A stretch of DNA of 64,000 bases, taken from the IMG/VR virus record IMGVR_UViG_3300007770_000001. One strand, 5' to 3'. A model generated the notes under the pieces. That model did not search any database, was not told the origin of the DNA, and was given only the letters and a program-made list of their open reading frames with translations. Below, piece by piece: positions 1 through 64,000 of this stretch (the stretch's first letter is position 1; the number at the start of each line of letters is the position of its first letter). The position numbers and the translations under genes are program-made. The DNA is from a virus. Its lineage: Duplodnaviria > Caudoviricetes.

Positions 1-1
1 C

Positions 2-700
2 ACACCCTATGAGAGTCAGACCAAGAGAGACCGCAAGCGTCTCCTCAACAACCTTCCTGTGGGAACCCGCCGAGTCCGGATTCTCAATGCACAGGGGAAG
101 CAGCAGTACAAGCGGCCTGAGGACGTCGACGTCGATCGGGATATCATCCCTCTGAACAAGAACGGTGTCCCCATTGTGATGCGGAAGAAGCCGGGGGCTC
201 CGGTCAAGACCCGCTCCCAACTCAATCCCCTGTCGTCCCAGATCGGTCAGGTCATGGACGCTCGGGACGAGTGGATCTCCACCAACGATCTCCTGTCCCA
301 GGCTATGGATGACGCCTCGGGAGATCCCTTCCTTGACCTTGTGCTGGTCAACATGATCGCGGAGGCCGTCAACATCGAGTTCGAGCGGGTGGAGCTCCAG
401 CGCCATGGCCAGGGTTCCGATGCTGCGGATCTCTCGACCAAGCGTGCTCGTGTCCTCAAGGCGATCGCTGACCTGGTCCTCAACCGTCGGAAGATCGCGG
501 ACGGGGCTCTGATCGACCTCGACTCTCCGGTCTTCAAGGCGCTGTTCACTCTCCTGCTGGAGACCTTCCGTGAGGCCATGGCCACCGGAGGCTGTCGCTC
601 CGAGCAGATCGAGCAGACCTTCACCCATATGGTGTCCTCCCTGGATGGTGACTCCTGGAAGGGTGAGGCGCGTGCCCGGATGAAGGATGCCTTGAAGTGA
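2..700 (+). CDS. Hypothetical protein, 5'-truncated; possible terminase small subunit
   Basis: Frame of the 59..700 ORF stays open back to position 2 (TPYESQTKRDRKRLLNNLPVGTR...). Its TGA overlaps the terL GTG. The function is inferred from position only. Confidence 0.45.
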   Translation, partial: TPYESQTKRDRKRLLNNLPVGTRRVRILNAQGKQQYKRPEDVDVDRDIIPLNKNGVPIVMRKKPGAPVKTRSQLNPLSSQIGQVMDARDEWISTNDLLSQAMDDASGDPFLDLVLVNMIAEAVNIEFERVELQRHGQGSDAADLSTKRARVLKAIADLVLNRRKIADGALIDLDSPVFKALFTLLLETFREAMATGGCRSEQIEQTFTHMVSSLDGDSWKGEARARMKDALK

Positions 701-2640
701 GCCTCGCTGACCTGGCTGCCGCGGTCGGTAGAAGGTCCTCCGATCAAGAGGTCACCAAGGTCGCGGATATCATCACCTTCGTTGAGTCCCCCTGGGGACT
801 GGGGCTCCGCCTGTATCCTGTCCAGAGGGTCATCCTCAAGGCCCACTATGGGATCGCCCTGGATGACAATCCTCACAACTTCCCTCTCGATGTCCCCATC
901 CCCAAGGACCACCCCGCCTATGACGAGGAGTTGGTCGACGTAGACGGGTTCTACAAGTTCCGCATCCCGATTACGGATTGGCGCCGGGAGAACGAGAAGT
1001 TCTTCACTGAAGCGGGATACCTGGCCTGGCTGTTCAAGCAGGGCCGCTGCAACATCGAGAAGGTGGTTCCGGGCCAGCAGCGCCGAGAGATGGTCCTCTC
1101 GATTGGACGCCGGTCGGGCAAAACCCTCATCACCTCTTGCATCGTCGCATACGAGACCTACAAGCTCCTGCTCAAGCCCAGCGCTCAGGAGTTCTACGGG
1201 GTCTCCCCCTCCAACATCATCCAGCTGATCTCTGTCGCCACGGACAAGGACCAGGCAGGTCTCCTGTACCAGGAAGCCTCCGGCCACTTCCAGAAGTGCA
1301 AGTTCTTCGCCGCCTATGCGGCCAACGCCACCCAGAGCTTCGCTACCTTCCAGACTCCTCATGACATCGACAGGTACGGCACCTACAAGGACAACAACAA
1401 GGCTCGGTTCTCCATCAAGGTCACCTTCAAGTCCTGTGTTGCGAAGGGCCTTCGGGGTGGGAACAATATCCTGGTCGCTCTTGATGAGGCGGCCCACTTC
1501 GGGGAGAAGGGACAGGCTTCGGCAGATGAGGTCTACCAGGCCGTGGAGCCCTCCACCCGAACCTTCTCCCCGAAGACCAAGAGGGACAAGACTCGCGTGG
1601 TCCGGGACCCGAAGACAGGGAAGCCGATGCCCAACGAGGGGCGGATCATCATGATCTCTTCCCCCCTCGGGAAACAGGGTCTCTTCTACAAGTCCTATCG
1701 TGTGGGATTCGGAGACAACCTGGCGGCGCAGAACATGCTCTGTGTCCGAGCACCTACCTGGGAGGTCAATCCCACGGTCCCCGGAGAGACTTTCGTCGGA
1801 TCGTACCTCAAGGACCCGGCTGTCTTCGCAACAGAGTTCGGGGCTGAGTTCACTGATCGAACCCGGGGTTGGGTCGAGAACGCCAAGGATCTGTTGGACT
1901 GTGTGGATCCGGATCTCCGCCCCCGCCGCCGCGCGCCGGCTCGAGTCCCCAACTTCATGGGAATCGATGTCGCGCTTGTCGGTGACTGGTGCTCGTTGGT
2001 AATCGGACACAACACCCCAGACAAGCGCGTCGCGGTGGATTTCTACGAGAGGATCCGCGCTGGAGAGGGGGACTACGTCGGGCTGGATCGCTTGGAGTTC
2101 GAGGACGTCGCTGACTGGATCGCCTACTGGGCAAAGAGGTTCTACATCTACGAGGGGATCTTCGATCAGTGGGCCGGAATCCCCCTGGAACAAGCCCTGA
2201 AGCGCCGGGGGCTGAACCAGCTTCTCTCCGTGACGCACAACCGGAAGCTGTCCAGCCAGATGTACCAGAACCTCAAGAACATGATGCTGGATCGCCGGCT
2301 GGTCCTGTATGACTGGCCCCTCCCTCCCGAGGGCAAGGGACACAGCCCTCTGATCCAAGAGCTCCTGGAGCTCCAGGCAGAGAGGATCTCCAAGTACGTC
2401 ATCAAGGTGTCCGCTCCTAACGAGGATGGGAAGCACGACGATATCTCTGATGCCCTCTCTCGTATGGTTTGGTCCGCAGTCAAGAACGGGGGTCGGGTCA
2501 ATCGGGTGACTGGCGTATCTCGGAACACGAACCCCGGCTCGGGGGTTCGTTTCGGGAGGGCTCCTCGGATGGCTCGAAGAGGGGGCTCCCATGTATCCCG
2601 TCAGCCTCGGATGGCGAAGCTGGGGTACAGGAGGAAGTAA
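697..2640 (+). CDS. terL: Terminase large subunit
   Basis: Walker A VLSIGRRSGKT, Walker B ILVALDEAAH, coupling motif IIMISSP, RNase H-like nuclease motifs FMGIDVA and HDDISDA; upstream of portal. Confidence 0.9.
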   Translation: MSLADLAAAVGRRSSDQEVTKVADIITFVESPWGLGLRLYPVQRVILKAHYGIALDDNPHNFPLDVPIPKDHPAYDEELVDVDGFYKFRIPITDWRRENEKFFTEAGYLAWLFKQGRCNIEKVVPGQQRREMVLSIGRRSGKTLITSCIVAYETYKLLLKPSAQEFYGVSPSNIIQLISVATDKDQAGLLYQEASGHFQKCKFFAAYAANATQSFATFQTPHDIDRYGTYKDNNKARFSIKVTFKSCVAKGLRGGNNILVALDEAAHFGEKGQASADEVYQAVEPSTRTFSPKTKRDKTRVVRDPKTGKPMPNEGRIIMISSPLGKQGLFYKSYRVGFGDNLAAQNMLCVRAPTWEVNPTVPGETFVGSYLKDPAVFATEFGAEFTDRTRGWVENAKDLLDCVDPDLRPRRRAPARVPNFMGIDVALVGDWCSLVIGHNTPDKRVAVDFYERIRAGEGDYVGLDRLEFEDVADWIAYWAKRFYIYEGIFDQWAGIPLEQALKRRGLNQLLSVTHNRKLSSQMYQNLKNMMLDRRLVLYDWPLPPEGKGHSPLIQELLELQAERISKYVIKVSAPNEDGKHDDISDALSRMVWSAVKNGGRVNRVTGVSRNTNPGSGVRFGRAPRMARRGGSHVSRQPRMAKLGYRRK

Positions 2641-2643
2641 TCC

Positions 2644-3174
2644 ATGGGCCAGCATTCCAACATAGACGACACCGGAGATGTGGATATCCTGGTCCGTGGG
2701 GATTCCTTCCCTGTGTACGCAGGGCCAAGTCTCCGAGACTCGGGTTGGCGTGGAGGTCTGTGGGTCCAGTATGTGGACGGAGACCAAGAGTTCACCGTAG
2801 AGGTTAGCGACGGGAACTCCGTGGCCGGCTTCCTTCTGGCTCCTTCCGAGACTCGAGTCCCTCCAGGCTCCGTCCAGAACTGGACGTCTATCCAGCTGCG
2901 AAGGCTTCCCGGAGTTACGACTCTATCGAGCGAAGGCCCTCGAGGCTACTTCAAAATGTTCGAGACTGTGGCTCTCTCAGGAGGCACGCGCTCTGGTTCC
3001 GCCATTACATACACCAGGGGGGAGAGCCTCAAGGTCAGCGAGAACGGCCTCCTCTGCAATGACTCGGATAGCGAGCTTGCCCTTGCGGGAGTTACGGCTC
3101 CTCATGTAGTGGGTATCGTATCCTCGCCCCCGACGCGGAATCAGTCCCGTCTGGGTGCGGACATCAAGTACTGA
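2644..3174 (+). CDS. Virion protein, paralog of the decoration-like gene at 23236
   Basis: FETVA...TYTRGESLKVSENGLL aligns by eye with FETQA...TYTAGMGLMASRNGYL of 23236..23892. Confidence 0.45.
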   Translation: MGQHSNIDDTGDVDILVRGDSFPVYAGPSLRDSGWRGGLWVQYVDGDQEFTVEVSDGNSVAGFLLAPSETRVPPGSVQNWTSIQLRRLPGVTTLSSEGPRGYFKMFETVALSGGTRSGSAITYTRGESLKVSENGLLCNDSDSELALAGVTAPHVVGIVSSPPTRNQSRLGADIKY

Positions 3175-3181
3175 GGGTGTC

Positions 3182-3502
3182 GTGGAAAGGAAGGCCCTAC
3201 AGGATCGGGATGCGCGCGTGGGTTCCCATGTGTTCACCGCTCTTCAAGAGATAGAGTCTGCCATCCGCATCTCTCGCGACCACACCCAAACCCGACAAGC
3301 GCGGAAGGCGCACCGGGATCTTCTTCATATCCGGGACGGCCTGAAGAGAATCTCCTCCGCATCCCCCAACTGGTCCGATCCGGACACTATTCCTGAAGAG
3401 GAATGGTCTCGGAGGGCTCGGGAGAAAAGAGAGCAACGACGGAAAGAGCTCATGGAGAAGAAGCTGAAGCAGGCGACCCAGGCGGAGGCCTCTGATGAGT
3501 AA
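3182..3502 (+). CDS. Hypothetical helical protein
   Basis: GTG at 3182 after GAGGG; stop overlaps the portal start. Confidence 0.55.
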   Translation: MERKALQDRDARVGSHVFTALQEIESAIRISRDHTQTRQARKAHRDLLHIRDGLKRISSASPNWSDPDTIPEEEWSRRAREKREQRRKELMEKKLKQATQAEASDE

Positions 3503-5195
3503 AGACAAACAGGAGGGAGTCCCTGTAGGGAAGGTGAGTAGCGGCGACGGGAAGAAGCGCGCCAAGACAGGGAAGCCTCGGAAGATCATCGTCGGGAGCA
3601 TGCGTTCTCGGTACGCAGCAGTCGGATCCATGGCCAACACGGTCCAGGGATACGGGGGCAACTTCTACAGTCCTGAGCTCTCCACGGACTTCCTCGAGCT
3701 TCCCCAGAGCCTCCACGAGAAGTGGGCCTATTACCGGTTCTTCTATGAGAATGAGCCGTTCGTAGGGCAGGCGCTCAATCTTCATGTTGAGCTCCCCATC
3801 TCCAAGATCCGGATTGGGATCCCCAAGGCCAAGAACCGAGAGATCGCTCTGGCGGCCACCCGGTTCTGCACCAAGTGGGCCCGTCGGGTTCGTCTCGTAG
3901 AGCGCCTCATGTCGATGGTCCACGAGAGGAATCTGATCGGAGAGGCGTTCGTCTGGTTCGAGGATGAGAACCCCGAGATGCCTCAGGAGGTTCGCCATGA
4001 AGCGCGGAGGACCCTGACTACAGAAGGGGAGGCTGTAGAGGAATGGGTCCTCCGTGAGGATGCCGACCAGCGCGCTTCCAAGTGGCTCCGGAAGAACTAC
4101 AAGGGATGGACGGACGTCCGGTGTCTCCCTCCGGAGCAGATCCGCTTCGAGTCCTTCAACTTCACAAGCGAGATGCTGTTCGAGGTCATCCCGGATTCGA
4201 AGACCAAGCGCATCGTGGATCGCGCAAAGCAGGGAGATCCCCAGGCCCAGCGGGTCGTCAAGACGATGTCCGCCGATGTGGTCCGTGCCTGTGTAGAGGG
4301 GCGCAATGTCCCCCTGAACACCGACCCTGATGCTGGCTCCTTCATCTACTATCTGGCCAACAAGCGGTCGGACTACCAGGCGCGCGGGACTTCCATTCTC
4401 CAGCGCTGTATCCGTGCTCTTGTCTACCGGGACAAGCTCCGCCAAGCCCAGACCAGCATCGCCTCTCGCCATATGACCCCCATCCGGATTGTCTGGGGGG
4501 AAGACATGAGCGAGGGGGATGTCGAAGATCTGCGCGAACAGGTCGACATGGCGCTGATGGATCCGGACTACTCCATCATCACCAACTTCCAGGTCAACTG
4601 GGAAGAGATGGGGGCGGACCAGCGTCTGCTGGATCTCAACGGAGAATACGACCTCACCGATCGGCAGCTGTACGCAGGACTCTCGGTTACCGAGGGTCTT
4701 CTCTCGGGGGAGTCCTCCTACTCTGGGGACCGGGCCAACCTCGAGGTCATCAACACTCGGTACATGTTGCTCCGAGAGCAACTCCAAGCCTTCGTTGAGG
4801 ACTTCGTGTTCCGGCCGATGTGTGCTCGGATGGGGTTCATCGAGAAGGACGAAGATGGCGAGGATGTGGTGGTAGTTCCCTCCCTGACCTTCACTCGTCT
4901 GGCTCTCCGCGACAACCGCGACACCTTCGATGCTCTGTACAACCTGTACACCAAGGGCAGCTTGGACGTCGAGACCATCCTTGAGCTCCTGAACCTTGAT
5001 CCTGTCCTGGTCCGCGAGCGGATCGAACGGGATCTCTGGACTGTCAACGATCCGACCTTCAACGAGGTCCTGCGGGGCATCTACGGAGATGCGGGTCGTG
5101 AGCTCGTTGGATCTACGAACATCCTTGAGGTCTTGGCCAAGGCCCTCAAGCTCGAGTACAACCCGCCCTCTGATGACGGCGACGGCCGGTTCTGA
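3495..5195 (+). CDS. Portal protein
   Basis: 566 aa, largely helical, downstream of terL in the head module. Size and synteny are typical; no diagnostic motif is certain. Confidence 0.72.
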   Translation: MSKDKQEGVPVGKVSSGDGKKRAKTGKPRKIIVGSMRSRYAAVGSMANTVQGYGGNFYSPELSTDFLELPQSLHEKWAYYRFFYENEPFVGQALNLHVELPISKIRIGIPKAKNREIALAATRFCTKWARRVRLVERLMSMVHERNLIGEAFVWFEDENPEMPQEVRHEARRTLTTEGEAVEEWVLREDADQRASKWLRKNYKGWTDVRCLPPEQIRFESFNFTSEMLFEVIPDSKTKRIVDRAKQGDPQAQRVVKTMSADVVRACVEGRNVPLNTDPDAGSFIYYLANKRSDYQARGTSILQRCIRALVYRDKLRQAQTSIASRHMTPIRIVWGEDMSEGDVEDLREQVDMALMDPDYSIITNFQVNWEEMGADQRLLDLNGEYDLTDRQLYAGLSVTEGLLSGESSYSGDRANLEVINTRYMLLREQLQAFVEDFVFRPMCARMGFIEKDEDGEDVVVVPSLTFTRLALRDNRDTFDALYNLYTKGSLDVETILELLNLDPVLVRERIERDLWTVNDPTFNEVLRGIYGDAGRELVGSTNILEVLAKALKLEYNPPSDDGDGRF

Positions 5196-5202
5196 CGGTA
5201 CG

Positions 5203-5221
5203 CTGCCTATGCCATAGGCAG
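5203..5221. promoter_or_regulatory. Perfect 8-bp inverted repeat CTGCCTAT-GCC-ATAGGCAG containing the CTAT element
   Basis: Directly read between the portal stop (5195) and ATG 5239. Confidence 0.55.
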
Positions 5222-5238
5222 GGACGGAGGCCTATCTG

Positions 5239-6795
5239 ATGGCACAGTCCCCTCTTCTGGTTGACGCTGTACAGATTGAGCCCGGAGCTTCCGGGACTCG
5301 GCTCATCGAACGGGACACCGCTACAGGGGGTCTGGCGTTCTCTGACGCGGAGATCACCACTGCAGTTCTCCTGTCCCAGCTGGTTGGCTTCCGGGCGATC
5401 ACCGGAGTGTTCGTCGTGGGGCGCGCGGGCTCGGGGGCCCAGTACACTGCGATCCAAGATGCCCTCGACGCAGTGCCGGATTCTTCGAGTGCGGCCGCTC
5501 CTTCTCTGGTTCTGATCACCGCAGGTGTCTACACGGAGAACGTAGTCATCCAGAAGGATGGTGTGGTTCTCCATGGGCTGGGGGGCGCCAAGATCTCCAA
5601 CTCTGGAGATGACGAAACCGTCACGGTATCTGCCTCCCTCGACACCACCCCCCTCAGCGTCGTTCTCCGGGGACTGGAGATCGAGAACGACCAGGATGGC
5701 CGGTCCTGCGTCCGTATCCTGGGGGCAGACACCTTTGCCAGCGGAACCGTCACCTGCAACACAGCACCGCTTGCTGCGGGCGACACTCTGACGATCAACG
5801 GGAATGTCCTCACCGGGATCGCTGGGACTCGCAACTCAGGTTCGAACAACTTCTCCGTTCTCGGGTCAACCACCACCGCTATCGCAGCGGAGATTGCAGC
5901 GGCCATCAACGATACGGCGAACTCCTTCTCCGGAGATGTGTCCGCGAGCGTCGCTTCGAACATCATCACCCTCCAGGCGGTGACTGCTGGATCGGGTGGG
6001 AATGCCATCACTCTGGCGGACTCTACAACGCCCTCTGGCGGCTTCTCCCTCTCCGGCGCTACCCTTTCCGGGGGTTCCTCCGATGGGAGTGTGGTAGTGT
6101 CCCAGGGACTCCTGGTAGAGTCCTGCACGCTGGTGTCCTCGGGGAACTCCGGCTACCAGATCAACGCGGATACTGCCAATCATATCCTGGTCCGCCAAGG
6201 CACCTGGAGAGGCTCTGCTTCGACATCCTCTTGTCGCGCTGCGGACTGCGCTTCCCTCCGGGTGTTCGGTGTCGAGTGGGCGAATGACTTCGCTCTCTCC
6301 TTCGACACGGGGAACGACAACCCGAGCGAGACCCCAACCACCTACGAGGTCCAGACCTGCGGGCGCGTCGGGGATATCGTAGCAACTCTCACCTCTGCAG
6401 GGGCTCTGGACCTGCGGGAGAACCCAGTCGTTGGGAACCTGACTGTTGGGGGCACTCAGGCTGTCTCCGCTGTCTCCTGTGGGTTCGGGGATCTGGACTT
6501 CTCCGATACGGTGGTCGCCACGCTATCTCGGTGTGCCCGGGGTTCTGCTGTCTCATCCAGCGGGTCCCCGACTCTCGATGAGTCTCGGATCCTTGGGTCT
6601 GTCAGCTTCACTTCCTCTACTCAAGAGTCCGTTGTCTTCGACGTAGAGAACTCCGACGCCGACTACACCGTTGTTCTGGAGAGCCCCAGTACTGTCGCTT
6701 TCGGGGTATCCTCCAAGGCGGCAACTGGCTTCGATATCGACGCAGCCTCCGCGATCACAGGAACCGTCAGCTACGTTGTTCAAAGGGATACCTAA
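5239..6795 (+). CDS. Virion appendage/spike-like protein with a pectin-lyase-like beta-helix start motif
   Basis: AQYTAIQDALD...LITAGVYTENVVI motif; rich in G/S/T/A. Confidence 0.55.
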   Translation: MAQSPLLVDAVQIEPGASGTRLIERDTATGGLAFSDAEITTAVLLSQLVGFRAITGVFVVGRAGSGAQYTAIQDALDAVPDSSSAAAPSLVLITAGVYTENVVIQKDGVVLHGLGGAKISNSGDDETVTVSASLDTTPLSVVLRGLEIENDQDGRSCVRILGADTFASGTVTCNTAPLAAGDTLTINGNVLTGIAGTRNSGSNNFSVLGSTTTAIAAEIAAAINDTANSFSGDVSASVASNIITLQAVTAGSGGNAITLADSTTPSGGFSLSGATLSGGSSDGSVVVSQGLLVESCTLVSSGNSGYQINADTANHILVRQGTWRGSASTSSCRAADCASLRVFGVEWANDFALSFDTGNDNPSETPTTYEVQTCGRVGDIVATLTSAGALDLRENPVVGNLTVGGTQAVSAVSCGFGDLDFSDTVVATLSRCARGSAVSSSGSPTLDESRILGSVSFTSSTQESVVFDVENSDADYTVVLESPSTVAFGVSSKAATGFDIDAASAITGTVSYVVQRDT

Positions 6796-7250
6796 TGCCA
6801 CGCTTGCGCAAGATTCTCGCTTCTGAGGGGCTGGAGAGAGCCGCTTCTGATCTCCCCAGCGTGTCCTTGGTCAAATCTCAACTGAAGAGCGCTCTCACGG
6901 GGAAGCGTGTCGGGAAGTTCTACGACACGTTCGTAGTGGATGTGCAGGTGATCTCCGACTACGCTGTGGATGTGGTCATTGGCTTCCGGTGGCGGAACTC
7001 GGATCGGGTGGTAGACTCATCCACTGCCATTTTTGATCTTGTGTCTCCAATCAAGAAGCTGTTTCTCGACTTCGTGGCCTCTCACGACTGGGCAGAAGGG
7101 TTGGGTACTCAAACTTCTCGTGATGGTGTGTACGTCTCGACGCACCGAGATTCCAGAGCCCCCATCTCCCAACCTGAGTATGCTGTCCTGCGGGCTCGGA
7201 TCTTCACTCCTGTCGTCATGAGTCGGACCTTCCCGCATCTTCTCCGGTGA
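6795..7250 (+). CDS. Hypothetical protein
   Basis: TAATG coupling to the upstream gene; fills the gap to 7257. Confidence 0.55.
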   Translation: MPRLRKILASEGLERAASDLPSVSLVKSQLKSALTGKRVGKFYDTFVVDVQVISDYAVDVVIGFRWRNSDRVVDSSTAIFDLVSPIKKLFLDFVASHDWAEGLGTQTSRDGVYVSTHRDSRAPISQPEYAVLRARIFTPVVMSRTFPHLLR

Positions 7251-7256
7251 GCCTCT

Positions 7257-8492
7257 GTGCACTACGAGCTCTCCGATTCCATCAAGCGTCGGATCATCCT
7301 GGAGCTCCGGGAGTTCTGGGCGCAAGACCCCAAGTACAGGGATTCCCTGGTCGGGAACATCCAGGGCCGACACTCATTTGATGAGAGGCCTCAACAGGCG
7401 CTGGTAGTCAAGGGAGCCTCGGCTCTCCCTATCCGATTCTCCGCGGACAACTTCCAGGGGACGGTGGTCTCCTATTGCTCTCTGTTCAAGACGGCGGCCC
7501 AGCCCGGCACCTCTGTGGAATGGGTTCGGGAGGATGTCCGGGCGATCCAGAAGAACGGGGGTGTGTTCCCATCGGAAGCAGGGATCTACTACATAGAGGT
7601 GCGGCGTGAGGAGTACGCCTGGCAAGGAGTGCCGCGCCAGTACCTGGTCTTCTATGTAGACCCCCTCTTGTCGGTCCTGGACGAATCTCCCTCCAAGAGC
7701 GCGGTGGATCCCCGGATCTACACAGTGTCTGCAGGGTCCTTTCATCCAGGATCTCTGGCAGTCTATGAGATGCCTGGGAACCTTCCCCTCACGGATGGGA
7801 TCAACTTCTCCTCGGACCCCATTACAGGGGAAATCACTCTCGTCCGCCCTCTCCCGACCCAGTCCAGCCTGTCCGTCGACTACAGGTATGCTGGGACCAG
7901 CACAGGCCCCTTCCCTGTAGAGGAGAACGGAGCTAACAACTCAGCGATCCCCGGAGTGATCCTGGCCTTCGGCCGACGCGCTCAAGAAGGGGATGTGATG
8001 GCCGTGCGGGTCTCCAACCTCCGGGAACCTTCGGCGCGGGAGTACGGGGGTCGGTTCGAGGTCTCCCTTGATATCGATGTCCTTGCTCGGGATGTCCATG
8101 CCCAGGCAGAGATAGCGGACCGTACCTTCATGTACCTCCAGGCGGAGCTCAGGGACCGCCTCTCCTTCGAGGGCATCGAGATCGATCAGGTCTCCAATTC
8201 AGGAGAGGCGGAGGAATCCTACGACGAGAACGAGGACTCCCTCTACTACACCGCTTCCTTGTCTTTGACCATCATGACCAATTGGTCAATCCGTCTCCCG
8301 CTGGGCCCCGCGTTCACTCGAATCATCGCCAACACAGTGGAGGCTGAGCAAATCGCTTCGGCTCTCGATGACGACCAGCTCATAGACATGGGATCCTCGA
8401 CCGGGTTGGTCATGGCAGAGCAGCTGGGTCTCCAGCCCCTGCAGGATCCTTGGTTCCGGAACCGTTCCCGGAACTACGAGATGATTCGGTAG
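7257..8492 (+). CDS. Probable neck/head-tail completion protein
   Basis: 411 aa in the head module. The C-terminal SLDIDVLARD...AEIADRTFMYL...YYTASLSLTI segment resembles tail-terminator/completion folds. Confidence 0.45.
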   Translation: MHYELSDSIKRRIILELREFWAQDPKYRDSLVGNIQGRHSFDERPQQALVVKGASALPIRFSADNFQGTVVSYCSLFKTAAQPGTSVEWVREDVRAIQKNGGVFPSEAGIYYIEVRREEYAWQGVPRQYLVFYVDPLLSVLDESPSKSAVDPRIYTVSAGSFHPGSLAVYEMPGNLPLTDGINFSSDPITGEITLVRPLPTQSSLSVDYRYAGTSTGPFPVEENGANNSAIPGVILAFGRRAQEGDVMAVRVSNLREPSAREYGGRFEVSLDIDVLARDVHAQAEIADRTFMYLQAELRDRLSFEGIEIDQVSNSGEAEESYDENEDSLYYTASLSLTIMTNWSIRLPLGPAFTRIIANTVEAEQIASALDDDQLIDMGSSTGLVMAEQLGLQPLQDPWFRNRSRNYEMIR

Positions 8493-8529
8493 ATGAACTA
8501 TCCTCCAGGACCTGTCGCAAGGAGCCAAG

Positions 8530-9081
8530 ATGTCTGACCTGTGGGAAAACCTCCTCGCCGGGCACACCGCGTCCAATCATGAGACGACAGTGGATGCCCA
8601 CCTGTCTCGGTCTCAGCTCACCGCTGCGTCCCTGGTAGATCTCACGGAGCGGGGTCGGGCCTCCAATGCTCTCAAGCTCCCGGTCTCGGAGGGCACTCGA
8701 GTCGCCTTCAAGGGAACCTTGGGTGCAGTGCTCTCGATGACGGATCCTCCGGCACGAGGGGACACGGGAGAGGTGGTGGCGGTCCGCTCAGGGAAGACTT
8801 ACATCACCAGTCACGATGGCATGGTCTTCGTGAAGTGGTCCGATGGCAGGTTCCGGCCGACCCACGCTGAGTTCCTCATGATGGCTCCCCAGGGCCGCAC
8901 CGGCTCTCATCGGCTCCGGGTGGCATCCCTGGGCGACCTTTCCGGGTTCCTCAAGACCTCCAGTGGCCGGTTGGTCCAGAAGAGCACTCGAGACCTCTGG
9001 TCTATCCACAAAGATGGGGATGGCGGGGGCTTCGTGGTCGAGCGACTCTTCTCCGGCGATGGCAAGCCCCTCAAGGGATAG
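8530..9081 (+). CDS. Hypothetical protein
   Basis: GGAG RBS, CTAT element 32 nt upstream, phage-like codon usage. Confidence 0.65.
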   Translation: MSDLWENLLAGHTASNHETTVDAHLSRSQLTAASLVDLTERGRASNALKLPVSEGTRVAFKGTLGAVLSMTDPPARGDTGEVVAVRSGKTYITSHDGMVFVKWSDGRFRPTHAEFLMMAPQGRTGSHRLRVASLGDLSGFLKTSSGRLVQKSTRDLWSIHKDGDGGGFVVERLFSGDGKPLKG

Positions 9082-9093
9082 GGATAGAAGAAC

Positions 9094-9795
9094 ATGAAGC
9101 GCATCTCCAGAGAGCAGCTTCCAGGCCTCCTCCAGAAGGCTGCGTCGCTCCCCGCAGGGAACCCCGAACGCCGGGCCATCTTGGCTCGGATCATGCTCGG
9201 CGGTCCCATCGTGTTCCAACGCAAGGACATGCAGCGCATCCTCAAGATGCTTGACAAGTCCCGGGACGAGACGCATCTCCTGGCGTAGGCCCGCCAGATG
9301 GCTCGATCGATCAAGGACTGGAAGAAGGCCCAGCGTTGAGGTCTCGCGGCGGAGAATGAGAATCTCCATGGCGTCGCGAAGATCTTCTTCGACCGAGCAA
9401 AGGAACTCAACCCAGGGGAAGCGGAATCTCCGGTGGTCCCTCTTCGGAATACCCGATACCAGGAAGTACACGTCCTTCCGATGGGCGTCGTGGATCTCAA
9501 GACGGGCAACAACAAGGTCTTCAACTACGTCCGGGAGTGGGGTGGCGAGCCCTCTCAGATGACCGTCGCCGAGAACCTGGACAACAACCGTCGGGTCCTG
9601 ATCAACGGTTGGGGATCTCCTTCTGAGCTGTTGCCTCGGGGGACTCATTTCTTCATGTACCATGACCAGACCCGGAGGGAGATTGGAAGGTTCATCTCCG
9701 TCAGTGTGGTCACCGGGGATATGTCTCTCGATCTCCTGGCGCAGACTGCCCGGAAGGCAGGCAAGAACCGGATGTACGGGTACGTCCTCAAGTAG
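9094..9795 (+). pseudogene. Hypothetical gene interrupted by two in-frame stops (TAG 9286-9288, TGA 9337-9339)
   Basis: ORFs 9094..9288 and 9433..9795 share a frame, and the intervening sequence reads as protein: HLLA*ARQMARSIKDWKKAQR*GLAAENENLHGVAKIFFDRAKEL. Confidence 0.65.
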
Positions 9796-9803
9796 GAAGG
9801 ATC

Positions 9804-10136
9804 ATGGATCTCAAGAAGTTCCTCAAGAAGCACGTCGGTCGCAAACGGATCAAGACCAAGAATCTGCTGGGCAAGGACTACCACTCGGTCAAGGGGAACT
9901 TCTCCTATGAGCTGAAACGGGCCCTCGAGAAGGAGGGGTTCAAGGTGTTCGACTCCCACTTCAGCAGCTCGACCATCTACCGGATGACCGACGGTACGTT
10001 CCACATAGAGCTCTCGTACAGCCCCAGCAACCAGACCACCTCCATCGGCGAGTCCGGGTTGCTTCCTCCGCGGAACCGCGCGGCTCGTCTGAAGCTCATC
10101 CTGGCCTCTGAGGGCTTCGACCTCCCGAAGCGGTAG
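9804..10136 (+). CDS. Hypothetical protein
   Basis: AGGA RBS, normal codon usage. Confidence 0.65.
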   Translation: MDLKKFLKKHVGRKRIKTKNLLGKDYHSVKGNFSYELKRALEKEGFKVFDSHFSSSTIYRMTDGTFHIELSYSPSNQTTSIGESGLLPPRNRAARLKLILASEGFDLPKR

Positions 10137-10171
10137 ACCACCTATCAGGACGCAGATGGACAGGAGTCTCC

Positions 10172-10810
10172 ATGCGTCCTGACCCAAAGAAGGTTGCTGC
10201 TGCTTTCCTCGCGCAGAAGTCCGGTATGTCTCGGACGGCGGGTGAGGTTCGGTTCGTCAAGGATCGTGGGGGTGACAAGTCCGAGTGGGGTTGGAACACC
10301 CCCGGCCCGTCTGAGAGAGATATCTCGGACAACTTCGTGTTCAACGCGGAGAACCTGAAGCCGTTGGCTTTGGTGATGCGGTCGGTCCTGATGGGATTGG
10401 GCCACGCCACTTCGGCGCACACTCGGATGGTGAAGATCAAGAGCCGGAACGTTAGCCCTGATGGGGCTCTCGGAGGCAAGGGGTACATTCAGAAGATCCC
10501 GGACCTGCGGCGCCAGCTCATGAACTGTGTCGAGGTTCTCTCTGCGATTTCCGATACCCTGTACGATGAGATCAAGGCCCCTCACTGGGATCCCTCCGAG
10601 GACAAGATGACTCCACGGGACCGCGACGAGGTTCGTGAGATCGTAGAGGACGCTGAGGAGATCAAGGAAGATCCTGAGGCCTGGGCGGATGAGCAGGAAG
10701 AAGAGCTCGATGAGGAACACGACACCCTCGCTGTCCACAAGCAAGCAAGCCAGAAGGTGAGCTTGCACCGGGTGATCCGGAACTTCCAGAGGAGCACCGA
10801 TGTCGGATAG
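10172..10810 (+). CDS. Hypothetical protein with N-terminal PKKVAAAF motif (candidate head-internal protein)
   Basis: CAGGAG RBS, CTAT element 30 nt upstream; stop overlaps the next start. Confidence 0.7.
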   Translation: MRPDPKKVAAAFLAQKSGMSRTAGEVRFVKDRGGDKSEWGWNTPGPSERDISDNFVFNAENLKPLALVMRSVLMGLGHATSAHTRMVKIKSRNVSPDGALGGKGYIQKIPDLRRQLMNCVEVLSAISDTLYDEIKAPHWDPSEDKMTPRDRDEVREIVEDAEEIKEDPEAWADEQEEELDEEHDTLAVHKQASQKVSLHRVIRNFQRSTDVG

Positions 10811-13208
10811 CACGATCCACCAGCTGGGCAATGCGGAGCTCCCCGCTGACCTGTTCACGGAGACCCTGGCGAACGGCTTTGGGCTCGGTGAGTACCCTGA
10901 CATGCAATACGGAATGGGGTCTCAGTCAGCCGTTGTCCTGCAGGACGGCCCCACGACTGCACCTGCTGTTCCTGACGGTCTGGCGAAGGGGTCCGCAGAG
11001 GATCTCGATCTCCGTTCTCTGATCGCCGAGACCGTCCCCGATCTCGATTGGCTCGACGCCAGCCTCCTGGAGCAGGATCCCGCGCGCCTTCCGAAGAACC
11101 CAACGGACGTGATCCCGGAGCTCGTTGACGCTTGGAGCTCCGACGGCCCTTCTCTCACAGCACAGACTCGAGACCTTTCCCGCGTTCGGTACGAGGAATC
11201 TCTCAAGGAGGGCTCCGGGACTTCCCAGAAGGCTTCCGTCAAGCAGATGCGAGAAGTGGCTTCCAAGGCGATGCGTCGGTCTGTGATGGGTCACGATATC
11301 GCGACCATCATCCGCGAGGCTCAGGAGTGTATGGGGGAAGAGGCGGCCCGGTTGGAGCCTCTCCTCAAGATGGTCCTCGCTGAGCATGGCCTGGCGGGGA
11401 ATGTGTTCATTCGAGCTGCTGCCTATCCCAAGTACGGGTCGGGCCAGTGGGGAGCCCACCTCCGGAGATATGCACGGGACGCCCGGTATGTGGTGGTCTC
11501 TGAGCGGGATCTCAAGAACGCAACCTGGATCCAGAACGGTCGGTGCTCTCTCACCGGCAAGTTCGCCGTCACGAAGGTCCCCTGGGAAGAGGCAGTCACC
11601 CACTACAAGTCTCGGCTGGCTGGCCGCTCTCCTTCTCGCACTGGTCTGCGTTCTGCGTTCCTCCAGAGGGAGGGTCTCTCCAAGAAGGCCAACAGCTGGC
11701 TTCCACACCACACGGCTGCTGCTGATCGGGTCTCCACTGAGGAGGCGTGGAAGGCGTTCGCGTCGTACAAGCCCGAGGTTCCTCAGCTTCGGGATCCGAA
11801 GGCCGTGCGGCTGGCTTCGGACAAGCGGGCGGCAGAGGAGAAGATCAACTCCCTCGTCGCTCAGGGAGTTCTCCCTGAGGTGGACCGGGATCGTATCCTG
11901 GCCTCTGGCGCTTCTCCCTCTGACCAGTTGAAGGCGGCAGCTCAGATCGCTGCTCTCCCCAAGGTCTCTGCGTACCAGGGAGTGCAGAACAAGGCCAACG
12001 AGGTCAATCGAGATCTGTATCTGGCGCGGCTCGAGATGAGCCACCTGGCTGCTCAGGAGCGTGTCTCCCGCCTCCGTGTCGAGGCTTCGCGCCGCTCTCA
12101 GGCAGCCATTCAGGACCTGGTGGATCGAAAGATCCTCAAGGCCTCCGAAGCGAAGGCGATGCTGGAGTCCGGCAAGTCGGTCCACGCAATCCTCCGCGCA
12201 GCAGCCAAGATCTCCCTCATCCGACAGGGTGAGTTCAGCGGCCAGAACAACAACGCAGCTGAGGCGGGAGTCCAGAGGGTTGTCTCCGGAGCAGAGAAGA
12301 ACCAGGCTCGTATCCGCACTGCCCAGACCAACATCGACCGTCGTGTCCGGAGGGAAGCAGCGGAGAGTACCCTCGAGGCCCGCGCCGCCCAGGATCGCGT
12401 CACCCGGCTCAAGGCAGGGTATCGGGAGGTCCGCCGGGCGATCGAGGCTGGCGCCCGTGGTCAGGTCCTCAAGAACATCATCGCCAAGACGTTCCATGGG
12501 AACGATGCCGAGATTGGCCGTCGTATGCTCGCTGGCCTCCTGGAGCGCACAGGAGCCCTGAAGGAGCCCACCAAGGCCAACTATGAAGGGAAGTCCTTCA
12601 AGATCCATCAGGCAGAGGCTCGGAAGGCTCGGTTCTCTGGGACCGAAGCCCGGAAGGTCCTGTCTTGGCTCGGCCGGACCCTCTCTGAGGGCTTCGCAGG
12701 GAAGCCCTTGGATGAGCTCATCCAGCGTCGGTTCACTGCTCGGACACGGGAGGCTCTCAAGAGCGAGATCTTCGTAGCTCGGACCTCCCACGAGGGTGGT
12801 GCAGGGTTCGTCTATGTGGACGCCTCTGCGTATGCAACCCTCAAGGGGGTCAAGGGGTGCGAGACCGGGGCCCTCAAGCACCGGGCGAATCAGATCCCCT
12901 CCGTCCTGGAGATGAGCCGGTGCGCTTCTTGCTCCCTGGTCTCGACTCGGGAGAACGGCGAGCGGGTTTGCTCCCTGTACAACAAGGTCCTGCTCGCCGA
13001 CGCTCGGGGTCCCGAGATGGACCGCATCCGTTCGGCCAACGTCCAGGTAGCCAACATGAGCCGCGCGGAGCAGACCCAGTCTCTGTTCGCCGGTGTCTAC
13101 GATCCAGCGGAGTTCGATCTCCAGAACACCAATCTGGAGGGGATCTCTCCCGGGATGCCTGAGACGGACAAGTTGGCTGAGATCTTCTTCGAGACGCGAC
13201 TGCAGTGA
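10800..13208 (+). CDS. Large helical hypothetical protein (candidate head-internal protein)
   Basis: 802 aa, coupled to both neighbours; Cys pair C(A)SC near the C-terminus. Confidence 0.7.
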   Translation: MSDSTIHQLGNAELPADLFTETLANGFGLGEYPDMQYGMGSQSAVVLQDGPTTAPAVPDGLAKGSAEDLDLRSLIAETVPDLDWLDASLLEQDPARLPKNPTDVIPELVDAWSSDGPSLTAQTRDLSRVRYEESLKEGSGTSQKASVKQMREVASKAMRRSVMGHDIATIIREAQECMGEEAARLEPLLKMVLAEHGLAGNVFIRAAAYPKYGSGQWGAHLRRYARDARYVVVSERDLKNATWIQNGRCSLTGKFAVTKVPWEEAVTHYKSRLAGRSPSRTGLRSAFLQREGLSKKANSWLPHHTAAADRVSTEEAWKAFASYKPEVPQLRDPKAVRLASDKRAAEEKINSLVAQGVLPEVDRDRILASGASPSDQLKAAAQIAALPKVSAYQGVQNKANEVNRDLYLARLEMSHLAAQERVSRLRVEASRRSQAAIQDLVDRKILKASEAKAMLESGKSVHAILRAAAKISLIRQGEFSGQNNNAAEAGVQRVVSGAEKNQARIRTAQTNIDRRVRREAAESTLEARAAQDRVTRLKAGYREVRRAIEAGARGQVLKNIIAKTFHGNDAEIGRRMLAGLLERTGALKEPTKANYEGKSFKIHQAEARKARFSGTEARKVLSWLGRTLSEGFAGKPLDELIQRRFTARTREALKSEIFVARTSHEGGAGFVYVDASAYATLKGVKGCETGALKHRANQIPSVLEMSRCASCSLVSTRENGERVCSLYNKVLLADARGPEMDRIRSANVQVANMSRAEQTQSLFAGVYDPAEFDLQNTNLEGISPGMPETDKLAEIFFETRLQ

Positions 13209-16174
13209 AGCCGAACCCAGCCCGCGTGGCTGTGCGTTGGGCCGTATCCCAGCAGCAAGCAGCCCCGAAGCCCATGGCGCCCGTTGGGAAGCCAGGGGTT
13301 CATGTGGGTCTGTTCTTCCCCGTCCCCGAGGATATCGCTGATCAGTTCCCGGAGAAGGAGCAGGACAAGTCCAACCCCCACGTGACCTTCCTGTATGTGG
13401 GAGAGGTGGAAACCTCTCGGGAACAGGAGCTCGTAGAACTGGTCTCCGACTTCTTCCTGGAGCTGCCGGCTATCCGGGCCTCTCTGGGCCCTATGGACTA
13501 CTTCCTGACGCCAACCCAAAAGGTGGTGTTCAGCTCGGTCCGTTTCTCCCATGACATCTCGAGTATCCGAGACCAGATCCGGGAAGCTCTCCTGAAAGCG
13601 GGCTTCCGTGTCAAAGATGCCTCCCCTATCCGATGGCATCCCCACGTAACCATCGCGTATGTCAGCCCGGAGGAGAACCTCAAGCTGGCGCCGCCCAAGG
13701 GGTCCTGGGATATCGAGACTGTGCGGGTCTGGGGCTTCTCCAAGGAGCACACGATCCTGTTCGGAGGTGCGGGCCGCCGTCCTACCTTCAAGAGCATGTC
13801 CCATCGGGTCGCTGCCAAGTACAAGTCCAAGAAGGATGTCAAGGGTCCCGACGGCAAGACCCACACGATCTACGAGTACTCGGACCAGCACAACGCGAAC
13901 AAGGACAAGGACAAATCCAAGAGGGTCGAGAAGCTCCGCCAGAGCCTCTCGAAGCTCCGGAGCAAGTACCGTAAAGGGCTGTCAGCAGAGGACGCTCGAG
14001 AGCGTCTCACGGCCCTCGCCGTTGCTCTGGTAGACTGCACCTACGAGCGCGTCGGGAATGACGGCTCCGCCAAGGAAGGACACTTCGGTGTCACCGGCTG
14101 GCAGAAGAAGCATGTCACCATCTCTGGGAATACAGCCACCTTCAAGTACACCGGGAAGTCGGGGATCGACCACGAGAAAAAGGTCACCAACTCCAAGGTG
14201 GTCGGGGCTCTCAAGAAGGCACTCGAAGGGAAGAAGCCCGGGGACAAGATCCTTTGCGATGGCGATGAGTGTGTGATCTCAGCCACCCAGGTCAATCAGT
14301 ACCTGTCGGAGTTCGGAGTCACCGCCAAGGATATCCGAGGCCTCCACGCCAACGAGGAGATGAAGAAGAGTCTCTCGGCCATCCGCAAGAAGGGACCCAA
14401 GCTTCCCTCCGACAAGAAGGAGCGGGAGAAACTCCTCAAGGATGAGTTCAAGCAGGCCCTCGAGTCCGCAGCCGAGGCAGTCGGCCACACCACCTCCATT
14501 CTGCGCTCCAGCTATCTGGTTCCGGGTCTGGAGGACAAGTTCATGCAGGACGGAACGGTGATCAACAAGCTGAACAAGGCTGGCCGTACAAAGACGGCTG
14601 CCTTTGACATCCTGCGGCACTGCCCCCACTGTCTGGGGATTGTGTCTGACCTGGCCAAGTTCTGGGATACCTGTACGGACTGTGGCTACGAGGTCAATCT
14701 GGGAGGCTTCTATAATGGGCGTGGTGATGCTCCTCACGGAGGAAAGCCTGTCGAGAGGATGGCCCGCGAAGACGCGTGGCAGCCGATTCCTGAGACGGAT
14801 CCTCGCCTGATCAAGCAGGCCCTGGATACCTTCTCCCAGTACTCCCGAGGTCCAATGATGTGGATCGGGGAGGAAACACGCCTGGCCACACTTGAAGAGC
14901 TCGCCCAGTACCTGGAACGTGTCGGAGCTCCCATCCCTGCCGTTCCCCATACCAAGACTGCTGCGGGGAACCAAGAGGTCATCGAGGCTCCTCACAACTT
15001 CCATCGAGTCAAGGTAGAGCCCCCACGAGCCAAGCGGAAGGTGTACCCGTTCGAGGGCTACATCGACTTCCAGGGCATCCAGATCGATGTAGAGAACAAG
15101 AAGGGGTCCTCTCGCTCCGGGGCGGATCCCGACGGGAACAAGTGGTCTATCAAGATGCACGCCCACTACGGGGAGATCCGTGGGACCGAGGGCACCGACG
15201 GGGATAAGCTTGACGTCTACGTGGGGGAGAACCACGATTCCTCGGTGGTGGTCGTAGTTCACCAACAGGACCCCAGCACTGGCAAGTTCGACGAGGACAA
15301 GGTCCTGTTGGGATTCGACTCTCCTGAGGAGGCCATCGGTCTCTACAAGAAGCAGTACGACAAGCCAGGCTTCTTCAAGGAGGGCGAGTTCCTGACCATG
15401 CCCATTGGCCAGTTCTGGCGCTGGGTCAACGATCGGAAGAACAAGGGGAAGAAGGTGAAGGCTCGGTACTGGAGACCTCTCTCCGATGCTGTCGGGCTCA
15501 AGACTGCCAAGAAGGGCTCCTGGCAGGAGAGGTACTGGAAGACTGCCATTATCCACCTCTGGAACGCAACAGACGGAGAGGGTGATCTCCGGGGGAATCC
15601 CGGTCTTCAGTCGAGCCTGACTCTGTACGAGCGCGCGCTGATACAGGAGCTCTTGATTCATGAGCAGCCCATTCTCCGGACGGGCGAGCACTACCACGTC
15701 CGGGACCACCGACTGGATCCCGAGGCGGTTGGGGAGCTCATCGGCGCAGGATATCTCGAGGAACTGGAGGACGGTTCGGTTGTCGTTTCTCCGATGTACC
15801 ACGCCAAGGCACGCCTGTATGGTGGGGGTCTGACTCTGAAGGAGCAGATCATGGCCTACGAGCTCGGGTACGACCACACCAAGTCTGCTGCGCGTCACGG
15901 TCCTCCGACTCAGGTTGGTCTCTCCTCTGTTCTGAAGCGGAAAGGTCTGGAGCCGGTCGATATCTGGTTCGGACAGGTTCGTCCCCACCGCCGGCCGACG
16001 GTGACCAAGCTCGAGGCTCTGCGCACACGCGCCGGAGATATCGTCTACTTTGCCGGGATGGATGGCAAGGGCGAGCCTGTCGTTGGCCGCACTGAGCGGG
16101 AAGCAAAGGAGCTCGCCAACGAGATCGTTAAGCTCCGCCTTCGCCACCAAACCCCAACGATCCACAGCACCTGA
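13205..16174 (+). CDS. Polyvalent protein: 2H phosphoesterase + DNA topoisomerase IB catalytic core + phage polyvalent inorganic pyrophosphatase-like domain
   Basis: 2H motifs PHVTF and PHVTI. Topo IB pentad ERVGN (R), GKSG (K), KDIRG (R), GHT (H), RSSYL (Y). InPase-like IDVENKKGSSRSG...YGEIRGTEGTDGDKLDVYVG...FDEDKVLLGF. Confidence 0.82.
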   Translation: MKPNPARVAVRWAVSQQQAAPKPMAPVGKPGVHVGLFFPVPEDIADQFPEKEQDKSNPHVTFLYVGEVETSREQELVELVSDFFLELPAIRASLGPMDYFLTPTQKVVFSSVRFSHDISSIRDQIREALLKAGFRVKDASPIRWHPHVTIAYVSPEENLKLAPPKGSWDIETVRVWGFSKEHTILFGGAGRRPTFKSMSHRVAAKYKSKKDVKGPDGKTHTIYEYSDQHNANKDKDKSKRVEKLRQSLSKLRSKYRKGLSAEDARERLTALAVALVDCTYERVGNDGSAKEGHFGVTGWQKKHVTISGNTATFKYTGKSGIDHEKKVTNSKVVGALKKALEGKKPGDKILCDGDECVISATQVNQYLSEFGVTAKDIRGLHANEEMKKSLSAIRKKGPKLPSDKKEREKLLKDEFKQALESAAEAVGHTTSILRSSYLVPGLEDKFMQDGTVINKLNKAGRTKTAAFDILRHCPHCLGIVSDLAKFWDTCTDCGYEVNLGGFYNGRGDAPHGGKPVERMAREDAWQPIPETDPRLIKQALDTFSQYSRGPMMWIGEETRLATLEELAQYLERVGAPIPAVPHTKTAAGNQEVIEAPHNFHRVKVEPPRAKRKVYPFEGYIDFQGIQIDVENKKGSSRSGADPDGNKWSIKMHAHYGEIRGTEGTDGDKLDVYVGENHDSSVVVVVHQQDPSTGKFDEDKVLLGFDSPEEAIGLYKKQYDKPGFFKEGEFLTMPIGQFWRWVNDRKNKGKKVKARYWRPLSDAVGLKTAKKGSWQERYWKTAIIHLWNATDGEGDLRGNPGLQSSLTLYERALIQELLIHEQPILRTGEHYHVRDHRLDPEAVGELIGAGYLEELEDGSVVVSPMYHAKARLYGGGLTLKEQIMAYELGYDHTKSAARHGPPTQVGLSSVLKRKGLEPVDIWFGQVRPHRRPTVTKLEALRTRAGDIVYFAGMDGKGEPVVGRTEREAKELANEIVKLRLRHQTPTIHST

Positions 16175-18027
16175 TGATTGTCTCCCCCGAGCGTGTGGCC
16201 CGTCTGTTCTTGGCGACCAAGACACGTTCGGAGAAGGAAGAGGCTGAGGCGGAGCGGCTGATCAGGCCCTCTCCGAAGAAGAAGCCTCCTCGTCGGGATC
16301 TGGAACGAGGTCGGGTCAACGATAGCGAGGACGACCCGGACGAGAAGCAGGACAAGAAGGACCGGTCCCACAACTACAAGGACTCAAGCTTCGACCTGGT
16401 AGCTTGGTGGTTCAAGAACGCTCGGGACACCAGTACGGTCAGGATGCGCAAGGTGGATACCGGGCGCGTCGTCGACGTCTCTCCGGACACTGTCTCTGAG
16501 AACCCAGGCGCGTACGAGGAAGTCACTGGGGACGATGCAACAGATACGGACGACGCTGATCCTGATGCAACCGAGGACACCCCTTCCGACACTCCCAGTT
16601 CTGATCCAAAAGGGGATGCCCCTCCCAAGCCTGACCCCTCCTCTCTCCCAGGGCCTACGGACCTCCCGGACAAGGACGCGTACGAGAAGTTCCGCTCCGA
16701 TGCCATGGCTCGCTACACAGCCTTGGGGATAGCTGAAGACGAGGTTACTGAGATCTTGGACATGGTCTCGAACCAAGGGGACGCTGAGGAATCAGTGGTC
16801 CTGTTGGATGAGCTCGCGGATACGGCTGCTGCGGAAAAGGCGGACCGAGAGAAGGCCGAGAAGGCCGAGGCCGAAGCTCTCCAGAAGGAGCAGACCGAGG
16901 CTGAAGAGGCTCGGAAGAAGGAGGAGCGGGACAAGCTCACCAAGGATCTCACTCAGGGTCTGCCGAGGGACCAGGAGTCTGCTCTTGAGAGGTCCCTCGG
17001 GAAGCTCTCTCCCGAGCAGTTCCAGGCGTTCTCGGAAACTCTGCAGAACCGGGTGTCTGACCTCAACGCGAGTCGTCCGGACATCAAAGAGTTCATGGAG
17101 GACCTCTCCGCGCGGAAGAAGGATCTCCGGGAAAGCACTGACCCGGCCCGGTTGGGAGAAGCCCTCGCGGCCGTGACCTACTTCAACACGGTGGTAGACA
17201 ACCCTGCTGTGGATCTGGATAACCCTCTTCCGGAGAAGGGAGGGGACGAGCTGGAAGGGGATGCTCTGACTGAGGCCCGGAAGAAGTCGGTCGAGAGGTC
17301 CTCACGTGCAGTAGAGAAGTATCGTGCGATGTCCTCCGAAGATCGGAAACGTCACCTCAAGCGGCTGGACCAAGAGCTCCTGGATCTCCCAGACGGATCG
17401 CCCCGCCGAGTAGAGCTTGAGGCGATTGAGAAGGGGTTGGGAATCGCTGCTGTCCTCGAAGAGGGAGACTCGGTTCGAGGAGCCGGCTCTGCAGTAGCCG
17501 GAGTCATCCGTGCTGCCGATACAGCTGGGGATCTTGACAAGATCCTATCTCTCTCTGTGTTGGAGAGCACCGATGCCCTGGGTTCGGATGACCAGCATAT
17601 CATCCGTGGTGTCTACAACAACCTGGGCTCTATGGATTTCGTAGATGTGGTCGCCAAGGACCACCCCGCCCGTCCCCTCGCTGAACTCCTTGCGGACCCG
17701 GCGGGGAGCAAGAACATGTCCCGGGCGGACAGGGCGTTCATGAAAGAACTCCTGGTGGATGCCCTAGTCGCGGACACTGCCTTCCTGGATCCCCTCGTTT
17801 CAGGGGAGAGCGAAGGCCTCACGGTCAAGGAACACCGCAAGAAGTCTCTGAAGAAGCGGAAGAAGTTCACCCCATCGACCAAGATCCCAACGGACGTCAA
17901 GGGCGCTCGTGGTTGGTTCGAAGAGTTCCTCGAGAACCTCTCCGCACCGTTCCGAAAGAAGTCCTCCTCCCACATTCCTTGGGATTTCACCCCCTGGAAC
18001 CCCGAAACCATCACCTTCCAGACCTAA
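16174..18027 (+). CDS. Acidic helical hypothetical protein with N-terminal PERVARLF motif
   Basis: 617 aa, TGATG coupling to the polyvalent gene. Confidence 0.7.
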   Translation: MIVSPERVARLFLATKTRSEKEEAEAERLIRPSPKKKPPRRDLERGRVNDSEDDPDEKQDKKDRSHNYKDSSFDLVAWWFKNARDTSTVRMRKVDTGRVVDVSPDTVSENPGAYEEVTGDDATDTDDADPDATEDTPSDTPSSDPKGDAPPKPDPSSLPGPTDLPDKDAYEKFRSDAMARYTALGIAEDEVTEILDMVSNQGDAEESVVLLDELADTAAAEKADREKAEKAEAEALQKEQTEAEEARKKEERDKLTKDLTQGLPRDQESALERSLGKLSPEQFQAFSETLQNRVSDLNASRPDIKEFMEDLSARKKDLRESTDPARLGEALAAVTYFNTVVDNPAVDLDNPLPEKGGDELEGDALTEARKKSVERSSRAVEKYRAMSSEDRKRHLKRLDQELLDLPDGSPRRVELEAIEKGLGIAAVLEEGDSVRGAGSAVAGVIRAADTAGDLDKILSLSVLESTDALGSDDQHIIRGVYNNLGSMDFVDVVAKDHPARPLAELLADPAGSKNMSRADRAFMKELLVDALVADTAFLDPLVSGESEGLTVKEHRKKSLKKRKKFTPSTKIPTDVKGARGWFEEFLENLSAPFRKKSSSHIPWDFTPWNPETITFQT

Positions 18028-18126
18028 AACTACTCTGCTGTTCCCGATTCTTGCGGTACCAGTTTTATATGGCTTCCGCTAAAGGTGAGTCGGCTCAGCC
18101 GTCCCTATCTCTGTGGAGACTGTGAA

Positions 18127-19065
18127 ATGACCAACAAGCTGACCCGGCTCGGTGCTCGGAACCTGACTTCGGCGATGGACAACGTCGCCGATACGATCCA
18201 GACCCACTTCGCTCTGCTGGGCATCGACCCGAAGATCGCCGGGGACTATGCCCTGCGGACCGATCTTCTCTCCGATGTCATCGAGCGGCGTGCCTCTGAG
18301 AACTTCCCCAAGAACGCGGACATGGATCTCTCCGTCATCGGAGAGACCACCACCGCTTCCTCTGTCCCCGGCTACGCAGGGTTCACCGCTCAGATCCGTG
18401 AGCTGGAGGGCCTCGCGACCCAGGCTGCTGAGATCTCCGCCCAGGTGGAGGAGGCCGTCGGCCCTCTCCTGCGGGAAGGCTCGGTTCTGGACGCCGGCCA
18501 GAAGAAGATCCACAAGGCCATCGTCGACGGGTACAAGCAGCACCTGGGGCAGATCGGAGACATCATCATCGAGCGCAAGACAGCTCTGGTGGGCGCTCGT
18601 GCCCGCCTCAAGGTCACCCAGGTCCGCCGGACTCCCAACCAGGTTCAGGGGGAGCTCCTCACGGCCGTTACTGAGCGCTACGGCGCTGAGGTCGCTGACT
18701 TCATCGCCACCACCCAGTCGGCCCTCCGGGATGCCGAGAAGAACCTGCGGATCGCCTTCAAGGGCTTCGAGCTCGAGCAGCGTGCTCTCACCGCCTCCGG
18801 CAAGACGGCGGGCCTCGCCGATCTTCTGGCCCGGTTCCAGGAGACCCTGTCCAAGACCTGGCAGCGTATCGTTCAGGTGGTCCAGAACGCCGTCGGTCTG
18901 GTCTCCGGGGCGGCCAAGCGCGTCACCACGGCCCATGACGACTTCATGGAGGCCTTCTCCGCAGCACAGTCCAAGGCTGCCTCTGATGACGAGGATGCTG
19001 AGGACACCGACAAGGAAGCCTCCCAGACCGACAAGGTCGCGGGCCCCTTCAACCTCTTTGCGTAG
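18127..19065 (+). CDS. Coiled-coil hypothetical protein (candidate head core protein)
   Basis: ATG 18127 after GGAG, strong C-ending codon bias; shares DTDKEAS with the scaffold. Confidence 0.65.
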   Translation: MTNKLTRLGARNLTSAMDNVADTIQTHFALLGIDPKIAGDYALRTDLLSDVIERRASENFPKNADMDLSVIGETTTASSVPGYAGFTAQIRELEGLATQAAEISAQVEEAVGPLLREGSVLDAGQKKIHKAIVDGYKQHLGQIGDIIIERKTALVGARARLKVTQVRRTPNQVQGELLTAVTERYGAEVADFIATTQSALRDAEKNLRIAFKGFELEQRALTASGKTAGLADLLARFQETLSKTWQRIVQVVQNAVGLVSGAAKRVTTAHDDFMEAFSAAQSKAASDDEDAEDTDKEASQTDKVAGPFNLFA

Positions 19066-19079
19066 GTCGATCTGATCGG

Positions 19080-19559
19080 ATGACTCGCTCCGCTTCCAAC
19101 TTCGTCGACTTCCAGTCTCGGGCTCGTGAGTTCTCCGAAGGGGACCTCGCTGCCCCCTTCGGATATTCCGTGGACCAGGCAGGACGGGTCACCAATGTGT
19201 GGCCTGCCGTCGGGATGGTGGATGTGGAGTTCGCGACGGGGAACCGTCGTCTTCCGGCAGAGGATCTCCAGAAGTTCACTCCTGATGGAGATCCTGACCC
19301 CCCGAAGACCAACTCGGTCACCGGACCGAGTTCTACCAAGGTGGCACTCTACTGGGCTCAGCGGGATCGCAAGTATCGGATGTCTCGTCCTGAGATCATC
19401 GATGGTTGTCCCTGCTGCCCTCGCTGCCCGGACAAGCCCAAGCTCAGCCGCGCCATCTACAAAAGGTTGGACGGCGCCAGCGAGCGGCTCCTCGGTTGCA
19501 AGTCCTGTCTCTTCCTGATCAAAAGTTCTGATATCGTCAATATGGGGGGTGGGGGATGA
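19080..19559 (+). CDS. Hypothetical protein with C-terminal Zn ribbon (CPRC...CKSC); 3' end appears recoded
   Basis: Two CxxC pairs; the last codons use AAA/TCT/GAT/AAT, unlike the rest of the gene. Confidence 0.7.
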   Translation: MTRSASNFVDFQSRAREFSEGDLAAPFGYSVDQAGRVTNVWPAVGMVDVEFATGNRRLPAEDLQKFTPDGDPDPPKTNSVTGPSSTKVALYWAQRDRKYRMSRPEIIDGCPCCPRCPDKPKLSRAIYKRLDGASERLLGCKSCLFLIKSSDIVNMGGGG

Positions 19560-20389
19560 CTCCGGGCATTTATTCCATCCTCAACACCCAGAATGGGAAG
19601 AGGTACGTCGGGAGATCCAAGAATATGGAGGCCCGGTGGCGAGGCCATGAACGTTCGCTGGTGGCGGGGTCTCATTGCAACAACCATCTCCAGAGGTCCT
19701 GGAACCTTTACGGATCCTCCACCTTTCAGTTTGAGATTCTTGAGGTAGTCCCGGATGCGATGACGCGGGCCCACAGGGAAGCGTTCTGGTGTGGCCACTT
19801 CGATACCCACAACCGAGACAAGGGCTACAATATCGGGGATGTCCGGACAGATGAAGGGTCGGTTTACGTTTCAGACGAAGTTCGTTTGAAACGTTCTGCA
19901 GCGCGGCTTGGGAAGACTATGTCGGCAGAGACGCGAAGGAAGATTTCGATCGCCAACAAGGGGCGAAAGAGGACATCTGAGGTTTGCGAGAGGATTCGGC
20001 AAGCACGTACCGGGACCAAGGCTTCCGAAGAAACCCGGAAGAAGATGTCCGTGTCTCGTAGGAAATGGAACCACAGCCCGGAGACAGTGGCGAAGATAGC
20101 TGACTCCAACCGAGGACAGAAGAGATCCCCTGCCATTTGCCAGGCTATGTCAGAAGCCCGAAAGGGGAGGCCTGGACGCCCTCACACCGCTGAGACCAAA
20201 GCCAAGATCTCAGAGAAACTCCAGGGGCAGAAGCGCACGCCGGAGCAGTGTGCGCGGATTTCCGTCTCGAAGCAGGGGCCTCGGAAACCGCATTCTGAGG
20301 AAACCCGGAACAAGATAGCGGCTTCTCTCAGAGCCTATTGGGCTCGGCGGAAGAGTTCCGACATCGTCAACAACCCAAGCTGCGCATAG
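19556..20389 (+). CDS. GIY-YIG homing endonuclease with NUMOD3 repeats
   Basis: GIYSILNTQNGKRYVGRS...RWRGH...FEILE...GYN; multiple NUMOD3-like units (MSAETRRKIS, SEETRKKMS, HSPETVAKIA, HTAETKAKIS, HSEETRNKIA). Confidence 0.92.
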   Translation: MTPGIYSILNTQNGKRYVGRSKNMEARWRGHERSLVAGSHCNNHLQRSWNLYGSSTFQFEILEVVPDAMTRAHREAFWCGHFDTHNRDKGYNIGDVRTDEGSVYVSDEVRLKRSAARLGKTMSAETRRKISIANKGRKRTSEVCERIRQARTGTKASEETRKKMSVSRRKWNHSPETVAKIADSNRGQKRSPAICQAMSEARKGRPGRPHTAETKAKISEKLQGQKRTPEQCARISVSKQGPRKPHSEETRNKIAASLRAYWARRKSSDIVNNPSCA

Positions 20390-20390
20390 A

Positions 20391-21848
20391 ATGGCTCACT
20401 CCAAGAAAGCATATGCGATGCTCACCCATCCCCGGATCACCGGGCGTGGTTGGGGCAAAATGCGTCGGAAGGCGACGTCCGGGGCTTCCTCGGCCAACCT
20501 GTCGGATCAGGCTCGTCTGATCCTCGGCGGGCCTCTGGATCCCGACAAGTACCTCTTCTCGCACTGCACCATCGTGGCGTCGGTGGATATCGATCCCGTC
20601 CCGGGTGTCCGTATGGGCACTGTCAAGGTAGGGAACTCGACCATTGACCGTCGCTATGGCGACTACTACATCAGGCCCACCAGTTCCCAGTATGTGAACA
20701 ACAACGGGGACTCTTGGTCTCGCCCAGTGCTGCTGGCCAGCTATCCGACCTTCGTCGGGGGCCACAACTTCCTCGAGCATGTCCAGGTTGCCTCCAAGTC
20801 CAAGGGCCGGATCATCGATGCGGTCGCTCGGGATGTTGGGGACTCGGTCTACATCGACATCCTGGTCGCGACCAATCGGAAGCATGCTTCCCTGATCTCG
20901 GACATCAAGTCCGGACGTCTCAACACCCTCTCGATGGGCTGTACCACCGACTTCACGATCTGCACCAAGTGCGGACACGTGGCGGTGGACGAGACCGACC
21001 TCTGCGACCACGTCAAGGTTGCCAAGCTCGACACCTTCCTCGACGAGCGGAACGAGCGTCGGATCATCGCCGAGCTCTGCGGCCACATCTCTCACAACGA
21101 GACGGGGGGTGTCAACTTCATCGAAGCCAGCTGGGTTGGGATCCCGGCTTTCACTGGCGCGGTGATGCGAAACATCCTGCAGATCGCCAACCTCGATGAG
21201 CGCGAGTCCGAGATTCGCCGGATCCTCGCCAGTCAAGGTCCCTCGTGGTCGGAGGCTGCCATGATGAAGGCAGCCAAGTTCGACCCCCAAAGGTTCCTGG
21301 TTGGACAAGGGGACGAGGACAACGAGGATCAAGAGCCAGAGCCAACCCCGGAGCCCGAGACCAAGGACACTCTCCAGAAGCTCGAAGATGACCTGGTTGA
21401 CCGAGTCAAGGACCGCGTGCAGGACCGCCTCCGCTCCGAGATGCGTTCCGATGAGGGTGACAAGACCCTTGGGGACTCCGACTGGCCCAATGACACTCTG
21501 AACAGGGAAGCCCGGACCCGGGTAGCCTCCAACACCCGCCGTCGCTACAAGATCGCGGTGGAAACGGCTCTCCGGCATGCGACCTCTCAGATCGCTCTCG
21601 TCGACTCGGTCGCTCGGATCAACATCGCCCACGATATCCGGATCCCCGTCTCCATCTATCGCGCCGCTCTCGAGGCTGGCTCCTCTTCTCGCTACGCTGG
21701 AACTCAGCAGTACGTGAATCGGATGCAGCACCTCCTGGGTCGCCGCATCAGTCCCGCCGAATTCCGGGTTGTTGTCCGGGTCGGCTCCCTGCTCTCCCAG
21801 TGGGAGCAATTCAACAACCCGCAGTCATCCTCCCCGAGGAGTTCCTAA
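20391..21848 (+). CDS. Prohead maturation protease
   Basis: NFLEH (His), IDILVA (Asp), LSMGC...CTKCGH (Ser plus Zn knuckle), FIEASWV; directly upstream of scaffold and capsid. Confidence 0.78.
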   Translation: MAHSKKAYAMLTHPRITGRGWGKMRRKATSGASSANLSDQARLILGGPLDPDKYLFSHCTIVASVDIDPVPGVRMGTVKVGNSTIDRRYGDYYIRPTSSQYVNNNGDSWSRPVLLASYPTFVGGHNFLEHVQVASKSKGRIIDAVARDVGDSVYIDILVATNRKHASLISDIKSGRLNTLSMGCTTDFTICTKCGHVAVDETDLCDHVKVAKLDTFLDERNERRIIAELCGHISHNETGGVNFIEASWVGIPAFTGAVMRNILQIANLDERESEIRRILASQGPSWSEAAMMKAAKFDPQRFLVGQGDEDNEDQEPEPTPEPETKDTLQKLEDDLVDRVKDRVQDRLRSEMRSDEGDKTLGDSDWPNDTLNREARTRVASNTRRRYKIAVETALRHATSQIALVDSVARINIAHDIRIPVSIYRAALEAGSSSRYAGTQQYVNRMQHLLGRRISPAEFRVVVRVGSLLSQWEQFNNPQSSSPRSS

Positions 21849-23020
21849 TGGCACGTCAGCGCCTCTCATGGATCGAGGAAGCTCGTCGAGCTTCCGCCCA
21901 CCCCGCAACCCCCGACGAGGGTCCGGCCTCTCCCGCAGGCAACGGTGAGGACCCCACCGCCGACGCCTACGAGAACGGCGACACCTCCTCGTGGGCCTCT
22001 GACCCGCACCCGCACCCCGGCCCCTACCCGGACAGCGCCCACCCCGCCACGCCCGACGAGGGCTCGGACCACCCGGCCGGCAAGTCCGCCTCCGACGAGA
22101 TCTCTCCCGAGACGAACCGTCGCGCCTCCCAGTGCGTCCGCATCGCGACCGCCATGCTCGGCGAGCCCGACAGCCCCGCCAAGGTCGCCGCCATCGAGGC
22201 GCAGGCCATCGAGCTGATGCACCTCCCCGACGCTTCCATCACCGCCAGCCTCAAGCGGCTCGGTCTGGACGGCGACGGTGAGGACGACACCGACAAGGAA
22301 GCCTCTTCCAAGATCTCCAAGAACACCGACCGGATCGCCCGGCTCGAGCGCGTTCTGATCCGCCTCGCCGACGACGACCTGGACGAGGAGGCCGCCACCA
22401 AGAAGGCTTCGGCTGAGCTGGAGACCCGCGTGGCGCGGCTCGAGCGCATCCTCGTCAAGCTGGCTGAGGAAGACGAGGATGACGACGGCGACCGGATCGC
22501 CCGGCTCGAGCGCGTTCTGATCCGCCTCGCCGAGGAGGAGGAGGAAGAGGACCCCGCCCCGAAGGCTGCCGCCACGGACAAGAAGGCCGACGACCTGCTC
22601 CTCGAGGAGATGCTCCGCGAAGAGGGGATGCTGGACAAGAAGGCCGACGACCTGCTCCTCGAGGAGATGCTCCGCGAAGAGGGGATGCTGGACGAGCCCT
22701 GCGGCATGGGTGAGCCCTCCATGGACGAGCCCTCCGGCGACACCGAGCTCGAGATCGATCTCGCTGAGGAGGATCCCATGACCATCCTCGCCGACGACGA
22801 CCTGGACGAGGAGGCCGCCACCGTGCTCGCCTCCCTGTACAGCGAGACCCCCGGCGCGAACCGCGAGGCCGCCACCGAGCCCGAGCGCCGGCCGCAGCCC
22901 AAGAAGGCGAGCACCGGTGCCTCCAGCCTCGGCAACGTCCGGACGGCGTCCAACGACTCCGACGTGGCTCAGCTCGAGAACCTGTGGAAGTCGGCTCCCG
23001 ACGTCTCCGCGCTCATCTGA
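21848..23020 (+). CDS. Capsid scaffolding protein
   Basis: TAATG coupling at 21846-21850; very acidic with coiled-coil repeats; amphipathic C-terminal tail DVAQLENLWKSAPDVSALI; lies between protease and capsid genes. Confidence 0.75.
   Translation: MARQRLSWIEEARRASAHPATPDEGPASPAGNGEDPTADAYENGDTSSWASDPHPHPGPYPDSAHPATPDEGSDHPAGKSASDEISPETNRRASQCVRIATAMLGEPDSPAKVAAIEAQAIELMHLPDASITASLKRLGLDGDGEDDTDKEASSKISKNTDRIARLERVLIRLADDDLDEEAATKKASAELETRVARLERILVKLAEEDEDDDGDRIARLERVLIRLAEEEEEEDPAPKAAATDKKADDLLLEEMLREEGMLDKKADDLLLEEMLREEGMLDEPCGMGEPSMDEPSGDTELEIDLAEEDPMTILADDDLDEEAATVLASLYSETPGANREAATEPERRPQPKKASTGASSLGNVRTASNDSDVAQLENLWKSAPDVSALI
22328..22533 (+). repeat. 44-bp direct repeat (DRIARLERVLIRLA) at 22328-22371 and 22490-22533
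   Basis: Identical nucleotide copies; a diverged third unit (TRVARLERILVKLA) lies between them. Confidence 0.85.
22576..22693 (+). repeat. 57-bp tandem duplication (DKKADDLLLEEMLREEGML x2)
   Basis: Identical units starting at 22576 and 22633. Confidence 0.9.
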
Positions 23021-23046
23021 TCGGATCAGGCCACAGAGCCTGATAG

Positions 23047-23088
23047 CTGGCCCGTGGAAGTCCAATCCACGGGCCAGTTCTGTTTTTT
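23047..23088 (+). terminator. Rho-independent terminator after the scaffold gene
   Basis: 12-bp stem CTGGCCCGTGGA/TCCACGGGCCAG, 7-nt loop, followed by TTCTGTTTTTT. Confidence 0.85.
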
Positions 23089-23235
23089 AGATGCTGGAGG
23101 ACTTCTTTTTCCTTCAGACTCCCAATACCGGATTTATATCCGTCCCTGAAGGTGGAGCTACTGGCTCTGGCGAAGGGTGGGTCCTCCCCCCAAGCCTCCT
23201 CAACCACTCTCTGTGAACAATGAGCAGGAGAACAA

Positions 23236-23892
23236 ATGCCTCTGCTTGGACAGGCGAGCGGTGGATGGACCGAGTCTTCCTCTGCCCTTCGGATTCTGCA
23301 CGTCGGCGTGCGGAACACGGTGGGTCAGCTGGCGGCCGATGCCTTCACCCAGACCAACCCTCCCAACCTGACCACCTCCAGCACCGTGTCGACCAACGTT
23401 GACACCGCCGTGCTGGGCGTCCTCTCCGGATCCGTGGCGTTCACCCGCCCCGACGAGGGCGACAACTACATCGGCGGCCCGTCCGAGGCCGGCTCCGCGC
23501 ACGACGCGTTCAACACGTCGCCGCTGGGCCTGTTCATCAACACCGCCGTCGGCAACAGCTTCGAGAACCAGCCGGGTGTGGCCTCCAACAAGGGCCCCTA
23601 CACCTCGGCGCAGGGAACCCACGCGTCCCAGCTGTTCGAGACGCAGGCTGCCGCTTCCACCGGTGCCTACACCATCGGTGACGACCTGACCTACACCGCC
23701 GGCATGGGCCTGATGGCCAGCCGCAACGGCTACCTCGTGCCGACGCACGACTCCGCCGTGGCTGCTCTCAACGCCACCGCCGCCTGGTCTTCCGAGGTCA
23801 CCAACGGTCGCACCACCGCCACCACCCTCGCTGTCCTCAAGATGCCCTCGGACTCTACGCAGGCCGAGATCGTCTTCGACCAGCGCGTCTGA
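23236..23892 (+). CDS. Capsid decoration/cement-like protein
   Basis: Immediately upstream of the major capsid gene; CAGGAG RBS; extreme high-expression codon bias; beta-rich. Confidence 0.6.
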   Translation: MPLLGQASGGWTESSSALRILHVGVRNTVGQLAADAFTQTNPPNLTTSSTVSTNVDTAVLGVLSGSVAFTRPDEGDNYIGGPSEAGSAHDAFNTSPLGLFINTAVGNSFENQPGVASNKGPYTSAQGTHASQLFETQAAASTGAYTIGDDLTYTAGMGLMASRNGYLVPTHDSAVAALNATAAWSSEVTNGRTTATTLAVLKMPSDSTQAEIVFDQRV

Positions 23893-23904
23893 GGAGGGAC
23901 TACA

Positions 23905-24777
23905 ATGCCCGCAACCAACGCAGTCAAGGCTCGCCTCATCAGCGAGTTCATCGGCACCCAGGCTGGCCGTCACAAGCTCGCCGCGTCGATGACCCAGCCC
24001 CTCCGGCTCCGCCGGGACTACATGGCCGTCGGCCGGAAGACCTTCCTCGTGGAAGAGCTCCCGGATGGCGCGCTGCCCATCTACGACAAGGATCCGGACG
24101 TCACCGCGTACCTGGTCGGTGAGGAAGGCGAGAACATCGTCGCCGTCACCAAGCCCCGGCGCGTGTCCTTCCCGCTGTTCGAGATCGCCTCGAACCCGGA
24201 GATCCCGCTGACGCAGATCAAGGAGCGCCGCTTCGACCTCATCGAGCGCGCCCAGGACCTGGCCCGTGCCCAGATCCAGGCCGCCGAGGACGAGCGCGTC
24301 TTCGCGATCATGGACTCGATCGCCACCAACGGCTTCGACTCCATCGCCGGTGGTGAGAACCCCGACATCCCCGTCGTCGCCCCGATCTCCGGCGCTGTCC
24401 TCGCGGACGCCTTCGCCGCGGTCGAGCAGCACGACCTCCGGGTGGCCCGGGTGTTCATGAACGCCGTCGACTACGCGGACATCCGCAAGTTCGGCCGGGA
24501 CATCCTCGACGTCGAGACCCAGCGCGACCTCATCCAGACCGGCCTCATGGGTCGCCTCTGGGGTGCCAGCGTCATCGTCAGCCGCCTCGTGCCGGCCGGA
24601 TTCGTCTACATCTGCTGCGAGCCCGAGAACTTCGGTCGGATTCCGGTCCGTACCGAGCTCACGGTCCTCAGCGCCGACGACCCGCGCGCCCGCACCATTG
24701 GCTTCAGCGTTTTCGAAAACTTGGGCATCGGGGCCTTCAACCCCAAGGGCCTCTGCCGCCTGACGATCGCACGGTAG
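23905..24777 (+). CDS. Major capsid protein (HK97 fold)
   Basis: 290 aa, GAGGAGG RBS, strongest codon bias, follows protease and scaffold; HK97-like QIQAAEDERVF and ARVFMNAVDYADI segments. Confidence 0.85.
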   Translation: MPATNAVKARLISEFIGTQAGRHKLAASMTQPLRLRRDYMAVGRKTFLVEELPDGALPIYDKDPDVTAYLVGEEGENIVAVTKPRRVSFPLFEIASNPEIPLTQIKERRFDLIERAQDLARAQIQAAEDERVFAIMDSIATNGFDSIAGGENPDIPVVAPISGAVLADAFAAVEQHDLRVARVFMNAVDYADIRKFGRDILDVETQRDLIQTGLMGRLWGASVIVSRLVPAGFVYICCEPENFGRIPVRTELTVLSADDPRARTIGFSVFENLGIGAFNPKGLCRLTIAR

Positions 24778-24801
24778 TCCAGGCTCTGCCTGGCCGCCGT
24801 C

Positions 24802-24829
24802 ATGGCCGCCCCCTCTCCGGGGCGGCCAT
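24802..24829 (+). terminator. 11-bp GC-rich hairpin after the major capsid gene (terminator or mRNA stabiliser; no U tract)
   Basis: ATGGCCGCCCC-CTCTCC-GGGGCGGCCAT. Confidence 0.6.
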
Positions 24830-24881
24830 AGCTGTGTTGGGCATTGTGGGATCAAGCGGTAACTCCAACCCTGGAGCTACC

Positions 24882-25679
24882 ATGCCCACTACCCATTGCC
24901 TCCCTCCTGAGTTCCCTGCGGGGTTGGATCTCTTCATCGTCTTCACGGACGGGACGGAGATCCATACGCAGACCACGGGGAGGAAGTCTGGGATCCCTGG
25001 CTTCGCGACTACCCACTCTCTACGCCCGAAGACGTTCGACTATGGGGGGTCCTCCTGGGAGACGGGAGATCTGGTGATCCCTCTTGATCGGAGGGAGTTC
25101 TACCTCACCGTCTACGCTGGGAAGGAATCCAGAGTCCCCCAGCGTAGAGAGATCGCAGAGATGTGGGTCGACGGACGCCACGCCATCAGCCAGTACCCCG
25201 TCACAATCGAGGAGCGGGAGGGGGAATCCGGTCGGGAGTTCCGCATCATCTCCCTTCGACGAACCCTGGTGGGAGATTGGACACCTATCGACCAGATCGC
25301 CTTCTCCGGCGGGAAGCCTGAGTACTACGGGATCTCTCTGGGAGGGGCCCCTCCCATCCTCCTGCAGAAGGTCTCCGACACACGGGCGATCCCCGAGAGA
25401 TCCTCTGAAGAACTCCCGTTGGCGGTCCGGGTTCGGGTCCTCCCTATCGGCGCTATCGTCAATGTCAAGACCGAGGCCAAGACTGTGAGAGGCCAGATCG
25501 TCGATGGCTCCACTGACGCAGACGAGATCTACCTCTCTGTGGTGGTAGGGGGATTCCCTCGGGTGTTCTCTCTGGTGATCGACATCGAGGTAGTCCGACT
25601 CTCCTACAAAGCGGAGGACCTCGAAACCGTGATGGAGATCCAGCTCATCGAACTCCCTCCCGAGATGGAGGTCCAGTAG
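24882..25679 (+). CDS. Hypothetical protein
   Basis: ATG 24882 after GGAG; coupled to the next gene. Confidence 0.6.
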   Translation: MPTTHCLPPEFPAGLDLFIVFTDGTEIHTQTTGRKSGIPGFATTHSLRPKTFDYGGSSWETGDLVIPLDRREFYLTVYAGKESRVPQRREIAEMWVDGRHAISQYPVTIEEREGESGREFRIISLRRTLVGDWTPIDQIAFSGGKPEYYGISLGGAPPILLQKVSDTRAIPERSSEELPLAVRVRVLPIGAIVNVKTEAKTVRGQIVDGSTDADEIYLSVVVGGFPRVFSLVIDIEVVRLSYKAEDLETVMEIQLIELPPEMEVQ

Positions 25680-26150
25680 ATGGCCATGCTCTGGTTGACC
25701 AAGCCTTCTCACGGGTTCGGCCGGATCACGTACCTCCGTCTGGGCTGGCGTGGGATTCTCGAGGTCTGTCACGACAAGCTGATCATAGAAGAACAGGAGT
25801 ACATGGAGCGGTGGTACTTCCGCACCTTCCTGTTCCAGATACGGCTCCACAAGATCCTGGCCTCAGACGACCCCAAGCGCCCCCTACACGATCATGCGGT
25901 GGGGATGGTATCCCTCATCCTCAAGGGATCCTACAGGGAGGAGACTCCCGAAGGGGACTCTTTCTTCAAGGCTCCTGCGATCAACGTGATTCCGGCGGCT
26001 CGTCCTCACCGGCTCACTCTCGGGCATACTCCGGTCTGGACTCTGGTCCTCACCGGCCGAGCAGTTCGGGAGTGGGGGTTCCTAACCCGCCAGGGCTGGA
26101 TGCATCACGAGCGGTTCTTCGAGAGCCTGGCGGACTCCGAACCTACATAG
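25680..26150 (+). CDS. Cupin-like protein
   Basis: LHKILASD...LHDH...SLILKGSYREET...PHRL...WTLVLTG...REWGF, a His-rich cupin pattern common in phages. Confidence 0.65.
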   Translation: MAMLWLTKPSHGFGRITYLRLGWRGILEVCHDKLIIEEQEYMERWYFRTFLFQIRLHKILASDDPKRPLHDHAVGMVSLILKGSYREETPEGDSFFKAPAINVIPAARPHRLTLGHTPVWTLVLTGRAVREWGFLTRQGWMHHERFFESLADSEPT

Positions 26151-26532
26151 GGTGTCCGTTCAAGTCTTCCTGATCCCAGGGCAGCCTCTTCAAGAGAGTG
26201 AACCCGTGCGCTTCTGCCATAGCACGGGCCTCGTTGAGAGCCTCCCTGCTGGTATCGAAGGGACCGATCTCTGTCTCGGCGGGGTCTTGGATGAACCACT
26301 TATCCCCGTCGGAGAACACCTCGAACTCGCTCAAGGCATTGGGGTTGGCGGGGGCCAAGCTTGACACGGACTCTCGGAAGGCGTAGAACTTCCATCCGTT
26401 GTCTACCTTGACCGGAGGGAGTAGGGGCTTGAAGACCTTCCCCCTGTCCCGGCGGAGGCTCTCCCTCTCCATGATTGCCCTGTTTGTGGGGTCGTCCAAC
26501 AGGGCTGCCATCATTTGGTATCTCTGTGACAT
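26143..26532 (-). CDS. Hypothetical protein, probably leaderless
   Basis: GGTAGAGT ends 5 nt before the ATG on the minus strand; no RBS. Confidence 0.6.
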   Translation of the reverse strand: MSQRYQMMAALLDDPTNRAIMERESLRRDRGKVFKPLLPPVKVDNGWKFYAFRESVSSLAPANPNALSEFEVFSDGDKWFIQDPAETEIGPFDTSREALNEARAMAEAHGFTLLKRLPWDQEDLNGHPM

Positions 26533-26598
26533 GTAGTACTCTACCGAGAAGGGAAGCGGTTGCTGGCCTATTCAGGAGCCCTCCCAGAAGGGGTCATC

Positions 26599-29500
26599 GT
26601 GGCTGCGAGAATCCAAAGTCTCCGGAATGGTGGAAGTGCCGTAGATGAAGCCAGTCGGGATGACTTGGTCGCTACGGACGTTGTAGTTGTGTCCTCTCTG
26701 GACTCAGCCACGACCTACAACTGGACTCTCGTGTTCGTTCCAGAGGGCTCTGCCGCAACGTTCTCGGGAACCACCACTGCGGTAAGTCCCGGCTCGTTCA
26801 CGGTTGACATCCCCGGCCCGTACCTCGTGCGACTTGTCGTAGATTCGGGACTCCCAACTGAGGACACACAGTACGTCCGGCTCCGAGCACTCACCGAAGA
26901 GTTGGGCCTCACACTGGTCGCAGCTGGCGAGCGTCGTGACGGCACCGGCACCATCCCGGTAGATGTGGATCCTGAGGGTTGGGCGAACGAGCAGAACGCC
27001 AATCTGAAGGCTCTTGAGACTGCGGTCACCCTCGCCTCGAGCCCTGGAGTCCCTGAGTTCGTGTTCCGTCCCGGAGGCACCCAGACAGGGAACATCTTCA
27101 CGGACTTCGCTGACCTGTACGCTGCGCTGACCGCAGCGGAGGGGAAGAAGCGTCTCGTCTTCGACAACTCCATCTCCTCGCCTTGCACGATCCCTGCGGG
27201 GGCCTACGATTTCGCGGATACGACCTGGGTGGGCGTGGGCTTCGGCGTCCTCCTTCCGGCTTTTGAGGCCCAGCCGCGCGTCGAGTTCGCCAACGGGGTG
27301 GCGATCACGAACCTGACTCGGATCCAGCACCTTCTGATTGCGATGACTGCGGGAGTGTCTACTCCAATCACCTTCTCGGGGGTGGTACACATCCTGCAGA
27401 TCCGGCTGAGCAAGCTCCTGTCGGAGGCTGGCGCCAACCCGCTGTTCGTGTTCTCGGGTGCCGGAGCGCACCTGATGGATCTCACCCAGACGGTTCTGGG
27501 CGGGAGTAGTCAGGAGGTCATCGACCTACAAGGTACGGTGAGCCTGGGATTCAATCTTCAGGTCCGAAGCCTCATCCAGACTGACGCGATCTCCGGGGCG
27601 GCGGGGACGTCTCTGTCTAAGACACTGGACGCGTCATCCAGTGTCGCCACCTTGTCGGCTTTCTCCGGAACCGACGCGGGCGACACCTTCATGGACGAGG
27701 CCGAACGGGTTGGCTTCGACGACTCAGGTCTCCAGCACATCTCCGCAGACGATGTTCAGAAAGCGATCGAGGACATCGATGTCGCCATCGATGACCCGGC
27801 GGGTCTGATCACCGTAGCAACTGCAGGTGCAGACCACACCACCATCGAAGCGGCGCTGGCCGAAGCTGCGGGAGTGGCGTCCCCCAGCAATCGTATCCTG
27901 GTCGAGATCTACCCTGGCGACTACTCAGAGAACAACCCGCTCACGATCCCCGCCTACGTCAGTGTCAACTGTCCGGGCCGACACGCGGTCACTCGGCTCA
28001 TTTGCCAGAACTCGGGAGCGGGGCAGCACGGCTTGGTCCTGACCAACGACACCGATGTCGTTGGTATTCAGATCCAGGGAGCTTCCGGATCGGGTGCAGC
28101 GGGATTCCACTTTCCCGCCGCAGCGGCGGATATCGAGCTCCAGGACTGCAGGATTCAGGACTGCGACATCGGTTGGCTGAGCGAGGCTTCCGCGAACAGT
28201 CCGGGCATCAGCGTCAGGACCCCGTTTATCACTGCAGGGACGACTTCCAGCGCCTTCAAGTGCTCTGCAGGCGGCTTGATGAACGTGGAGGGGGCTCTGG
28301 TTCTGGCTGCCGCCACTGTAGGCAAGGTGTTCCACAGCGATGGGGCGAACTCTACCCTCCGAGCTTCGGGCTGTCGAACCAATGGGGACCTGACGACCCA
28401 CGCCTGCTACGTCGAGAACACCGGCGAAATGCAGCTCTTCGCGAACTACCACAATGGTGTGGCAACGGGTGTTGAGATCACCGCAACGGGGGGGACCCTG
28501 GAGTCTTCGGGCTGCACCTTCATCACAACCGGGAGCAGCATCGTACTGGCCGATACGGCGCTGGCTTCCCTGACTGTTCGGGGCGTGTCGCTGGACAGCT
28601 CCACTTTTAGTCTCGGGGCTGCCGCTACCTTCGCAGGGAGCTTCACGGACACGGGGTCCGTATTCCCTGGCTTCAACGCTATCGAGGAGCTCTGGGCCGG
28701 CGCCACGACCATCGAGCGCGTCCCTCTCGCCACCTACACCCGCGAGACTGCGGCGACTGCTTGGGTCGAGGGCGGGTTGGTTACCATCAACTCTGGATTC
28801 ACCCTGGACGTGGCGGCGGGGAAAGGGTTCGTCAACACGGGGACTGGAGTTGTCTACGTAGTATGGAGCGGGCAGCAGGTCATCGCTTCGGCGGATAGCG
28901 ACTTCTACGTCTATGTGGATTCAGCGGGGACTGCTTCCCTGGCTGGTACCACCCCGGACCTCGAGACCAACGTCCTTCTCGCGGCAGGGCGTACCGATGA
29001 CTCTGTCGTTGCCTTCCTGTCGCGTAACATCGTCCCCTCTCAGTTCCTCCGTTTGCGGCGTCATGAGTGGGTGGCGACAGCTGTGGGGTCTGTTTGGATC
29101 ACCGGGCTGGCCGTCACAGAGTACTCAGGACCCAGTCTGCAGTTCCAGGTAGGGGCGGGCAGGTTCTACCAAGGGGATGTCGAGTACACAGCTTCTGCTT
29201 CCGCCACTCCCTGCGTGTTCAACTACTGGTATCGGGACGGGGCGACTTGGGATGTCACGGTCGCCGCCACTGCTCTGGACGCTACCAACTACGATCCCGC
29301 CGGGTCCGGGCTCTCTCCGATCACTGCAGGTCAGTGGGTCAAGTGCGCGGTCTACGTCAATATCAACGAAGGCACGACCTATTGGCATGTCGTGTACGCG
29401 CAGGCGGAGTACGCCTCTCAAGTGGCGGCTGAAGGGGCTTCTCTGGCGGTCCCTCCGGAGATCTTCAACGCCAACGCTCTTCCTCTGGCAGCTTTCGTCT

Positions 29501-30582
29501 ACCAGCAGGGAACGACGGATATCGTTTCCATCCTCGACATCCGACCCTCTATTGTGGCGGAAGGTCCTGGATCAACAGCGGCTCCTGCCGAACATTCGGC
29601 GCTGGCAAACCTGCATCTCGACGACCACAACCAGTACATGTTGCTGGCGGGCAATGCCGCGCGGAACGCCCTCACGGGTGCGCTGGATGCTTCCGGAGGC
29701 ACGATCGTTGTTCCGACTTCCACGAGTCCGGTCCAGACGACCGAGGGCTCTGTAGTTTGGGATTCGGACGATGACGTCCTCACGGTGGGTGATGGGTCCT
29801 CTCGGAAGACCTTGGTGGACACGAACTCCACCCAGACCCTTTCCAACAAGACGATTGTCAATCCGACGATCACCGACCACAGCAACGCGACGCATGACCA
29901 TTCGAACGCAACCAATGGGGGCCTGGTCGTACAGGCGACGGAGACTCTCAGAGGCGCGGCGGAGGTCGCTACCCAGGCGGAGGTCGACACAGGGACGGAT
30001 GACGCTCGATTCGTGACTCCCGCAAAACTGGCTGCTGCAGCTACGGTGATCCAGTCGGGACAGGCGGCCGGTGGTGATCTGCAAGGCAGCTATCCGAACC
30101 CTACAGTGGTGCAGGCGTCCACCACCGTCGCCGGCAAGGTAGAGCTCGCGACGCAATCTGAGGTGGACTCAGGAACTGACACCACTCGGGCTGTGACTCC
30201 TGCAACTCTGGCGAGCGCGCCCCGAAGAGCGGATATCCACATCATAGAGACGGATACGTTGAGCAACATCAGCTCTCCAACCCCGTCCATCGTGACTGGG
30301 ATGTCCTGGACACCTCCTGCGGGAACTTGGCTGGTGGTGTTTGATGCGGAGATCGAGGGCCACGGCAACGCTGTGACAACAGTGCAGATCTACATGGATG
30401 CTGCAGCCCAGGGCTATCCTCGCAGAATCTCCATCACCACCAACGATTTCGACTCCATCATGGCACGCGCCCTTGTAACGACGACAGGCTCTGAAGTTGT
30501 GTCCCTGCAGGCGTCTGTGTCTGCCCATGACGTAGATTTCCGGGGACGCGCGTTGACGCTCATCCGGGTGGGCATCGTATGA
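26599..30582 (+). CDS. Long tail fibre/spike protein
   Basis: GTG 26599 after GAAGGGG. N-terminal module shared with 30609; beta-helix start motif ADHTTIEAAL; two T4 gp34/gp12-like repeats (ATQAEVDTGTDDARFVTP, ATQSEVDSGTDTTRAVTP); C1q/BclA-like C-terminus. Confidence 0.75.
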   Translation: MAARIQSLRNGGSAVDEASRDDLVATDVVVVSSLDSATTYNWTLVFVPEGSAATFSGTTTAVSPGSFTVDIPGPYLVRLVVDSGLPTEDTQYVRLRALTEELGLTLVAAGERRDGTGTIPVDVDPEGWANEQNANLKALETAVTLASSPGVPEFVFRPGGTQTGNIFTDFADLYAALTAAEGKKRLVFDNSISSPCTIPAGAYDFADTTWVGVGFGVLLPAFEAQPRVEFANGVAITNLTRIQHLLIAMTAGVSTPITFSGVVHILQIRLSKLLSEAGANPLFVFSGAGAHLMDLTQTVLGGSSQEVIDLQGTVSLGFNLQVRSLIQTDAISGAAGTSLSKTLDASSSVATLSAFSGTDAGDTFMDEAERVGFDDSGLQHISADDVQKAIEDIDVAIDDPAGLITVATAGADHTTIEAALAEAAGVASPSNRILVEIYPGDYSENNPLTIPAYVSVNCPGRHAVTRLICQNSGAGQHGLVLTNDTDVVGIQIQGASGSGAAGFHFPAAAADIELQDCRIQDCDIGWLSEASANSPGISVRTPFITAGTTSSAFKCSAGGLMNVEGALVLAAATVGKVFHSDGANSTLRASGCRTNGDLTTHACYVENTGEMQLFANYHNGVATGVEITATGGTLESSGCTFITTGSSIVLADTALASLTVRGVSLDSSTFSLGAAATFAGSFTDTGSVFPGFNAIEELWAGATTIERVPLATYTRETAATAWVEGGLVTINSGFTLDVAAGKGFVNTGTGVVYVVWSGQQVIASADSDFYVYVDSAGTASLAGTTPDLETNVLLAAGRTDDSVVAFLSRNIVPSQFLRLRRHEWVATAVGSVWITGLAVTEYSGPSLQFQVGAGRFYQGDVEYTASASATPCVFNYWYRDGATWDVTVAATALDATNYDPAGSGLSPITAGQWVKCAVYVNINEGTTYWHVVYAQAEYASQVAAEGASLAVPPEIFNANALPLAAFVYQQGTTDIVSILDIRPSIVAEGPGSTAAPAEHSALANLHLDDHNQYMLLAGNAARNALTGALDASGGTIVVPTSTSPVQTTEGSVVWDSDDDVLTVGDGSSRKTLVDTNSTQTLSNKTIVNPTITDHSNATHDHSNATNGGLVVQATETLRGAAEVATQAEVDTGTDDARFVTPAKLAAAATVIQSGQAAGGDLQGSYPNPTVVQASTTVAGKVELATQSEVDSGTDTTRAVTPATLASAPRRADIHIIETDTLSNISSPTPSIVTGMSWTPPAGTWLVVFDAEIEGHGNAVTTVQIYMDAAAQGYPRRISITTNDFDSIMARALVTTTGSEVVSLQASVSAHDVDFRGRALTLIRVGIV

Positions 30583-30608
30583 TCCAGCATCTTGCAGGAG
30601 ACCTGTAG

Positions 30609-33600
30609 ATGGCTACTGCATCTATCGAGAGCTCTGTCACCGCACCGGTAGCGAAGCCGAGTGTCATCAATGCGTCTCGGGACGACCTTGAGATCAATGA
30701 TGTAGTCCTGCTGGACTCCGTCAACGCGGGAACCGTATACTCCTGGACGATTGCCTTCGCTCCCGAAGGCTCCACGGCATCCTTCTCGGGATCCGCTGTC
30801 GCCAAGAGCCCTGGTTCCTTCACCGTTGATGTCGAGGGGCCCTATCTCATCCGTCTGGTGTTTACAGACGGAACAGGAAGCACCGAACAGTTCGTGCGGC
30901 TCCGGGCGCTCACCTCCCTCGGGGACCTGAAGCTGGTTGCTGCGGGTGAGGGTGTCTATGCAGTCCCCGTTCCAGTAGACGGAACAGCAGCGGGGTGGGC
31001 GGACGACCAGAACGGGAACCTCCTTTCTCTCCTCTCTCTGATCACCAAGGCGGGGTCAGGAGGGCGGCTCCTCTATGTGGACCCCGCACAGGGAGACTAC
31101 CAGACGATCCAGGAGGCCCTCGACTACGCTCAGACACAGACCCCTACGGCGATTGCTCCGTGGGCTGTCTTGGTCCGTCCAGGCACCTACACAGAAGACC
31201 TCACCTTCTACTCGCATGTTCACGTCTTCGGGGCCCCTGGGGGTGGGGAGACCAAGGTGGTCCGTATCCAAAACGATACGGCAGCCCACTCCGTCTTCCT
31301 TGCGGGATCCTTGGACGAGGTCAACCTCACGAATCTGTACTTCGAGAATCCCGACACTTCAGCCAATGCTGTACTCAGCCTTTCCGGGGCAGGAACCCTC
31401 ACCCTGTCCCAGTGTGTAGTCTCGGCGGAAGGAGGGGCCTCTCCCCAAGGACCTGCTATCCTCACTGCAGGGACGAGCGCTCTTCGGGTTCGGGGTGGAA
31501 TCCTCTCCTCGAACTCAGGAGCCTCGGCAGACAGCTATGCGCTCATCGTAGGGGATGGGACAACAGCATCCCTCTGGAATGCGACCGTCGATATCCGGGG
31601 GATCCATGCCCGGGCAGGGTCGACCCTCGAGCTCCGGGACTGTTCCATTGCGTCGAGCGGCTCCTATGGGATCCGCTCCGAGGCCGACTTCCTCGATGTT
31701 GAGCTCACGAAGATCTCTGGTGCGGCTACCCAAGACATAGCCTTCAATCCTGGCGGGGGTGCCGTTACTGGGGATGTGGTGTCAGTCATCCGTTGGAGCC
31801 GCTTCGGCGCTCTTCTGTATGACACGGCAGGCATCTCAGGGACCACCTCTCTCACTATGGGGAGTGTTGACCACGGGGCTCTCTCGTTCCCCTCCGGGAA
31901 CCCTGGAGTCCTCGCAGCTACGGTTCTCTCAAGCACTCAGTTCTTCGACAACACCGCTACGGGACTGGCGGCAGAGAATGTACAGGCCGCTATCGATGAG
32001 GTTTGGGGAGTCGCAGTCGCGGTTCGTACTCTCGATGACGCCTACGATGGCGGGGGCTCTCCGGGCTCCGGTCGTCGTATCGTGGCGGATCAAGGCGCAG
32101 TCGAGATCGTCGACGCCGCTGCCCCCTCCGATCCCATTCCCCCAGGAAGCACCGACGGGGGCCTCGATATTGTCGGGCGTTTCAGGCTGGGGGCTATCAA
32201 CAAGCCGGAGCTCCAGCTTAGTCCCAACCCGTACGGAAATGGGCCTGAGGTCCTTATGGGCCAGGAGATCTGGGCTCCTGATGCTCCCTTCGGGTCCACT
32301 GCATTCCTCCTGGCGAACGCTACAGGAGTTCCAAGCCACCACAACTACAACATCCGTGTGGGGTCCAAGTCTGCGGCTGGTGGGAACCAAGTAGGTCGAG
32401 CGATCCTCCGAGGGGGTGATTCCCTCGCGAATCCTCTCCCCGCAGGCTCTGTCTATGTCCAAGCGGGTCGTGGTGCTGCCGCAGGGGGCGGAGATGGAGC
32501 CTCCCTGTACCTGGTCCCTGGAGACTCCGAAGCCGGAACAGTTGGAGACGTGGTTCTCGTCCGTCCGGAGGCCGCCACTCCTGCGACTCTCCAAGCATCT
32601 GGTGCCTTCGTCGGGGGTGTCACCGGAACGGTGCGGTTCGGGACCGACATGGGGGCGGTCGAGGTCGCAATAGACGCGGCTGACAACCTGTTCGCGGTCC
32701 TGGGGAAGCTCAACGCTACTCTGGAGCTTGTTGCCTCAGACGCAGGCGGTGGGGTCATTCTCCTCACCACTGCCTCTCGAGGGGAAACAGCTGAGGTCTT
32801 CTTCCTCAATGCAGACACAGGCCTGGACGTAGCTCTCGGAGGGTTCGCCAGCCAAACCATGACGGCGGGCACCTTCCCTGAGGCTGTGCGGATTCGAGTC
32901 ACAGCGGCGAATGAGATCACCTTCGGGGTCGGCGACGCCAACCCGATGATCTACAACACAGATACCGGGAAGCTCACTGTCCCTGGTCCCCTCGACCCCA
33001 CCTATCTGATCCAGACGGAAGCCCCTCCCACAGCGTTCATCTCAGGCAAGGGGGTTCTGTGGGTTGGGGACGGAGCTGGTGGTTCTGTCCTGGGGGACCT
33101 TTACTACATTCATGAGCATGGGACCTCCTCAGCTACGGCAATGAACCTGACAGGAGGTCTTGGGTCCATCACCGTAGAGGATGAAGGGACCGGGCTCGGT
33201 GCGTTCAAGATTCTCAACTTCACCGGCTCTGGAGTCACGGTTACGGACGCTGGAGGAGGCCAAGCCAACGTCGTCGTAACTGGAGGCGGGGGTGGCGGGG
33301 GCTCCCTTGTGGGAGCCGCTCAGGACGTGTTTGCGGCCACCGACTTTGCCTGGGACGGTTCGGTCTCCTCGGTGACTCTGTCCTCTATCCCAGATTCAAA
33401 TGTCATGAATGCTGGGATCATCGTCCTGTTTCGGAACGGCGTCTCGGACATCAACAACGTGGGCCCCACAGCCCCTACAACTGAGTTTGAGTATCGGATC
33501 GTCTCCAATGTCCTGGAGATCGGAGCGGACGTTACCCTGGATCCCACCGACACATACAGGATCGTCTACCCAATCATTAGCGCGGCTATCCTGGCGGGAA

Positions 33601-33863
33601 TTCAGCAGGATCTCTTCCCAAGTGCCTCCTTCACCTGGGACGGGACTGTGTCCAGCGTGGCGATCACTGAGACTCTGGATACAGCTGCTGACCTGGCGGG
33701 CTTCGTCATCCTGTACAAGAACGGGATCGCTGAGGTGGATAACGTCGGTCCTGCTGTCCCGACCAACGAATACGAGTATCGGATCAACGCAGGGAACCTC
33801 GAGATCGGTGACGACATCACCATCGAGACTCACAACTATCGGCTCGTGTACCCGAAGACCTGA
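30609..33863 (+). CDS. Tail fibre/spike protein 2
   Basis: N-terminus paralogous to 26599; GDYQTIQEAL...VRPGTYTE beta-helix motif; Gly-rich linker; duplicated 94-aa C-terminal domain. Confidence 0.72.
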   Translation: MATASIESSVTAPVAKPSVINASRDDLEINDVVLLDSVNAGTVYSWTIAFAPEGSTASFSGSAVAKSPGSFTVDVEGPYLIRLVFTDGTGSTEQFVRLRALTSLGDLKLVAAGEGVYAVPVPVDGTAAGWADDQNGNLLSLLSLITKAGSGGRLLYVDPAQGDYQTIQEALDYAQTQTPTAIAPWAVLVRPGTYTEDLTFYSHVHVFGAPGGGETKVVRIQNDTAAHSVFLAGSLDEVNLTNLYFENPDTSANAVLSLSGAGTLTLSQCVVSAEGGASPQGPAILTAGTSALRVRGGILSSNSGASADSYALIVGDGTTASLWNATVDIRGIHARAGSTLELRDCSIASSGSYGIRSEADFLDVELTKISGAATQDIAFNPGGGAVTGDVVSVIRWSRFGALLYDTAGISGTTSLTMGSVDHGALSFPSGNPGVLAATVLSSTQFFDNTATGLAAENVQAAIDEVWGVAVAVRTLDDAYDGGGSPGSGRRIVADQGAVEIVDAAAPSDPIPPGSTDGGLDIVGRFRLGAINKPELQLSPNPYGNGPEVLMGQEIWAPDAPFGSTAFLLANATGVPSHHNYNIRVGSKSAAGGNQVGRAILRGGDSLANPLPAGSVYVQAGRGAAAGGGDGASLYLVPGDSEAGTVGDVVLVRPEAATPATLQASGAFVGGVTGTVRFGTDMGAVEVAIDAADNLFAVLGKLNATLELVASDAGGGVILLTTASRGETAEVFFLNADTGLDVALGGFASQTMTAGTFPEAVRIRVTAANEITFGVGDANPMIYNTDTGKLTVPGPLDPTYLIQTEAPPTAFISGKGVLWVGDGAGGSVLGDLYYIHEHGTSSATAMNLTGGLGSITVEDEGTGLGAFKILNFTGSGVTVTDAGGGQANVVVTGGGGGGGSLVGAAQDVFAATDFAWDGSVSSVTLSSIPDSNVMNAGIIVLFRNGVSDINNVGPTAPTTEFEYRIVSNVLEIGADVTLDPTDTYRIVYPIISAAILAGIQQDLFPSASFTWDGTVSSVAITETLDTAADLAGFVILYKNGIAEVDNVGPAVPTNEYEYRINAGNLEIGDDITIETHNYRLVYPKT

Positions 33864-33933
33864 TATAAATAGTGGGCCTATCTGGGCTCCGTAGGGCGAG
33901 AGCAGTCTCCCCCCCCCCTTCACGGAGTCCTTC

Positions 33934-36222
33934 ATGTCAATCGCCTTCGAGCAGCTTCGGATGGCCACCAACCCTGGCGTCGAGGACGACGGTTCCGGGG
34001 GAATGCAGGTCAAGATCGGTTTCGGTATGACGCGAGACGCCGACGGCGTCAAGCTCGCTCCGAACAACGACACCTTCAAGACCCCGGTCCGCGTCAAGGC
34101 GCAGGGGAACATCAACCTGACCGGCGGCTCTTCCCCGGACGCGGTTGATGGCGTTACCCTGTCGGTCGGTGACCGGATCTTGGTTCCCGCCCAGTCCACC
34201 GCCAGCCAGGACGGCCTCTACGAGATGACGGTCGACGGTGGCGGCACTGACGACAACACCTGGGCCCGGACCAAGGACGCTCCCACCGGCGCTGAGGCAG
34301 CTGGCTGGTACGTGCAGGTCCTCGAGGGCTCCACCGATGTCGACAAGCTCTTCCGCGTGGATGCGGACCAGGGCGGCGCGACGGTCGGAACCGATGGCTG
34401 GACGGTCGTCGAGGTCGGCGGCGCGACCTCCGACACCCTCGCTGGGGATGGCCTGGTCGCCAACGGAGCGGCTCTCGATGTCAACGTCGACGACTCCTCC
34501 ATCGAGACCAACGCTGACGTGGTCCGGGTCAAGGCGCTCGGTATCACCAACGCCATGCTGGCCGGCTCCATCGCCAACGCCAAGCTCTCCAACTCCAGCG
34601 TCACCGTCACGGCGGGCGACGGTCTGAAGACGGGCGGCTCGGTGGCTCTGGGTGCCGCGGTCACCCTCGACGTCGACGTCTCTGACTTCGCGGGAACCGG
34701 TCTGGAGGATGACGGCTCGGAGAACCTCCGTCTCGCCGCGCAGGGCAACGGTATCGCAGGCGGCGCGGGGTCGACCCTGAGCGTGGACCTCGATGGTGCG
34801 ACTCTCGCAGTGGGCGTCTCGGGCGTCAAGGTGGCTGACGGTGGTGTCACCGAGACTCAGCTCAACACCTCCGTGGCTGGCAACGGTCTCACGGGCGGTG
34901 GTGGCACGGTCCTCGCGGTTGGCGCCGGAACGGGCATCGTGGCGAACGCCAACGATGTCGCGGTTGACGTCGGCTCCGAAGTCACCTTCAACTCCAGCGC
35001 CGACTGGACCTTCCCGAACGGCGTCACTGCCAAGGGTCTGTTCGTCACCGGCACCATGATCGACGCCAACCACGTCGCCAACAAGGCGTATGTGGATGCC
35101 GCTGCCTCCGGGCTCAAGTGGCTGGCCCCGGCTGTCGTCCTGGACTACCAGGGCACCCGGACCGTGGCTCAGATCGACGCCCTCTCCCCCTTGGCGGGCT
35201 GGGCGGTCGTGGCCGGTGACGCAGGAACCCCCTCGGCGGGCTCCTCGGATCTCCTGGCGGCCGGCGACATCGCTGAGTACAACGGCACCGACTGGAAGAA
35301 GATCGTCTCCCACAGCGGCGGTTTCGTGCCCTCCGGCACTCGCTGCATCGTCTCGGCCGGCGCTCTCTTCGCCCCCCTCTCCGACGGGACCGACGAGAAC
35401 AAGCTCGCCGACTTCGACGGAACCAGCAACACCCCGACGCTCACCGCGCCGGCAGAGGGCAACGCGGCGCTGATCACCGGCGAGGCCTCGTACTACGAGA
35501 ACCTCGGCTACACCTACGACAACACCGCGTGGGTCCAGTTCACCGGTGCCGGCCAGATCAACGCGGGTGCGGGTCTGACCAAGTCGGGCCAGACCTTCGA
35601 TGTCGGAGCCGGCAACGGTATCACCGTCCTCGCCGATACCGTCGGTGTGGACGCTGACTCCACCACTGGCGGCAACATCCAGCCGGTCAACGTGGTCGCG
35701 AACGGTGTCGGTGTCGACATCAACGCCATCGCGGGCACGGGCCTCGAGGCCGACGGCTCCGCCAACCTCCGACTCGCCGCGCAGGGCAACGGTATCGCCG
35801 GTGGTGCGGGCTCCACGCTCAGTGTGAACCTCGACGGAACCACGCTGTCCGTCAGTGCCTCTGGTGTCAAGGTCAACAAGATCACCGATACCGAGTTCAA
35901 CGCGAACGTCCTCTCCCTGGACCGCCTGAACATCCGGTTCCGCGAGGAGACCCACGCGGCGGGCACCTTCACCAACGCCAACCCCTCCACGAAGGACCTG
36001 GCGGTGGCTGCCCTCATCGGCACCAACGAGGACAACTACAACGAGGTGTACCGCAACGGTATCGCGGACATGGCCAACCAGGGCAACGGCGGCTCGCCTT
36101 CCGGCGCCACCCAGTACAAGATCGACAACACGGGAGCGGGCTCGATCGGTCGGGTGACAATCGGAGCGAACATCTTCGCCTCCGGCCACACCTACCGGGT
36201 CAAGTACCTCAGCGTCACCTGA
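33934..36222 (+). CDS. Tail fibre-like structural protein
   Basis: AGxGL fibre repeats, ANKAYVD motif, about 53-aa internal repeat (34675 and 35716), high-expression codon bias. Confidence 0.75.
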   Translation: MSIAFEQLRMATNPGVEDDGSGGMQVKIGFGMTRDADGVKLAPNNDTFKTPVRVKAQGNINLTGGSSPDAVDGVTLSVGDRILVPAQSTASQDGLYEMTVDGGGTDDNTWARTKDAPTGAEAAGWYVQVLEGSTDVDKLFRVDADQGGATVGTDGWTVVEVGGATSDTLAGDGLVANGAALDVNVDDSSIETNADVVRVKALGITNAMLAGSIANAKLSNSSVTVTAGDGLKTGGSVALGAAVTLDVDVSDFAGTGLEDDGSENLRLAAQGNGIAGGAGSTLSVDLDGATLAVGVSGVKVADGGVTETQLNTSVAGNGLTGGGGTVLAVGAGTGIVANANDVAVDVGSEVTFNSSADWTFPNGVTAKGLFVTGTMIDANHVANKAYVDAAASGLKWLAPAVVLDYQGTRTVAQIDALSPLAGWAVVAGDAGTPSAGSSDLLAAGDIAEYNGTDWKKIVSHSGGFVPSGTRCIVSAGALFAPLSDGTDENKLADFDGTSNTPTLTAPAEGNAALITGEASYYENLGYTYDNTAWVQFTGAGQINAGAGLTKSGQTFDVGAGNGITVLADTVGVDADSTTGGNIQPVNVVANGVGVDINAIAGTGLEADGSANLRLAAQGNGIAGGAGSTLSVNLDGTTLSVSASGVKVNKITDTEFNANVLSLDRLNIRFREETHAAGTFTNANPSTKDLAVAALIGTNEDNYNEVYRNGIADMANQGNGGSPSGATQYKIDNTGAGSIGRVTIGANIFASGHTYRVKYLSVT

Positions 36223-36244
36223 TCCTGACGAGTCCCAGACTCTC

Positions 36245-36271
36245 GAAGGCCCGGCCCTGCGTCGGGCCTTC
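36245..36271 (+). terminator. 10-bp hairpin after the fibre gene
   Basis: GAAGGCCCGG-CCCTGCG-TCGGGCCTTC (one G-U pair). Confidence 0.65.
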
Positions 36272-36314
36272 ATCGTAGGTAGAGTGGGAGATCCCTCATC
36301 CGGAGATCTCCCAC

Positions 36315-36764
36315 ATGGCTGGAACGCGCGTCATCCTTGTTGTCCTCAAGACCGACAACCCCAAGAATGGGTCAGTCACAGTCTGCTGTGGGGAGATCAG
36401 GCAGGATCCCCTCCTCCCCACCCATCTCCTGATGGTAGGTATCACGGGACTCTCATGGCCCTTCGGCGGGGCTTGGGTAGGTGTGGAGCGGTGGTCCGTC
36501 CCCAAGGACCTGGTCATGAACTGGAAGCTCGGACCTATCCGGAGCCAGCCCACCCTGACCATGGACAAGCTCAACAACGAGGGACAGGACATCCCCCGTC
36601 TTCCCGGAACGGTTCCCAGCAGGGATATGGACAACGACCCTGCCGCTATCGGAGAGCTTGTCCAGAACTCCGATGAGCAGGCAGAGCGGGCTCTCCAGGC
36701 CCAGGAAGCCATGGCTCGTCGTGCCAAGGTGGATGAGAGCAAGAAGGAGACGGACAAGAAGTAG
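36315..36764 (+). CDS. Hypothetical protein
   Basis: GGAG RBS; upstream GGTAGAGT -10-like box at 36278-36285. Confidence 0.55.
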   Translation: MAGTRVILVVLKTDNPKNGSVTVCCGEIRQDPLLPTHLLMVGITGLSWPFGGAWVGVERWSVPKDLVMNWKLGPIRSQPTLTMDKLNNEGQDIPRLPGTVPSRDMDNDPAAIGELVQNSDEQAERALQAQEAMARRAKVDESKKETDKK

Positions 36765-36817
36765 CGGGTCGGAACGGTCCTCTCCCTATCGTTCTGAACC
36801 TCTGAGGGAGAGTCTGC

Positions 36818-39800
36818 ATGCCTGTCTACCTGCCTGGCCTGACGTTCGGTGGCCTCGGATATGGTGGCGCAGCCTACGGACACTCCTCGTATGGCGGAGC
36901 GGCTTTCCCAAGATCTCCGATTGCCGTCACAAGTGGCTATGGTGGATCCCCCTACGGGACCGGACCTTATGGGTCTCTGGATGCGATTCCTCCGAAGGTC
37001 TCCTCTGCCAGTTCCCTTGACGGGTTTCGGGTTGAGATCTTCTTCAGTGAGGAGATGGATCCCAATCCTGCACTGACCACCCCTTCCAACTACACCTTCA
37101 CTGATGTGTACGGGGTCCCACTCACGCCTCTCTCCGTAGCTCTGGGGACTCCAGGATCCTATGGGGGCTACACATCAGTCATCGTCACTCATTCAGGATC
37201 CACTCTGGGCGGGCAGTACCAGGTCTCGGTGGTTGGAGTCCAGGACCTCTCGGGGAACCCGATATCCCTGAGCTCCGCTACCTTCTCGAGCTTCGGGGAT
37301 GTCTCCCAGGTCCAGATCTCATTCCCCTCCCCAGACGACGGGCGGACTGTCGTCTTGGACTTCGAGAACTCCAACGGGAACCCACAGCCCTTGTTGGCGG
37401 AGTCTGTGTTCTCTCCGGGCGTGGATGACGTCGCCTCCTATAGCGTCACGACCAGCTATCCAGCCCCTCCTACCTTGGGGTCCGCAGCTCAAGATTCTTC
37501 AGTCCTCTCTCGGGTGGTGTTGGATCTCCACCCGATGACGTCCACCACATACAACTTGACCGTAGGCCCTGCTGGGGCATACACCTACGACGGGTCCGTA
37601 CTTCCAGACGCAGATCCCAACCTGGACGGGGCGGAACTCGGGTCTGGGACTTCCAGCACGTCCGGAACAGGGCTCATTCTCTCGAAGTCGGCGGGCTTCT
37701 CCTATGGCTGGTCCTTGGGGGACACCTCCGGGAGACTCCTGACGGGCACGTCCTTCCGCGCGGACTTCACTCTCGACGTCTCCTCTGCTTCGATCATTCC
37801 CTCCCCCCTGAACAGCAGTGTAGTCACGTTCTCTGTCTCGGACGGAACGGTCCAGATAGACCTGGTCCTTGAAGATGTGTCCGGAAACAAGGTCATCTCT
37901 GTCCTGAGCGGTGCTCTCTCCCTACAGGTCCCTGCTGTCTGGGACCTGGCTGAGACGACGGTTTCCTTGGTCCGGAACATGAAGGGAGCTTTCTACGCTC
38001 TCCTCGTGGATGGAGTGCCACTGCTCACCTTTGCTCTGTCTGCTCCGACAGGATCCCCTGTCTATGCGGCAGGGACAGCGGTTCTCCTGTCAGCCCCTCC
38101 CGAAATCAACTTGTTCCGTTTGGGTGGTGTGGACGTATCTGCTTCGGCGACTGTCTTCACGGATGCCTGGAACTTCATCCACGACCTCTCCGACACCTTC
38201 ACGGGGAGTTCTGTCCTCACTCAGGATAGGATCCGAACCCTTCGAGGTCCTCTGGTTCGTGGGTGGGGAGACGCTACTCCCGCGAGGAAAGAAGACGTCA
38301 CGGTTCGCGTTGAAGGGACATCTGTTCCCGTAGCTTCGATCAATCCCTACATTGGGGAGATCGTTCTGGAGACGCCCATTCCCCGGACGGCTCCTGGAAC
38401 TCTCAGCATCGACGTCGACTACATCTGGGCGTCCAATCCGGTCTTCCCCATGGCTGGTTTGAACACGCCAGGTCTCACCCTGAACACGTGGTCCCGCCCA
38501 GGTATCCGTCCTCCAGGAGGCGTCTCCGGAACGACAGGGGCTGCCCGGACCTCTCGCTTCCCTATGAGTGTGGTTCTTCAAGGAGGCCAGCGCACCTCTC
38601 CGAAGCGTATCGGCCACCGATTCGTCGGGTTCCAGAGAGGATACTCTGCCCTCCTCAACTCTCCGACCACACTTCTCCTCAACCAGAGCCCCACGGCGGT
38701 CTCCAAAGGGACGATCTCTGCAGATGCCCTCTACGAAAGCGGCGGGTTCCTCGGTACGACAACTCCAGAGGCCGCAGCCACCCCCTGGAGCCTTGTTGGT
38801 ACTGACACGGGGGCCTTGGTAGGGGACGGGACCTACCGTCTTGTAGACGCCTCTACAGGCTCCTACGGGACAGGCGCCGGAGCGTACTACAAGAGGGATG
38901 TGGACCTCTCGATGACCACCCAGGTCACGGAGAGCGGCCGGTTCTATGTCGAGGAATACACGGCAGATGGGGTGTTCACTGGAGTAGGGTTCGGTGTCCA
39001 TGATGGGAACCAGATCCTCCTGGTGGGTGCTCTCCTGGTGGGTGGTGTTCAGCATCTGGGGGTGCTCCTTGATGGGGAGAATCCTCACCTGGAAGCCAGT
39101 TGGGATATCGGCCCTCAGGTGACTGGAACAGCGACCAGCCAGAGCACAATCCAAGTGCCCTTCGCTGATCTCCCCACTGGAGTCTCCGACGGAAACCGCT
39201 TCCGGGTGGCCTCTGGAAATCAGGCCGGGGTGTACACGGTATCCGAGTGTGGTGTCGTCCAAGCAGAGGACGGTCTCACCTATGAGCTCACGTTCTCTCC
39301 GGAACTCCCAGCGGACATCTCGGGCTTCGGGAATGACGAGCCCGAGATGCTGTTCGAGATCAAGTGGGACTCGGATCTCATTTCGGTGAGGACCACCTCT
39401 GAGTTCCCGCTTGGCGGGGCCACTGTCCTCGTAGGAGGTCCTGTATCCGGAGAGGTCGCTGTCCTTACGAGCCTCCCGGCCTTCCCTGCCCAGACGGCGC
39501 TGTTCCTCCCTGCAACCAAGAAGGGAGTCTCCTTCTGGGGTTCCCTATCTCGCCGCGCCACCAATCAGTCTATCTGGGACCTGGTCCTCTACTCGTCTGT
39601 ACCGGAGAGGCTCACGAAGACCCTTCAGGGGTTGACAGTCCAGACGGAGATGAACACTCTCCCTCCGGATGATCCCAATGATCCCTGGTATGAGGTCGGA
39701 GGGTTCGGCTACGCTGTATCCCCCATCACCGAAGAGCTGCTCCTGAAGGCGACCTCTTCGGATCCCGGGATTGGGCTGACGTTCAGCTATTCCAGGGTGG

Positions 39801-42160
39801 AGCCGTTCCTCACCAACAAGGTGTCCACAGACTTCGAGGCGCGATTCCGTGTTGAGTCTGGGGTTCTGGGAGCCGGCGATGCCCGAGTCACCATACTGGA
39901 CGGGGTCCGGGAGATCATCCTGGATACCCTCCTGTACACACAGGATGCCAACTCGAGGTCCCTGGTCGCGGATCTCCCGAAGGCTTCCCTCTCCGGGCTC
40001 CGGGCTCCGGTAGATGCAGGCTGGACACAGAACCCCTCGTTTGGCCTTCAGCCCCCGTTCGTGCGGGGACAGACTTTGGAGATCTCCAAGGCGGCAACTG
40101 AGACAGGGATCTGGTCCCGAAGTCTCCCTGATCCCTCGTCAGTCACCTATGAGGGTCTGGTCTCCGAAGCCCGGTTCTCCGTGACATCCAGCACCTCGGG
40201 ATCGGTAGGGATCGGGTTCCTGTTCGGAGTAGACGTCACGGTCGCGACAAACACTGTCCGCTCCGTCCGTATTGGATTCGATACGGGGTCTATCCTCCTC
40301 TTGGACGGCTCTCTGGCCACTATTGGGACCTTGGCCTATGCCTGGGATGATGAGCCCCATACCTATCGGATTCTCTGCGATCCGGTTGCTGATACGGTCG
40401 TCCTGTTGGTGGACGATGTGGTGATTGGAGGGACCCCCCTCAGCGGGTTCGCTTCCTCCACAGGTTCTGCCCAGGCGTTCCTCGGAGCGGAAGGCTCCGG
40501 GGTCTGCGAAGTAGTCCTGGAATCAACCAGCGCTGTACCTCTTCGTCCTGTGGCTCTGCCTGGCTCTTCCCTCGGTCGCACCTTGGGGATCAAGCTACGA
40601 GAGGGAACGGGGATCGATGGGTACAGGATCCCACGTGCAGATACGAGCTCGGCGGCGAACTCCTCCGCTGTCGCGATCCCTGTCATCATGGACTGGCAGA
40701 ACTTCCTCCATACACGGCTCTATCTGGATCCGACATGGGGCGTGAGTCTCTTCCGTCCGGATATCCCTCTGCCCCCCTCTGCAACGGGGGACTTCGCGAC
40801 GGAGACTACGGACCCCACTGCTGCGTGGGCTACGGTCGAGTACGTCCAACTCCCAGTGAACAAGCAGGACAGGGGCTGTGTGGAGTTCGGCGCTCCAGAC
40901 CCAAACTCCATCAGCCAGCAGCGCTGGGATTTTGTCCGCTATCGAATCCGAGGCGCAGTCGACGGAGTAGGGATCGCCCCCCAGGGCATGGTCCTCAACC
41001 GATACGTGACGGCTTCCTCTGGTGAGTTCCTGAGAGATACCACGCCGCAGGTAGTCACTATCACCTCCCGGACCTCGACTCTGGTGTACGTCCCAGACTC
41101 GGCTATGTTCGCGGACAGGGTGTTCGTGGTCCAGGTGGATGGAGCGGTCCTGCCTGTTAGCGACTGGGGGTTCGACAAGAACAGCCAGAACCTCATCCTG
41201 AACTCCCCTCTTCCTGAGGATAACCATCCCGTTACGGTCACTTTCGCACCCGGTCGTCCCGTTACGAAGACGTACCTGTGTGGAGAGCCTATTGAGAACT
41301 CCTCGATTCTCCTGAACGAGGGGACGCCTCCGTTCGAGAAGAGTTGGGACAAGCCTGCCACCGCAACCGTCACGGCAGGGACTCCCATTGATGATCCGGA
41401 CGATGACCTTGATCCCGCTGAGTCTCTCATTCTCACGGATCCCTATCAGTATGTCAAGTTCACGGATGACCCTGAGTCCCGTTATGCTGACCTTGATTTC
41501 TGCGAGGTTGAGGAAGGGAAGAGCGTCCACCTCTCCAGCATGTGCGACGGCCCTGGACCCGAGACAGGTCTGGTAGGGATCACGATCGAGGGCCTGTTCA
41601 CCACGGATCCCTTCTCTGTTCCGGAAGGTCCTGGGGGTCCTTGGGGCCAACAGTCTCCGTTCATCAAGGGGTCTGCCTCCCAGTTCGATCCGACCAAGGT
41701 TCTGCTGGCCTCTGGAGGGGTGGTTCAGGGAGGCACTCTGGGCCCCGGAACCGCGATCCTGTATCCGAACGCACGAGGCCCTTCGGGGAATCCTCCTCCT
41801 GGAGGCATGGGTCTCAACCAGGAGATCTTCCTCGTTATCCAAGAGGTCTCCCCTCGGGAAGAGACCTGGGGCATCCAAGGCACGCTGGGAGATAACGTTC
41901 CGCCCAGCTCAGTGTCTGGAGATCCCAACCCAGACGGGACTCCTGGAGCCACTGGGAATGGCGCTGCTGTCTACATGATGGAGGACTTTGCAGGCGCCAC
42001 CTACTCGAAGCTGGGCCCTTGGGGAGGACTGGACGCCCTGTCCGTTCGGTCCCTCCTTGCAGGGGGCTCCCCTCTCTCCGGGGTGGAGCTCACACTATCA
42101 GGCGGGTCTGCGCTCCCGGGACCTACTGTCACCACAGGGCAGATCGAGGCAGCGAACTAA
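36818..42160 (+). CDS. Very large virion protein, probable baseplate wedge/hub component
   Basis: 1780 aa, beta-rich, with N-terminal GYGG low-complexity repeats and an Ig-like VRVEIFFSEEM segment; CTAT element upstream. Confidence 0.6.
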   Translation: MPVYLPGLTFGGLGYGGAAYGHSSYGGAAFPRSPIAVTSGYGGSPYGTGPYGSLDAIPPKVSSASSLDGFRVEIFFSEEMDPNPALTTPSNYTFTDVYGVPLTPLSVALGTPGSYGGYTSVIVTHSGSTLGGQYQVSVVGVQDLSGNPISLSSATFSSFGDVSQVQISFPSPDDGRTVVLDFENSNGNPQPLLAESVFSPGVDDVASYSVTTSYPAPPTLGSAAQDSSVLSRVVLDLHPMTSTTYNLTVGPAGAYTYDGSVLPDADPNLDGAELGSGTSSTSGTGLILSKSAGFSYGWSLGDTSGRLLTGTSFRADFTLDVSSASIIPSPLNSSVVTFSVSDGTVQIDLVLEDVSGNKVISVLSGALSLQVPAVWDLAETTVSLVRNMKGAFYALLVDGVPLLTFALSAPTGSPVYAAGTAVLLSAPPEINLFRLGGVDVSASATVFTDAWNFIHDLSDTFTGSSVLTQDRIRTLRGPLVRGWGDATPARKEDVTVRVEGTSVPVASINPYIGEIVLETPIPRTAPGTLSIDVDYIWASNPVFPMAGLNTPGLTLNTWSRPGIRPPGGVSGTTGAARTSRFPMSVVLQGGQRTSPKRIGHRFVGFQRGYSALLNSPTTLLLNQSPTAVSKGTISADALYESGGFLGTTTPEAAATPWSLVGTDTGALVGDGTYRLVDASTGSYGTGAGAYYKRDVDLSMTTQVTESGRFYVEEYTADGVFTGVGFGVHDGNQILLVGALLVGGVQHLGVLLDGENPHLEASWDIGPQVTGTATSQSTIQVPFADLPTGVSDGNRFRVASGNQAGVYTVSECGVVQAEDGLTYELTFSPELPADISGFGNDEPEMLFEIKWDSDLISVRTTSEFPLGGATVLVGGPVSGEVAVLTSLPAFPAQTALFLPATKKGVSFWGSLSRRATNQSIWDLVLYSSVPERLTKTLQGLTVQTEMNTLPPDDPNDPWYEVGGFGYAVSPITEELLLKATSSDPGIGLTFSYSRVEPFLTNKVSTDFEARFRVESGVLGAGDARVTILDGVREIILDTLLYTQDANSRSLVADLPKASLSGLRAPVDAGWTQNPSFGLQPPFVRGQTLEISKAATETGIWSRSLPDPSSVTYEGLVSEARFSVTSSTSGSVGIGFLFGVDVTVATNTVRSVRIGFDTGSILLLDGSLATIGTLAYAWDDEPHTYRILCDPVADTVVLLVDDVVIGGTPLSGFASSTGSAQAFLGAEGSGVCEVVLESTSAVPLRPVALPGSSLGRTLGIKLREGTGIDGYRIPRADTSSAANSSAVAIPVIMDWQNFLHTRLYLDPTWGVSLFRPDIPLPPSATGDFATETTDPTAAWATVEYVQLPVNKQDRGCVEFGAPDPNSISQQRWDFVRYRIRGAVDGVGIAPQGMVLNRYVTASSGEFLRDTTPQVVTITSRTSTLVYVPDSAMFADRVFVVQVDGAVLPVSDWGFDKNSQNLILNSPLPEDNHPVTVTFAPGRPVTKTYLCGEPIENSSILLNEGTPPFEKSWDKPATATVTAGTPIDDPDDDLDPAESLILTDPYQYVKFTDDPESRYADLDFCEVEEGKSVHLSSMCDGPGPETGLVGITIEGLFTTDPFSVPEGPGGPWGQQSPFIKGSASQFDPTKVLLASGGVVQGGTLGPGTAILYPNARGPSGNPPPGGMGLNQEIFLVIQEVSPREETWGIQGTLGDNVPPSSVSGDPNPDGTPGATGNGAAVYMMEDFAGATYSKLGPWGGLDALSVRSLLAGGSPLSGVELTLSGGSALPGPTVTTGQIEAAN

Positions 42161-42327
42161 CCCTCGCTTCTGTCCCTCTGAACCCGCTCCCAGTCCTCAG
42201 GACTGACCCAGCGCTCTCCGTCCCAGACTCGTCCGTTCCTCTCCTCCCCCACCTCGGGACTCTTGGTAGGAGGGAGGTAAACCTGAACCGGTCTCCGGAA
42301 AGCAATCCCTGTCTTGGTCATGGCCAT
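42157..42327 (-). CDS. Small hypothetical protein
   Basis: ATG 42327 with AGGAG RBS and a perfect TATAAT upstream. Confidence 0.55.
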   Translation of the reverse strand: MAMTKTGIAFRRPVQVYLPPTKSPEVGEERNGRVWDGERWVSPEDWERVQRDRSEG

Positions 42328-42352
42328 AACCATTCTCCTGTACGACACCTAC

Positions 42353-42358
42353 ATTATA
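42353..42358 (-). promoter_or_regulatory. Sigma70-type -10 box TATAAT
   Basis: Reverse complement of ATTATA, about 25 nt upstream of ATG 42327. Confidence 0.55.
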
Positions 42359-42404
42359 GTGCGTCTCTACCGGGTACAGCCAGAGTACCTCCTCTGGAGT
42401 TCTC

Positions 42405-42680
42405 GTGTCAGAGTCCCACAAGAACGTGTCCTGCCCTGTCGATGATCCGACAGATCTGTTTGGCGTGTTCGCCAACGCTATCCGGTTGCGTTCAGATGGT
42501 CCTGATGTCCTCGTGGATTTTTGCGTGTACTCCTCTACTGAGAACCGCGCTCGGGTAGTGTCGAGAATCCGTGTCCAGAGATCCTTCCTTCCAACGATCC
42601 AAGAGAAGATCGCAAACGCCGTCCCCGGGCTCGTCCGGGAGGAAGCGATCCTCGTCATGCCTCTCCTCGGTGAGACCTAA
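42405..42680 (+). CDS. Small protein resembling DUF3467
   Basis: FANAIRL...VLVDF...ARVVSRIRV pattern. Confidence 0.5.
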   Translation: MSESHKNVSCPVDDPTDLFGVFANAIRLRSDGPDVLVDFCVYSSTENRARVVSRIRVQRSFLPTIQEKIANAVPGLVREEAILVMPLLGET

Positions 42681-42689
42681 GGAGTCCTC

Positions 42690-43733
42690 GTGAGTGAATA
42701 CATTGTGAACACCAAGATCCGCGTCGGCGGTCAGGACCCTCTCGTAGAGCTCTACAAGGGGGAAGTCGTCCGGTTCCAAGGGAGCATGATCACCCGGGAG
42801 AACGGCGACGAGATCCGGCTCACCAACCCAGGGAGTATCCGACAGGCCATCAAGCTGGGGTGGATGGGTCTCGCCAGCCAAGGCCAGGGTGAGTACCGTT
42901 CCCGTCCCGCCCCCATCCAGGTCCACTCCCCCGAGTCGAGGGGGCGGGACCGGACCTCGATCAAGATGAACACCGCCCACGAGGAAGAGACGGAGGTCGG
43001 AACCGTAGAGAGCGTCCGCCCCGACAACGCCCCCCGGACTCACCAGGCCAAGAACGCGGGCCAGTACACTGTTGTCGAGGAGCAGGAAGGCCAGGTGGTC
43101 GGCCGGTTCAAGTCCTCGGCCAAGGCCGGTACTGTCGAGGTGGGCAAGAACGATCAGCAGATCAAGCGTCAGCTGGACAACAACCCCCGACGGGGTGTGG
43201 AGCGCGTCGCCCCTCGGATCTCTCAGCCGGACAATCCCCGAGAGGGCGTCACAGTCACTGGAGGAAGCTCCATTGGAGGAGAGGAGACCGGACGTGTGGT
43301 CGGCCGTGTTTCCCGCGAGGAGCGGACTCCCGCCCCCCAGGTAGGCCCTGCCCCTACCCCCCGCCCTGCAGCTTCTCGGAAGGGACGTCGCAGTCTCCCG
43401 AAGGACGCCACTGCGGCTCTCCGTGAGTGGGTGTTCGAAGGGGAGACCTGGGATGGTCAGCCGATGGACATGAAGTCGGTTCGCACTCTCCTGGGCAAGC
43501 ACTTCCGCACCCTGGACACCAACACGATGGTGTCTCGTGCAGAGGCGGCAGCCTCCGAGCCTGCAGCCCCCCAGGACGAGCCTGTCTGGAACCTCTCCCT
43601 CCACTGGAAGACGCGTGAGTCCCGGGTACGCCACCACGCGGAGAACGAAGAGGTCCTCCAGTGGATCCTGGACAACGACTCGAGCAACGCCGTCAAGAAG
43701 AAGGCGCGTCGGTTCCTTGAGGATCTCCTGTAG
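42690..43733 (+). CDS. Hypothetical protein
   Basis: AAGGAG RBS, typical codon usage. Confidence 0.7.
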   Translation: MSEYIVNTKIRVGGQDPLVELYKGEVVRFQGSMITRENGDEIRLTNPGSIRQAIKLGWMGLASQGQGEYRSRPAPIQVHSPESRGRDRTSIKMNTAHEEETEVGTVESVRPDNAPRTHQAKNAGQYTVVEEQEGQVVGRFKSSAKAGTVEVGKNDQQIKRQLDNNPRRGVERVAPRISQPDNPREGVTVTGGSSIGGEETGRVVGRVSREERTPAPQVGPAPTPRPAASRKGRRSLPKDATAALREWVFEGETWDGQPMDMKSVRTLLGKHFRTLDTNTMVSRAEAAASEPAAPQDEPVWNLSLHWKTRESRVRHHAENEEVLQWILDNDSSNAVKKKARRFLEDLL

Positions 43734-43778
43734 GTCCGGTATCTTCGCTATTCACAGCGAACCCTGCTGGAGCTCTAC

Positions 43779-44414
43779 ATGAAAATCCTCAAGGAAAGGT
43801 TCCGGAGCTTCTCCGACCAGGTTCGGATGCTCCTGGGTCTGGTCTACGAAGATAGCTTCCCCACGCCCAAGAAGGGGGAGGTCTTCATCCGGGTCGAGGA
43901 CGCCGACACCGGCGAGCTCATCGAAGAGCGTCACATCAAGAATGTGATCACCCTCGATGCAGGCCTCTTGGCCTCTACGTTGATGCTTGCGCCGACCTCT
44001 CGGAACGGCATCAACATGTTGGCCGTAGGGACCGGCGCCACTGGAGCCGTCCTGTCTCCGGACGCTCCGGACCCCAAGCAGAGGAAGCTCAACGCGGAGA
44101 TCGCTCGGAAGACGTTTTCCTCGACTACCTATCGTGACGCCAGCGGGAACGCGGTTTCGATCCGGACCGACATCCTCGACATGACCACGACCTTCGAAGC
44201 GGGAGAGGCGGTTGGTCCGCTCAACGAGATGGGTCTCATGTCCACCATCTCGGACAACACGGGTGTCCAGAACCTGAATCCCGACACGTACCCGACTCGG
44301 GACGTCACGGTGGATGTGGATGACTACGACATCCTCGTGAACTATCTGACGTTTGGCGTGATTTCTATCCCGGCGACCGCCAGATGGAGCCTTACCTGGA
44401 GAATAACCTTCTGA
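43779..44414 (+). CDS. Tail collar/baseplate-associated protein; 3' end recoded
   Basis: LAVGTG...LNAEIARK...TTTFEAGEAVGPLNEMGL...TWRITF resembles tail-collar fibre N-terminal-like proteins; CTAT element 31 nt upstream. Confidence 0.6.
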   Translation: MKILKERFRSFSDQVRMLLGLVYEDSFPTPKKGEVFIRVEDADTGELIEERHIKNVITLDAGLLASTLMLAPTSRNGINMLAVGTGATGAVLSPDAPDPKQRKLNAEIARKTFSSTTYRDASGNAVSIRTDILDMTTTFEAGEAVGPLNEMGLMSTISDNTGVQNLNPDTYPTRDVTVDVDDYDILVNYLTFGVISIPATARWSLTWRITF

Positions 44415-44494
44415 TTTCAGTGGGTTACAGGCCAAGGTAGTTTACCGGGATATCATAGATAGCGGCCTACACCGACTCAGGGTATCCTGGTTGT

Positions 44495-45640
44495 ATGCCT
44501 CTTCAGTGTCCTGTGTGCTCTCGGAACGGGTTCAAACGACTCACGCGCCACTTGAAACAGGCCCATTCTCTTTCGAAGCCTGAGGCCCTTGCGCGCTATC
44601 CGGGGCTGGTCTTCGAGGAACCCCTTCCTTCTCGGGAGATTCCCTGCTCAAGCTGCGGGGAGATCGTTCCTGGGGTTTCCCCGCGTGCGACCTACGTCAA
44701 GTGCGAGAAGTGTCGAGTCCCCCCATACACAGGACCCCAGGTATCCTGCGCACTATGTGGAATCTCCCGAAGGAGTCTTCGGAACCACCTCAGGGCGTCT
44801 CATGAGTTGACACCGGACCAGTATCGTGCCAAGTATCCAGGAGAACCCGTAGAGGTTCCTGGGATCCGAAAGAAGTCTCCAGAGACCCGCACCAAGATGT
44901 CTGCCGGAGCTACTCGTCGGTGGTCCGACCCTGAGAAGAGAGCAGAGCAATCCGCTAAGCTGAAGCAGGTAGCTCCCTGGAAGGGGAAGAAGCTATCTCC
45001 AGAGCATAGGGAAGCCATATCCAAGGCTGTCACAGGGTGCGACTACAACCTATCGGAAGAGGGGCGTAGGATCCGAGCAGAGTGTGGTCGGCGTGCTCTT
45101 GAGAAGATTCGCCAGAGACCTGGATATTGGGAGCGCGTTCGGAAAGGCCAGAAGGAGTCTCGTGCAAGAAGAGCTCGGGAGGGAACTCTCTATTTCCCAA
45201 ACGGAAGAGGGATATCCGGGATCCGGAAGGATGTTGGACACTTCACCAGGTCTACGTTGGAGGCCAACTTTTCCCGGGTTCTCCTCCTCAACAAGATCCC
45301 CTACCAATATGAGCCGAAGTGCTTTAATCTGCAGATAGGGGGGAACACGGTCCTCTATCTCCCAGACTTCTACCTTGAGGAACCTTTGTCCCACGACGGG
45401 CGAGTTCTTGTCCCTGCAGGTTGGGTTGAACTGAAAGGTTGGAGACCTAAACCGAGCGATATCCCTTGGATTGCTCAGGAGAAGATAGACGCCCTGTCCC
45501 TTCTGGTAGGGTCTTCAGTAGCCCTGGTGGTCCAATCCGAGCCCTCCTGGACAGATATCCGAGACATTTGGAGACCGCAGATACCCTTGTGGGAGACGGG
45601 ACGTAGGAATCTGCGGACGAACCCTCAGATGTTTCGTTGA
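44495..45640 (+). CDS. Homing endonuclease: MucR/Ros-like Zn fingers + NUMOD3 + PD-(D/E)XK nuclease
   Basis: CPVC...HLKQAH and CALC...HLRASHELTPDQYRAKYP fingers; KSPETRTKMS and LSPEHREAIS units; RSTLEANF...YQYEP...YLPDFYL...WVELKGW nuclease motif. Confidence 0.8.
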   Translation: MPLQCPVCSRNGFKRLTRHLKQAHSLSKPEALARYPGLVFEEPLPSREIPCSSCGEIVPGVSPRATYVKCEKCRVPPYTGPQVSCALCGISRRSLRNHLRASHELTPDQYRAKYPGEPVEVPGIRKKSPETRTKMSAGATRRWSDPEKRAEQSAKLKQVAPWKGKKLSPEHREAISKAVTGCDYNLSEEGRRIRAECGRRALEKIRQRPGYWERVRKGQKESRARRAREGTLYFPNGRGISGIRKDVGHFTRSTLEANFSRVLLLNKIPYQYEPKCFNLQIGGNTVLYLPDFYLEEPLSHDGRVLVPAGWVELKGWRPKPSDIPWIAQEKIDALSLLVGSSVALVVQSEPSWTDIRDIWRPQIPLWETGRRNLRTNPQMFR

Positions 45641-45720
45641 TCTTGATGGAGTCTGACTTGGCGGATCACCTTCTAACAGGCGTGTCCCGCCGGTAAAGTC
45701 TCCCGTTGGCGGGAGACCCT

Positions 45721-46782
45721 ATGAGAACGCTCACGATACGAGCGCCGGACGACATGCATCTCCACCTACGGCAAGGGGAGATGCTTCCCGATCTGGTGTC
45801 CTATTCGGCGATGCACTGGTCTCGCGGCATCGTGATGCCCAACACCAAGCCCCCAGTGCTAACGCACTGGGATGCCGCCGGCTATTGTGCGAAAATCATG
45901 GAGGCCGGCACGGGCTTCCAGCCCCTCATGACCCTCTACATGACGGATGGGACCACTCCTCAGATCATCGAGGACGCGGCGGAGTCTGGATTCATCTACG
46001 GGGTCAAGCTCTATCCCCACGGAGCCACAACCAACTCCGATGAGGGCGTCACCGAGATCGAGAACATCTATCCGGCCCTGGCGGTGATGGAGGAGCACGG
46101 GCTCCCTCTCCTGGTGCACGGGGAACTCACCCACGACTACATGGGTGAGGTGGACTTCTTCGACCGCGAGGAGAGATTCCTCCATGCGGTCATGCGTCCC
46201 ATCCTGGACCGCTACCCCGACCTTCGGGTGGTCCTCGAACACATCACGACCCGAGCAGCCACCTCTTGGATTCGGATGGTGCAACCCGAACTCCCGGAAG
46301 ATGTCAAACCCGGAGTACCTCAGATCGCTGCAACGATCACGGCCCATCATCTCCTGGAGAACCGGAACGCTCTCTTTCGGGAGGGGGCCAACACCCACAA
46401 CTTCTGCCTTCCCGTCCTGAAGCGCGAAGTCGATCGACAGGCCCTGGTGTCGGCGGCAACCTCCCGGGAGCCCTGGTTTTTCGCGGGGACTGACTCTGCC
46501 CCCCACACTGTCTACGCCAAGCACAACCACGGTTGTGCCGGGTGCTACACAGCCCCCCATGCGCTCCAGCTCTATGCTGAGGTCTTTGATCAGGTGGGTC
46601 TCCTCGAGAGACTGGAGGACTTCACCTCTCGATTCGGGGCGGAGTACTATGGACTCCCTCTCAACCCCCACAGCATCACCCTCAAGGAGGAACCCTATGT
46701 GGTCCCCCTACACCACATGATCGGGAACAAGCCTGTGGTGCCCTTCTGGGCGGGTCGGAGGTTGGCGTGGTCCGTAGCCTGA
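45721..46782 (+). CDS. pyrC: Dihydroorotase, E. coli-type (class II)
   Basis: DDMHLHLR, MPN, VKLYP, VHGE, LEHITT, FCLPVLK and GTDSAPH motifs; GGGAG RBS before ATG 45721. Confidence 0.95.
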   Translation: MRTLTIRAPDDMHLHLRQGEMLPDLVSYSAMHWSRGIVMPNTKPPVLTHWDAAGYCAKIMEAGTGFQPLMTLYMTDGTTPQIIEDAAESGFIYGVKLYPHGATTNSDEGVTEIENIYPALAVMEEHGLPLLVHGELTHDYMGEVDFFDREERFLHAVMRPILDRYPDLRVVLEHITTRAATSWIRMVQPELPEDVKPGVPQIAATITAHHLLENRNALFREGANTHNFCLPVLKREVDRQALVSAATSREPWFFAGTDSAPHTVYAKHNHGCAGCYTAPHALQLYAEVFDQVGLLERLEDFTSRFGAEYYGLPLNPHSITLKEEPYVVPLHHMIGNKPVVPFWAGRRLAWSVA

Positions 46783-47792
46783 GCTTCCTCGACTTCATCT
46801 ATCGCTACGGGCTCAAACAAGTCCTGTTCCCTCTGGATGCTGAGAGATGTCACGAGGCCATGCTCTGGTCCGCTCGACACTTCTCCCGGTTCCTCCCGAT
46901 GACTCCTTTCCCCAAGGGCATAGAATCCAAGATCGGGGACATCGAGATTCCGGGTCCTGTGGGTCTGGCCGCAGGGATGGACAAGAACGGGGACGCCCTC
47001 CCTCTATGGGAGCGCCTTGGGTTCGGATTCATCGAGATAGGCTCAGTCCTCCTCCACCCCCAGGAAGGGAATCCGCGCCCGCGTATCAAGAGGCTCCCTG
47101 AGGAGATGCTCTGGAACTGGATGGGATTCCCCAGCGCTGGCATGGTACGGGTGAAGAGGAACTTCCGCCACTGGCAGGACTGCGGTCTCTGGCCTTCGGT
47201 TCCTGTTGGGATCAACATCGGTCTGAACAAGGAGGTCGAGGCCAAGGACGCCCCTCTCCACTATGCATCAGTGGCCAACTTCCTGTCTCAGTTCGCCGAC
47301 TACTTCGTGGTGAACCTGTCCTCCCCGAATACTCCCGGACTGCGGAGCCTCCAGCACCGGGAGAACTTCAAGAGGATCGTCGGGGCTGTCCTAAAGGCAG
47401 TTCCCCACGTCCGAGTCTTCGTGAAGCTCAGTCCTGACCTCCCTCCCCTCCCCTACATGGAAGTTCTGGAAGCCGCTGAGAGAGTCGGAGTTCACGGGAT
47501 CATCGCGACGAATACCTCGGGACACTCAGGCCTCAACCCTCGAGGGCACGGAGGGGTCTCAGGATCCTACCTGTACCACAACTCCCAGGAGAAGGTCCAG
47601 GCTGCTCTCCAGGGAACTCGACTTCCTGTGATTGCCTGTGGAGGGATCAACTCCACCTATCGAACCCAGAAGGCTCTCCTGGATGGTTGTGCTGCTGTAC
47701 AGCTTCTCACGGCCCTTGTCTTCAAAGGCCCGGCCTTCCCCCACCGGATCAACCAGGGGCTCTACAAGCTCCTACAGGACGCTCCAGAATAG
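46767..47792 (+). CDS. pyrD: Dihydroorotate dehydrogenase (quinone), class 2
   Basis: GLAAGMDKNG, IEIGSV...PQEGNPRPR, VNLSSPNTPGLR (catalytic Ser), VKLSPD, IATNT, GGVSG, CGGI, VQLLTALVFKGP. Confidence 0.95.
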   Translation: MVRSLSFLDFIYRYGLKQVLFPLDAERCHEAMLWSARHFSRFLPMTPFPKGIESKIGDIEIPGPVGLAAGMDKNGDALPLWERLGFGFIEIGSVLLHPQEGNPRPRIKRLPEEMLWNWMGFPSAGMVRVKRNFRHWQDCGLWPSVPVGINIGLNKEVEAKDAPLHYASVANFLSQFADYFVVNLSSPNTPGLRSLQHRENFKRIVGAVLKAVPHVRVFVKLSPDLPPLPYMEVLEAAERVGVHGIIATNTSGHSGLNPRGHGGVSGSYLYHNSQEKVQAALQGTRLPVIACGGINSTYRTQKALLDGCAAVQLLTALVFKGPAFPHRINQGLYKLLQDAPE

Positions 47793-48375
47793 CTCGAGCG
47801 CGGGCTACGTCTTCGTCCCGAAGTCCGTGTCGGGAGCTCACTCGGATGAACCGGGAGAAGCTCTCGGGATCTGGTTCCGGCATCCGAGCCTCCCAGCCTT
47901 CCCACGGGCCCCACTCTTCCACCCAGTTGGATGAGAACCACTCCCGGGTGTATTGACACCTCTCCTCTGAGAATGGTAGGTCTCGGTCGTCGAAGATCAC
48001 GTAGGAGAGGATCTCTCGCCCCTTCATCCAGTCGCGGATCTGTTGGGGGCGGTCTGGCCAGGTGAGGCTCTCCGGCCCCTGGTCTGTGTATCCGATGACG
48101 AGCTCGTTGGGGACTCCACACTCCTCCAGGTCTTGTATGGCAAACTGGACTTTCTCCTCCAAGGTGTATGTAGATTCCTCAAACATTTGGACAGCGTCTG
48201 ATATGATGACGACCCGAGCCCCTGTTTCGTCGCAGAGGTCCTTGATCCGGGCCCCGCACAAGGGGTCGAGCCGTTCATCCCGGTCCAGATCTCTACGGAG
48301 AGGTCCGTCCATGACCCCGTAGAAGTCCAGGAAGATGATCTTCAACGCGTCGGAATGGTCTTCCACCACAGACAC
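47749..48375 (-). CDS. HAD-like protein of the Swiss-army-knife RNA-repair type (HAD_SAK-like), with variant motif I
   Basis: IIFLDFYGVM, VVIISD, IGYT...RPQQIRDW...YVIFDD; the second Asp of DxD is Tyr. Confidence 0.65.
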   Translation of the reverse strand: MSVVEDHSDALKIIFLDFYGVMDGPLRRDLDRDERLDPLCGARIKDLCDETGARVVIISDAVQMFEESTYTLEEKVQFAIQDLEECGVPNELVIGYTDQGPESLTWPDRPQQIRDWMKGREILSYVIFDDRDLPFSEERCQYTREWFSSNWVEEWGPWEGWEARMPEPDPESFSRFIRVSSRHGLRDEDVARARAILERPVGACRAPG

Positions 48376-48952
48376 CCCTCGGCAGGCACTGAAGTGTACC
48401 CCCAGGTGCCGTCATGGGGGCAGGGGACCCACGGGGCCAGGCCCACCCCCTGCTTCGAACTGTAGATCTGGTCCGACCCTCGAGGACCTGAGTACTCCCC
48501 CTCGTGGTTCCGGCCCTCGCTGTCGACGGTGTCTGCGTAGCCGGCCTGTTCCATCGCACAGAAGGAGCACCACCCTTTGACGCTGTCCCCGAAGATGTGA
48601 GTCCGCCGCCAGAGCTTGACACCAGTTCTGCCACACTTGTGGCAGAAGTAGATGTCGCGCTGGGAATCGGAGAGGCGGTAGCCCTTGAGGTTCGCCACGC
48701 CCTCGGCGAAGAGCGGAACCACGTCGTAGTTCTTCTTGCCTCCCAGGGAGCCAAACATCCGGCTCTTGGCGGTGGTGAAGTCCTGGGGGAGGACCAGCGG
48801 ATCCTCCGGTCCCTCTTCCTGTTCCGTAGCGGGGGGACCTCGTCAATGACGGCCCGGATCTTCTGGCGAAGCATCCCATCAGAGAGGCTCAGCCAGGCAG
48901 CGTGGCTGAGGAGTTCGTCGCAGAGTTCGATGGCACGGGCAAGGGAAGCCAT
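48342..48952 (-). pseudogene. Cys-rich phage protein with an apparent frameshift at the G6 tract 48831-48836
   Basis: ATG 48952 has a GAGG RBS. Adding one base in the tract joins MASLARA...DEVPP to ATEQEEGPEDPLVLPQDF...CHKCGRTGVKLWR...WGYTSVP. Confidence 0.55.
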
Positions 48953-49038
48953 GGGGTTCCTCGGTTTGGGTTCACTTGGGATTACCGGCGGGGAGCTCTT
49001 TTCCGAGGGTTTCCCGGTAATGGGCGCCAGGAGGAGAT

Positions 49039-49560
49039 ATGTCCAAAGCATCAGATGCCCTGCGAATGCTCCGTGCGGGGGCCACCAATCAAGAGATCCA
49101 AGCACACTGCAAGGAGAAGTACGGGAAGGGAATCTCCACGCAAACTCTGGCCAACTACCGGAAGGATATGCGGGAGAAGGACTCCACCAGACAACAGGCC
49201 CTGGCGCGGGCTGGGTTCCTTCTCTCGGAAGGGAGGACTCGGAACGCAGCTCAAATCGAGATCAAGAAGCTCTATGGTGTCACCCTCAGCTACAAGACCC
49301 TCAATGGTCTCATGCCTCCTTCCGAGACCGCTCCTCCGGATCCGGAACCGCGAGCCCCGGCTGGGGCAGGCCCGGAGGCTGTGACCGCCCTCACAGTCCC
49401 GACGGAGGTTCTGACCTCCACAGCGGATGACCTGGAGTCCCGTCTGGAACAGACCTACCAGTGGATGAAGGCTCTTGGGGTCGAGACACTCAACATCTCT
49501 GGCGGGGAAGCCACCGTCACATTCAAACAGAGGTTCAACCTCGGAGGAGACACGCCGTGA
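49039..49560 (+). CDS. Probable DNA-binding protein with two HTH-like repeats
   Basis: AGGAGG RBS; two similar segments (GATNQEIQ...KYGKGISTQTL and GRTRNAAQ...LYGVTLSYKTL). Confidence 0.55.
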   Translation: MSKASDALRMLRAGATNQEIQAHCKEKYGKGISTQTLANYRKDMREKDSTRQQALARAGFLLSEGRTRNAAQIEIKKLYGVTLSYKTLNGLMPPSETAPPDPEPRAPAGAGPEAVTALTVPTEVLTSTADDLESRLEQTYQWMKALGVETLNISGGEATVTFKQRFNLGGDTP

Positions 49561-49940
49561 AGCTACGTCTCAAAGGGATCATCATGTGCTCCTTCCAGCG
49601 GAGCGAGGCCACCAACCTCAAGATCTACCGGAAGTCCCCGGAGTACCCTGGGGATCTGCAAGAGGGGGAGGTCTTCCTGTTTGTCTCCCGTGGGCTGAAC
49701 CAGGTCATCTTCGTGTTCCGCGACAAGGAGGGGATCACCAAGGATGGCTGGGAATACGATATCCTGGATTCCCGTCGTCTCCGCTTGGCCGGCGCGACCT
49801 GGCACCCGTACATGCTTCAGGAGTACGCCCGTCAGGTGGGTCTCAGCCTGATTGGCATCCGGTCGTTCGGGGAGATCCTCGAGGAGCGTCGCCAAGAGCA
49901 GCGGGAGCAGCGTCTCGCGCGGAAGCGTCAGGGCAGATAG
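49557..49940 (+). CDS. Protein weakly resembling IS66 Orf2/TnpB accessory protein
   Basis: GTGA coupling with GGAGG RBS; GEVFLFVSRGLNQVIFVF is reminiscent of the IS66 TnpB LFVFxNRRRDRIKIL strand. Confidence 0.35.
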   Translation: MKLRLKGIIMCSFQRSEATNLKIYRKSPEYPGDLQEGEVFLFVSRGLNQVIFVFRDKEGITKDGWEYDILDSRRLRLAGATWHPYMLQEYARQVGLSLIGIRSFGEILEERRQEQREQRLARKRQGR

Positions 49941-50110
49941 ACGCCATCCTTGGTGAGCCTCTCCCGGCAGCGGGGGCAGGTCACTCTCCGGTTGTTGGGG
50001 TTCTCGGTTGCTCTGTGTACCGAGACCATTTCCCCACACCAAGCTCTACGGACCCTTTTACCGGGAGGTCCTTGGATGTCCTGGTCTTGCGCCGCGTGGA
50101 CGACGCTCAA
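49928..50110 (-). CDS. Small Zn-finger-like protein
   Basis: TTGA overlap with the upstream gene; VTCPRC motif. Confidence 0.45.
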   Translation of the reverse strand: MSVVHAAQDQDIQGPPGKRVRRAWCGEMVSVHRATENPNNRRVTCPRCRERLTKDGVYLP

Positions 50111-50841
50111 CGGGAGTGCTCCGCCCTCATCTTGTTGAGGCGGGCCATCTCTGCCGGGTTCTTCTTGAGCTGCTGCCAGCCCTTCTGCATGCCATCATGC
50201 CAGGCGCTGGCGTAGATCTCCCGCAGAGCCGCTCGTGCCTGCCGGGTCGTGTAGTAGGGCTGGTGGCGCTCGTAGTACTCCATGGGCTTGTGCGTCCCAG
50301 AGTCCAGAGCCATGGAGAGGCGATCCCACAGAGCCTGCACCTTGCCGGGAAGGCTCCACTCCCAGTTCTGCCCTACGTCGGCGGAGATGCCCTCGAGGTA
50401 GCCGGGGAAGGCATCTTCATCGGCTCTGTCCTGGTACATCCCGCTCACGTCCATGTTGACGTAGAGGTCTGCGGCATAGGCAGGGTCCGGCTTGCCGACT
50501 TCCTTCCAGATGGTTTGGAGAAGCTTCTCCCAGAGTTTGGGGATGTCCGGCCCGCGCTTGGAGGGGCCCGTCCGAGGCGCTCGGGGAATCGCCCGGCCGG
50601 TGGCGCCGAGATCCTTCAGGGTGACGCTCTTCCCCCGGACAGGAGAACTCTGATTCACCCAGGCGTCGGGGATGCTCTTGTCTCCCCGGAGATACATCCC
50701 CAGATCCATGCCGGGCTTGACGCCCATCCCACGGAGCCAGTTCGCGAAGGCGAGGCTCTCGATCCGGAAAGTCTTGCCCGACTCAGTGGTGAAGAGTTCT
50801 TTGCCCATGTCCGACACCTTCCTTCGGGAGAGTCCTCCCAT
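50107..50841 (-). CDS. Hypothetical protein (true start probably about 50818-50809)
   Basis: Typical codon usage from MSDMGKELF; GAAGGAAGG RBS-like sequence. Confidence 0.6.
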   Translation of the reverse strand: MGGLSRRKVSDMGKELFTTESGKTFRIESLAFANWLRGMGVKPGMDLGMYLRGDKSIPDAWVNQSSPVRGKSVTLKDLGATGRAIPRAPRTGPSKRGPDIPKLWEKLLQTIWKEVGKPDPAYAADLYVNMDVSGMYQDRADEDAFPGYLEGISADVGQNWEWSLPGKVQALWDRLSMALDSGTHKPMEYYERHQPYYTTRQARAALREIYASAWHDGMQKGWQQLKKNPAEMARLNKMRAEHSR

Positions 50842-50890
50842 ATATCAGATACCGTCTCGGAGGGCGTTTGGGAAACCGGTAATCGAGGTC

Positions 50891-51484
50891 ATGGAACCCA
50901 TCAAATACGACGCTCTCTCGACGACCAACGAGGCCCTGGATGCCCTCATCTCAGGCGCACGGGACAACTGCCCGGGCCTCCCCATCGGGAGGATATCGGT
51001 GTTCTCCGGAGAGGGAAGCACCCCAAGCGTCCTGGCTACGGTCTGCATTTTCAAGGCTCTGGCCGGAAGCCGGGAGGCTCTGGCGATTGACTTCGCGGAA
51101 GACTTCTCCCATGAAGCCATCGGGGGCCCTTATCAAGAGATGGTTTCGGTCCTGCAGACTCGGTGCCCTGTCTTGGCTTCAAAGATGGCAGTTGTGGCCC
51201 CAAAGAGGTCCCTGTTGATCCTCAACCGGCCGGACCGAGCTCTCTACAACGAGGACTTCTCATGGGCTGGGTTCCTGAAGGATCTCCGGAAGGTCCTTCA
51301 GGAGCGGGAGTCTATTCTGCTGATTATCCTTCCACCTCTCTCGGAAATCGAGGTGGATCGCACCTGGCGTTCCCCTTCCTCCCTCTGGGCCAACATCGAA
51401 GACCGGGAAGACGGTGTCTACGCAACCATCCGTAAATCCATGGTCTCCGACTCCATGGGCAGAACAGAGAGGATCCTTGCATGA
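50891..51484 (+). CDS. Degenerate RecA-like protein (no Walker A lysine)
   Basis: LSTTNEALDALI...GLPIGRISVFSGEGSTPS...ALAIDFAEDF parallels RecA ISTGSLxLDxAL...GLPxGRIVEIYGPESSGKT...AFIDAEHAL. Confidence 0.5.
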   Translation: MEPIKYDALSTTNEALDALISGARDNCPGLPIGRISVFSGEGSTPSVLATVCIFKALAGSREALAIDFAEDFSHEAIGGPYQEMVSVLQTRCPVLASKMAVVAPKRSLLILNRPDRALYNEDFSWAGFLKDLRKVLQERESILLIILPPLSEIEVDRTWRSPSSLWANIEDREDGVYATIRKSMVSDSMGRTERILA

Positions 51485-52077
51485 TCGTTCCCACAGGCTT
51501 CACTACGCTCGACCACCACGCCAAGGGGTTTCCCCGACCGGGGATCACTCAGATGTGGGCTCCTCTGGGAACCGGCTTCTCGGAAGTCGCGGTCCAGGTT
51601 CTCAAGACAGCCATCGACCACGGGCACCGGGTCCTGTTCCTCGACTACGTGATGGCTCTCTCCAGCGAGGCTCTCGCCAAGCATGGGCTTCGGTTCACGG
51701 ATGATGCGCTCATCTACTGCTCCCCGGGAACCGTACTGGACACCGAAGCGTTCATCGAGCAGCACCTGTCCGACCCCGACGGACCGCGGATCGTCCTGAT
51801 GTACCACCCGGACTACGTGGCACACACCCCTGGAACTCCCCAGTTCGCCCTCTGGACCGATGCTCTCCCCCGAATCCAGGCTCGAGTCATGACGGCGAAC
51901 GCCTGCGTGGTCGGATTCTTCTCGGAGCCTCGGTTCAACGACGAACCCCCCAACGGCACCTGGCGACACCACGCGAGTATGCGGATCCGTTGGATGCCAG
52001 ACCCCAGCACGGGCCTCTGGAAAGTCCACATGAGGAAGTCTCGGGACATCGTCCCCGAGAGGCCCTTCTCTATCTGA
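51481..52077 (+). CDS. Degenerate RecA-like protein 2
   Basis: VPTGFTTLD...GFPRPGITQMWAPLGTGFS...VLFLDYVMALSSEALAKHGL...NGTWRHHASMRIRW tracks the RecA core; the Walker A GKT reads GFS. Confidence 0.62.
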   Translation: MIVPTGFTTLDHHAKGFPRPGITQMWAPLGTGFSEVAVQVLKTAIDHGHRVLFLDYVMALSSEALAKHGLRFTDDALIYCSPGTVLDTEAFIEQHLSDPDGPRIVLMYHPDYVAHTPGTPQFALWTDALPRIQARVMTANACVVGFFSEPRFNDEPPNGTWRHHASMRIRWMPDPSTGLWKVHMRKSRDIVPERPFSI

Positions 52078-53056
52078 CCTGGGAGATTCTCTCCCAGGAC
52101 TTGCCCTCGAGGAGACTCCACATCCGGAGTTGCTCCAGGGCATGGCGAAGAAGACCGATGTCCCGAGCGCCCTTGTCTATCTCGACGGGGGCATCTGATA
52201 CGGTCTTCGCGAGCTCCCAGGATACCCGTACCTGTTGGGCGTTCTCTCGGAGCTTCTTGGAGAGGCTTGGGGACCTCCACCGCTTGCCCTGGAACTCTCC
52301 CGTCAGTATCCCCGCCTCAGCGTCCTGGAGGAGCTGGGGGATGCTTCTGGGCGGTCCTGCGAGGAGCTTCTTCGCCCACCCAGGCCCACATCCAGGGCAT
52401 CCTGGGATGTCATCCGCTCCGTCCCCCGCAAGGCCCAGAACCTCGGCGACTCTCTCCGGACCGACTCCCCAACGCTCGCGCACGGTGTCTGGGGTCCAGA
52501 TCGCGTCGCTGTCCTTGGGACGGGCTGAGATGACGTGGACCTTGTCCGTGACACACTGGTGGAGATCCTTGTCCCCTGTGTAGAGCGCGACTCGGGAACC
52601 CTGGCTCCCGTAGCGCGCCGCGAGGGTAGCCATCGCGTCGTCCGCTTCGAATCCGGAGGCACGGGCCTGACTCCAGCCGAGGATTCCCAGGAGTCTCCGA
52701 AGGACTCTCTGCTGGGCGAACATGGAGTCCATCTGCGCCTGCTTCTCCGGGTCCGGGGGCACTCGGCGGCTGGCCTTGTATCCCTCATAGAGGGCCGTTC
52801 GGTGAGTGTAGCCTCCTTCCCAGCACACAGTGACTGAGCAGGGCCTGTCGGCGTACCTCTTCCAAACACGGCCGACGACCGAGAGGAACCCGTAGATCAC
52901 TCCCGTGAAGATCTCTCGCCCCTCATCGTTGACGAACGAGAGTTCCGAGTGCGCATAGGCGGAGCGATGGACCAGGTGCTGGCCGTCGATCAGAATGTGC
53001 GCGTAGTCGTCGTTCTCTTCGAAGAAGAATGGCATGGTCACCTGGTGGCTGGCCAC
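52070..53056 (-). CDS. 5'-3' exonuclease / flap endonuclease (Pol I N-terminal, T4 RNase H family)
   Basis: LIDG, HRTALYEGYKASR, EADD, TGDKD, LAGDGADDIPGCPGCG motifs. Confidence 0.92.
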   Translation of the reverse strand: MASHQVTMPFFFEENDDYAHILIDGQHLVHRSAYAHSELSFVNDEGREIFTGVIYGFLSVVGRVWKRYADRPCSVTVCWEGGYTHRTALYEGYKASRRVPPDPEKQAQMDSMFAQQRVLRRLLGILGWSQARASGFEADDAMATLAARYGSQGSRVALYTGDKDLHQCVTDKVHVISARPKDSDAIWTPDTVRERWGVGPERVAEVLGLAGDGADDIPGCPGCGPGWAKKLLAGPPRSIPQLLQDAEAGILTGEFQGKRWRSPSLSKKLRENAQQVRVSWELAKTVSDAPVEIDKGARDIGLLRHALEQLRMWSLLEGKSWERISQVR

Positions 53057-53061
53057 CGAAG

Positions 53062-53358
53062 TTACCGCCCTTCCACGTCGACGGGACGGGCCCAGTCCTG
53101 GAGGGTGCGCGCGGCCTCGCGGCGGGCGCGGCGGATAGCCCTCTCGACGGTGCTGGAGTTGACGGAGCTCAGGGAGAGCTCGACACCCTGGACGCCGAAG
53201 CGGATGGTGGTGGTGACGAGGTTGAGACTACCGGGGTTGATGGTGGTCGTGGCCTCGAAGCCATCCCAGAAGGCCCAGCCGGTGGCCGCGTCGTCGGAGA
53301 CGTCGATGTTGGCGTGGGCGGGGAAGCAAGCGGCGAAGGCGGTGCGGTCGATAGTCAT
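53062..53358 (-). CDS. Small protein, paralog array member 1
   Basis: GAGG RBS, strong codon bias; ends RAIRRARREAARTL. Confidence 0.7.
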   Translation of the reverse strand: MTIDRTAFAACFPAHANIDVSDDAATGWAFWDGFEATTTINPGSLNLVTTTIRFGVQGVELSLSSVNSSTVERAIRRARREAARTLQDWARPVDVEGR

Positions 53359-53418
53359 GGGGTTCCTCGGGTCCTTTCCTCGATACTGTTACGTCGAGGC
53401 CGCCCCAGAGGAAACCCT

Positions 53419-53715
53419 CTACGGGTCGATTTCTTTGGCTCGCTCTCGGAGAATCCTCGCCGCCTCTCTTCGAGCCCGCTCGATGGTTTCTCGCGGAGAG
53501 TTCCCGGAGAACTCTGCGAGGTGGAGACCGTTGAACCACACCTCCACGCTGTATCGAGCCTTCTTGTCCGGACCGTAGTCTCGCACCTTGAGCCCGAAGT
53601 TGCCCCAGTAGGTCCCAGCTTCGGGGGGATTCCTGTAGGGGTCAGACCACAGGTGCTCGGGGTGGGGGGAGATCTCCTGGATCGCCTGGAGGACCTGGCT
53701 ACACATGTAGCTCAT
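53419..53715 (-). CDS. Small protein, paralog array member 2
   Basis: YWGNFGLKVRDYGPDKKARYSVEVWFNG...IERARREAARIL. Confidence 0.65.
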   Translation of the reverse strand: MSYMCSQVLQAIQEISPHPEHLWSDPYRNPPEAGTYWGNFGLKVRDYGPDKKARYSVEVWFNGLHLAEFSGNSPRETIERARREAARILRERAKEIDP

Positions 53716-53722
53716 GAGGCCC

Positions 53723-54010
53723 CTACGGCTTGATGTTCCGGGAGAGGTCCTGGAGGTGGGTGTGGGCCAGATACCGAGCGTCCCGGACTGCCTGTTTGAG
53801 GGCGCACCGGGAGGCCTCTCCAATAGGCTTGCCGCTGAACCACACCTTCGCTGTGTATCGGAGGGTTTTCTCAGGTCCGTGGTCCCTCAGATAGATGCTG
53901 AAGTTGTCCCAGCAGAGAACTGCTTCCGGGAAATCGGGAAGATGGTCTACTCGAGCCTGCACAAGTGGTGGGGCCAGACTGCGGAGGGTCTTGATGTCTT
54001 CGGGGGTCAT
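53723..54010 (-). CDS. Small protein, paralog array member 3
   Basis: CWDNFSIYLRDHGPEKTLRYTAKVWFSG...VRDARYLAHTHL. Confidence 0.65.
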   Translation of the reverse strand: MTPEDIKTLRSLAPPLVQARVDHLPDFPEAVLCWDNFSIYLRDHGPEKTLRYTAKVWFSGKPIGEASRCALKQAVRDARYLAHTHLQDLSRNIKP

Positions 54011-54017
54011 GATATCC

Positions 54018-54326
54018 TCAGGCGAGATCGATGATGTAGAGGTCTTCGGACATTTCCCGGAGCCGGGAACCGGCCTTCTGGCGGGCCTTCAGGATGGCGA
54101 GACGGAGGGTGACTTCCTGGACGTGTCCCAAGGGACACCCCGCATCGAGGCCGTCGATGAAGATGCAGACCCCGTAGGGGAGGGGGAAGCGCGGTGACTT
54201 CTTCTCCGTCACCAGGGCCCTGAACACCCCCCACCTCACCTCGGCGTAGGGATGGTCCTCGGAGATCGTGACCTGGGCTCCTGGGGGGAAGCGGGGGGCC
54301 AGGTTCTCTACGGTGAGTTCGCTCAT
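54018..54326 (-). CDS. Small protein, paralog array member 4 (most diverged)
   Basis: GGAGG RBS; WGVFRALV...LAILKARQKAGSRLRE. Confidence 0.55.
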   Translation of the reverse strand: MSELTVENLAPRFPPGAQVTISEDHPYAEVRWGVFRALVTEKKSPRFPLPYGVCIFIDGLDAGCPLGHVQEVTLRLAILKARQKAGSRLREMSEDLYIIDLA

Positions 54327-54328
54327 GA

Positions 54329-54823
54329 CTACATATCCTCCAGCTTGGTGCCAACGAGGGCAATGGTGTCCCCACCGAGGGTCTGGCACAGAGGGCCTCC
54401 TGCGTGGGTGAGTGCGATTTCGGTCCTCTCGTCCCCATTGCGAACAACGAGGATGACCGGGAGATCGTTCCGCTCGGACCAGTTCCGACGATCGTTCTCG
54501 GCGAGAATGCGGCCGATGCGCTCGTGGAGCTTGCGAAGAGAGAGGGTCCGGTCAAGGACAGCACGACGGCAGGCCCCCACTTCCTGTAGACGGGCCTGCC
54601 GGACTGCTTCTTCTCGCTTGGCCCTCTGCGTGAGCTCATCTCGCCGAGCCTCTGCACAGGGCTTGCAGGTACGACCCTTGCCGCCTCGAGCGGACACGAC
54701 TTGGTGGCCGCCTCGTCCGAGGCTCTCTCGCCACTGTGCCGTGTACTTCCGGACCACCCAGATCGGGGCTGTTTCGATTTCTCCCAAGTAGGGAGTGTTG
54801 CAGCGGGGGCAGCGACGAGACAT
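54329..54823 (-). CDS. Zn-ribbon hypothetical protein
   Basis: CPRC and CKPC pairs. Confidence 0.6.
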   Translation of the reverse strand: MSRRCPRCNTPYLGEIETAPIWVVRKYTAQWRESLGRGGHQVVSARGGKGRTCKPCAEARRDELTQRAKREEAVRQARLQEVGACRRAVLDRTLSLRKLHERIGRILAENDRRNWSERNDLPVILVVRNGDERTEIALTHAGGPLCQTLGGDTIALVGTKLEDM

Positions 54824-54898
54824 AGGGTTCCAAATGCGACTGGGTTCGGGGGAGTTACGCCCACCCCGAACCCAGGGAAACCCAGCCAGGCCCTTGAA

Positions 54899-55195
54899 CT
54901 ACCGGACGGCTCGGAACTGCGCTGCTGCCTGCGCGATGGCCTTGTTGTTCCGAGTGGACGTGCTCTCCAAGGCTTCCACCAGATTGGGCAATCCGGCCGA
55001 TGCCTGGATCTTCTCCGCGATGGTCGCTTCGAAGAGCCTCACGAATACCCTGTCCGTGCGTCGGATGTAGAGACCCCATTCCTGTCGATGGTTGGCAAAG
55101 TACAGACTCTTGCCGTTCTTCAGGGTGACATCAGCAGAGACCTCTGGGAATCTCCGGCTGAGCTCCCGATCCTTGTCCTGGCTGAAGTTGGGCAT
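54899..55195 (-). CDS. Hypothetical protein
   Basis: ATG 55195 with AGGAG RBS. Confidence 0.6.
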   Translation of the reverse strand: MPNFSQDKDRELSRRFPEVSADVTLKNGKSLYFANHRQEWGLYIRRTDRVFVRLFEATIAEKIQASAGLPNLVEALESTSTRNNKAIAQAAAQFRAVR

Positions 55196-55205
55196 CTGGG
55201 ATCTC

Positions 55206-57563
55206 CTACTTGGCCGCTGCCGCCTGGGGCTTCTGGACGGTGTACCAGGAGGTCTCGGGGACGATGTTGACCACCAGACCCCCAGAGAACGTGAAGAAGA
55301 TGCCCTCCTTCTCGTCCTTGCCCAGCTTGACACCGAACTGAGTGGCGAACTCATCCGCCTCGTAGCGGGTGGCGACAGCCTCGAGAGCGCGGGGCAGGAG
55401 GCCGGTACAACCGATTTCCATGACCAGACCCTGGAGGGCGTCGTTGGCCTCGTTGATGGTGTTCGTCGCCACGTCGAGGTAGGCGACGATCTCCTCGTTG
55501 GAGGCCCGCTCGTCGGAGAGCAGGAGGGCGTCGAAGGCGGTGGCCATCAGGTCGTCGGCATCGGTCCAGGCCCCGCGTCCCCGTGGCTTGACGGTGTAGG
55601 TGTCCCCGTTCTGGTAGCCCTGCAGCGTCGGCTTGGCGATCGCCGTCTCCCCGTTGGCGACCTTGTACCGCTTCTTCAGGAAGGCGTTCCCAGACTTGAA
55701 CTTCTTCTTGCTCAGGATGCCCACGGTGCCGAAGTTGACCCGATACCGTGTGTAGGCGTCGATCTCGCCCTTGCGCACAGCCTCGTCCCGGTCCGTGTAC
55801 TCGTACATGGTTGGGGGAGAGAAGTACAGGGCGGGGGTCAGGTGAACAGCCTTGAGGGCGGCGACCTGGGTTCCGCTGTACGGAGAGGCCTGTCCCTTGC
55901 TGACCATTGCGGAGAGGGCCTTGGAGCGGGCCATGGCCTGGTTCCGCGAGCTCACCAGGGCCAGGATGTCGGAGGGAGTCGGGCAGGTGTCCGACTCGAG
56001 CCGGAAGCGGCGCATCTCGATGTGCACCAGCTGCCCGGGCCGGAAGCCCTTGGCCACCTCGCTCGGGATCATGAACGGGGTCAGGGCGGTCCAGGCCTGC
56101 TCCGTGTAGATCCGCAGGGGGATCTTGTCCACGTTGCGCTCGCCGCTGGAGATCACCGTGTAGGACCGGAAGTCCTGAAGGCGGCTCACGTCGACGAACT
56201 GGACCTCCCGGACGATCTCGCCCTCGGACAGCTTGAGATCGACATCCCGGACCGTCTCCAGCTGCACGGAGGCGTCGGTCGTGTTGAACTTCATCCCGCG
56301 GATGAAGACCCGGTTTCCTCGTGGCTGTAGGGAGGCGGCCAGCGGGATGACGTTCCCCTCCGGGTCCCGGCGACCCGGGATGCGACGCAGAGAGCGCCGC
56401 CGGTAGGAGGAGAGGAAGCGGTCGGTGTCCAGGCCAACGCTGCGGGCGGGGAGCCCGTTGAGAACGTCAGCCAGTGTGAACAGGTTGTACTGGGGCCGGA
56501 CGTTGCGGCCCATCTCGTAGGCGTCACTGTTGCCCGCGAGGACCCAGGCGATGAGGTCCTCGAGCATGTCGGACAGGGTGGAGGGGGTCATAGCGCTCTG
56601 GTGCGCATCCCACAGCGTCTTGTTGCCACTGGCGAACAGGACCTCCTTCGCCTTCCGGAGATCCTGGAGGCTGGTGAGCGCCATGGTCAGGGCCCCGTGG
56701 AGGTAGGTGTCCTCCCGAGAGACGGCGTGGACACCCTTGGCAGCCTTGGTCGTCGCGGGGACCTCGGTGATCTCGTAGATGTCCACCACCTCGTTGGCGC
56801 CGACACCTGCGAGGTTGAGCTCGCTGTGGGAGGCGTTGACCTGGCCAGTGGTGCGGTTGATCGCCAGGAGGAGCCCGTCGTTCTGCGGGGTGATGGTCGT
56901 AGCCGGGGCGACGCCTGCGGAGAGCAGCGTCTGGGTGTCCTTCATCACAGTGAGGACTTCCCGGAAGGATCGGGCACGGACGGTGGTGCCGGAGAGCGCG
57001 TTGGACATCGCGTTCATCCGGGGCCAGTCGCACCAGGATCGGTAGCCGATGCAGTTCAGGAACAGACCACCCACCTTCCGGGCGTCGGAGACGAATCGGT
57101 CGAGGTTCCGGTTCTCCTGGTAGGAGGAGGGGGAGTTGGCGTAGCCATCGGTGAAGAGGCTCATGCCGGTGGTCTCGCCCTTCCGGACGTGCTTGAGGCC
57201 GAGGTTGAGGGCCTGGCTGATCCCGGTCAGGAAGCTGGCCCGGATGGCCCGGAGCTTCTTGAGGTAGGGGTTGTCCAGCTTGAGGACCTCGGACACGGGG
57301 ATGCGAACCCAGTGCTCGGTGACGTCGCCGTGGGTCGAGAACGAGATCAGGGTGGTGAGCACCCCCTCGTTGGTCATGGACTCGACGGCGAGGGACTGCT
57401 CGAGGCTCTGCTTGAGCTTCTCGATGTCGCCCCACATTGAGCCGGAGCGGTCGATGACCATGATGTGGTGGCCCACGGTGGCCGAGGGGGTCGGAGGGGT
57501 CTCAGGGGTGAGCGGCTTCAGCAGGAACAGGGAGCTTGCAGTGCGAATGAATCTGGTCGACAA
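55206..57563 (-). CDS. von Willebrand factor A domain protein (about 785 aa)
   Basis: MIDAS VIDRSGSM...T...LFTDG; TTG start after GGAGG; strong codon bias. Confidence 0.8.
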   Translation of the reverse strand: MSTRFIRTASSLFLLKPLTPETPPTPSATVGHHIMVIDRSGSMWGDIEKLKQSLEQSLAVESMTNEGVLTTLISFSTHGDVTEHWVRIPVSEVLKLDNPYLKKLRAIRASFLTGISQALNLGLKHVRKGETTGMSLFTDGYANSPSSYQENRNLDRFVSDARKVGGLFLNCIGYRSWCDWPRMNAMSNALSGTTVRARSFREVLTVMKDTQTLLSAGVAPATTITPQNDGLLLAINRTTGQVNASHSELNLAGVGANEVVDIYEITEVPATTKAAKGVHAVSREDTYLHGALTMALTSLQDLRKAKEVLFASGNKTLWDAHQSAMTPSTLSDMLEDLIAWVLAGNSDAYEMGRNVRPQYNLFTLADVLNGLPARSVGLDTDRFLSSYRRRSLRRIPGRRDPEGNVIPLAASLQPRGNRVFIRGMKFNTTDASVQLETVRDVDLKLSEGEIVREVQFVDVSRLQDFRSYTVISSGERNVDKIPLRIYTEQAWTALTPFMIPSEVAKGFRPGQLVHIEMRRFRLESDTCPTPSDILALVSSRNQAMARSKALSAMVSKGQASPYSGTQVAALKAVHLTPALYFSPPTMYEYTDRDEAVRKGEIDAYTRYRVNFGTVGILSKKKFKSGNAFLKKRYKVANGETAIAKPTLQGYQNGDTYTVKPRGRGAWTDADDLMATAFDALLLSDERASNEEIVAYLDVATNTINEANDALQGLVMEIGCTGLLPRALEAVATRYEADEFATQFGVKLGKDEKEGIFFTFSGGLVVNIVPETSWYTVQKPQAAAAK

Positions 57564-57650
57564 GGGTCCTCCAGGGTGGATTGCCCTTCTGGTTACCGTA
57601 TCGCAATGCATTGTTAGGCAATATCGCGACTATAGATTTGGTCAGGTGTC

Positions 57651-59879
57651 ATGACTGATTCACGCCGCCAAGCTGTCCGCGCCGTCATTGCTGGGTCATG
57701 GGGATACCTCCCCTGGGAAGGTGATGGTCCTCATGATGAGCGTTGGCGTGTCCTAAACAAGGTGAAGTCCAAGCCGGCCTTCGACTACCTCAAGAAGGAG
57801 CTGACCCGCATCCGGAAGCAGAGCGAGGATCCTGAGAGAGACAACGTGTTCGAGTACTGGACCTGGTTGGGCGCTCTGTTCCTCTCTTCAGACTCCCTCT
57901 ACGCTGCGGTGCCAAAGCCACTCCTGAAGGAAGCTCTCAAGGCGCTGGACGAGATGCGGGACTGTGGGGGATACGAGGCCTGGGTCGCCCAGTGGAAGGA
58001 GCCGGGGAGCATCGGTCCCGCGCGCAAGGAAGTCAAGGAAGCCCTGGAGCAAGCTCTGAAGAAGCCTGCTCCTCTCCACATGTGGCGCACTGATTTTGAG
58101 AAAACGTCGGCGCTCCGTGTGCTTCTGAAGTTCGCAGAGACTCGAGACCCCAACGACTTCGGCACCAAGACGCACGTGACCCACAACTCGGAGATGGGCC
58201 TCCCCACCGGGAACAATGGGTCTGATGAGGTGTCATATTCGGCTCTCCCCCCGGATGCTGCCCATCCGGGAGCCCACGGCCGGGCAATCGGTCCCACCAA
58301 CTTCAACACTCCGGATATGGACCGCGACCTCCAGCCCCGGACTCTGGGTGTCCCTGGTGCTCAGACAACCGAGCACCCTGTCAACGACACTACGGATGGA
58401 ATCGTGACCCGTAGACCCCAAGCTTCCGGCTCCTGTACGATGGGACACTCCCTGGGATGGATCTCACCGAAGGGAGTGATTCATCGCATCCATGTAGATC
58501 ACGGAGTATGGGCTCTCAATCGTTTCGAGAAGGATCCTCAGTTCCTGGCCTGGCGAGGGCCCAAGCCCAAGTTCGGGAAGTCTCCTCGTGATTGGCTTGT
58601 ATCTACAGGTTGGGTGGCTGTCACGAATCTGTACGCAATACAGATCGGCGGGGGCCTCAAGGACCTCTCCCCAGGGGCACGTCAGGGGCTCCTGGAGCTC
58701 ATCAATGACTGTGCAGGCTCTGCGATTGTAGACCCCTCCAAGACTGTCTTCTTGGACCAGGAGAAGGGAAACGCCTCGGATTCCCGAAGGATCCCTCTCG
58801 AGGAGTTCGTCAAGGAAATCGGCGGGCAGAAGGCTCAGGACGAGTTCTTCGATGCGCTCCTGTCCCGAAGGGCCTTCCTCCGTCTGGCCGTGTGGAAGCA
58901 GAGGTGGAAGCCCGGCAAACGGCGGCGGAAGCAGAGGGGACAGGCTCGAGCCAAGAGTCGCGCCTACTACCGCAAGAACCGGGCGAAGCTCCTTCGGAAG
59001 CAGAGGCGTCGTCGGTCCAAGAGCTCCTGGAAGAACAACCCTGCTCGGAAGCGGAGCGAGGCGCGGCGGAAGAAGCAGAACCGGAAGATGATTGGCTCTC
59101 GCTTCTCCGTCAACATCCGCCGGGTGGCTCTCCTGGCTTCCAACTATGCGGTTCCTACAGAGCGGGGTGGGGAGAACGGACGCCCCCAACGTCGACAGCG
59201 CACCACGGACAAGCGCAAGGACCAGATTCGGTATCGAAAGAACAAGAACCAAAACCGGCTGAAGTCCCGTCGTCGCTACCACCTGAAGTGCAAGAAGAAT
59301 CCTCGTTGTATGAAGCGACGCGAGATGTACCGGAAGAACCCGGGACGCTACGAGAGACGTGCGCCCAAGAACGCTTCGGTCCTCACGATTCCGCAGATCA
59401 CCTTCGTCCTGGGTCCGGAGCACCTCCTCTGCCACGTTCACTCGGTCTCTCCCCTGACCGGCGTCGTCACCTTCCAGGTCCATGAGCGGGATGTGTCTCC
59501 CATCGCGTCCCTCCCTGTAGAGGTCCTCCTCCGCGTAGCGACCTTCATGTCGGATGCGGATACCCTGGCCTTCATGGAGCTCGTAGAGACCGAAATCGGT
59601 CTGGATGCCTATGAGGATCTGGACCACGAGGGTCTCTTGGCTTGCGCCCAGATCCAGGGCTATGACGTGGCTTCCGAAGAGTTCTCGGCCAAATGCGCTC
59701 CGTTCACGGACGGGCTGGGTCTCGAAGATCTCCAGCCTGCCAACATCGAGCTGATCGCAGATGCTCTGATCGACGGGGCTCACCTGGCCCCTGCCCCTCC
59801 GGAGAACGTGGATGTTGAGGATATCGACTTCTCCTCCCACCTGTTCTATGGCCAAGTGAGCCACAGAGAGGAATCATGA
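57651..59879 (+). CDS. Mosaic protein with WISPxG domain, long Arg/Lys-rich tract and acidic C-terminus
   Basis: 742 aa, coupled to the next gene. Confidence 0.7.
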   Translation: MTDSRRQAVRAVIAGSWGYLPWEGDGPHDERWRVLNKVKSKPAFDYLKKELTRIRKQSEDPERDNVFEYWTWLGALFLSSDSLYAAVPKPLLKEALKALDEMRDCGGYEAWVAQWKEPGSIGPARKEVKEALEQALKKPAPLHMWRTDFEKTSALRVLLKFAETRDPNDFGTKTHVTHNSEMGLPTGNNGSDEVSYSALPPDAAHPGAHGRAIGPTNFNTPDMDRDLQPRTLGVPGAQTTEHPVNDTTDGIVTRRPQASGSCTMGHSLGWISPKGVIHRIHVDHGVWALNRFEKDPQFLAWRGPKPKFGKSPRDWLVSTGWVAVTNLYAIQIGGGLKDLSPGARQGLLELINDCAGSAIVDPSKTVFLDQEKGNASDSRRIPLEEFVKEIGGQKAQDEFFDALLSRRAFLRLAVWKQRWKPGKRRRKQRGQARAKSRAYYRKNRAKLLRKQRRRRSKSSWKNNPARKRSEARRKKQNRKMIGSRFSVNIRRVALLASNYAVPTERGGENGRPQRRQRTTDKRKDQIRYRKNKNQNRLKSRRRYHLKCKKNPRCMKRREMYRKNPGRYERRAPKNASVLTIPQITFVLGPEHLLCHVHSVSPLTGVVTFQVHERDVSPIASLPVEVLLRVATFMSDADTLAFMELVETEIGLDAYEDLDHEGLLACAQIQGYDVASEEFSAKCAPFTDGLGLEDLQPANIELIADALIDGAHLAPAPPENVDVEDIDFSSHLFYGQVSHREES

Positions 59880-61735
59880 GCCACACGTTCCTGTATGATC
59901 GGGAGTCTCCCGACCAGCCTGAGAAGGCTGGGAACCCGTTCCCCCAAGGAGAGGCCCCTGGGAACTCTGGTGGGAATTCCCCCGCTCACGACAGCATGAA
60001 CCCCGCCTCGTCGAAAGTGATCCCCGACCACCTCAAGCATGGCTTCAAGCTCGAGCTGAATCCCGCGTGGGTGTCCCAGGTTCGGGAGGTCATTCGGAGA
60101 GGTCTTCGTCGCAAGTCGAGCCTGGTGTTCCGCCCCAAAGGGTGGAGAGCACTTGGGAGCGAAGCCCTCCAGGAAATGGGGTCTTGGCCTCGGAACCTGG
60201 TGTGGCGGGGAATGACCCAGGCGGAGTTCAAGAACACCGTGGGGTCTCTCAAACCTATCTGGAGTACTGGAAGATTCTCCCTGGAGGGGGAGGGCACCAA
60301 CTTTGCGGAGGACCCGCGAGATGCCGAGTCCTATGTGAACTTTGGTCGTGACGACCCTCGCAATACCAACCAGAACACGTATCTTGTGGGGGTCCGGCGC
60401 CATCCGGATATGAGAAAGGAACGGGACGGATACATCAAGATGCCCTCTCCCCTACCTCTCGATTTTGTTGAGGTGGTGTGGGAGATGTATCCTGAGGAAG
60501 GGGCCGTGGTTGGGAGGACAATCCGATCCTCAACCCGGACAGCCGCGACCTCTCGGGACATACTGGATAGGACGTCCAGAAAGGTCCTGGACAGCGCGCG
60601 CAGGGTTCGGCTCACCCCGGTAGCCTCGGGGGAGCGGGACGGCGTCTACACCCTCCGAGCAGCCGGGAGCAGCGGCACACATACGGTCAAGATCCGGACT
60701 TCCCGGAACCACGTCTGGTGTGCCTGCTCGTGCCCCTTCTGGCAATACCAGGGACCCGAGTTCTGGGCCAAGAATGGCGGCTATCTTCTGGGAGATCCCC
60801 GAGGAACAGCAACCCGTCCCGACAAGAGAGATCCCAAGGGGCAGAACTGGTGCTGCAAGCACGTAGCTGCCGCTCTCCGGATGTATCCAGAGGTGCGGGG
60901 GAAGACAGCTTCCTTCCATGCCCTGCCCTGTCCCAAGCGCGTTGCTATCCGGTTTGCTATCTCGAGGATGGAGCATTCCTGGGCTTGGATCTCCCCCTCG
61001 GGTCGGTTCATCGAAATCAGGGATCACGGTCGTTGGGCTTGGAAGAATCACCCAGATATCCTTCTCTCGTATGCCCTGGAGGAATGGCCCTCCCACTACA
61101 AAGCCCCTGCTGGATACATGGAGGACATCCTTCCATCCTTGACCCGTGATTCAAGAATTGTTGAGAGACAGGACACTCCCGGGTTGGTCGGAACCGAGGT
61201 CCTCCAGTTGAACTCCTCTGTCTTGAACTCTCGTCGGTTCAAGTCTCGTCAAAGATGGATGGATGTCCTGGGCAAGGGCTATTGGCTCCCTCATGAAAGG
61301 CTCTCCCGAGAGGAAGAGAAGTTCATCGAGCGGGCGCATCAGGAGCACGGGTCCGTATTCTCAAAGGAGACACGGGTCCTGGAAGACTCCCCAGCCAACA
61401 AGGCTCGTCGGAAGTTCTGGAAAAAGGAGCGTCAGAGGATTGGGATGGATCTCCGGGAATGGGCCTCTCGGGCTCTTCACGAAGATGGATGGATGTCCGC
61501 TTCCAATACCCAATCTGTGAGCTTGGCGGACGGAGAGAAGGGGAACCGTGCCCAGTGGGACGCCTTCTTCCGAGTGGTGCTCTCAGAGTTCGAGAAGTCC
61601 CGCCAGAAAGAACTTCCTCCCGATCTCTATGTCACCACCCCCCGGACTATCCGAACGCTCTCTTATGAGGATGCTTTGGAACAGAAGGCCAGCAAGAGAA
61701 CCCAGGACGCCTTCTATGAGTGGCTTCTCAGGTAG
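59876..61735 (+). CDS. Mosaic protein: ART-like segment + SWIM zinc finger + WISPxG domain
   Basis: SWIM WCACSCPFW...CKHVAAAL is clear; WRGMTQAEF...GTNFAEDPRDAESY is ART-like (weaker). Confidence 0.7.
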   Translation: MSHTFLYDRESPDQPEKAGNPFPQGEAPGNSGGNSPAHDSMNPASSKVIPDHLKHGFKLELNPAWVSQVREVIRRGLRRKSSLVFRPKGWRALGSEALQEMGSWPRNLVWRGMTQAEFKNTVGSLKPIWSTGRFSLEGEGTNFAEDPRDAESYVNFGRDDPRNTNQNTYLVGVRRHPDMRKERDGYIKMPSPLPLDFVEVVWEMYPEEGAVVGRTIRSSTRTAATSRDILDRTSRKVLDSARRVRLTPVASGERDGVYTLRAAGSSGTHTVKIRTSRNHVWCACSCPFWQYQGPEFWAKNGGYLLGDPRGTATRPDKRDPKGQNWCCKHVAAALRMYPEVRGKTASFHALPCPKRVAIRFAISRMEHSWAWISPSGRFIEIRDHGRWAWKNHPDILLSYALEEWPSHYKAPAGYMEDILPSLTRDSRIVERQDTPGLVGTEVLQLNSSVLNSRRFKSRQRWMDVLGKGYWLPHERLSREEEKFIERAHQEHGSVFSKETRVLEDSPANKARRKFWKKERQRIGMDLREWASRALHEDGWMSASNTQSVSLADGEKGNRAQWDAFFRVVLSEFEKSRQKELPPDLYVTTPRTIRTLSYEDALEQKASKRTQDAFYEWLLR

Positions 61736-61764
61736 CTGGGTATCTTGGAGTCTCTGGAGACCTC

Positions 61765-62148
61765 ATGCCGACCTATACCTACCACTGCGATGCCTGTGAC
61801 CACCCCTTCGAGAAGATCCTTCGGATGTCCCAGTATGCGGATCCTCAGGACTGTCCGGAGTGTGGAGGGGCCGCTCGGAAGACTGTATCTCCTGTAGGAT
61901 TCGTCCTCAAGGGAGATGGCTGGACAGGGAAGAACCTCAAGATCAAGCGCCAGATGGCCAAGAAGAACCAGCGTCTTGATGCCAAGGCAGCGGACCGCCG
62001 TCGCTCCTCCTCGGGGCCCAAGTTGGTCCCCAATGTCGGCGGGGAGCGGACCGAGTCTTGGTCCGATGCTGGGAAGCTCGCCAAGTCCAAGGGGTTGGGC
62101 ACCTCGGGATACGAGAAGAAGGCGGCTTCGGAGAAGTCCTCTTCCTGA
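61765..62148 (+). CDS. FmdB-family zinc ribbon protein
   Basis: MPTYTYHCDACDHPFE...CPECG...GFVLKGDGW. Confidence 0.85.
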   Translation: MPTYTYHCDACDHPFEKILRMSQYADPQDCPECGGAARKTVSPVGFVLKGDGWTGKNLKIKRQMAKKNQRLDAKAADRRRSSSGPKLVPNVGGERTESWSDAGKLAKSKGLGTSGYEKKAASEKSSS

Positions 62149-62198
62149 ACTCCGGTGGACCCCCTATCGCATCCCAAGTTTCCTGAGTAGGAGAGCCC

Positions 62199-62885
62199 GT
62201 GACGGTCTCGCCCAATCTGATCAAGAGATATGTTGGGGTCATCGACCTCACGATCCGTCGTCGGGCTGGAGTCTACTCGTACAAGGTTGGGGCGGCCCGT
62301 TCTCTGGATGCGGCGTTCACGGGGACCACTGAACTCGCGACGGTTCGGTCTGGGCGCCATGTCCGGAGCCGTACTCTCCGGAGAACTCGTCGGGGGATGG
62401 ACGCCATGTCCATCCGGAACCTGACCCGCTTCGCGTATGCCCCTGAGGATTTCGTCTCCGCGACCGTCCCCAGCGACGAAGAGATCGCGTTCATCCGTGT
62501 GTCCGAAGTTGACCTTGGAGGGAACGATCTCGGAGAAGGCCCTGTCCTGGTAGTGCCTCCCGCAGGATTCTTCGCCAGTGGCCGCAACACCCTCTTCCTG
62601 CCGGGAACTGGACCTGACGTGTCCGGTCTCGCAAACAATCTCCCCCCGCCTGATGCGCTCATCATCGACTTCCCAAAGTTCATCGATGAGCTCAACATCC
62701 AGAACACCGATGGAACGAACTCTCTGTTCGTGTCTCCGGGCCCGGGTCTCCCGGAGCGGGAAATCTCTGCTGGTGAAGACATCACGATCTACCAGGGCAG
62801 AGCGGGCCCTCTCTACATCAGAGGAGACTCAGCTGCCGTTGGATTCCAGATCACTGCTGTCCTTGTTAGCGGAATCCAGAGCTGA
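62199..62885 (+). CDS. Hypothetical (probable virion) protein
   Basis: GGAG RBS, CTAT element upstream. Confidence 0.65.
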   Translation: MTVSPNLIKRYVGVIDLTIRRRAGVYSYKVGAARSLDAAFTGTTELATVRSGRHVRSRTLRRTRRGMDAMSIRNLTRFAYAPEDFVSATVPSDEEIAFIRVSEVDLGGNDLGEGPVLVVPPAGFFASGRNTLFLPGTGPDVSGLANNLPPPDALIIDFPKFIDELNIQNTDGTNSLFVSPGPGLPEREISAGEDITIYQGRAGPLYIRGDSAAVGFQITAVLVSGIQS

Positions 62886-62961
62886 CTCTTCCAATAGATA
62901 GGAAATACCGCATCTCAAGGTAGGGTCCGAGCCCTGCACGTCTCCACGGAGTATTCCAACA

Positions 62962-63633
62962 ATGGCCAACACCGCATACGTCTGCCGGCTCCGGACCGAT
63001 ATCCCTGCCGGCACTCTCCAGCTGCTCGATCTGCAGCCCAACACCTCCAGCCGCAACCTCACCCTCGAGCCTGTCGGCCAGTCCGGCTACCTCGGGGACC
63101 GGGTCGAGAACGACACCCTTGCTGCCCTGACCGGCGGCACGGACACCGCTGCTGTGTACAAGGGTCTCGCCGCGTACCTCATCGACAACGTCATCGACGG
63201 CACCTCCAACGTCACGATCACGGTGACGGTCGCCAACGACGGGGCTGCTGGCCTCATCGCTCTGCTGGATGCCGGCTCTGCGCTGACCGAGGCTGCCATC
63301 AACGCTGACCTGATCGCCACGGGCGGAGCAGGAGCGGGCACCGACATCAACGCAAACAGCTCCTCGGGGAGTGTCAAGGACATTCTGAAGATCATGAGCG
63401 GCGGTAAGTACACCCTGCCCTCCGGATCGACGGTCGGTGGCCTCTCCGCTGCTGCGGAGCTCGGCTCCTTCGACGACGACGCCTACCGTCAGCTGTACGG
63501 AACGAGCGCCCTGCAGATCTCCTGCGGCTCGGGTCGGATCGCCACCTTTGCGGCGGCGGCCTTCTCGTACAGCGGGACTGCGGGTGCTGCCCTGGTCGTG
63601 TACGACCACGAGGGCAACGTCCTCTCCGCCTGA
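62962..63633 (+). CDS. Highly expressed structural protein of unknown role
   Basis: Codon bias like the capsid genes; rich in A/G/S/T. Confidence 0.7.
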   Translation: MANTAYVCRLRTDIPAGTLQLLDLQPNTSSRNLTLEPVGQSGYLGDRVENDTLAALTGGTDTAAVYKGLAAYLIDNVIDGTSNVTITVTVANDGAAGLIALLDAGSALTEAAINADLIATGGAGAGTDINANSSSGSVKDILKIMSGGKYTLPSGSTVGGLSAAAELGSFDDDAYRQLYGTSALQISCGSGRIATFAAAAFSYSGTAGAALVVYDHEGNVLSA

Positions 63634-63728
63634 TCCAGTTCTCCTTTGAGGACGTTGCCCCGTCCTCCTTGGCCTGTCGCGTCTGCGTTCTCCGGTTCGT
63701 GGACGCGACTCTGCGTTTGGGAGGCTGA

Positions 63729-63956
63729 ATGTTCAGGACCAAGGATCTGTACTTCGCCGCGTACCTGAAGGTCGCCGCCCTCACCTATGTGGGGACTGAG
63801 CGAGAGGGGGCTCAAGTCACCTGGGTCTTCGAACATCCAGGTCGGGATGTCCTCGGGGCTCTACGTCATCAGTTCTACGCGGATACGGCGCGGGTCCCTG
63901 CCCTCTCCTTTGTTCAGGCGATCAAGGATCTCAAGCGTTCCGTCTATCGGGAGTAG
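63729..63956 (+). CDS. Small protein resembling DUF5659
   Basis: GGAGG RBS; FRTKDLYFAAYL pattern. Confidence 0.55.
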   Translation: MFRTKDLYFAAYLKVAALTYVGTEREGAQVTWVFEHPGRDVLGALRHQFYADTARVPALSFVQAIKDLKRSVYRE

Positions 63957-64000
63957 TGGAGTAGAGAAGCTATCTCTCCCCCCTGATAGGAGGTCCTCAT

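What the first reader, a model, noticed from the sequence alone, without database searches (positions are those of the whole stretch)
10172..16212. Position-locked N-terminal motif MxxxPx[KR]VAxx[FW] on unrelated proteins: candidate capsid-targeting signal
Seen: MRPDPKKVAAAFL (10172), MKPNPARVAVRWA (13205) and MIVSPERVARLFL (16174) all have P5, K/R7, V8, A9 and an aromatic residue at 12, yet are otherwise unrelated. The motif recurs internally at domain starts: MSHRVAAKY (13796-13822) just before the topoisomerase domain, and PKRVAIRF (60932-60955) right after a KTA site in gene 59876. Known: T4 internal proteins share a short N-terminal capsid-targeting sequence removed by the prohead protease. 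Inference: this is an analogous but different zip-code that loads cargo enzymes into the head for ejection. It could be a tool for packaging foreign proteins.
Basis: partly seen in the sequence, partly recalled or inferred. Interest (0 to 1): 0.8.

Follow-up and report, generated by a model that had tools for sequence, protein, structure and literature searches.

The report
Portable peptide tag on huge-phage cargo
Unrelated head-module proteins of this uncultured huge phage, a distant relative of Bacillus phage G, share a short helical tag (Arg-Val-Ala-x-Arg-aromatic) next to cut sites of the head-maturation protease, most likely an address label for loading enzymes into the capsid, though no experiment shows this.

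Summary
Three of about 55 window proteins start M-x3-P-x-[KR]-V-A-x2-[FW] (P = 7.6e-13). A profile built only from metagenomic homologues of one of them finds the other two and an internal copy in gene 59876.

The motif is clade-wide. Its core, [RK]-V-A-x-[RK]-[FWY], occurs 17 times against 0.5 expected in the closest large relative (288 kb). The reversed pattern is not enriched.

It is not strictly N-terminal. It sits 6-8 residues after Met, 1-9 residues after a [KR]-x-A cut site inside multi-enzyme polyproteins, or at the extreme C-terminus.

The conserved 212-aa protein has a tag at both ends. Each tag is separated from the core by a near-invariant K-T-A site.

The [KR]-x-A sites are concentrated in the scaffold and in the protease itself. 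The protease has a herpesvirus-assemblin/T4 gp21 fold.

Best reading (about 0.5): a portable docking helix that recruits cargo into the prohead, coupled to protease release. Cargo includes topoisomerase IB, 2H phosphoesterase, pyrophosphatase and RNA-repair enzymes. This works like the T4 capsid-targeting sequence but differs in sequence and placement. The receptor is unknown, and removal of the tag is supported only for the 212-aa family.

This scan has already noted the same RVAxR-aromatic tag on other huge-phage DNA. I found no paper describing it.

The parts
10172..10810 (+). 212-aa conserved protein with a tag at each end
   Evidence: Layout: N-tag, RTA cut site, core, acidic region, KQA cut site, C-tag. 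More than 500 metagenomic homologues at 60-80% identity. The family consensus has a tag and a K-T-A site at both ends. The AF2 model is helical, with the tags as helices 5-17 and 196-210.
10184..10207 (+). N-terminal tag PKKVAAAF (residues 5-12)
   Evidence: conserved as M-x-(R)PDP-x-RVA-x-RY in homologues
10232..10240 (+). RTA, candidate protease cut site directly before the conserved core (G24-EVRF)
   Evidence: T22 is at least 90% conserved; A23 and G24 are invariant in 60 homologues. [KR]-x-A precedes the core in 115 of 117 homologues.
10739..10786 (+). C-terminal KQA cut site (10739-10747) followed by a degenerate C-tag RVIRNF (10769-10786)
   Evidence: K190 and A192 are nearly invariant. 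Many homologues end G-K-T-A-x(1-10)-RV-x-x-RY-x(5-7)-stop.
13205..16174 (+). 989-aa polyvalent cargo protein: 2H phosphoesterase, topoisomerase IB, Zn ribbon, InPase
   Evidence: Pfam PF13563, PF01028, PF18823; PHROG matches to minor head, DarB-like and virion proteins through the InPase domain
13217..13240 (+). N-terminal tag PARVAVRW (residues 5-12)
   Evidence: 24.4 bits with a profile built only from the 212-aa family
13805..13822 (+). Internal tag RVAAKY at the start of the topoisomerase IB module
   Evidence: The same tag precedes the Topo IB domain by about 30 residues in L004, L011, L012, L019, L022 and L115. It is the N-terminus of stand-alone Topo IB proteins in L036 and L037.
16174..18027 (+). 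617-aa acidic protein of unknown function carrying tags
   Evidence: No family match. Homologous segments occur inside polyproteins of relatives.
16186..16209 (+). N-terminal tag PERVARLF (residues 5-12)
16372..16413 (+). NYKDSS followed by LVAWWF: degenerate copy of the conserved junction 'NYKDA|S-x-x-RVAxRF' seen in relatives
19338..19355 (+). Weak internal tag KVALYW at the start of the Zn-ribbon half of the 159-aa protein 19080-19559
   Evidence: Homologues have a canonical RVA-x-AF followed by KK-x-LYW at this place.
60902..60955 (+). KTA cut site (60902-60910), then tag PKRVAIRF (60932-60955) at the start of an extra C-terminal module of the SWIM protein 59876-61735
   Evidence: 23.1 bits. 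The LR745208.1 homologue ends just after the SWIM finger. The G005 homologue carries tags at residue 78 and at its C-terminus.
20391..21848 (+). Head-maturation protease, assemblin/T4 gp21 fold, with its own [KR]-x-A sites
   Evidence: phrog_18299. 34.8% identity to phage G gp19 over 112 aa, E 7e-19. The AF2 model matches VZV protease at Z 9.4, PRV pUL26N at Z 9.2 and T4 gp21 at Z 8.8. Conserved K-x-A at residues 5-7, R-x-A-S near residue 28 and A-K-A-A-S after the catalytic domain.
21800..23020 (+). Acidic scaffold protein studded with [KR]-x-A-[S/D] sites; no canonical tag
   Evidence: 14 sites against 2.4 expected, the highest in the window. A universal C-terminal tail LSKLWESAPDVS-x-x-F lies about 20 aa after a [KR]-x-A site. 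No canonical tag in 29 homologues except one.
23905..24777 (+). Major capsid protein (HK97 fold, phage G gp27-like)
   Evidence: phrog_2522; 38.7% identity to phage G gp27; 582 relatives in IMG/VR
3495..5195 (+). Portal protein
   Evidence: phrog_16240; similar to phage G gp14, E 4e-54

Best explanation
The motif is a portable docking peptide. Its extended consensus is [PA]-S-[APS]-x-R-V-A-x-R-[YFW]-[LAV] followed by basic residues, predicted to form a short amphipathic helix. The phage attaches it to the free end of proteins, or of protein modules, that are to be enclosed in the prohead.

It works together with a second code, [KR]-x-A followed by S, A or G. That is the inferred cut site of the phage's assemblin-fold head-maturation protease.
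- In multi-enzyme polyproteins the protease would cut 1-9 residues upstream of each tag, so every released module starts with its own tag.
- In the conserved 212-aa protein the protease would cut between each terminal tag and the core, freeing the core.

Shown here:
- the tag exists, is conserved and is portable;
- it lies close to true or cleavage-generated termini;
- it is associated with [KR]-x-A sites;
- those sites are concentrated in the scaffold and the protease;
- the protease has the assemblin fold;
- the tagged proteins are of the packaged-effector type.

Inferred only: the tag binds a prohead component, which could be the capsid protein, the scaffold or another conserved part; the tagged proteins are in the virion; they are ejected with the DNA.
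For: 1. Statistics in the window. Three of 55 N-termini carry the pattern (P = 7.6e-13). A profile built from the 212-aa family alone gives 3 hits of at least 12 bits in other window proteins, against 0.135 in shuffles and 0 in reversed sequences.

2. Clade-wide enrichment of [RK]VA.[RK][FWY]:
- 26 against 0.9 expected in 37 loci (z 27.6);
- 24 against 1.1 in 80 further loci;
- 17 against 0.5 in the 288-kb relative G005.
The reversed pattern gives 0 against about 1 in each set.

3. Placement. In G005, 9 of 24 tags have a Met 6-8 residues upstream. In the loci, N-terminal tags have their Arg at residues 6-11, and 17 tags lie 1-9 residues after the Ala of a [KR]-x-A-[SAGTD] site. Twelve of 27 internal tags have such a site within 14 residues upstream, against 7.9% at random positions.

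4. The 212-aa family has a tag, then K-T-A, at both ends, and the Ala of the cut site is invariant.

5. The third tag position varies (A, V, M, L, T), unlike the invariant Ala of the cut site. The tag is modelled as a helix. It therefore looks like a binding helix, not a cut site.

6. [KR].A[SAGTD] is most enriched in the scaffold (14 against 2.4 expected), the 326-aa head protein, the protease and the 212-aa protein.

7. The protease fold matches herpesvirus assemblins and T4 gp21 at Z 8.8-9.4. Herpesvirus assemblins cut at Ala|Ser (my knowledge).

8. Tagged proteins carry InPase, Topo IB, 2H, PolyA_pol/CCA, HAD_SAK_1, GNAT and SWIM domains. InPase-bearing polyvalent phage proteins are proposed to be packaged and injected (PMC5512222).

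9. Precedent: the T4 capsid-targeting sequence is a 10-residue N-terminal leader, and T4 Alt has propeptides at both ends (PMC9026906).
Against: - No virion proteomics exists for any tag-bearing phage.
- The cultured relatives, phage G and Tunturi_5, have the [KR]-x-A sites but no tag in their head regions. The tag is therefore not needed for cargo loading in the wider lineage.
- The scaffold and protease, which must also enter the prohead, lack the canonical tag.
- In a polyprotein one tag should be enough for targeting, so the internal tags need another explanation: relics of gene fusion, or retention of each module after cutting.
- The 989-aa and 617-aa proteins show no cut site after the tag, so 'removed by the protease' is not general.
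- No receptor has been identified.
Confidence: 0.5

Rival explanations
1. The tag is a substrate-recruitment element (exosite ligand) for the head-maturation protease. The protease binds the helix and cuts the nearest [KR]-x-A site on either side. In this reading the tag marks where to cut, not what to package.
For: Tags and [KR]-x-A sites are tightly coupled: 12 of 27 internal tags against 7.9% background, with 1-9 residues between site and tag. The K-T-A sites of the 212-aa family lie next to both of its tags.
Against: - True N-terminal tags on the 989-aa and 617-aa proteins have no [KR]-x-A site nearby.
- The scaffold has 14 sites and no tag, so cutting does not need the tag.
- The site lies upstream of the tag in polyproteins but downstream of the N-tag in the 212-aa family. 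That is awkward for a fixed exosite geometry.
Confidence: 0.2
2. The tag acts after maturation, on the mature modules inside the filled head. It might bind the packaged DNA or the portal/neck to hold each module in place, or order its exit during ejection.
For: - In polyproteins the predicted cut leaves the tag at the new N-terminus of each module.
- The tag and the residues after it are basic: R, R/K, then K/R-rich positions +7 to +9.
- Cargo genes usually lie next to the portal gene.
Against: The most conserved tagged protein, the 212-aa family, would lose both tags at maturation. There is no evidence for DNA or portal binding.
Confidence: 0.12
3. The tag has nothing to do with the capsid. 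It could be a sorting or chaperone-binding signal used in the infected cell, for example recruitment to a phage compartment, a secretion route or a degradation tag.
For: In the 288-kb relative some tagged genes lie far from the head module, at 117, 165, 222, 255, 266 and 279 kb. Most of them have no known function.
Against: - The tag is coupled to [KR]-x-A sites, which are concentrated in the scaffold and head protease.
- Tagged genes are concentrated between the portal and protease genes.
- Tagged proteins have the domain content of packaged effectors.
- Virion genes of huge phages are commonly scattered (my knowledge).
Confidence: 0.1
4. The resemblance is chance, or a remnant of shared ancestry of the three N-termini, with no function of its own.
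For: The motif is short and was picked after the fact.
Against: P = 7.6e-13 in the window. Enrichment is 20- to 30-fold in three independent data sets, with flat reversed controls. The motif is conserved across more than 100 homologues while the flanking linkers vary in length and sequence. It occurs on proteins with unrelated domains.
Confidence: 0.02

Closest known systems
Capsid targeting sequence (CTS) of phage T4 internal proteins IPI-III and Alt, processed by prohead protease gp21 (Mullaney & Black 1996, as reviewed in PMC9026906)
   Same: A tag of about 10 residues is shared by otherwise unrelated proteins. It is placed at the N-terminus and coupled to the cut site of a prohead protease of the assemblin/gp21 fold. 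Alt, like the 212-aa protein here, has propeptides at both ends. The cargo includes enzymes delivered with the DNA.
   Different: - No sequence similarity: the T4 leader is MKTYQEFIAE ending in L/I-x-E, whereas here it is RVAxR-aromatic with [KR]-x-A cut sites.
- The T4 CTS ends in its cut site and is always removed. Here the tag and the cut site are separate elements, and the tag is often predicted to stay on the module.
- The tag also occurs at C-termini and at internal module starts.
- Function is shown by experiment for T4 and not here.
Herpesvirus assemblin with scaffold maturation (M) and release (R) sites (pUL26/pUL26.5)
   Same: The protease has the assemblin fold (Z 9.2-9.4) and cuts after Ala before Ser. 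The scaffold has a conserved C-terminal tail about 20 residues after a cut site, like the M-site. The protease has a conserved A-K-A-A-S site just after its catalytic domain, like the R-site.
   Different: Herpesviruses are not known to use a portable tag to load unrelated enzymes. P3 is Lys/Arg here. All sites here are predictions.
Polyvalent proteins of phages and conjugative elements (Iyer, Burroughs, Anand, de Souza, Aravind 2017; PMC5512222)
   Same: The 989-aa protein and its relatives are multi-enzyme proteins with the InPase domain, encoded in the head module, and are predicted to be packaged and injected.
   Different: In the passages I searched, that paper proposes autoproteolysis by the proteins' own peptidase domains. 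Searches for 'cleav', 'processed' and 'linker' turned up no shared address tag and no head-protease sites between modules.
Encapsulin cargo-loading peptides, and the shared C-terminal capsid-binding helix of the staphylococcal phage 80alpha scaffold and SaPI1 CpmB (from my own knowledge)
   Same: A short terminal peptide, shared by unrelated proteins, docks them to the inside of an HK97-fold shell.
   Different: The sequences differ. Binding to the capsid protein is not shown here.
Propeptides of ejection and inner-body proteins of giant phages SPN3US and phiKZ, cut by a gp21-like protease (PMC10052503, PMC7411985)
   Same: In a huge phage, many packaged proteins are trimmed by one prohead protease.
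   Different: The cut motif there ends in Glu (my knowledge), and I know of no defined shared targeting consensus for those phages. The lineage is different.

Membership tests
T4-type capsid targeting sequence | Short leader shared by otherwise unrelated proteins at their N-termini | tested here: met
   Three window proteins with no other similarity; many more in relatives
T4-type capsid targeting sequence | Leader ends in the prohead-protease cut motif and is removed at maturation | tested here: inconclusive
   Sequence evidence for removal exists only in the 212-aa family (115 of 117 homologues). No [KR]-x-A follows the tag in the 989-aa and 617-aa proteins. In polyproteins the site is upstream.
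T4-type capsid targeting sequence | Sequence resembles MKTYQEFIAE with an L/I-x-E cut site | tested here: not met
   Consensus here is [PA]-S-x-x-R-V-A-x-R-[YFW]; cut sites are [KR]-x-A
T4-type capsid targeting sequence | Necessary and sufficient to package a foreign protein | not testable with these tools
   Needs a reporter-fusion experiment
Assemblin/gp21-fold prohead protease system | Protease with the herpesvirus assemblin fold encoded next to scaffold and capsid genes | tested here: met
   AF2 model residues 50-265: VZV protease Z 9.4, PRV pUL26N Z 9.2, T4 gp21 Z 8.8. The top 25 rows are all herpesvirus proteases or gp21. Gene order is protease, scaffold, 218-aa, capsid protein.
Assemblin/gp21-fold prohead protease system | Cut-site motif enriched in the scaffold and in the protease itself | tested here: met
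   Scaffold 14 against 2.4 expected; protease 5 against 1.8. Conserved sites in 22 protease homologues and before the scaffold C-tail. Actual cleavage is not shown.
Polyvalent proteins (Iyer et al. 2017) | Several effector-type enzyme domains in one polypeptide, including the signature InPase domain, in a phage head-gene context | tested here: met
   PF13563, PF01028 and PF18823 in 13205-16174; it lies between the portal and protease genes; relatives
Encapsulin-type cargo-loading peptide | Terminal peptide binds the inner face of the HK97-fold shell protein | not testable with these tools
   Needs binding or structural data on procapsids

The most novel reading that the evidence does not exclude
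RVAxR-aromatic is a transferable capsid-loading signal of a large, globally distributed clade of uncultured huge phages; the capsid protein alone has 582 relatives in IMG/VR. Together with the [KR]-x-A cut code it would allow the packaged and injected protein set to be read from sequence alone. In these phages that set would be largely an RNA-repair and DNA-topology toolkit: CCA-adding/poly(A) polymerase, HAD phosphatase, 2H phosphoesterase, topoisomerase IB and pyrophosphatase. Such enzymes would be delivered with the genome, perhaps to undo host tRNA-cutting defences before any phage gene is expressed. The tag could also be used to load foreign proteins into very large capsids.
Probability: 0.4. 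Interest if true: 0.8.

Novelty: new variant of a known kind. Interest (0 to 1): 0.65.

Why it matters
Huge phages are almost all uncultured, so what they carry inside the capsid is unknown. A conserved address tag and a cut-site code would allow virion cargo to be predicted from metagenomic sequence. They would also show that the T4 idea of a capsid-targeting leader arose in a different form in a lineage that uses herpesvirus-like maturation. The tag is also a candidate short peptide for loading chosen proteins into very large capsids. The predicted cargo, RNA-repair and DNA-topology enzymes, suggests a testable counter-defence strategy that acts at the moment of injection.

Tried and rejected
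- Complex prediction with the capsid protein, the 212-aa core (residues 24-195) and a 42-residue tag alignment gave no verdict. It is not used as evidence either way.
- Fold searches with the 212-aa model against PDB and viral models gave nothing below E 0.5. Its function remains unknown.
- The window's own genome is not held, so a whole-proteome scan of this phage was not possible. I used the 288-kb relative G005 and the 485-kb record LR745208.1 instead. In LR745208.1 enrichment is weaker: 5 against 0.7 expected.
- A strict DNA pattern including the Pro found almost nothing in four more distant relatives. The Pro at position 5 is therefore a local habit, not part of the core.
- A first N-terminus-versus-body test on loci around the portal was only weakly positive (7 against 3.5 expected). 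Most copies are internal, and my longest-ORF start calls misplace some N-termini.
- I considered that RVA is itself a [KR]-x-A cut site and rejected it. The third position is not strictly Ala (M, V, L, T occur), whereas the Ala of the K-T-A site is invariant.
- I considered that the tag mimics the scaffold helices RIARLERVL. Those repeats are present in only about half of the scaffold homologues, so I did not pursue this.
- Phage G and Tunturi_5 head regions have no tags, so no cultured model with the tag was found.
- Literature searches found no description of the tag.
- Sequence searches of the protease against PDB and Pfam found nothing. Only the PHROG match, homology to phage G gp19 and the fold comparison place it.
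Full report
**What the window is**

The window is part of an uncultured huge phage with 60% G+C; the exact 617-aa protein lies on a 338,860-bp scaffold.

Its head module reads, in order:
- large terminase 697-2640
- portal 3495-5195
- 212-aa protein 10172
- 802-aa protein 10800
- 989-aa protein 13205
- 617-aa protein 16174
- 326-aa protein 18085
- 159-aa protein 19080
- a GIY-YIG endonuclease
- head-maturation protease 20391-21848
- acidic scaffold 21800-23020
- 218-aa protein
- major capsid protein 23905-24777

The capsid protein, portal and protease are homologous to gp27, gp14 and gp19 of Bacillus phage G: 38.7% identity, E 4e-54 and E 7e-19 respectively. The closest public record is the 485-kb uncultured phage LR745208.1, with 81.5% capsid-protein identity. 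IMG/VR holds 582 capsid-protein relatives.

**The observation**

- P.[KR]VA..[FWY] occurs four times in all six frames. All four are in genuine + strand genes and three are at residue 5 of the ORF.
- Three such N-termini among 55 genes have P = 7.6e-13.
- The proteins are otherwise unrelated and the codons differ.
- As an independent test I built a position matrix only from the N-termini of metagenomic homologues of the 212-aa protein. It scores the 989-aa N-terminus at 24.4 bits, the internal copy in gene 59876 at 23.1 and the 617-aa N-terminus at 12.7. Shuffled proteomes give 0.135 hits of at least 12 bits, and reversed sequences give none.

**The motif across the clade**

The core [RK]-V-A-x-[RK]-[FWY] is strongly enriched in three independent data sets.

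| Data set | Observed | Expected |
|---|---|---|
| 37 loci around portal or 212-aa homologues | 26 | 0.9 (z 27.6) |
| 80 loci around capsid-protein homologues | 24 | 1.1 |
| Closest large relative G005 (288 kb, 88% capsid-protein identity) | 17 | 0.5 |

The reversed pattern is never enriched.

From 80 non-redundant copies outside the 212-aa family, the extended consensus is [PA]-S-[APS]-x-R-V-A-x-R-[YFW]-[LAV] followed by basic residues.

The wider lineage does not share it. Phage G and the cultured Tunturi_5 have no tag in their head regions, and LR745208.1 has only a weak excess.

**Where the tag sits**

'Position-locked at the N-terminus' is only part of the picture. The tag takes three placements.
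- **N-terminal.** In G005, 9 of 24 tags have a Met 6-8 residues upstream, typically M-x-x-P-S-P-x-RVA. N-terminal tags in the loci have their Arg at residues 6-11.
- **After a cut site.** Most other copies lie inside polyproteins of 1,000-3,000 residues, in the linkers between enzyme domains. Seventeen lie 1-9 residues after the Ala of a [KR]-x-A-[SAGTD] site. Twelve of 27 internal tags have such a site within 14 residues upstream, against 7.9% of random positions.
- **C-terminal.** Some copies are at the extreme C-terminus.

The topoisomerase IB module illustrates portability. The same tag lies about 30 residues before the Pfam domain whether the module is internal (window, L004, L011, L012, L019, L022, L115) or a separate gene whose product starts with the tag (L036, L037).

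The 212-aa family is the clearest case. Its consensus is N-tag, variable linker, K-T-A, conserved core, acidic region, K-T-A, then x(1-10)-RV-x-x-RY-x(5-7)-stop. [KR]-x-A directly precedes the core in 115 of 117 homologues.

**The cut-site code and the protease**

[KR].A[SAGTD] is most enriched in four window proteins:
- scaffold: 14 against 2.4 expected
- 326-aa head protein: 7 against 2.1
- the protease itself: 5 against 1.8
- 212-aa protein: 3 against 0.7

All scaffold homologues end in a conserved tail (LSKLWESAPDVS-x-x-F) about 20 residues after such a site. All protease homologues keep K-x-A at residues 5-7, R-x-A-S near residue 28 and A-K-A-A-S right after the catalytic domain.

The modelled catalytic domain matches herpesvirus assemblins (VZV Z 9.4, PRV Z 9.2) and T4 gp21 (Z 8.8). 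The top 25 rows are all such proteases. This is the layout of herpesvirus maturation and release sites. Cleavage itself is inferred, not shown.

**The tag is not itself a cut site**

R-V-A fits [KR]-x-A, so I checked this possibility. The third position of the tag varies (A, V, M, L, T), while the Ala of the K-T-A site is invariant. AF2 models both tags of the 212-aa protein as helices. The tag therefore looks like an amphipathic binding helix.

**What carries the tag**
- 2H phosphoesterase, topoisomerase IB and InPase in the window
- PolyA_pol/CCA-adding enzyme, HAD_SAK_1, GNAT and SWIM proteins
- many proteins of unknown function in relatives

InPase-bearing polyvalent phage proteins have been proposed to be packaged and injected (PMC5512222). 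The scaffold and protease do not carry the canonical tag.

**Interpretation**

The best-supported model is a terminal docking helix that recruits cargo into the prohead, working with protease sites that separate modules or free the core. It works like the T4 capsid-targeting sequence (PMC9026906). T4 Alt even shares the two-ended propeptide layout.

It is not a member of that family. The sequences differ, the tag and cut site are separate elements, the tag is often predicted to be retained, and it also occurs at C-termini and internal junctions.

I give this model 0.5. The main rival (0.2) is a protease-recruitment element. It explains the coupling to cut sites. It does not explain the tag-free scaffold with its 14 sites, or the N-terminal tags that have no site nearby. 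A post-maturation role in retention, DNA or portal binding, or ejection order gets 0.12. A role unrelated to the capsid gets 0.1.

The receptor is unknown. No virion proteomics exists for any tagged phage.

**Prior notes and literature**

Earlier AI notes of this scan describe the same RVAxR-aromatic tag and the [KR]-x-A-S code on other huge-phage DNA. I re-derived both independently here. Literature searches found no paper describing the tag.

Noticed in passing
window 10241-10738 (core of the 212-aa protein): The core is one of the most conserved proteins of the clade, with 53 invariant residues in 60 homologues. This includes a segment GEVRFIKDR...W...GP..R that AF2 leaves disordered, and a loop SPDG-LGGKGY. 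It always sits next to the 802-aa gene. There is no fold or family match, and its function is unknown.
   Followed up: partly
window 22960-23017 and scaffold homologues in L053-L131: Every scaffold homologue ends in LSKLWESAPDVS-x-x-F about 20 residues after a [KR]-x-A site. It looks like a capsid-binding tail released by a herpesvirus M-site-like cut.
   Followed up: partly
window 18085-19065: The 326-aa head protein is second in [KR]-x-A site enrichment and ends KVA|GPFNLFA. Two paralogues in LR745208.1 end KKA|SELFGLFSDK or similarly. This may be a second type of terminal docking peptide with its own cut site.
   Followed up: no
window 20391-21848: The protease has a well-folded helical C-terminal domain (residues 327-475, pLDDT about 90), separated from the catalytic domain by a conserved A-K-A-A-S site and an acidic disordered linker. 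This is analogous to the herpesvirus protease-scaffold fusion.
   Followed up: partly
G005 (L165-L176) and L034, L037, L080: Tagged enzymes in relatives form an RNA-repair-like set: HAD_SAK_1 phosphatase, CCA-adding/poly(A) polymerase and 2H phosphoesterase. This hints at injected counter-measures to tRNA-cutting defences.
   Followed up: partly
window 59876-61735 compared with LR745208.1 385542-387104: The SWIM-finger protein has gained an extra 260-residue C-terminal module in this phage, joined through KTA plus a tag. The LR745208.1 homologue stops just after the SWIM finger.
   Followed up: partly
window 24436-24456: The capsid protein contains RVARVF, which matches the tag pattern. It is invariant in all capsid-protein homologues and lies inside the fold, so I treated it as part of the fold and excluded it from the counts.
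   Followed up: partly
L023, L024, L026 (homologues of the 617-aa protein): The tag-bearing start of the 617-aa homologue lies in frame within a longer open reading frame. In these phages it may be fused to the upstream polyprotein.
   Followed up: no
window 19556-20389: A GIY-YIG homing-endonuclease gene sits between the 159-aa head gene and the protease gene.
   Followed up: no

What the first reader, a model, noticed from the sequence alone, without database searches (positions are those of the whole stretch)
13205..16174. 2H/topoisomerase IB/pyrophosphatase-like polyprotein punctuated by K-x-A sites at domain borders
Seen: 2H phosphoesterase (about 13290-13765), topoisomerase IB with all five catalytic residues (about 13823-14580) and an InPase-like domain (about 15040-15450) in one ORF. 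KTAA at 14591 follows the topoisomerase; KTAA at 14954 precedes and KTAK at 15500 follows the InPase; KTAI is at 15539 and KSAA at 15881. Known: InPase-like domains occur in phage polyvalent proteins, 2H enzymes hydrolyse cyclic phosphodiesters, and some viral 2H proteins degrade immune nucleotide messengers. Inference: a head-packaged polyprotein cut by the prohead protease into separate first-strike enzymes, such as a relaxase for the entering genome and a possible anti-CBASS or RNA-repair 2H. Topoisomerase IB in a tailed phage is itself uncommon.
Basis: partly seen in the sequence, partly recalled or inferred. Interest (0 to 1): 0.75.

Follow-up and report, generated by a model that had tools for sequence, protein, structure and literature searches.

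The report
Tagged multi-enzyme head cargo polyprotein
A huge uncultured phage encodes, among its head-assembly genes, one 989-residue protein that strings together a 2H phosphoesterase, an intact type IB DNA topoisomerase, a pyrophosphatase and three smaller modules. Every joint carries a short Lys/Arg-x-Ala tag that is most likely the cutting site of the phage's own head protease, though no cutting has been shown.

Summary
ORF 13205-16174 encodes 2H (two HxT motifs), TopoIB (R282, K318, R378, H428, Y437) and InPase domains.

[KR][VTS]A occurs seven times (aa 7, 201, 463, 584, 766, 779, 893), against 2.0 expected. All seven lie at the N-terminus or at module borders, in stretches that AlphaFold2 does not fold confidently.

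- **Enrichment here:** the tag is three-fold enriched in head-internal proteins of this window (35 observed, 11.9 expected). Other proteins stay at expectation (11 against 10.9).
- **Replication:** two related phages show the same (40 against 13.4; 27 against 8.1).
- **Protease:** the tag forms four conserved islands in variable linkers of 68 orthologues of the head protease.
- **Gene borders:** in relatives, gene boundaries fall at the same joints. There 2H sits in the upstream gene, and the downstream gene of this window is fused to TopoIB.

Best reading (about 0.55): a capsid-loaded polyprotein cut by the prohead protease into separate ejected enzymes. No cleavage, packaging or enzyme activity has been shown. 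This scan reached the same reading earlier on other huge-phage genomes. I found no paper describing the tag or a TopoIB polyvalent protein.

The parts
13205..16174 (+). 989-aa polyprotein ORF (P0001). The GTG start overlaps the stop of the upstream gene (GTGA). The TGA stop overlaps the ATG of the downstream gene (TGATG).
   Evidence: the same 989-aa product is called on ENA/Logan contigs of up to 339 kb
13223..13231 (+). N-terminal tag R7-V-A, in the context P-A-R-V-A-V-R-W. The same position-locked peptide occurs on ORFs 10172 and 16174.
   Evidence: pLDDT below 50 for aa 1-29
13295..13732 (+). 2H phosphoesterase module (aa 31-176), LigT/CPDase-like, with H59xT61 and H147xT149
   Evidence: Pfam PF13563, E 9.5e-13; TIGR02258, 35 bits, below cut-off; AF2 moderate confidence; Foldseek 5h7e and 1vdx, E about 1e-3
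13805..13816 (+). Tag R201-V-A-A at the 2H/TopoIB joint. In relatives a gene boundary lies about 5 residues upstream of the equivalent RVAA.
   Evidence: (aa 177-203 below pLDDT 50)
13814..14578 (+). Type IB topoisomerase module (aa 204-458) with pentad R282, K318, R378, H428, Y437
   Evidence: AF2 pLDDT 80-97; Foldseek variola TopIB 2h7g, E 2.6e-13, TM 0.64 by target
14591..14602 (+). Tag K463-T-A-A directly after the TopoIB fold
   Evidence: pLDDT below 50 from aa 459; the BLAST match of P0100 to the Zn-ribbon module starts exactly at aa 463, where P0100 has RTAA
14603..14953 (+). Zn-ribbon module (aa 467-583; CxxC...CxxC, then W-x-PIPE-x-DPRL), function unknown
   Evidence: weak Pfam XAF1_C hit; conserved in P0100; not confidently folded, with no alignment rows covering it
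14954..14965 (+). Tag K584-T-A-A at the start of the InPase module
   Evidence: (about 35 homologues start their conserved block here with [KR]-x-A-[KN]-[ST]-N)
14966..15490 (+). InPase (type I pyrophosphatase-like) module (aa 588-762), including a conserved N-terminal extension. D665, D667, D670, D696 and D698 are retained.
   Evidence: Pfam PF18823, E 5.8e-41; PDB 9b41 portal C-terminal domain, E 5e-16
15500..15550 (+). Double tag K766-T-A-K and K779-T-A-I, 13 residues apart, in a linker with a repeated RYW...KTA
   Evidence: pLDDT below 50 for aa 760-792
15548..15862 (+). TopoIB-associated 'NATDG' module (aa 782-886), winged-helix-like. In relatives it directly follows TopoIB and always starts [KR]-x-A-I-I.
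   Evidence: AF2 pLDDT 81-94 for aa 800-869, the core of the fold; weak Foldseek hits to MarR/PhiH1-repressor-like proteins, E 0.17-0.36
15881..15892 (+). Tag K893-S-A-A between the NATDG module and the C-terminal module
   Evidence: pLDDT below 50 for aa 887-904
15893..16171 (+). C-terminal alpha/beta module (aa 897-989), function unknown
   Evidence: AF2 pLDDT 77-82 for aa 940-979; only low-probability Foldseek rows to RNase III and Dicer, so no assignment
16174..18027 (+). Downstream gene (P0003, 617 aa). Over its whole length it is homologous to the C-terminal part of TopoIB polyproteins of other phages. It starts with the tag peptide P-E-R-V-A-R-L-F.
20391..21848 (+). Prohead protease (485 aa), carrying tags R26-K-A-T, K293-A-A-K, R372-E-A-R, R377-V-A-S and R395-H-A-T
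   Evidence: phrog_18299, E 6e-13; Atlas structural neighbours in Peptidase_S78/S77; 316 relatives at E<=1e-30; tag islands
21848..23020 (+). Scaffold-like acidic coiled-coil protein with 10 [KR]xA[AS] sites in 390 aa
23905..24777 (+). HK97-fold major capsid protein (no delta domain)
   Evidence: NCBIfam NF042927, E 1.9e-43
3495..5195 (+). Portal protein, which marks the upstream limit of the head-internal gene block
   Evidence: phrog_16240, E 5.7e-27

Best explanation
The ORF encodes a capsid-internal 'polyvalent' cargo precursor of a huge phage (contigs of 285-339 kb). It has six modules: LigT-like 2H phosphoesterase, type IB topoisomerase, Zn-ribbon module, InPase pyrophosphatase, a winged-helix-like TopoIB accessory module, and a small alpha/beta module. 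The modules are joined by unstructured linkers.

Each linker, and the N-terminus, carries the tag [KR]-x-A-[AS] or a close variant. The inferred mechanism has four steps:
1. The precursor is co-assembled into the prohead together with the neighbouring head-internal proteins.
2. The prohead serine protease (gene 20391-21848) cuts at the tags. The exact bond is unknown. By analogy with the x-A|S sites of herpesvirus assemblin (from my own knowledge), it may be after the Ala.
3. The protease also trims itself and shreds the scaffold at the same tags.
4. The freed enzymes stay in the head and enter the cell with the DNA.

SHOWN: the domains, their catalytic residues, the positions of the tags, the enrichment and conservation of the tags, and the gene context.

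INFERRED: packaging, cleavage, ejection and every enzymatic role.
For: - **Domains and active sites:**
- **Context:** the ORF lies between the portal (3495) and the protease, scaffold and capsid genes (20391-24777), in a co-oriented, translationally coupled block. Two related phages have the same layout.
- **Tag positions:** [KR][VTS]A occurs 7 times against 2.0 expected (p 0.004). None lies in a Pfam envelope, and all lie in pLDDT<50 stretches or at a domain edge. Matches to homologues start exactly at aa 463, 584 and 779.
- **Specific enrichment:** [KR]xA[AS] is 35 against 11.9 in head-internal ORFs (p 4e-8) and 11 against 10.9 in the other ORFs. Reversed and substituted control motifs stay near expectation. 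This is replicated in L006 (40 against 13.4) and L007 (27 against 8.1).
- **Link to the protease:** in 68 orthologues drawn from clusters at 50% identity, four [KR]-x-A-[SA] islands persist within otherwise variable linkers. At query positions 293-296, for example, K/R is present in 65 of 69 and A in 63 of 69.
- **Scaffold:** it holds 10 sites in 390 aa, several at aligned positions in three phages.
- **Homologues:** the tags mark module joints in homologues whatever module follows. P0100 has one at every joint. 24 of 49 TopoIB homologues have one within 25 aa after the fold, against 8.4% background. InPase modules start and end with one.
- **Gene breaks at the tags:** 2H lies in the upstream gene in L006 and L007, whose TopoIB gene starts M-PSFS-RVAA. 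P0003 is fused to TopoIB elsewhere.
- **Peptide-level selection:** codons at the tags differ synonymously, so these are not DNA repeats.
- **Precedent:** the SPN3US prohead protease cuts 9 head proteins and itself at one motif (PMC10052503). InPase and 2H are typical of virion-associated polyvalent proteins (PMC5512222). An InPase domain sits on a solved phage portal, 9b41.
Against: - There are no proteomic, transcript or biochemical data. Cleavage, packaging and ejection are all inferred.
- The tag carries little information (about 2 chance hits per 1000 aa), so no single site is certain.
- KTAK766, KTAI779 and RVAV7 lack the preferred A/S after the Ala. KDAS137 lies inside the 2H fold.
- P0003 (617 aa) has no [KR]xA[AS] site, and the L007 TopoIB polyprotein has none either, only KTAI, KVAT and RVAY.
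- Many tags are followed by an amphipathic pattern (A-x-R-Y-L), which would also suit a docking helix.
- Related phages are not independent samples, so the p-values are overstated.
- The Zn-ribbon and C-terminal modules had almost no alignment depth. Their low pLDDT partly reflects that.
Confidence: 0.55

Rival explanations
1. The protein is packaged or delivered intact, like phage P1 DarB or the N4 virion RNA polymerase. The [KR]-x-A tags, with the hydrophobic pattern that follows them, are then docking or capsid-targeting helices, or plain linker signatures, rather than cut sites.
For: Many tags continue as R-V-A-x-R-Y-L-like amphipathic segments. The same peptide is position-locked at residues 6-9 of three head genes, as a targeting signal would be. 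AF2 draws short helices at aa 5-15 and 199-205. Iyer et al. note that the N4 vRNAP is packaged unprocessed (PMC5512222).
Against: The invariant part is only [KR]-x-A-[AS]. The downstream helix pattern is absent at many conserved sites, such as KAAS and K-Q-A-S in the proteases, KSAS and KSAP in the scaffolds, and KTAAGNQ. Ten tags in a 390-aa scaffold, and four in the protease's own linkers, fit degradation and self-processing better than docking.
Confidence: 0.2
2. The tags have no function of their own. They are inherited ends of mobile domain cassettes, that is, joints kept by descent as modules are shuffled among related huge phages.
For: The modules clearly move. TopoIB and NATDG are contiguous in relatives, but here the Zn-ribbon and InPase modules separate them. 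The flanks KTA-AFDIL and KTA-IIHLW read like an insertion into ...TKTA-IISL... of P0014.
Against: Codons at the tags differ synonymously, and no DNA-level repeat is evident. The same tag is enriched in non-modular proteins (scaffold, protease, ORF 18127) and not in tail or other proteins. In 68 protease orthologues the tags are conserved while the flanking columns vary.
Confidence: 0.1
3. The protein is not virion cargo. It is a late cytoplasmic multi-enzyme, for example a TopoIB that relieves torsional stress during replication or packaging, which merely happens to be encoded in the head block.
For: No direct evidence of packaging exists. TopoIB genes of the cultured jumbo phages (phiRSL1, PhiXhv) are annotated simply as topoisomerase. 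I did not inspect their gene context.
Against: The gene is translationally coupled within the portal-to-protease block in three phages. InPase-bearing phage proteins are annotated as minor head, portal or structural proteins. It shares the N-terminal peptide and the tags with neighbouring head-internal proteins.
Confidence: 0.1

Closest known systems
Polyvalent proteins of phages and conjugative elements (Iyer, Burroughs, Anand, de Souza, Aravind 2017; PMC5512222)
   Same: Several unrelated enzyme domains sit in one polypeptide encoded among late or virion genes. InPase and 2H are listed there as domains specific to phage-type polyvalent proteins, with predicted delivery alongside the DNA.
   Different: That paper's proposed processing device, an embedded Zn-metallopeptidase (MPTase), is absent here. 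The joints instead carry the tag of the separate prohead protease. 'Topoisomerase' appears in that paper only in its reference list, so TopoIB is not among its domains. I found no mention of a type IB topoisomerase or of InPase in the 2021 jumbo-phage survey (PMC7824862).
Prohead-protease maturation of giant-phage head proteins (SPN3US gp245, phiKZ gp175, T4 gp21 with capsid-targeting propeptides)
   Same: One head protease cuts many internal head proteins, and itself, at a short consensus motif. The propeptides are thought to target proteins into the prohead, and the internal proteins are ejected (PMC10052503).
   Different: The known motifs end in Glu (T4 L/I-x-E and phiKZ/SPN3US A/S/G-x-E, from my own knowledge). 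Here the motif is [KR]-x-A-[AS]. Known cuts mostly remove N-terminal propeptides from single proteins. Here the tags would dissect a six-module polyprotein into separate enzymes. This protease belongs to a different, HK97/S78-like sequence family.
Poxvirus and bacterial type IB topoisomerases (variola/vaccinia TopIB, PDB 2h7f/2h7g/1a41; D. radiodurans TopIB 2f4q/3m4a)
   Same: Same fold and the complete R-K-R-H-Y catalytic pentad. Vaccinia TopIB is also carried in the virion core (my own knowledge, not tested here).
   Different: About 20-23% identity. Here it is one module of a polyprotein rather than a free-standing enzyme of about 310-350 aa. The N-terminal domain appears reduced (two strands plus a long helix in the model). 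In relatives it is normally followed by an accessory winged-helix-like 'NATDG' module.
Herpesvirus assemblin maturation sites ((V/L/I)-x-A|S; my own knowledge)
   Same: A capsid-maturation serine protease of the same broad fold class as phage prohead proteases, with small residues Ala and Ser around the scissile bond.
   Different: This is only an analogy for where the bond might lie. Here the position two residues before the Ala is basic (K/R), and no cleavage has been shown.

Membership tests
Type IB DNA topoisomerase (Pfam PF01028 catalytic core) | Catalytic pentad Arg-Lys-Arg-His/Asn-Tyr | tested here: met
   R282, K318, R378, H428 and Y437 align to R137, K174, R239, N280 and Y289 of 2f4q. 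They are invariant or nearly invariant in 53 homologues.
Type IB DNA topoisomerase (Pfam PF01028 catalytic core) | TopIB / tyrosine-recombinase-like catalytic fold | tested here: met
   The AF2 model has pLDDT 80-97 over aa 204-458. Foldseek finds variola TopIB 2h7g at E 2.6e-13 with TM 0.64 by target, and bacterial TopIB 3m4a at E 1e-12.
Type IB DNA topoisomerase (Pfam PF01028 catalytic core) | Relaxation of supercoiled DNA through a 3'-phosphotyrosyl intermediate | not testable with these tools
   This needs a plasmid relaxation assay with a Y437F control.
2H phosphoesterase superfamily (LigT/CPDase-like) | Two H-x-T/S motifs on a duplicated alpha+beta lobe | tested here: met
   H59-V-T61 and H147-V-T149. 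Pfam PF13563 scores 48.9 bits against a cut-off of 27. Foldseek finds drCPDase 5h7e at E 1.3e-3 and P. horikoshii LigT-like 1vdx at E 3.6e-3. The model has only moderate confidence, pLDDT 50-80.
Anti-CBASS / immune-nucleotide-degrading 2H enzymes (Acb1-like, viral 2'-5' or cGAMP phosphodiesterases) | Specific sequence or structural kinship with those enzymes, rather than with generic LigT | tested here: inconclusive
   Penguinpox cGAMP PDE 9bkq (E 4e-3) and the rotavirus VP3-type RNase L antagonist 4ye2 (E 5.5e-3) appear among the Foldseek hits, but below LigT/CPDase. The best sequence model is ThpR/LigT TIGR02258, below its cut-off. Substrate cannot be inferred.
InPase domain of phage polyvalent proteins (Pfam PF18823) | Full-length profile match and conserved metal-binding acidic residues | tested here: met
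   140 bits against a cut-off of 26.8, covering profile positions 11-134 of 135. E630, D665, D667, D670, D696 and D698 are conserved in at least 93% of 16 homologues.
Polyvalent proteins (Iyer et al. 2017) | Two or more unrelated effector domains in one polypeptide, in a late or virion gene context | tested here: met
   Three Pfam domains plus three further modules. The gene lies between the portal and the protease/capsid genes.
Polyvalent proteins (Iyer et al. 2017) | Embedded MPTase (Zn-metallopeptidase) for self-processing. This is frequent in the family but not obligatory. | tested here: not met
   No peptidase domain appears in Pfam, PHROGs or NCBIfam scans of P0001.
Substrates of a prohead maturation protease (T4 gp21 / SPN3US gp245 type) | A shared short motif that recurs in the protease itself, in the scaffold and in internal head proteins, but not in other virion proteins | tested here: met
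   [KR]xA[AS] is 35 against 11.9 in head-internal ORFs and 11 against 10.9 in others. It is replicated in L006 and L007. Four conserved islands occur in 68 protease orthologues.
Substrates of a prohead maturation protease (T4 gp21 / SPN3US gp245 type) | Demonstrated cleavage at the motif in proheads or in vitro | not testable with these tools
   This needs virion proteomics or a recombinant protease assay.

The most novel reading that the evidence does not exclude
A large lineage of huge phages (at least 316 protease clusters at 50% identity) uses one peptide code, [KR]-x-A-[AS], read by its prohead protease. Any enzyme module can then be added to the capsid cargo by placing it between two tags, whether as a separate gene or fused into a polyprotein. 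This would explain why gene boundaries drift freely between modules. It would also mean that these phages deliver an active type IB topoisomerase with their DNA, a bacterial-virus parallel to the poxvirus virion topoisomerase.
Probability: 0.45. Interest if true: 0.75.

Novelty: new variant of a known kind. Interest (0 to 1): 0.62.

Why it matters
If the tags are cut sites, these phages encode their injected enzyme kit as beads on a string, and the tag gives a simple rule for predicting the mature products.

- **Annotation:** the tag rule could be used to predict the mature capsid cargo of hundreds of uncultured huge phages from sequence alone.
- **Evolution:** it would explain why gene fusion and fission occur so freely in their head modules.
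- **Engineering:** the tags could serve as a handle for loading foreign proteins into capsids.
- **Biology:** it would add a type IB topoisomerase, rare in deposited phages (8 of 50,697 records), to the proteins that a phage may bring into the cell. What it does there is an open question: it could relax the incoming genome or act on the host chromosome.

If the tags are not cut, the protein is still a new TopoIB-bearing polyvalent protein, which is of moderate interest.

Tried and rejected
- **Complex prediction:** I tried the protease (aa 40-300) with the linker peptide aa 446-482. The result was 'no verdict' (score 0.02), which is not evidence either way.
- **Close relatives of the whole protein:** there is none in IMG/VR (one distant InPase locus) and none in GenBank phages (only part of the protein matches, never more than 27% of its length).
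- **Whole genome:** no genome is held for this window. An exact look-up of the 966-aa JGI version found nothing, but the 989-aa version did.
- **Alignments for folding:** MAFFT alignments of the full-length query with mixed domain fragments were misaligned, because the TopoIB rows were stacked on the InPase rows (A1, A3, A4, A6). I discarded them and folded aa 1-620 and aa 760-989 separately, so the InPase core itself was not modelled.
- **Zn-ribbon region (aa 458-600):** the homologue search returned only the protein itself.
- **C-terminal model:** the Foldseek search gave nothing below E 0.1. The winged-helix reading of aa 798-886 is weak, and the low-probability RNase III/Dicer rows give no assignment for the last module.
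- **K[TS]A as the whole motif:** rejected. KSA is not enriched in the homologues and K-x-A varies freely in x.
- **DNA-level repeats at the tags:** rejected.
- **Literature:** I found no paper on TopoIB in phage polyvalent proteins or on this protease motif.
Full report
**What the window is.**
The window belongs to a huge uncultured phage. The same 989-aa product is encoded on metagenome scaffolds of 285 and 339 kb, and no cellular genome is held for it. The + strand carries a head block:
- large terminase at 697-2640 and portal at 3495-5195;
- a run of co-oriented genes, most with no family match;
- a prohead protease at 20391-21848 (phrog_18299, E 6e-13; Atlas structural neighbours in Peptidase_S78/S77);
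- an acidic coiled-coil scaffold-like protein at 21848-23020;
- an HK97-fold capsid protein at 23905-24777 (NF042927, E 1.9e-43).

The finding's ORF (13205-16174) lies in the middle of this block. It is translationally coupled to both neighbours, through GTGA at its start and TGATG at its end.

**Check of the observation.**
- Pfam places 2H at aa 50-158, TopoIB at aa 231-432 and InPase at aa 617-741.
- The TopoIB pentad is R282, K318, R378, H428 and Y437, by alignment to D. radiodurans TopIB. It is invariant or nearly so in 53 homologues.
- An AlphaFold2 model of aa 1-620 folds aa 204-458 at pLDDT 80-97. Its best structural match is variola TopIB (E 2.6e-13).
- 2H has both HxT motifs. It is nearest to LigT/CPDase enzymes.
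- InPase keeps its acidic metal ligands.
- The five K-[TS]-A sites are at nt 14591, 14954, 15500, 15539 and 15881. That is five against 0.72 expected, and TK[TS]AA occurs three times against 0.003 expected.

**What the tags really are.**
Comparing 57 TopoIB-bearing relatives showed that the stretch just after the TopoIB fold nearly always carries K/R-x-A. It is often R-V-A followed by x-x-Y-L, and it does not depend on which module follows. KTA and RVA are interchangeable. The accessory 'NATDG' module begins KTA-II here, and RVA-II, KVA-II, KQA-II or KMA-II in eight relatives.

With the class [KR][VTS]A, the protein has exactly seven sites: aa 7, 201, 463, 584, 766, 779 and 893. Only 2.0 are expected (p 0.004).
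- None falls inside a Pfam envelope.
- All lie in stretches with pLDDT below 50 or at a domain edge.
- Matches to homologues begin exactly at aa 463, 584 and 779.

The 2H/TopoIB joint has RVAA (aa 201) and the N-terminus has RVA (aa 7).

The full module list is:
- 2H, aa 31-176;
- TopoIB, aa 204-458;
- a Zn-ribbon module, aa 467-583;
- InPase with a conserved N-terminal extension, aa 588-762;
- a winged-helix-like module, aa 782-886 (a weak fold match only);
- a small alpha/beta module, aa 897-989.

**Link to the head protease.**
The protease family is large, with 316 representatives at E<=1e-30. In an alignment of 68 orthologues of normal length, four short islands [KR]-x-A-[SA] stand out from variable linkers:
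- near residue 25;
- right after the catalytic domain (query positions 293-296: K/R in 65 of 69, Ala in 63 of 69, Ser or Ala in 42 of 69);
- near residue 373;
- near residue 396.

Known prohead proteases trim themselves at their own motif (SPN3US gp245, PMC10052503).

I then took [KR]-x-A-[AS], as defined from the proteases, and counted it in the window.
- Head-internal ORFs (6795-23020, without the homing endonuclease) hold 35 sites against 11.9 expected from composition (p 4e-8).
- All other ORFs hold 11 against 10.9.
- Reversed and substituted control motifs stay at expectation.
- The scaffold-like protein alone has 10 sites in 390 aa, several at aligned positions in three phages.

The enrichment recurs in two related phages fetched through homologues: L006 with 40 against 13.4, and L007 with 27 against 8.1. 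Codons at the tags differ synonymously, so selection acts on the peptide and not on a DNA repeat.

**Gene boundaries fall at the tags.**
- In L006 and L007 the 2H module ends the upstream gene, and the TopoIB gene starts M-PSFS-RVAA. That is the same peptide as aa 196-204 here.
- The downstream gene of this window (P0003) is homologous over its whole length to the C-terminal part of TopoIB polyproteins elsewhere. It starts with the same tag peptide.
- One relative, P0100, has a tag at every joint of TopoIB, NATDG, Zn-ribbon and the P0003-like part.
- Here the Zn-ribbon and InPase modules sit between TopoIB and its usual NATDG partner, flanked by KTA on both sides.

**Interpretation.**
The best-supported model is a capsid-loaded precursor that the prohead protease cuts at the tags into separate enzymes, which leave with the DNA. 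This joins two known themes: polyvalent proteins (PMC5512222) and giant-phage head maturation. It differs from both in three ways:
- there is no embedded metallopeptidase;
- the motif is basic-x-Ala-small rather than x-x-Glu;
- the cuts would separate whole enzymes rather than remove propeptides.

None of the steps (packaging, cutting, ejection, activity) has been observed, so I put the model at about 0.55.

The main rival, at 0.2, is that the protein stays whole and the tags are docking or targeting helices. In its favour, an amphipathic pattern follows many tags, and the peptide is position-locked at three N-termini.

Weak points of the cleavage model:
- the tag carries little information;
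- three of the seven sites lack the preferred residue after the Ala;
- one KDAS lies inside the 2H fold;
- P0003 and one relative's TopoIB protein have no canonical site.

**Functions.**
The substrates cannot be assigned. The 2H domain looks like a generic LigT/CPDase, and viral cGAMP or 2'-5'A phosphodiesterases rank lower among the fold matches. The anti-CBASS idea is therefore open. TopoIB has everything needed for catalysis, but whether it acts on phage or host DNA is unknown.

**Novelty.**
- TopoIB is rare in deposited phages: 8 of 50,697 records, all with genomes of 227 kb or more.
- It is common in metagenomic huge-phage polyproteins.
- The two Aravind-group surveys do not list TopoIB among polyvalent-protein domains.
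- I found no paper on this protease motif.
- Earlier notes of this scan reached the same reading on other huge-phage genomes. This is therefore a further, independently re-derived case rather than a first sighting.

Noticed in passing
window 10172-10230, 13205-13250, 16174-16230: Three head-block genes begin with the same position-locked peptide, M-x3-P-x-[KR]-V-A-x-x-[FW]-[LA]. Many polyprotein homologues in other phages also start M-x(2-8)-R-V-A-A-R-Y-L. It could be a capsid-targeting or propeptide signal that contains the first tag.
   Followed up: partly
window 19556-20389: A free-standing GIY-YIG/NUMOD3 homing-endonuclease gene sits between a head gene and the protease gene. It is absent at this place in the related phages L006 and L007. 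In strain variant L005 a different 254-aa ORF takes its place.
   Followed up: partly
proteins P0107, P0108, P0122, P0124, P0155 and others: Many orthologues of the prohead protease are 900-1850 aa long and match the query in 2-5 separate stretches. This suggests inteins or other large insertions inside the protease gene.
   Followed up: no
window 44495-45640: A 381-aa ORF combines a ROS/MucR-type zinc finger (E 7e-11) with a NUMOD3 motif. It may be a second homing-endonuclease-like or DNA-binding gene.
   Followed up: no
window 21848-23020: The scaffold-like protein holds internal repeats: R-[IV]-A-R-L-E-R three times, and D-D-L-L-L-E-E-M-L-R-E-E-G-M-L twice. It ends in L-W-K-S-A-P-D, which is invariant in three phages.
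   Followed up: partly
window 5239-6795: The 518-aa protein right after the portal has a weak pectinesterase (beta-helix) match (E 3e-6, just under the cut-off). It is conserved at the same place in related phages.
   Followed up: no
window 15470-15550 (aa 755-782): The InPase-to-NATDG linker is about 22 residues longer than in relative P0011. It contains RYW...KTA twice, as if the tag region had been duplicated in tandem.
   Followed up: partly
window 3495-5195 and 23905-24777: The portal (R-Y-A-A at aa 39; R-F-A-S in L007) and the capsid protein (K-L-A-A-S at aa 24, conserved in three phages) each carry one N-terminal tag. They too may be trimmed.
   Followed up: partly

Follow-up and report, generated by a model that had tools for sequence, protein, structure and literature searches.

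The usual view is that a homing endonuclease can spare its host gene only by residing in an intron, an intein or an intergenic gap. The Seg and Mob genes described so far are intergenic and are not known to leave a duplicated gene end. Within phage coding regions, the T4 gene 60 bypass/mobA cassette reportedly relies on translational bypassing (Bonocora et al. 2011), and the “fractured genes” with split inteins are said to rely on protein trans-splicing (Dassa et al. 2009, PMC2677866).

In fungal mitochondria, elements known as mORFs make gene hybrids, in atp6 of Allomyces macrogynus and in atp6, atp9, cox2, and nad3 of Glomus sp. (Beaudet et al. 2013, PMC3630166). In Allomyces, the native status of the stranded remnant was proven against a sister species (PMC3630166, which cites Paquin et al. 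1994). WHO elements occupy the FBA1 locus of Torulaspora and Lachancea yeasts (Coughlan et al. 2020, eLife, PMC7282813). A search of the open-access literature turned up no phage example of an endonuclease that brings a second copy of a gene end with it. Here, the architecture known from fungal mitochondria and yeast is described in a huge marine phage. The window analyzed is the whole 64,000-nt stretch of IMG/VR record IMGVR_UViG_3300007770_000001 (Duplodnaviria; Caudoviricetes), and the features under discussion are collected in Table 1.

Table 1. Coordinates of the two putative cassettes and of the genes around them
Feature	Position in window	Strand	Evidence or remarks
Target (“host”) gene, 159 aa, SH3/KOW-like barrel and C4 zinc ribbon	19080..19559	+	53 homologs, synteny, AlphaFold
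Upstream KSSDIVN copy, functional; putative imported replacement 3' end	19521..19541	+	Rare codons AAA, TCT, GAT, AAT
New tail MGGGG and TGA	19542..19559	+	G-run directly before endonuclease ATG; stop overlaps ATG (ATGA)
Free-standing GIY-YIG/NUMOD3 homing endonuclease ORF, 277 aa	19556..20389	+	Pfam, PHROG, PDB matches
Downstream KSSDIVN copy; putative stranded native 3' end	20351..20371	+	Codon usage; in frame at endonuclease C-terminus
Putative native tail NPSCA and stop TAG	20372..20389	+	Ends 1 nt before protease ATG
Prohead protease-like gene, 485 aa	20391..21848	+	phrog_18299 head maturation protease, 6e-13
Functional end WSLTWRITF and stop of 211-aa gene 43779-44414	44385..44414	+	Rare codons AGA, ATA, CTT
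Second endonuclease-like ORF, 381 aa	44495..45640	+	ROS/MucR zinc finger, NUMOD3 motif
Stranded remnant WSLTWRITF and TAA	45647..45676	+	Outside any ORF

An endonuclease gene inserted before the prohead protease gene

The host gene is a conserved jumbo-phage head-module gene. Its protein has 53 homologs at E <= 0.001, the nearest of which is 58% identical; it matches no Pfam or PHROG family and is the single member of its 90%-identity protein cluster. The AlphaFold model (pLDDT 78) retrieved only generic SH3/KOW/PWWP barrels (E >= 0.03) in a Foldseek search of the PDB. In the family alignment, the pattern C..C.FLIK..DI.N near the C-terminus is conserved and the residues after it vary; the repeat described below covers this conserved end, in which D151 is invariant and I152 is found in at least 90% of sequences. 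A conserved gene end is the kind of site that homing endonucleases target.

In 76 of 76 related jumbo-phage loci, whose best tblastn segments are only 34-59% identical (34-56% in most), the host gene abuts the prohead protease gene with a stop-to-start spacing that ranges from a 1-nt overlap to 17 nt, and none of these loci has an endonuclease there. This indicates that the endonuclease is an insertion and that the junction of stop, 1 nt and ATG after NPSCA is ancestral in type.

In the window, the endonuclease ORF fills the whole interval between the two genes and ends in a fragment that duplicates the host 3' end (20351-20389). The endonuclease gene is intact. Residues 1-96 form an I-TevI-like catalytic domain (E = 1.5e-14 against PDB 1MK0/1LN0) in which Y6, Y17, R27, H31, H40, E75, and N92 are invariant in the alignment of GIY-YIG relatives. 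This domain is followed by NUMOD3 repeats, seen in the alignment as repeated xSEETRxKxS units, and the last 11 to 12 residues are the putative captured host-gene tail. The Pfam matches are to GIY-YIG (PF01541, 3.2e-9) and NUMOD3 (PF07460, 5.8e-16), and the PHROG match is to homing endonucleases (2e-38). An Rfam scan of positions 18900-20900 returned no intron family at E <= 10, and Pfam returned no intein domain; the endonuclease is free-standing, without intron or intein. Its closest GIY-YIG relative (P0055) lies beside a thymidylate kinase gene at an unrelated locus and thus does not identify a donor. An I-TevI-style CNNNG cut-site prediction was dropped as too speculative.

A gene end encoded twice

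The peptide KSSDIVN is encoded once in the host gene, as AAAAGTTCTGATATCGTCAAT, and again in the endonuclease ORF, as AAGAGTTCCGACATCGTCAAC. The two copies are identical at 17 of 21 nt; the K, S, D, and N codons differ, each by a synonymous third-position transition, and the coordinates and sequences agree exactly with those given by an earlier sequence-only reading of this DNA. A comparison of the flanks of both 21-nt copies revealed no similarity on either side. The repeat is at the C-terminal end of both ORFs, in both reading frames. The upstream copy is followed by MGGGG and a TGA that the endonuclease ATG (19556) overlaps, and the downstream copy, in the endonuclease frame, is followed by NPSCA, TAG (20387-20389), 1 nt, and the protease ATG (20391). 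The endonuclease frame, as had been read earlier, runs through the putative old tail, uses its stop and keeps the 1-nt spacing to the protease. The same structure is present in 14 of 14 contigs with the exact protease protein, from several independent assemblies, which shows that it is not an assembly artefact.

Codon usage and the origin of the two copies

For the four codons that differ, the codon fractions are 0.08/0.21/0.41/0.19 in the upstream copy versus 0.92/0.37/0.59/0.81 in the downstream copy, so that the downstream copy is approximately 124 to 156 times more native-like by likelihood ratio (the value of 156 being from the first reference set, multiplied by hand). The upstream copy had earlier been described as having atypical codons, and all four of them are indeed rare in this genome. 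The replacement tail has a CAI-like value of 0.52 and a GC3 of 0.42, compared with 0.62 and 0.66 for the endonuclease gene and 0.75 and 0.71 for the host gene; its codon composition resembles that of the endonuclease gene and not that of the host gene. The GC3 of the endonuclease gene is itself below the 0.78-0.82 of neighbouring genes. Host-gene codons 19470-19520 are native-like, and thus the atypical tract begins where the duplication begins. By our own estimate from the sequence, four differences that are all synonymous, with none at the 14 other positions, would have a P of approximately 0.006 to 0.012 if one copy had drifted freely.

An endonuclease-free relative (L178) has the natural tail NMGGA followed by a stop, encoded by AATATGGGCGGTGCCTGA, with the protease gene overlapping that stop. 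The new tail NMGGGG resembles it at the DNA level, and this apparent homology points to an imported allele and not to random sequence or sequence made in situ. No homolog ends in MGGGG, an outcome that the sequence-only reading had named as one that would count against it. The tail of one relative (P0018), NPTSA..., resembles NPSCA, a weak motif likeness only. The upstream copy had been interpreted as a recoded version of the original; the import of a foreign allele's 3' end explains it better, in that the tail matches that of a relative and the codon usage travels with the endonuclease.

Codon usage over 7 to 12 codons, together with analogy, suggests that NPSCA is the native tail and that the upstream copy is foreign; four synonymous differences in 21 nt, rare upstream codons, an endonuclease-like composition and a tail related to NMGGA are the features concerned, and no donor or sister sequence was found. 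The proposal that KSSDIVNNPSCA with its stop was the original tail is in accord with the gene-protease abutment of the 76 relatives and with native-type codons, but the KSSDIVNNP allele that it predicted was not found.

A probable replacement 3' end as part of a proposed homing unit

Our preferred reading, which we hold to be probable, is that the locus is an intron-less homing cassette in which a foreign, probably cleavage-resistant replacement 3' end is carried with the endonuclease gene, and the native tail has been stranded downstream and is read in frame. The mobile unit would consist of the last conserved codons of a foreign allele (KSSDIVN, respelled), the tail MGGGG with its stop, and the GIY-YIG/NUMOD3 gene, and the end of the donor host gene would be AAAAGTTCTGATATCGTCAATATGGGG... 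The endonuclease would cut alleles that lack it, at the K148 codon or close by (the equivalent of 19520/19521), and the break would be repaired from a cassette-bearing genome. In that repair, the left arm would pair within the host gene; the right arm, starting at the cut, would pair with the stretch that follows the endonuclease, namely the native-type fragment and the protease gene. The product would carry, in this order, a host gene of full length that is chimeric through the replacement of its end, the endonuclease gene, and the native end, KSSDIVNNPSCA, left stranded. Immunity is expected of the occupied allele: its upstream copy has four mismatches and is followed by new sequence on the 3' side, and its remnant no longer has the 5' context.

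The native copy and the cut site remain inferred since no endonuclease-free allele of the phage or of a close sister was found, and the collections searched contain no close relative. The GIY-YIG endonuclease is present in every sampled contig of the phage; among these are all contigs whose host protein or protease is an exact match. The stretch is present in six sequencing runs from two studies, and the contigs assembled from four of these runs contain the occupied form alone, with no joints, although contigs can miss rare variants. Exact and degenerate DNA patterns of the predicted empty junction were found in neither the viral nor the metagenome contig collection. A codon-degenerate search for DIVNNPSCA, which was weak in that the collection did not return the phage's own contigs, gave four unrelated chance matches, and neither DIVNMGGGG nor a tail of the looser NMGG type was found by pattern search in the viral contig collection. 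No counterpart turned up among cultured phage records by megablast, and the one match from tblastn was distant, to an uncultured 485-kb phage.

Other origins for the duplication

The polarity could be the reverse of that proposed: the upstream copy and its MGGGG tail (KSSDIVNMGGGG) would be native, and the endonuclease would have arrived with a fragment of a donor host gene, KSSDIVNNPSCA, at its 3' end. MGGGG-type tails are genuine host-gene tails, as the NMGGA of L178, perhaps among the closest relatives, attests, and this natural tail allows a native upstream copy equally well; G-rich, Shine-Dalgarno-like tails are common before the protease start of relatives. Against this, the rare codons are upstream and the preferred ones downstream (likelihood ratio of approximately 124), and the composition of the replacement tail matches the endonuclease gene. 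Furthermore, in the second cassette described below, the rare-codon tract extends past the duplication on the upstream side, and in the mORF and WHO systems the gene-proximal copy is the imported one (PMC3630166, PMC7282813). Reversed polarity also requires an extra, earlier event in the donor, and we regard it as unlikely.

It is quite unlikely that the duplication arose in situ, as a perfect 21-bp copy of recipient sequence (e.g., by staggered or microhomology-mediated repair) whose upstream member later gained synonymous changes, whether by drift or because selection favored variants that resisted cleavage or that kept the repeats from recombining to a deletion. Exclusively synonymous transitions are expected if only the constrained copy changed, both copies have the rare AGT codon, and mismatched repeats would stabilise the insert. 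Such an origin leaves unexplained why the tails are MGGGG and NPSCA and why the new tail is like a natural allele. It also requires that four of seven third positions changed, all to rare A/T-ending codons, whereas the remnant, although free of constraint, is unaltered at 14 other positions. Contigs from several studies differ by 0 to 1 SNP over 8.7 kb, which argues for a young, clonal population and against such a history.

That KSSDIVN is simply the endonuclease's own C-terminus, similar to the host gene by chance, is disfavoured and in our judgment very improbable. Ends of the form W-A-[RK]-[RK]-K-[AG]... are common in the GIY-YIG family, which often ends in [RK][RK]K[AS].., and the closest relative ends in WADKKASDMS. 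The BLOSUM62 score of the 7-mer alone (33, summed by hand) lies within the six-frame background, below the 95th percentile of that control (40). The repeat is short and its score low, so that what makes it significant is that the peptides are identical, their position and frame, and the relatedness of the two copies as DNA. In shuffled-pair controls, a perfectly matching peptide of at least 7 aa, shared by the 5' flank and the 3' end or flank of a GIY-YIG gene, was seen in 1 of 736, and DIVN, SSDI, and SDIV are absent from 119 of 119 GIY-YIG relatives, so that KSSDIVN is not a conserved C-terminus of this family, a possibility that the sequence-only reading had raised against itself. Moreover, the repeat is at the end of both ORFs, in frame, with the shared rare codon within its 17 identical positions, and leads into a native-type junction of stop, 1 nt and ATG. 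KSSD occurs once among the relatives, internally. As a point against our preferred reading, the common family ending and the WADKKASDMS end allow that the K at the junction, and perhaps KSSD, is native to the endonuclease, and the junction may have formed by microhomology.

A self-splicing intron containing the endonuclease, with KSSDIVNNPSCA as its 3' exon and the downstream copy expressed, is scarcely credible. I-TevI-type enzymes are classically intron encoded, and a plausible protein would result if 19520 were spliced to 20351. However, neither group I nor group II intron models gave a match even at E <= 10, the 35 nt of noncoding sequence before the ORF and 0 nt after it would not hold a ribozyme core, and the upstream ORF is whole, down to a conserved end and a stop codon of its own.

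Translation of the protease gene

A comparison of upstream sequences shows that a GGAG-like motif precedes most genes, whereas the protease start has no Shine-Dalgarno-like sequence, and translation of the protease is thus probably coupled to that of the ORF whose stop is at 20389. The only frame with a stop before the protease ATG is the endonuclease frame through the remnant; the +1 frame would yield a fusion with the protease, and the +2 frame stays open as far as 20520. Together, the in-frame remnant and the ATGA overlap would keep a coupling chain from the host gene through the endonuclease to the protease.

A putative second cassette and recurrence in other viral contigs

The sequence-only reading had also claimed that two different nuclease families use the same strategy in this genome. 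This is supported by the 381-aa ORF, which is flanked by a duplication of WSLTWRITF and whose C-terminal part has weak resolvase/endonuclease-like matches. The functional copy is the end of the 211-aa gene, whose PHROG profile match reaches its last residue. The remnant and the functional copy are identical at 21 of 27 nt, the six differences are all synonymous, and the likelihood ratio in favor of the remnant as the native-codon copy is approximately 166. Rare codons extend approximately 20 codons upstream of the functional WSLTWRITF end. This putative cassette (44385-45676) has, by its sequence, the layout of the KSSDIVN cassette and the same polarity signal over a longer tract.

Related loci were searched for recurrence by means of the GIY-YIG catalytic-domain alignment only. 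Exact-match flank duplications were found at 4 of 75 loci of GIY-YIG relatives versus 1 of 736 controls (Fisher P = 3e-4), and flank duplications above the control 99th percentile were found at 8 of the 75 (binomial P = 9e-7). Overall, six to eight of these loci, on other viral contigs, have a similar layout; at one of them (L165) a 3' end is duplicated, and at another (L148) the start of a gene has been captured in frame. The sequence-only reading had pointed to a general mechanism in this lineage; the mechanism is not peculiar to the lineage, as it recurs in unrelated viral contigs and is known in fungi from the mORF and WHO elements.

We tentatively suggest that replacement-end cassettes could be a widespread, undescribed third way, beside introns and inteins, into phage coding sequence, with approximately 1 in 10 free-standing GIY-YIG genes carrying a spare 5' or 3' gene end and the boundary of the remnant marking the cleavage site. 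In-frame capture, here and at L148, may then be selected because it hijacks the translation start or the termination-reinitiation signals of the host gene, so that essential downstream genes stay expressed.

Implications and comparison with known systems

The locus, the second cassette, and the six to eight other loci suggest that phage endonucleases also carry a spare gene end. If this is true, the target sites of uncharacterised phage endonucleases could be read from sequence, the remnant boundary being the cut, and the mosaic, fast-evolving ends of conserved phage genes would be explained. Annotators would be warned that short orphan peptides and odd C-terminal extensions beside endonuclease genes may be stranded gene ends. 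Such loci would also provide natural pairs of cleavable and resistant sites for studies of I-TevI-type specificity, and in-frame capture beside a protease gene without a Shine-Dalgarno sequence would be a testable case of a selfish element that preserves translational coupling.

The likeness to mORFs is close. In mORFs, and in the phage locus as we read it, a gene core is followed by an inserted foreign C-terminal segment, an endonuclease ORF, and a stranded native C-terminus, with no intron; the two ends encode similar peptides in diverged DNA, and in-frame relations between gene end and mORF occur (PMC3630166). However, the mORF duplications span tens to approximately 100 codons, whereas that of the phage locus spans 7 codons, and the phage is a double-stranded DNA jumbo phage. 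A mORF is often in phase with the inserted C-terminus upstream of it, whereas the phage endonuclease begins at an ATG of its own, which overlaps the stop of the host gene, and continues into the putative native remnant. In Allomyces, comparison with a sister species proved the remnant native (PMC3630166); in the phage, native status is suggested by codon usage and analogy.

WHO elements have the composition that we propose for the phage homing unit, a resistance-conferring replacement 3' end with an endonuclease gene; in them, as in the proposed phage cassette, the old 3' end pushed downstream serves as the right-hand homology while the target gene evolves as a chimera (PMC7282813). WHO proteins are intein-derived LAGLIDADG/zinc-finger proteins that act in meiosis, whereas the phage has a single GIY-YIG enzyme. 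WHO fragments are hundreds of base pairs long and form tandem clusters, compared with 36 nt for the phage remnant. WHO cleavage and allele specificity were shown experimentally; for the phage locus they are predicted from sequence.

Among phage elements, the Seg enzymes of T4-like phages and I-TevI belong to the same family as the enzyme described here, with an N-terminal GIY-YIG domain that has the I-TevI catalytic residues and with NUMOD3 repeats. Like the Seg genes, it lies between phage genes with no intron, and its spread is expected to occur by double-strand-break repair with co-conversion of flanks. Unlike in Seg and Mob genes, the insertion falls within the last codons of the target gene, which appears to be repaired by the replacement that the element carries. 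The gene 60/mobA cassette and the fractured genes are alike in having a free-standing endonuclease in a phage coding region with host function and self-immunity kept; the locus described here needs neither bypassing nor trans-splicing and has instead a duplicated, respelled gene end.

The duplicated segment and the endonuclease

The sequence-only reading had placed two copies of KSSDIVN, differing at synonymous third positions, at 19521 to 19541 and 20351 to 20371. These coordinates are correct to the base, and the copies share 17 of 21 nucleotides, with four such differences, all of them transitions. The likeness ends abruptly on either side of the 21 nt. After the upstream copy come MGGGG and the stop TGA, which overlaps the start codon of the endonuclease as ATGA; the downstream copy stands at the end of the endonuclease ORF, with NPSCA and TAG after it and a single base between this stop and the ATG of the protease. 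When 5' and 3' flanks were paired across 75 loci of GIY-YIG relatives as a chance control, unrelated flanks had an exact peptide of at least 7 residues in common in 1 of 736 pairings; the KSSDIVN match is additionally in frame and at the end of both ORFs. The BLOSUM score of the 7-mer by itself is indistinguishable from the six-frame background, and the case for duplication is built instead on the exactness of the match, its position, and the relatedness of the DNA, including a rare AGT codon common to both copies. The duplication is a real feature.

Residues 1 to 96 of the endonuclease match the I-TevI catalytic domain (PDB 1MK0; E = 1.5e-14), with Y6, Y17, R27, H31, H40, E75, and N92 conserved in the alignment and NUMOD3 repeats C-terminal to this domain. 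The gene is intact and intron-less: the ORF fills the interval between both flanking genes, and no group I or group II intron around it was matched in Rfam, even at E ≤ 10. Its GC3 is 0.66 versus 0.78 to 0.82 in its neighbors, and its codon adaptation is 0.62 versus 0.77 to 0.84. The KSSDIVN tail does not appear to be an endonuclease feature. DIVN, SSDI, and SDIV are absent from all 119 GIY-YIG relatives, so that the possibility, raised from the sequence, of KSSDIVN being a GIY-YIG C terminus elsewhere finds no instance among them; KSSD occurs in one relative (P0093), internally. Since relatives usually end in W-A-[RK]-[RK]-K-[AG] plus 3 to 15 variable residues, and the closest (35% identity, at an unrelated locus) ends in WADKKASDMS, the K, and conceivably more of KSSD, could be of endonuclease origin. 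The original junction may have formed via microhomology. Whichever the origin of these residues, the original end and stop of the endonuclease are gone.

Insertion into a conserved gene pair

The window sequence is also present on contigs of 285 to 339 kb in several assemblies, its source being a ~339-kb uncultured marine jumbo phage, and all sampled contigs are nearly identical (0 to 1 SNP over 8.7 kb).

Genes and cassette features discussed in the text
Feature	Position	Strand	Description
Polyvalent protein	13205-16174	+	Topoisomerase IB, InPase, and 2',5'-ligase-like domains
Two proteins	Between polyvalent protein and 159-aa gene	+	No family matches
Host gene	19080-19559	+	159 aa
GIY-YIG/NUMOD3 ORF	19556-20389	+	277 aa
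Prohead-protease-like gene	20391-21848	+	
Acidic repeat protein	Between protease and major capsid protein	+	
Major capsid protein	23905-24777	+	
Second cassette, gene with functional end	43779-44414		211-aa gene ending WSLTWRITF and stop
Second cassette, middle	After 211-aa gene		381-aa ORF; zinc finger, NUMOD3 motif, weak nuclease-like matches
Second cassette, remnant	45647-45676		Stranded WSLTWRITF+TAA

The host protein has ~50 homologs, on jumbo-phage-like contigs. Across 76 distinct viral loci and 3 metagenome loci, a protease homolog directly follows the host-gene homolog wherever a locus has both, the stop and start lying between a 1-base overlap and 17 nt apart, and no endonuclease separates them in any of these loci. 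The endonuclease has thus been inserted into a gene pair that is conserved and tightly coupled. The conserved core of the host family closes with C..C.FLIK..DI.N, in which D151 is invariant, and is followed by tails of 0 to ~265 residues. The AlphaFold model (pLDDT 78) has an SH3/KOW-like barrel and then a zinc ribbon, with residues 148 to 154 closing the ordered part and the final residues disordered. What was duplicated is therefore the final stretch of the host gene that is both conserved and structured. Five host homologs (L027, L038, L059, L062, and L072) carry extra C-terminal domains of 80 to 265 residues after the FLIK..DI.. core, always finishing right at the protease start; the host-gene end is a hotspot for additions.

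Other features of the surrounding region were also recorded. The polyvalent region (10800 to 18027) is divided among three called ORFs (802, 989, and 617 aa); in a related 350-kb phage (L010/L011/L012 1-3647), the topoisomerase IB and InPase domains are on one ORF of at least 2100 aa. The 20-nt sequence GACACCGACAAGGAAGCCTC (peptide DTDKEA) is repeated exactly, in direct orientation, at 19003 to 19022, within the C-terminal part of the 326-aa protein 5' of the host gene, and at 22286 to 22305, within the acidic repeat protein 3' of the protease. This repeat, at which Logan contigs break, may have arisen by recombination or may be a motif that both proteins share for protease processing or scaffolding. 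The acidic protein (21800 to 23020) contains long near-perfect internal repeats (e.g., 22327 to 22372 versus 22489 to 22534 and 22576 to 22637 versus 22633 to 22694), and its length varies among otherwise identical contigs (gene calls of 406, 390, and 371 aa). Several diverged peptide blocks (e.g., SPGSFTVD and VRLRALT) common to the large neighboring genes at 26560 to 30582 and 30609 to 33863 indicate that these are probably tandem paralogs. A near-identical pair of 80-nt segments lies ~1 kb apart at 34690 to 34790 and 35731 to 35830.

Which copy is native

The four codons at which the copies differ were compared with codon usage in 17 confident genes (11,596 codons). The upstream copy has AAA (0.08 of Lys codons), TCT (0.21), GAT (0.41), and AAT (0.19), where the downstream copy has AAG (0.92), TCC (0.37), GAC (0.59), and AAC (0.81), giving a likelihood ratio of ~124 for the downstream copy as the native-style one (multiplied by hand from the codon fractions of an earlier, cruder reference set, the ratio was 156). 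In composition, the 12 replacement codons are similar to the endonuclease gene. Codons at 19470 to 19520 look native, and the atypical tract therefore starts at the start of the duplication; three rare codons (AAA AGG TTG) at 19461 to 19469, 50 nt further upstream, might be a co-conversion patch. The tail of P0018, a host-family protein (NPTSA...), bears a weak likeness to NNPSCA. From codon usage, we infer that the downstream copy is native and the upstream copy imported.

In the endonuclease-free relative L178 (74-612 of a 613-nt contig), where the protease start overlaps the host-gene stop (TGATG), the host homolog ends in DILNMGGA, encoded by AATATGGGCGGTGCCTGA. Because this DNA is clearly related to the window tail AATATGGGGGGTGGGGGATGA, the new tail (MGGGG) would be a genuine host-gene tail allele of another lineage, neither junk nor recoded in situ. 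The sequence-only reading holds for synonymous divergence, which import of a foreign 3' end explains better than recoding does. The same natural tail, in resembling the window's new one, makes the opposite polarity, with the upstream copy native, the main rival; given the codon ratio, we regard it as unlikely. The viral and metagenome collections searched yielded neither an allele of this locus without the endonuclease nor a close sister genome.

In-frame capture and possible translational coupling

Read through the remnant in the observed frame, the ORF terminates at 20389; the +1 frame, being that of the protease, would give an endonuclease-protease fusion, and the +2 frame would continue for 130 nt inside the protease gene. 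Most window genes have a GGAG-like motif 6 to 12 nt before the start. None lies upstream of the protease start, which suggests that the protease may depend on termination-reinitiation from the ORF ending 1 base upstream. Through the ATGA overlap and the in-frame remnant, the endonuclease could have entered the coupled pair while leaving the coupling unbroken.

Recurrence of flank duplications

The sequence-only reading had two different nuclease families sharing one strategy in this genome, and the 381-aa ORF between the WSLTWRITF copies supports this: 21 of 27 nt are identical, all six differences are synonymous, and rare codons are found on the upstream side, over a tract of ~20 codons. Among 75 usable IMG/VR loci of GIY-YIG relatives, exact flank duplications of at least 7 residues occur in 4, versus 1 of 736 controls (Fisher P = 3e-4), and 8 exceed the 99th percentile of the BLOSUM control (binomial P = 9e-7), of which six are convincing cases. 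Five of these six (L106, L126, L132, L146, and L148) duplicate a gene start, and one (L165) a 3' end, like the window locus. At L148 (2450-4196), the GIY-YIG ORF starts, in frame, with the stranded P-loop-like N terminus (SLRPPIFVxGxARSGTS) of the downstream gene, which has its own second copy, mirroring the tail capture in the window. At L132 (2277-4342), the endonuclease lies between two copies of a chaperonin-like N terminus (NILADNVA.TLGPRGRTVAL; 46 aa alike), the downstream one running on for at least 351 codons.

Comparison with known homing systems

By analogy, the endonuclease would be expected to cleave naive alleles near the K148 codon, and the occupied allele would be protected because each copy has lost half of the original context and the upstream copy has four mismatches. 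No published phage example of such a cassette was found in the searchable literature, which was incomplete. In fungal mitochondria, mobile endonuclease ORFs (mORFs) insert with a foreign C-terminal coding segment, stranding the native C terminus downstream (PMC3630166). In yeasts, WHO elements swap the 3' end of FBA1 for a resistant version, the old end remaining downstream as right-hand homology for the next homing round (PMC7282813). Both have the same architecture as the phage locus, which is, on sequence and analogy, probably the phage counterpart of the mORF/WHO replacement-end homing cassette; its unusual trait is the in-frame capture of the inferred native tail.
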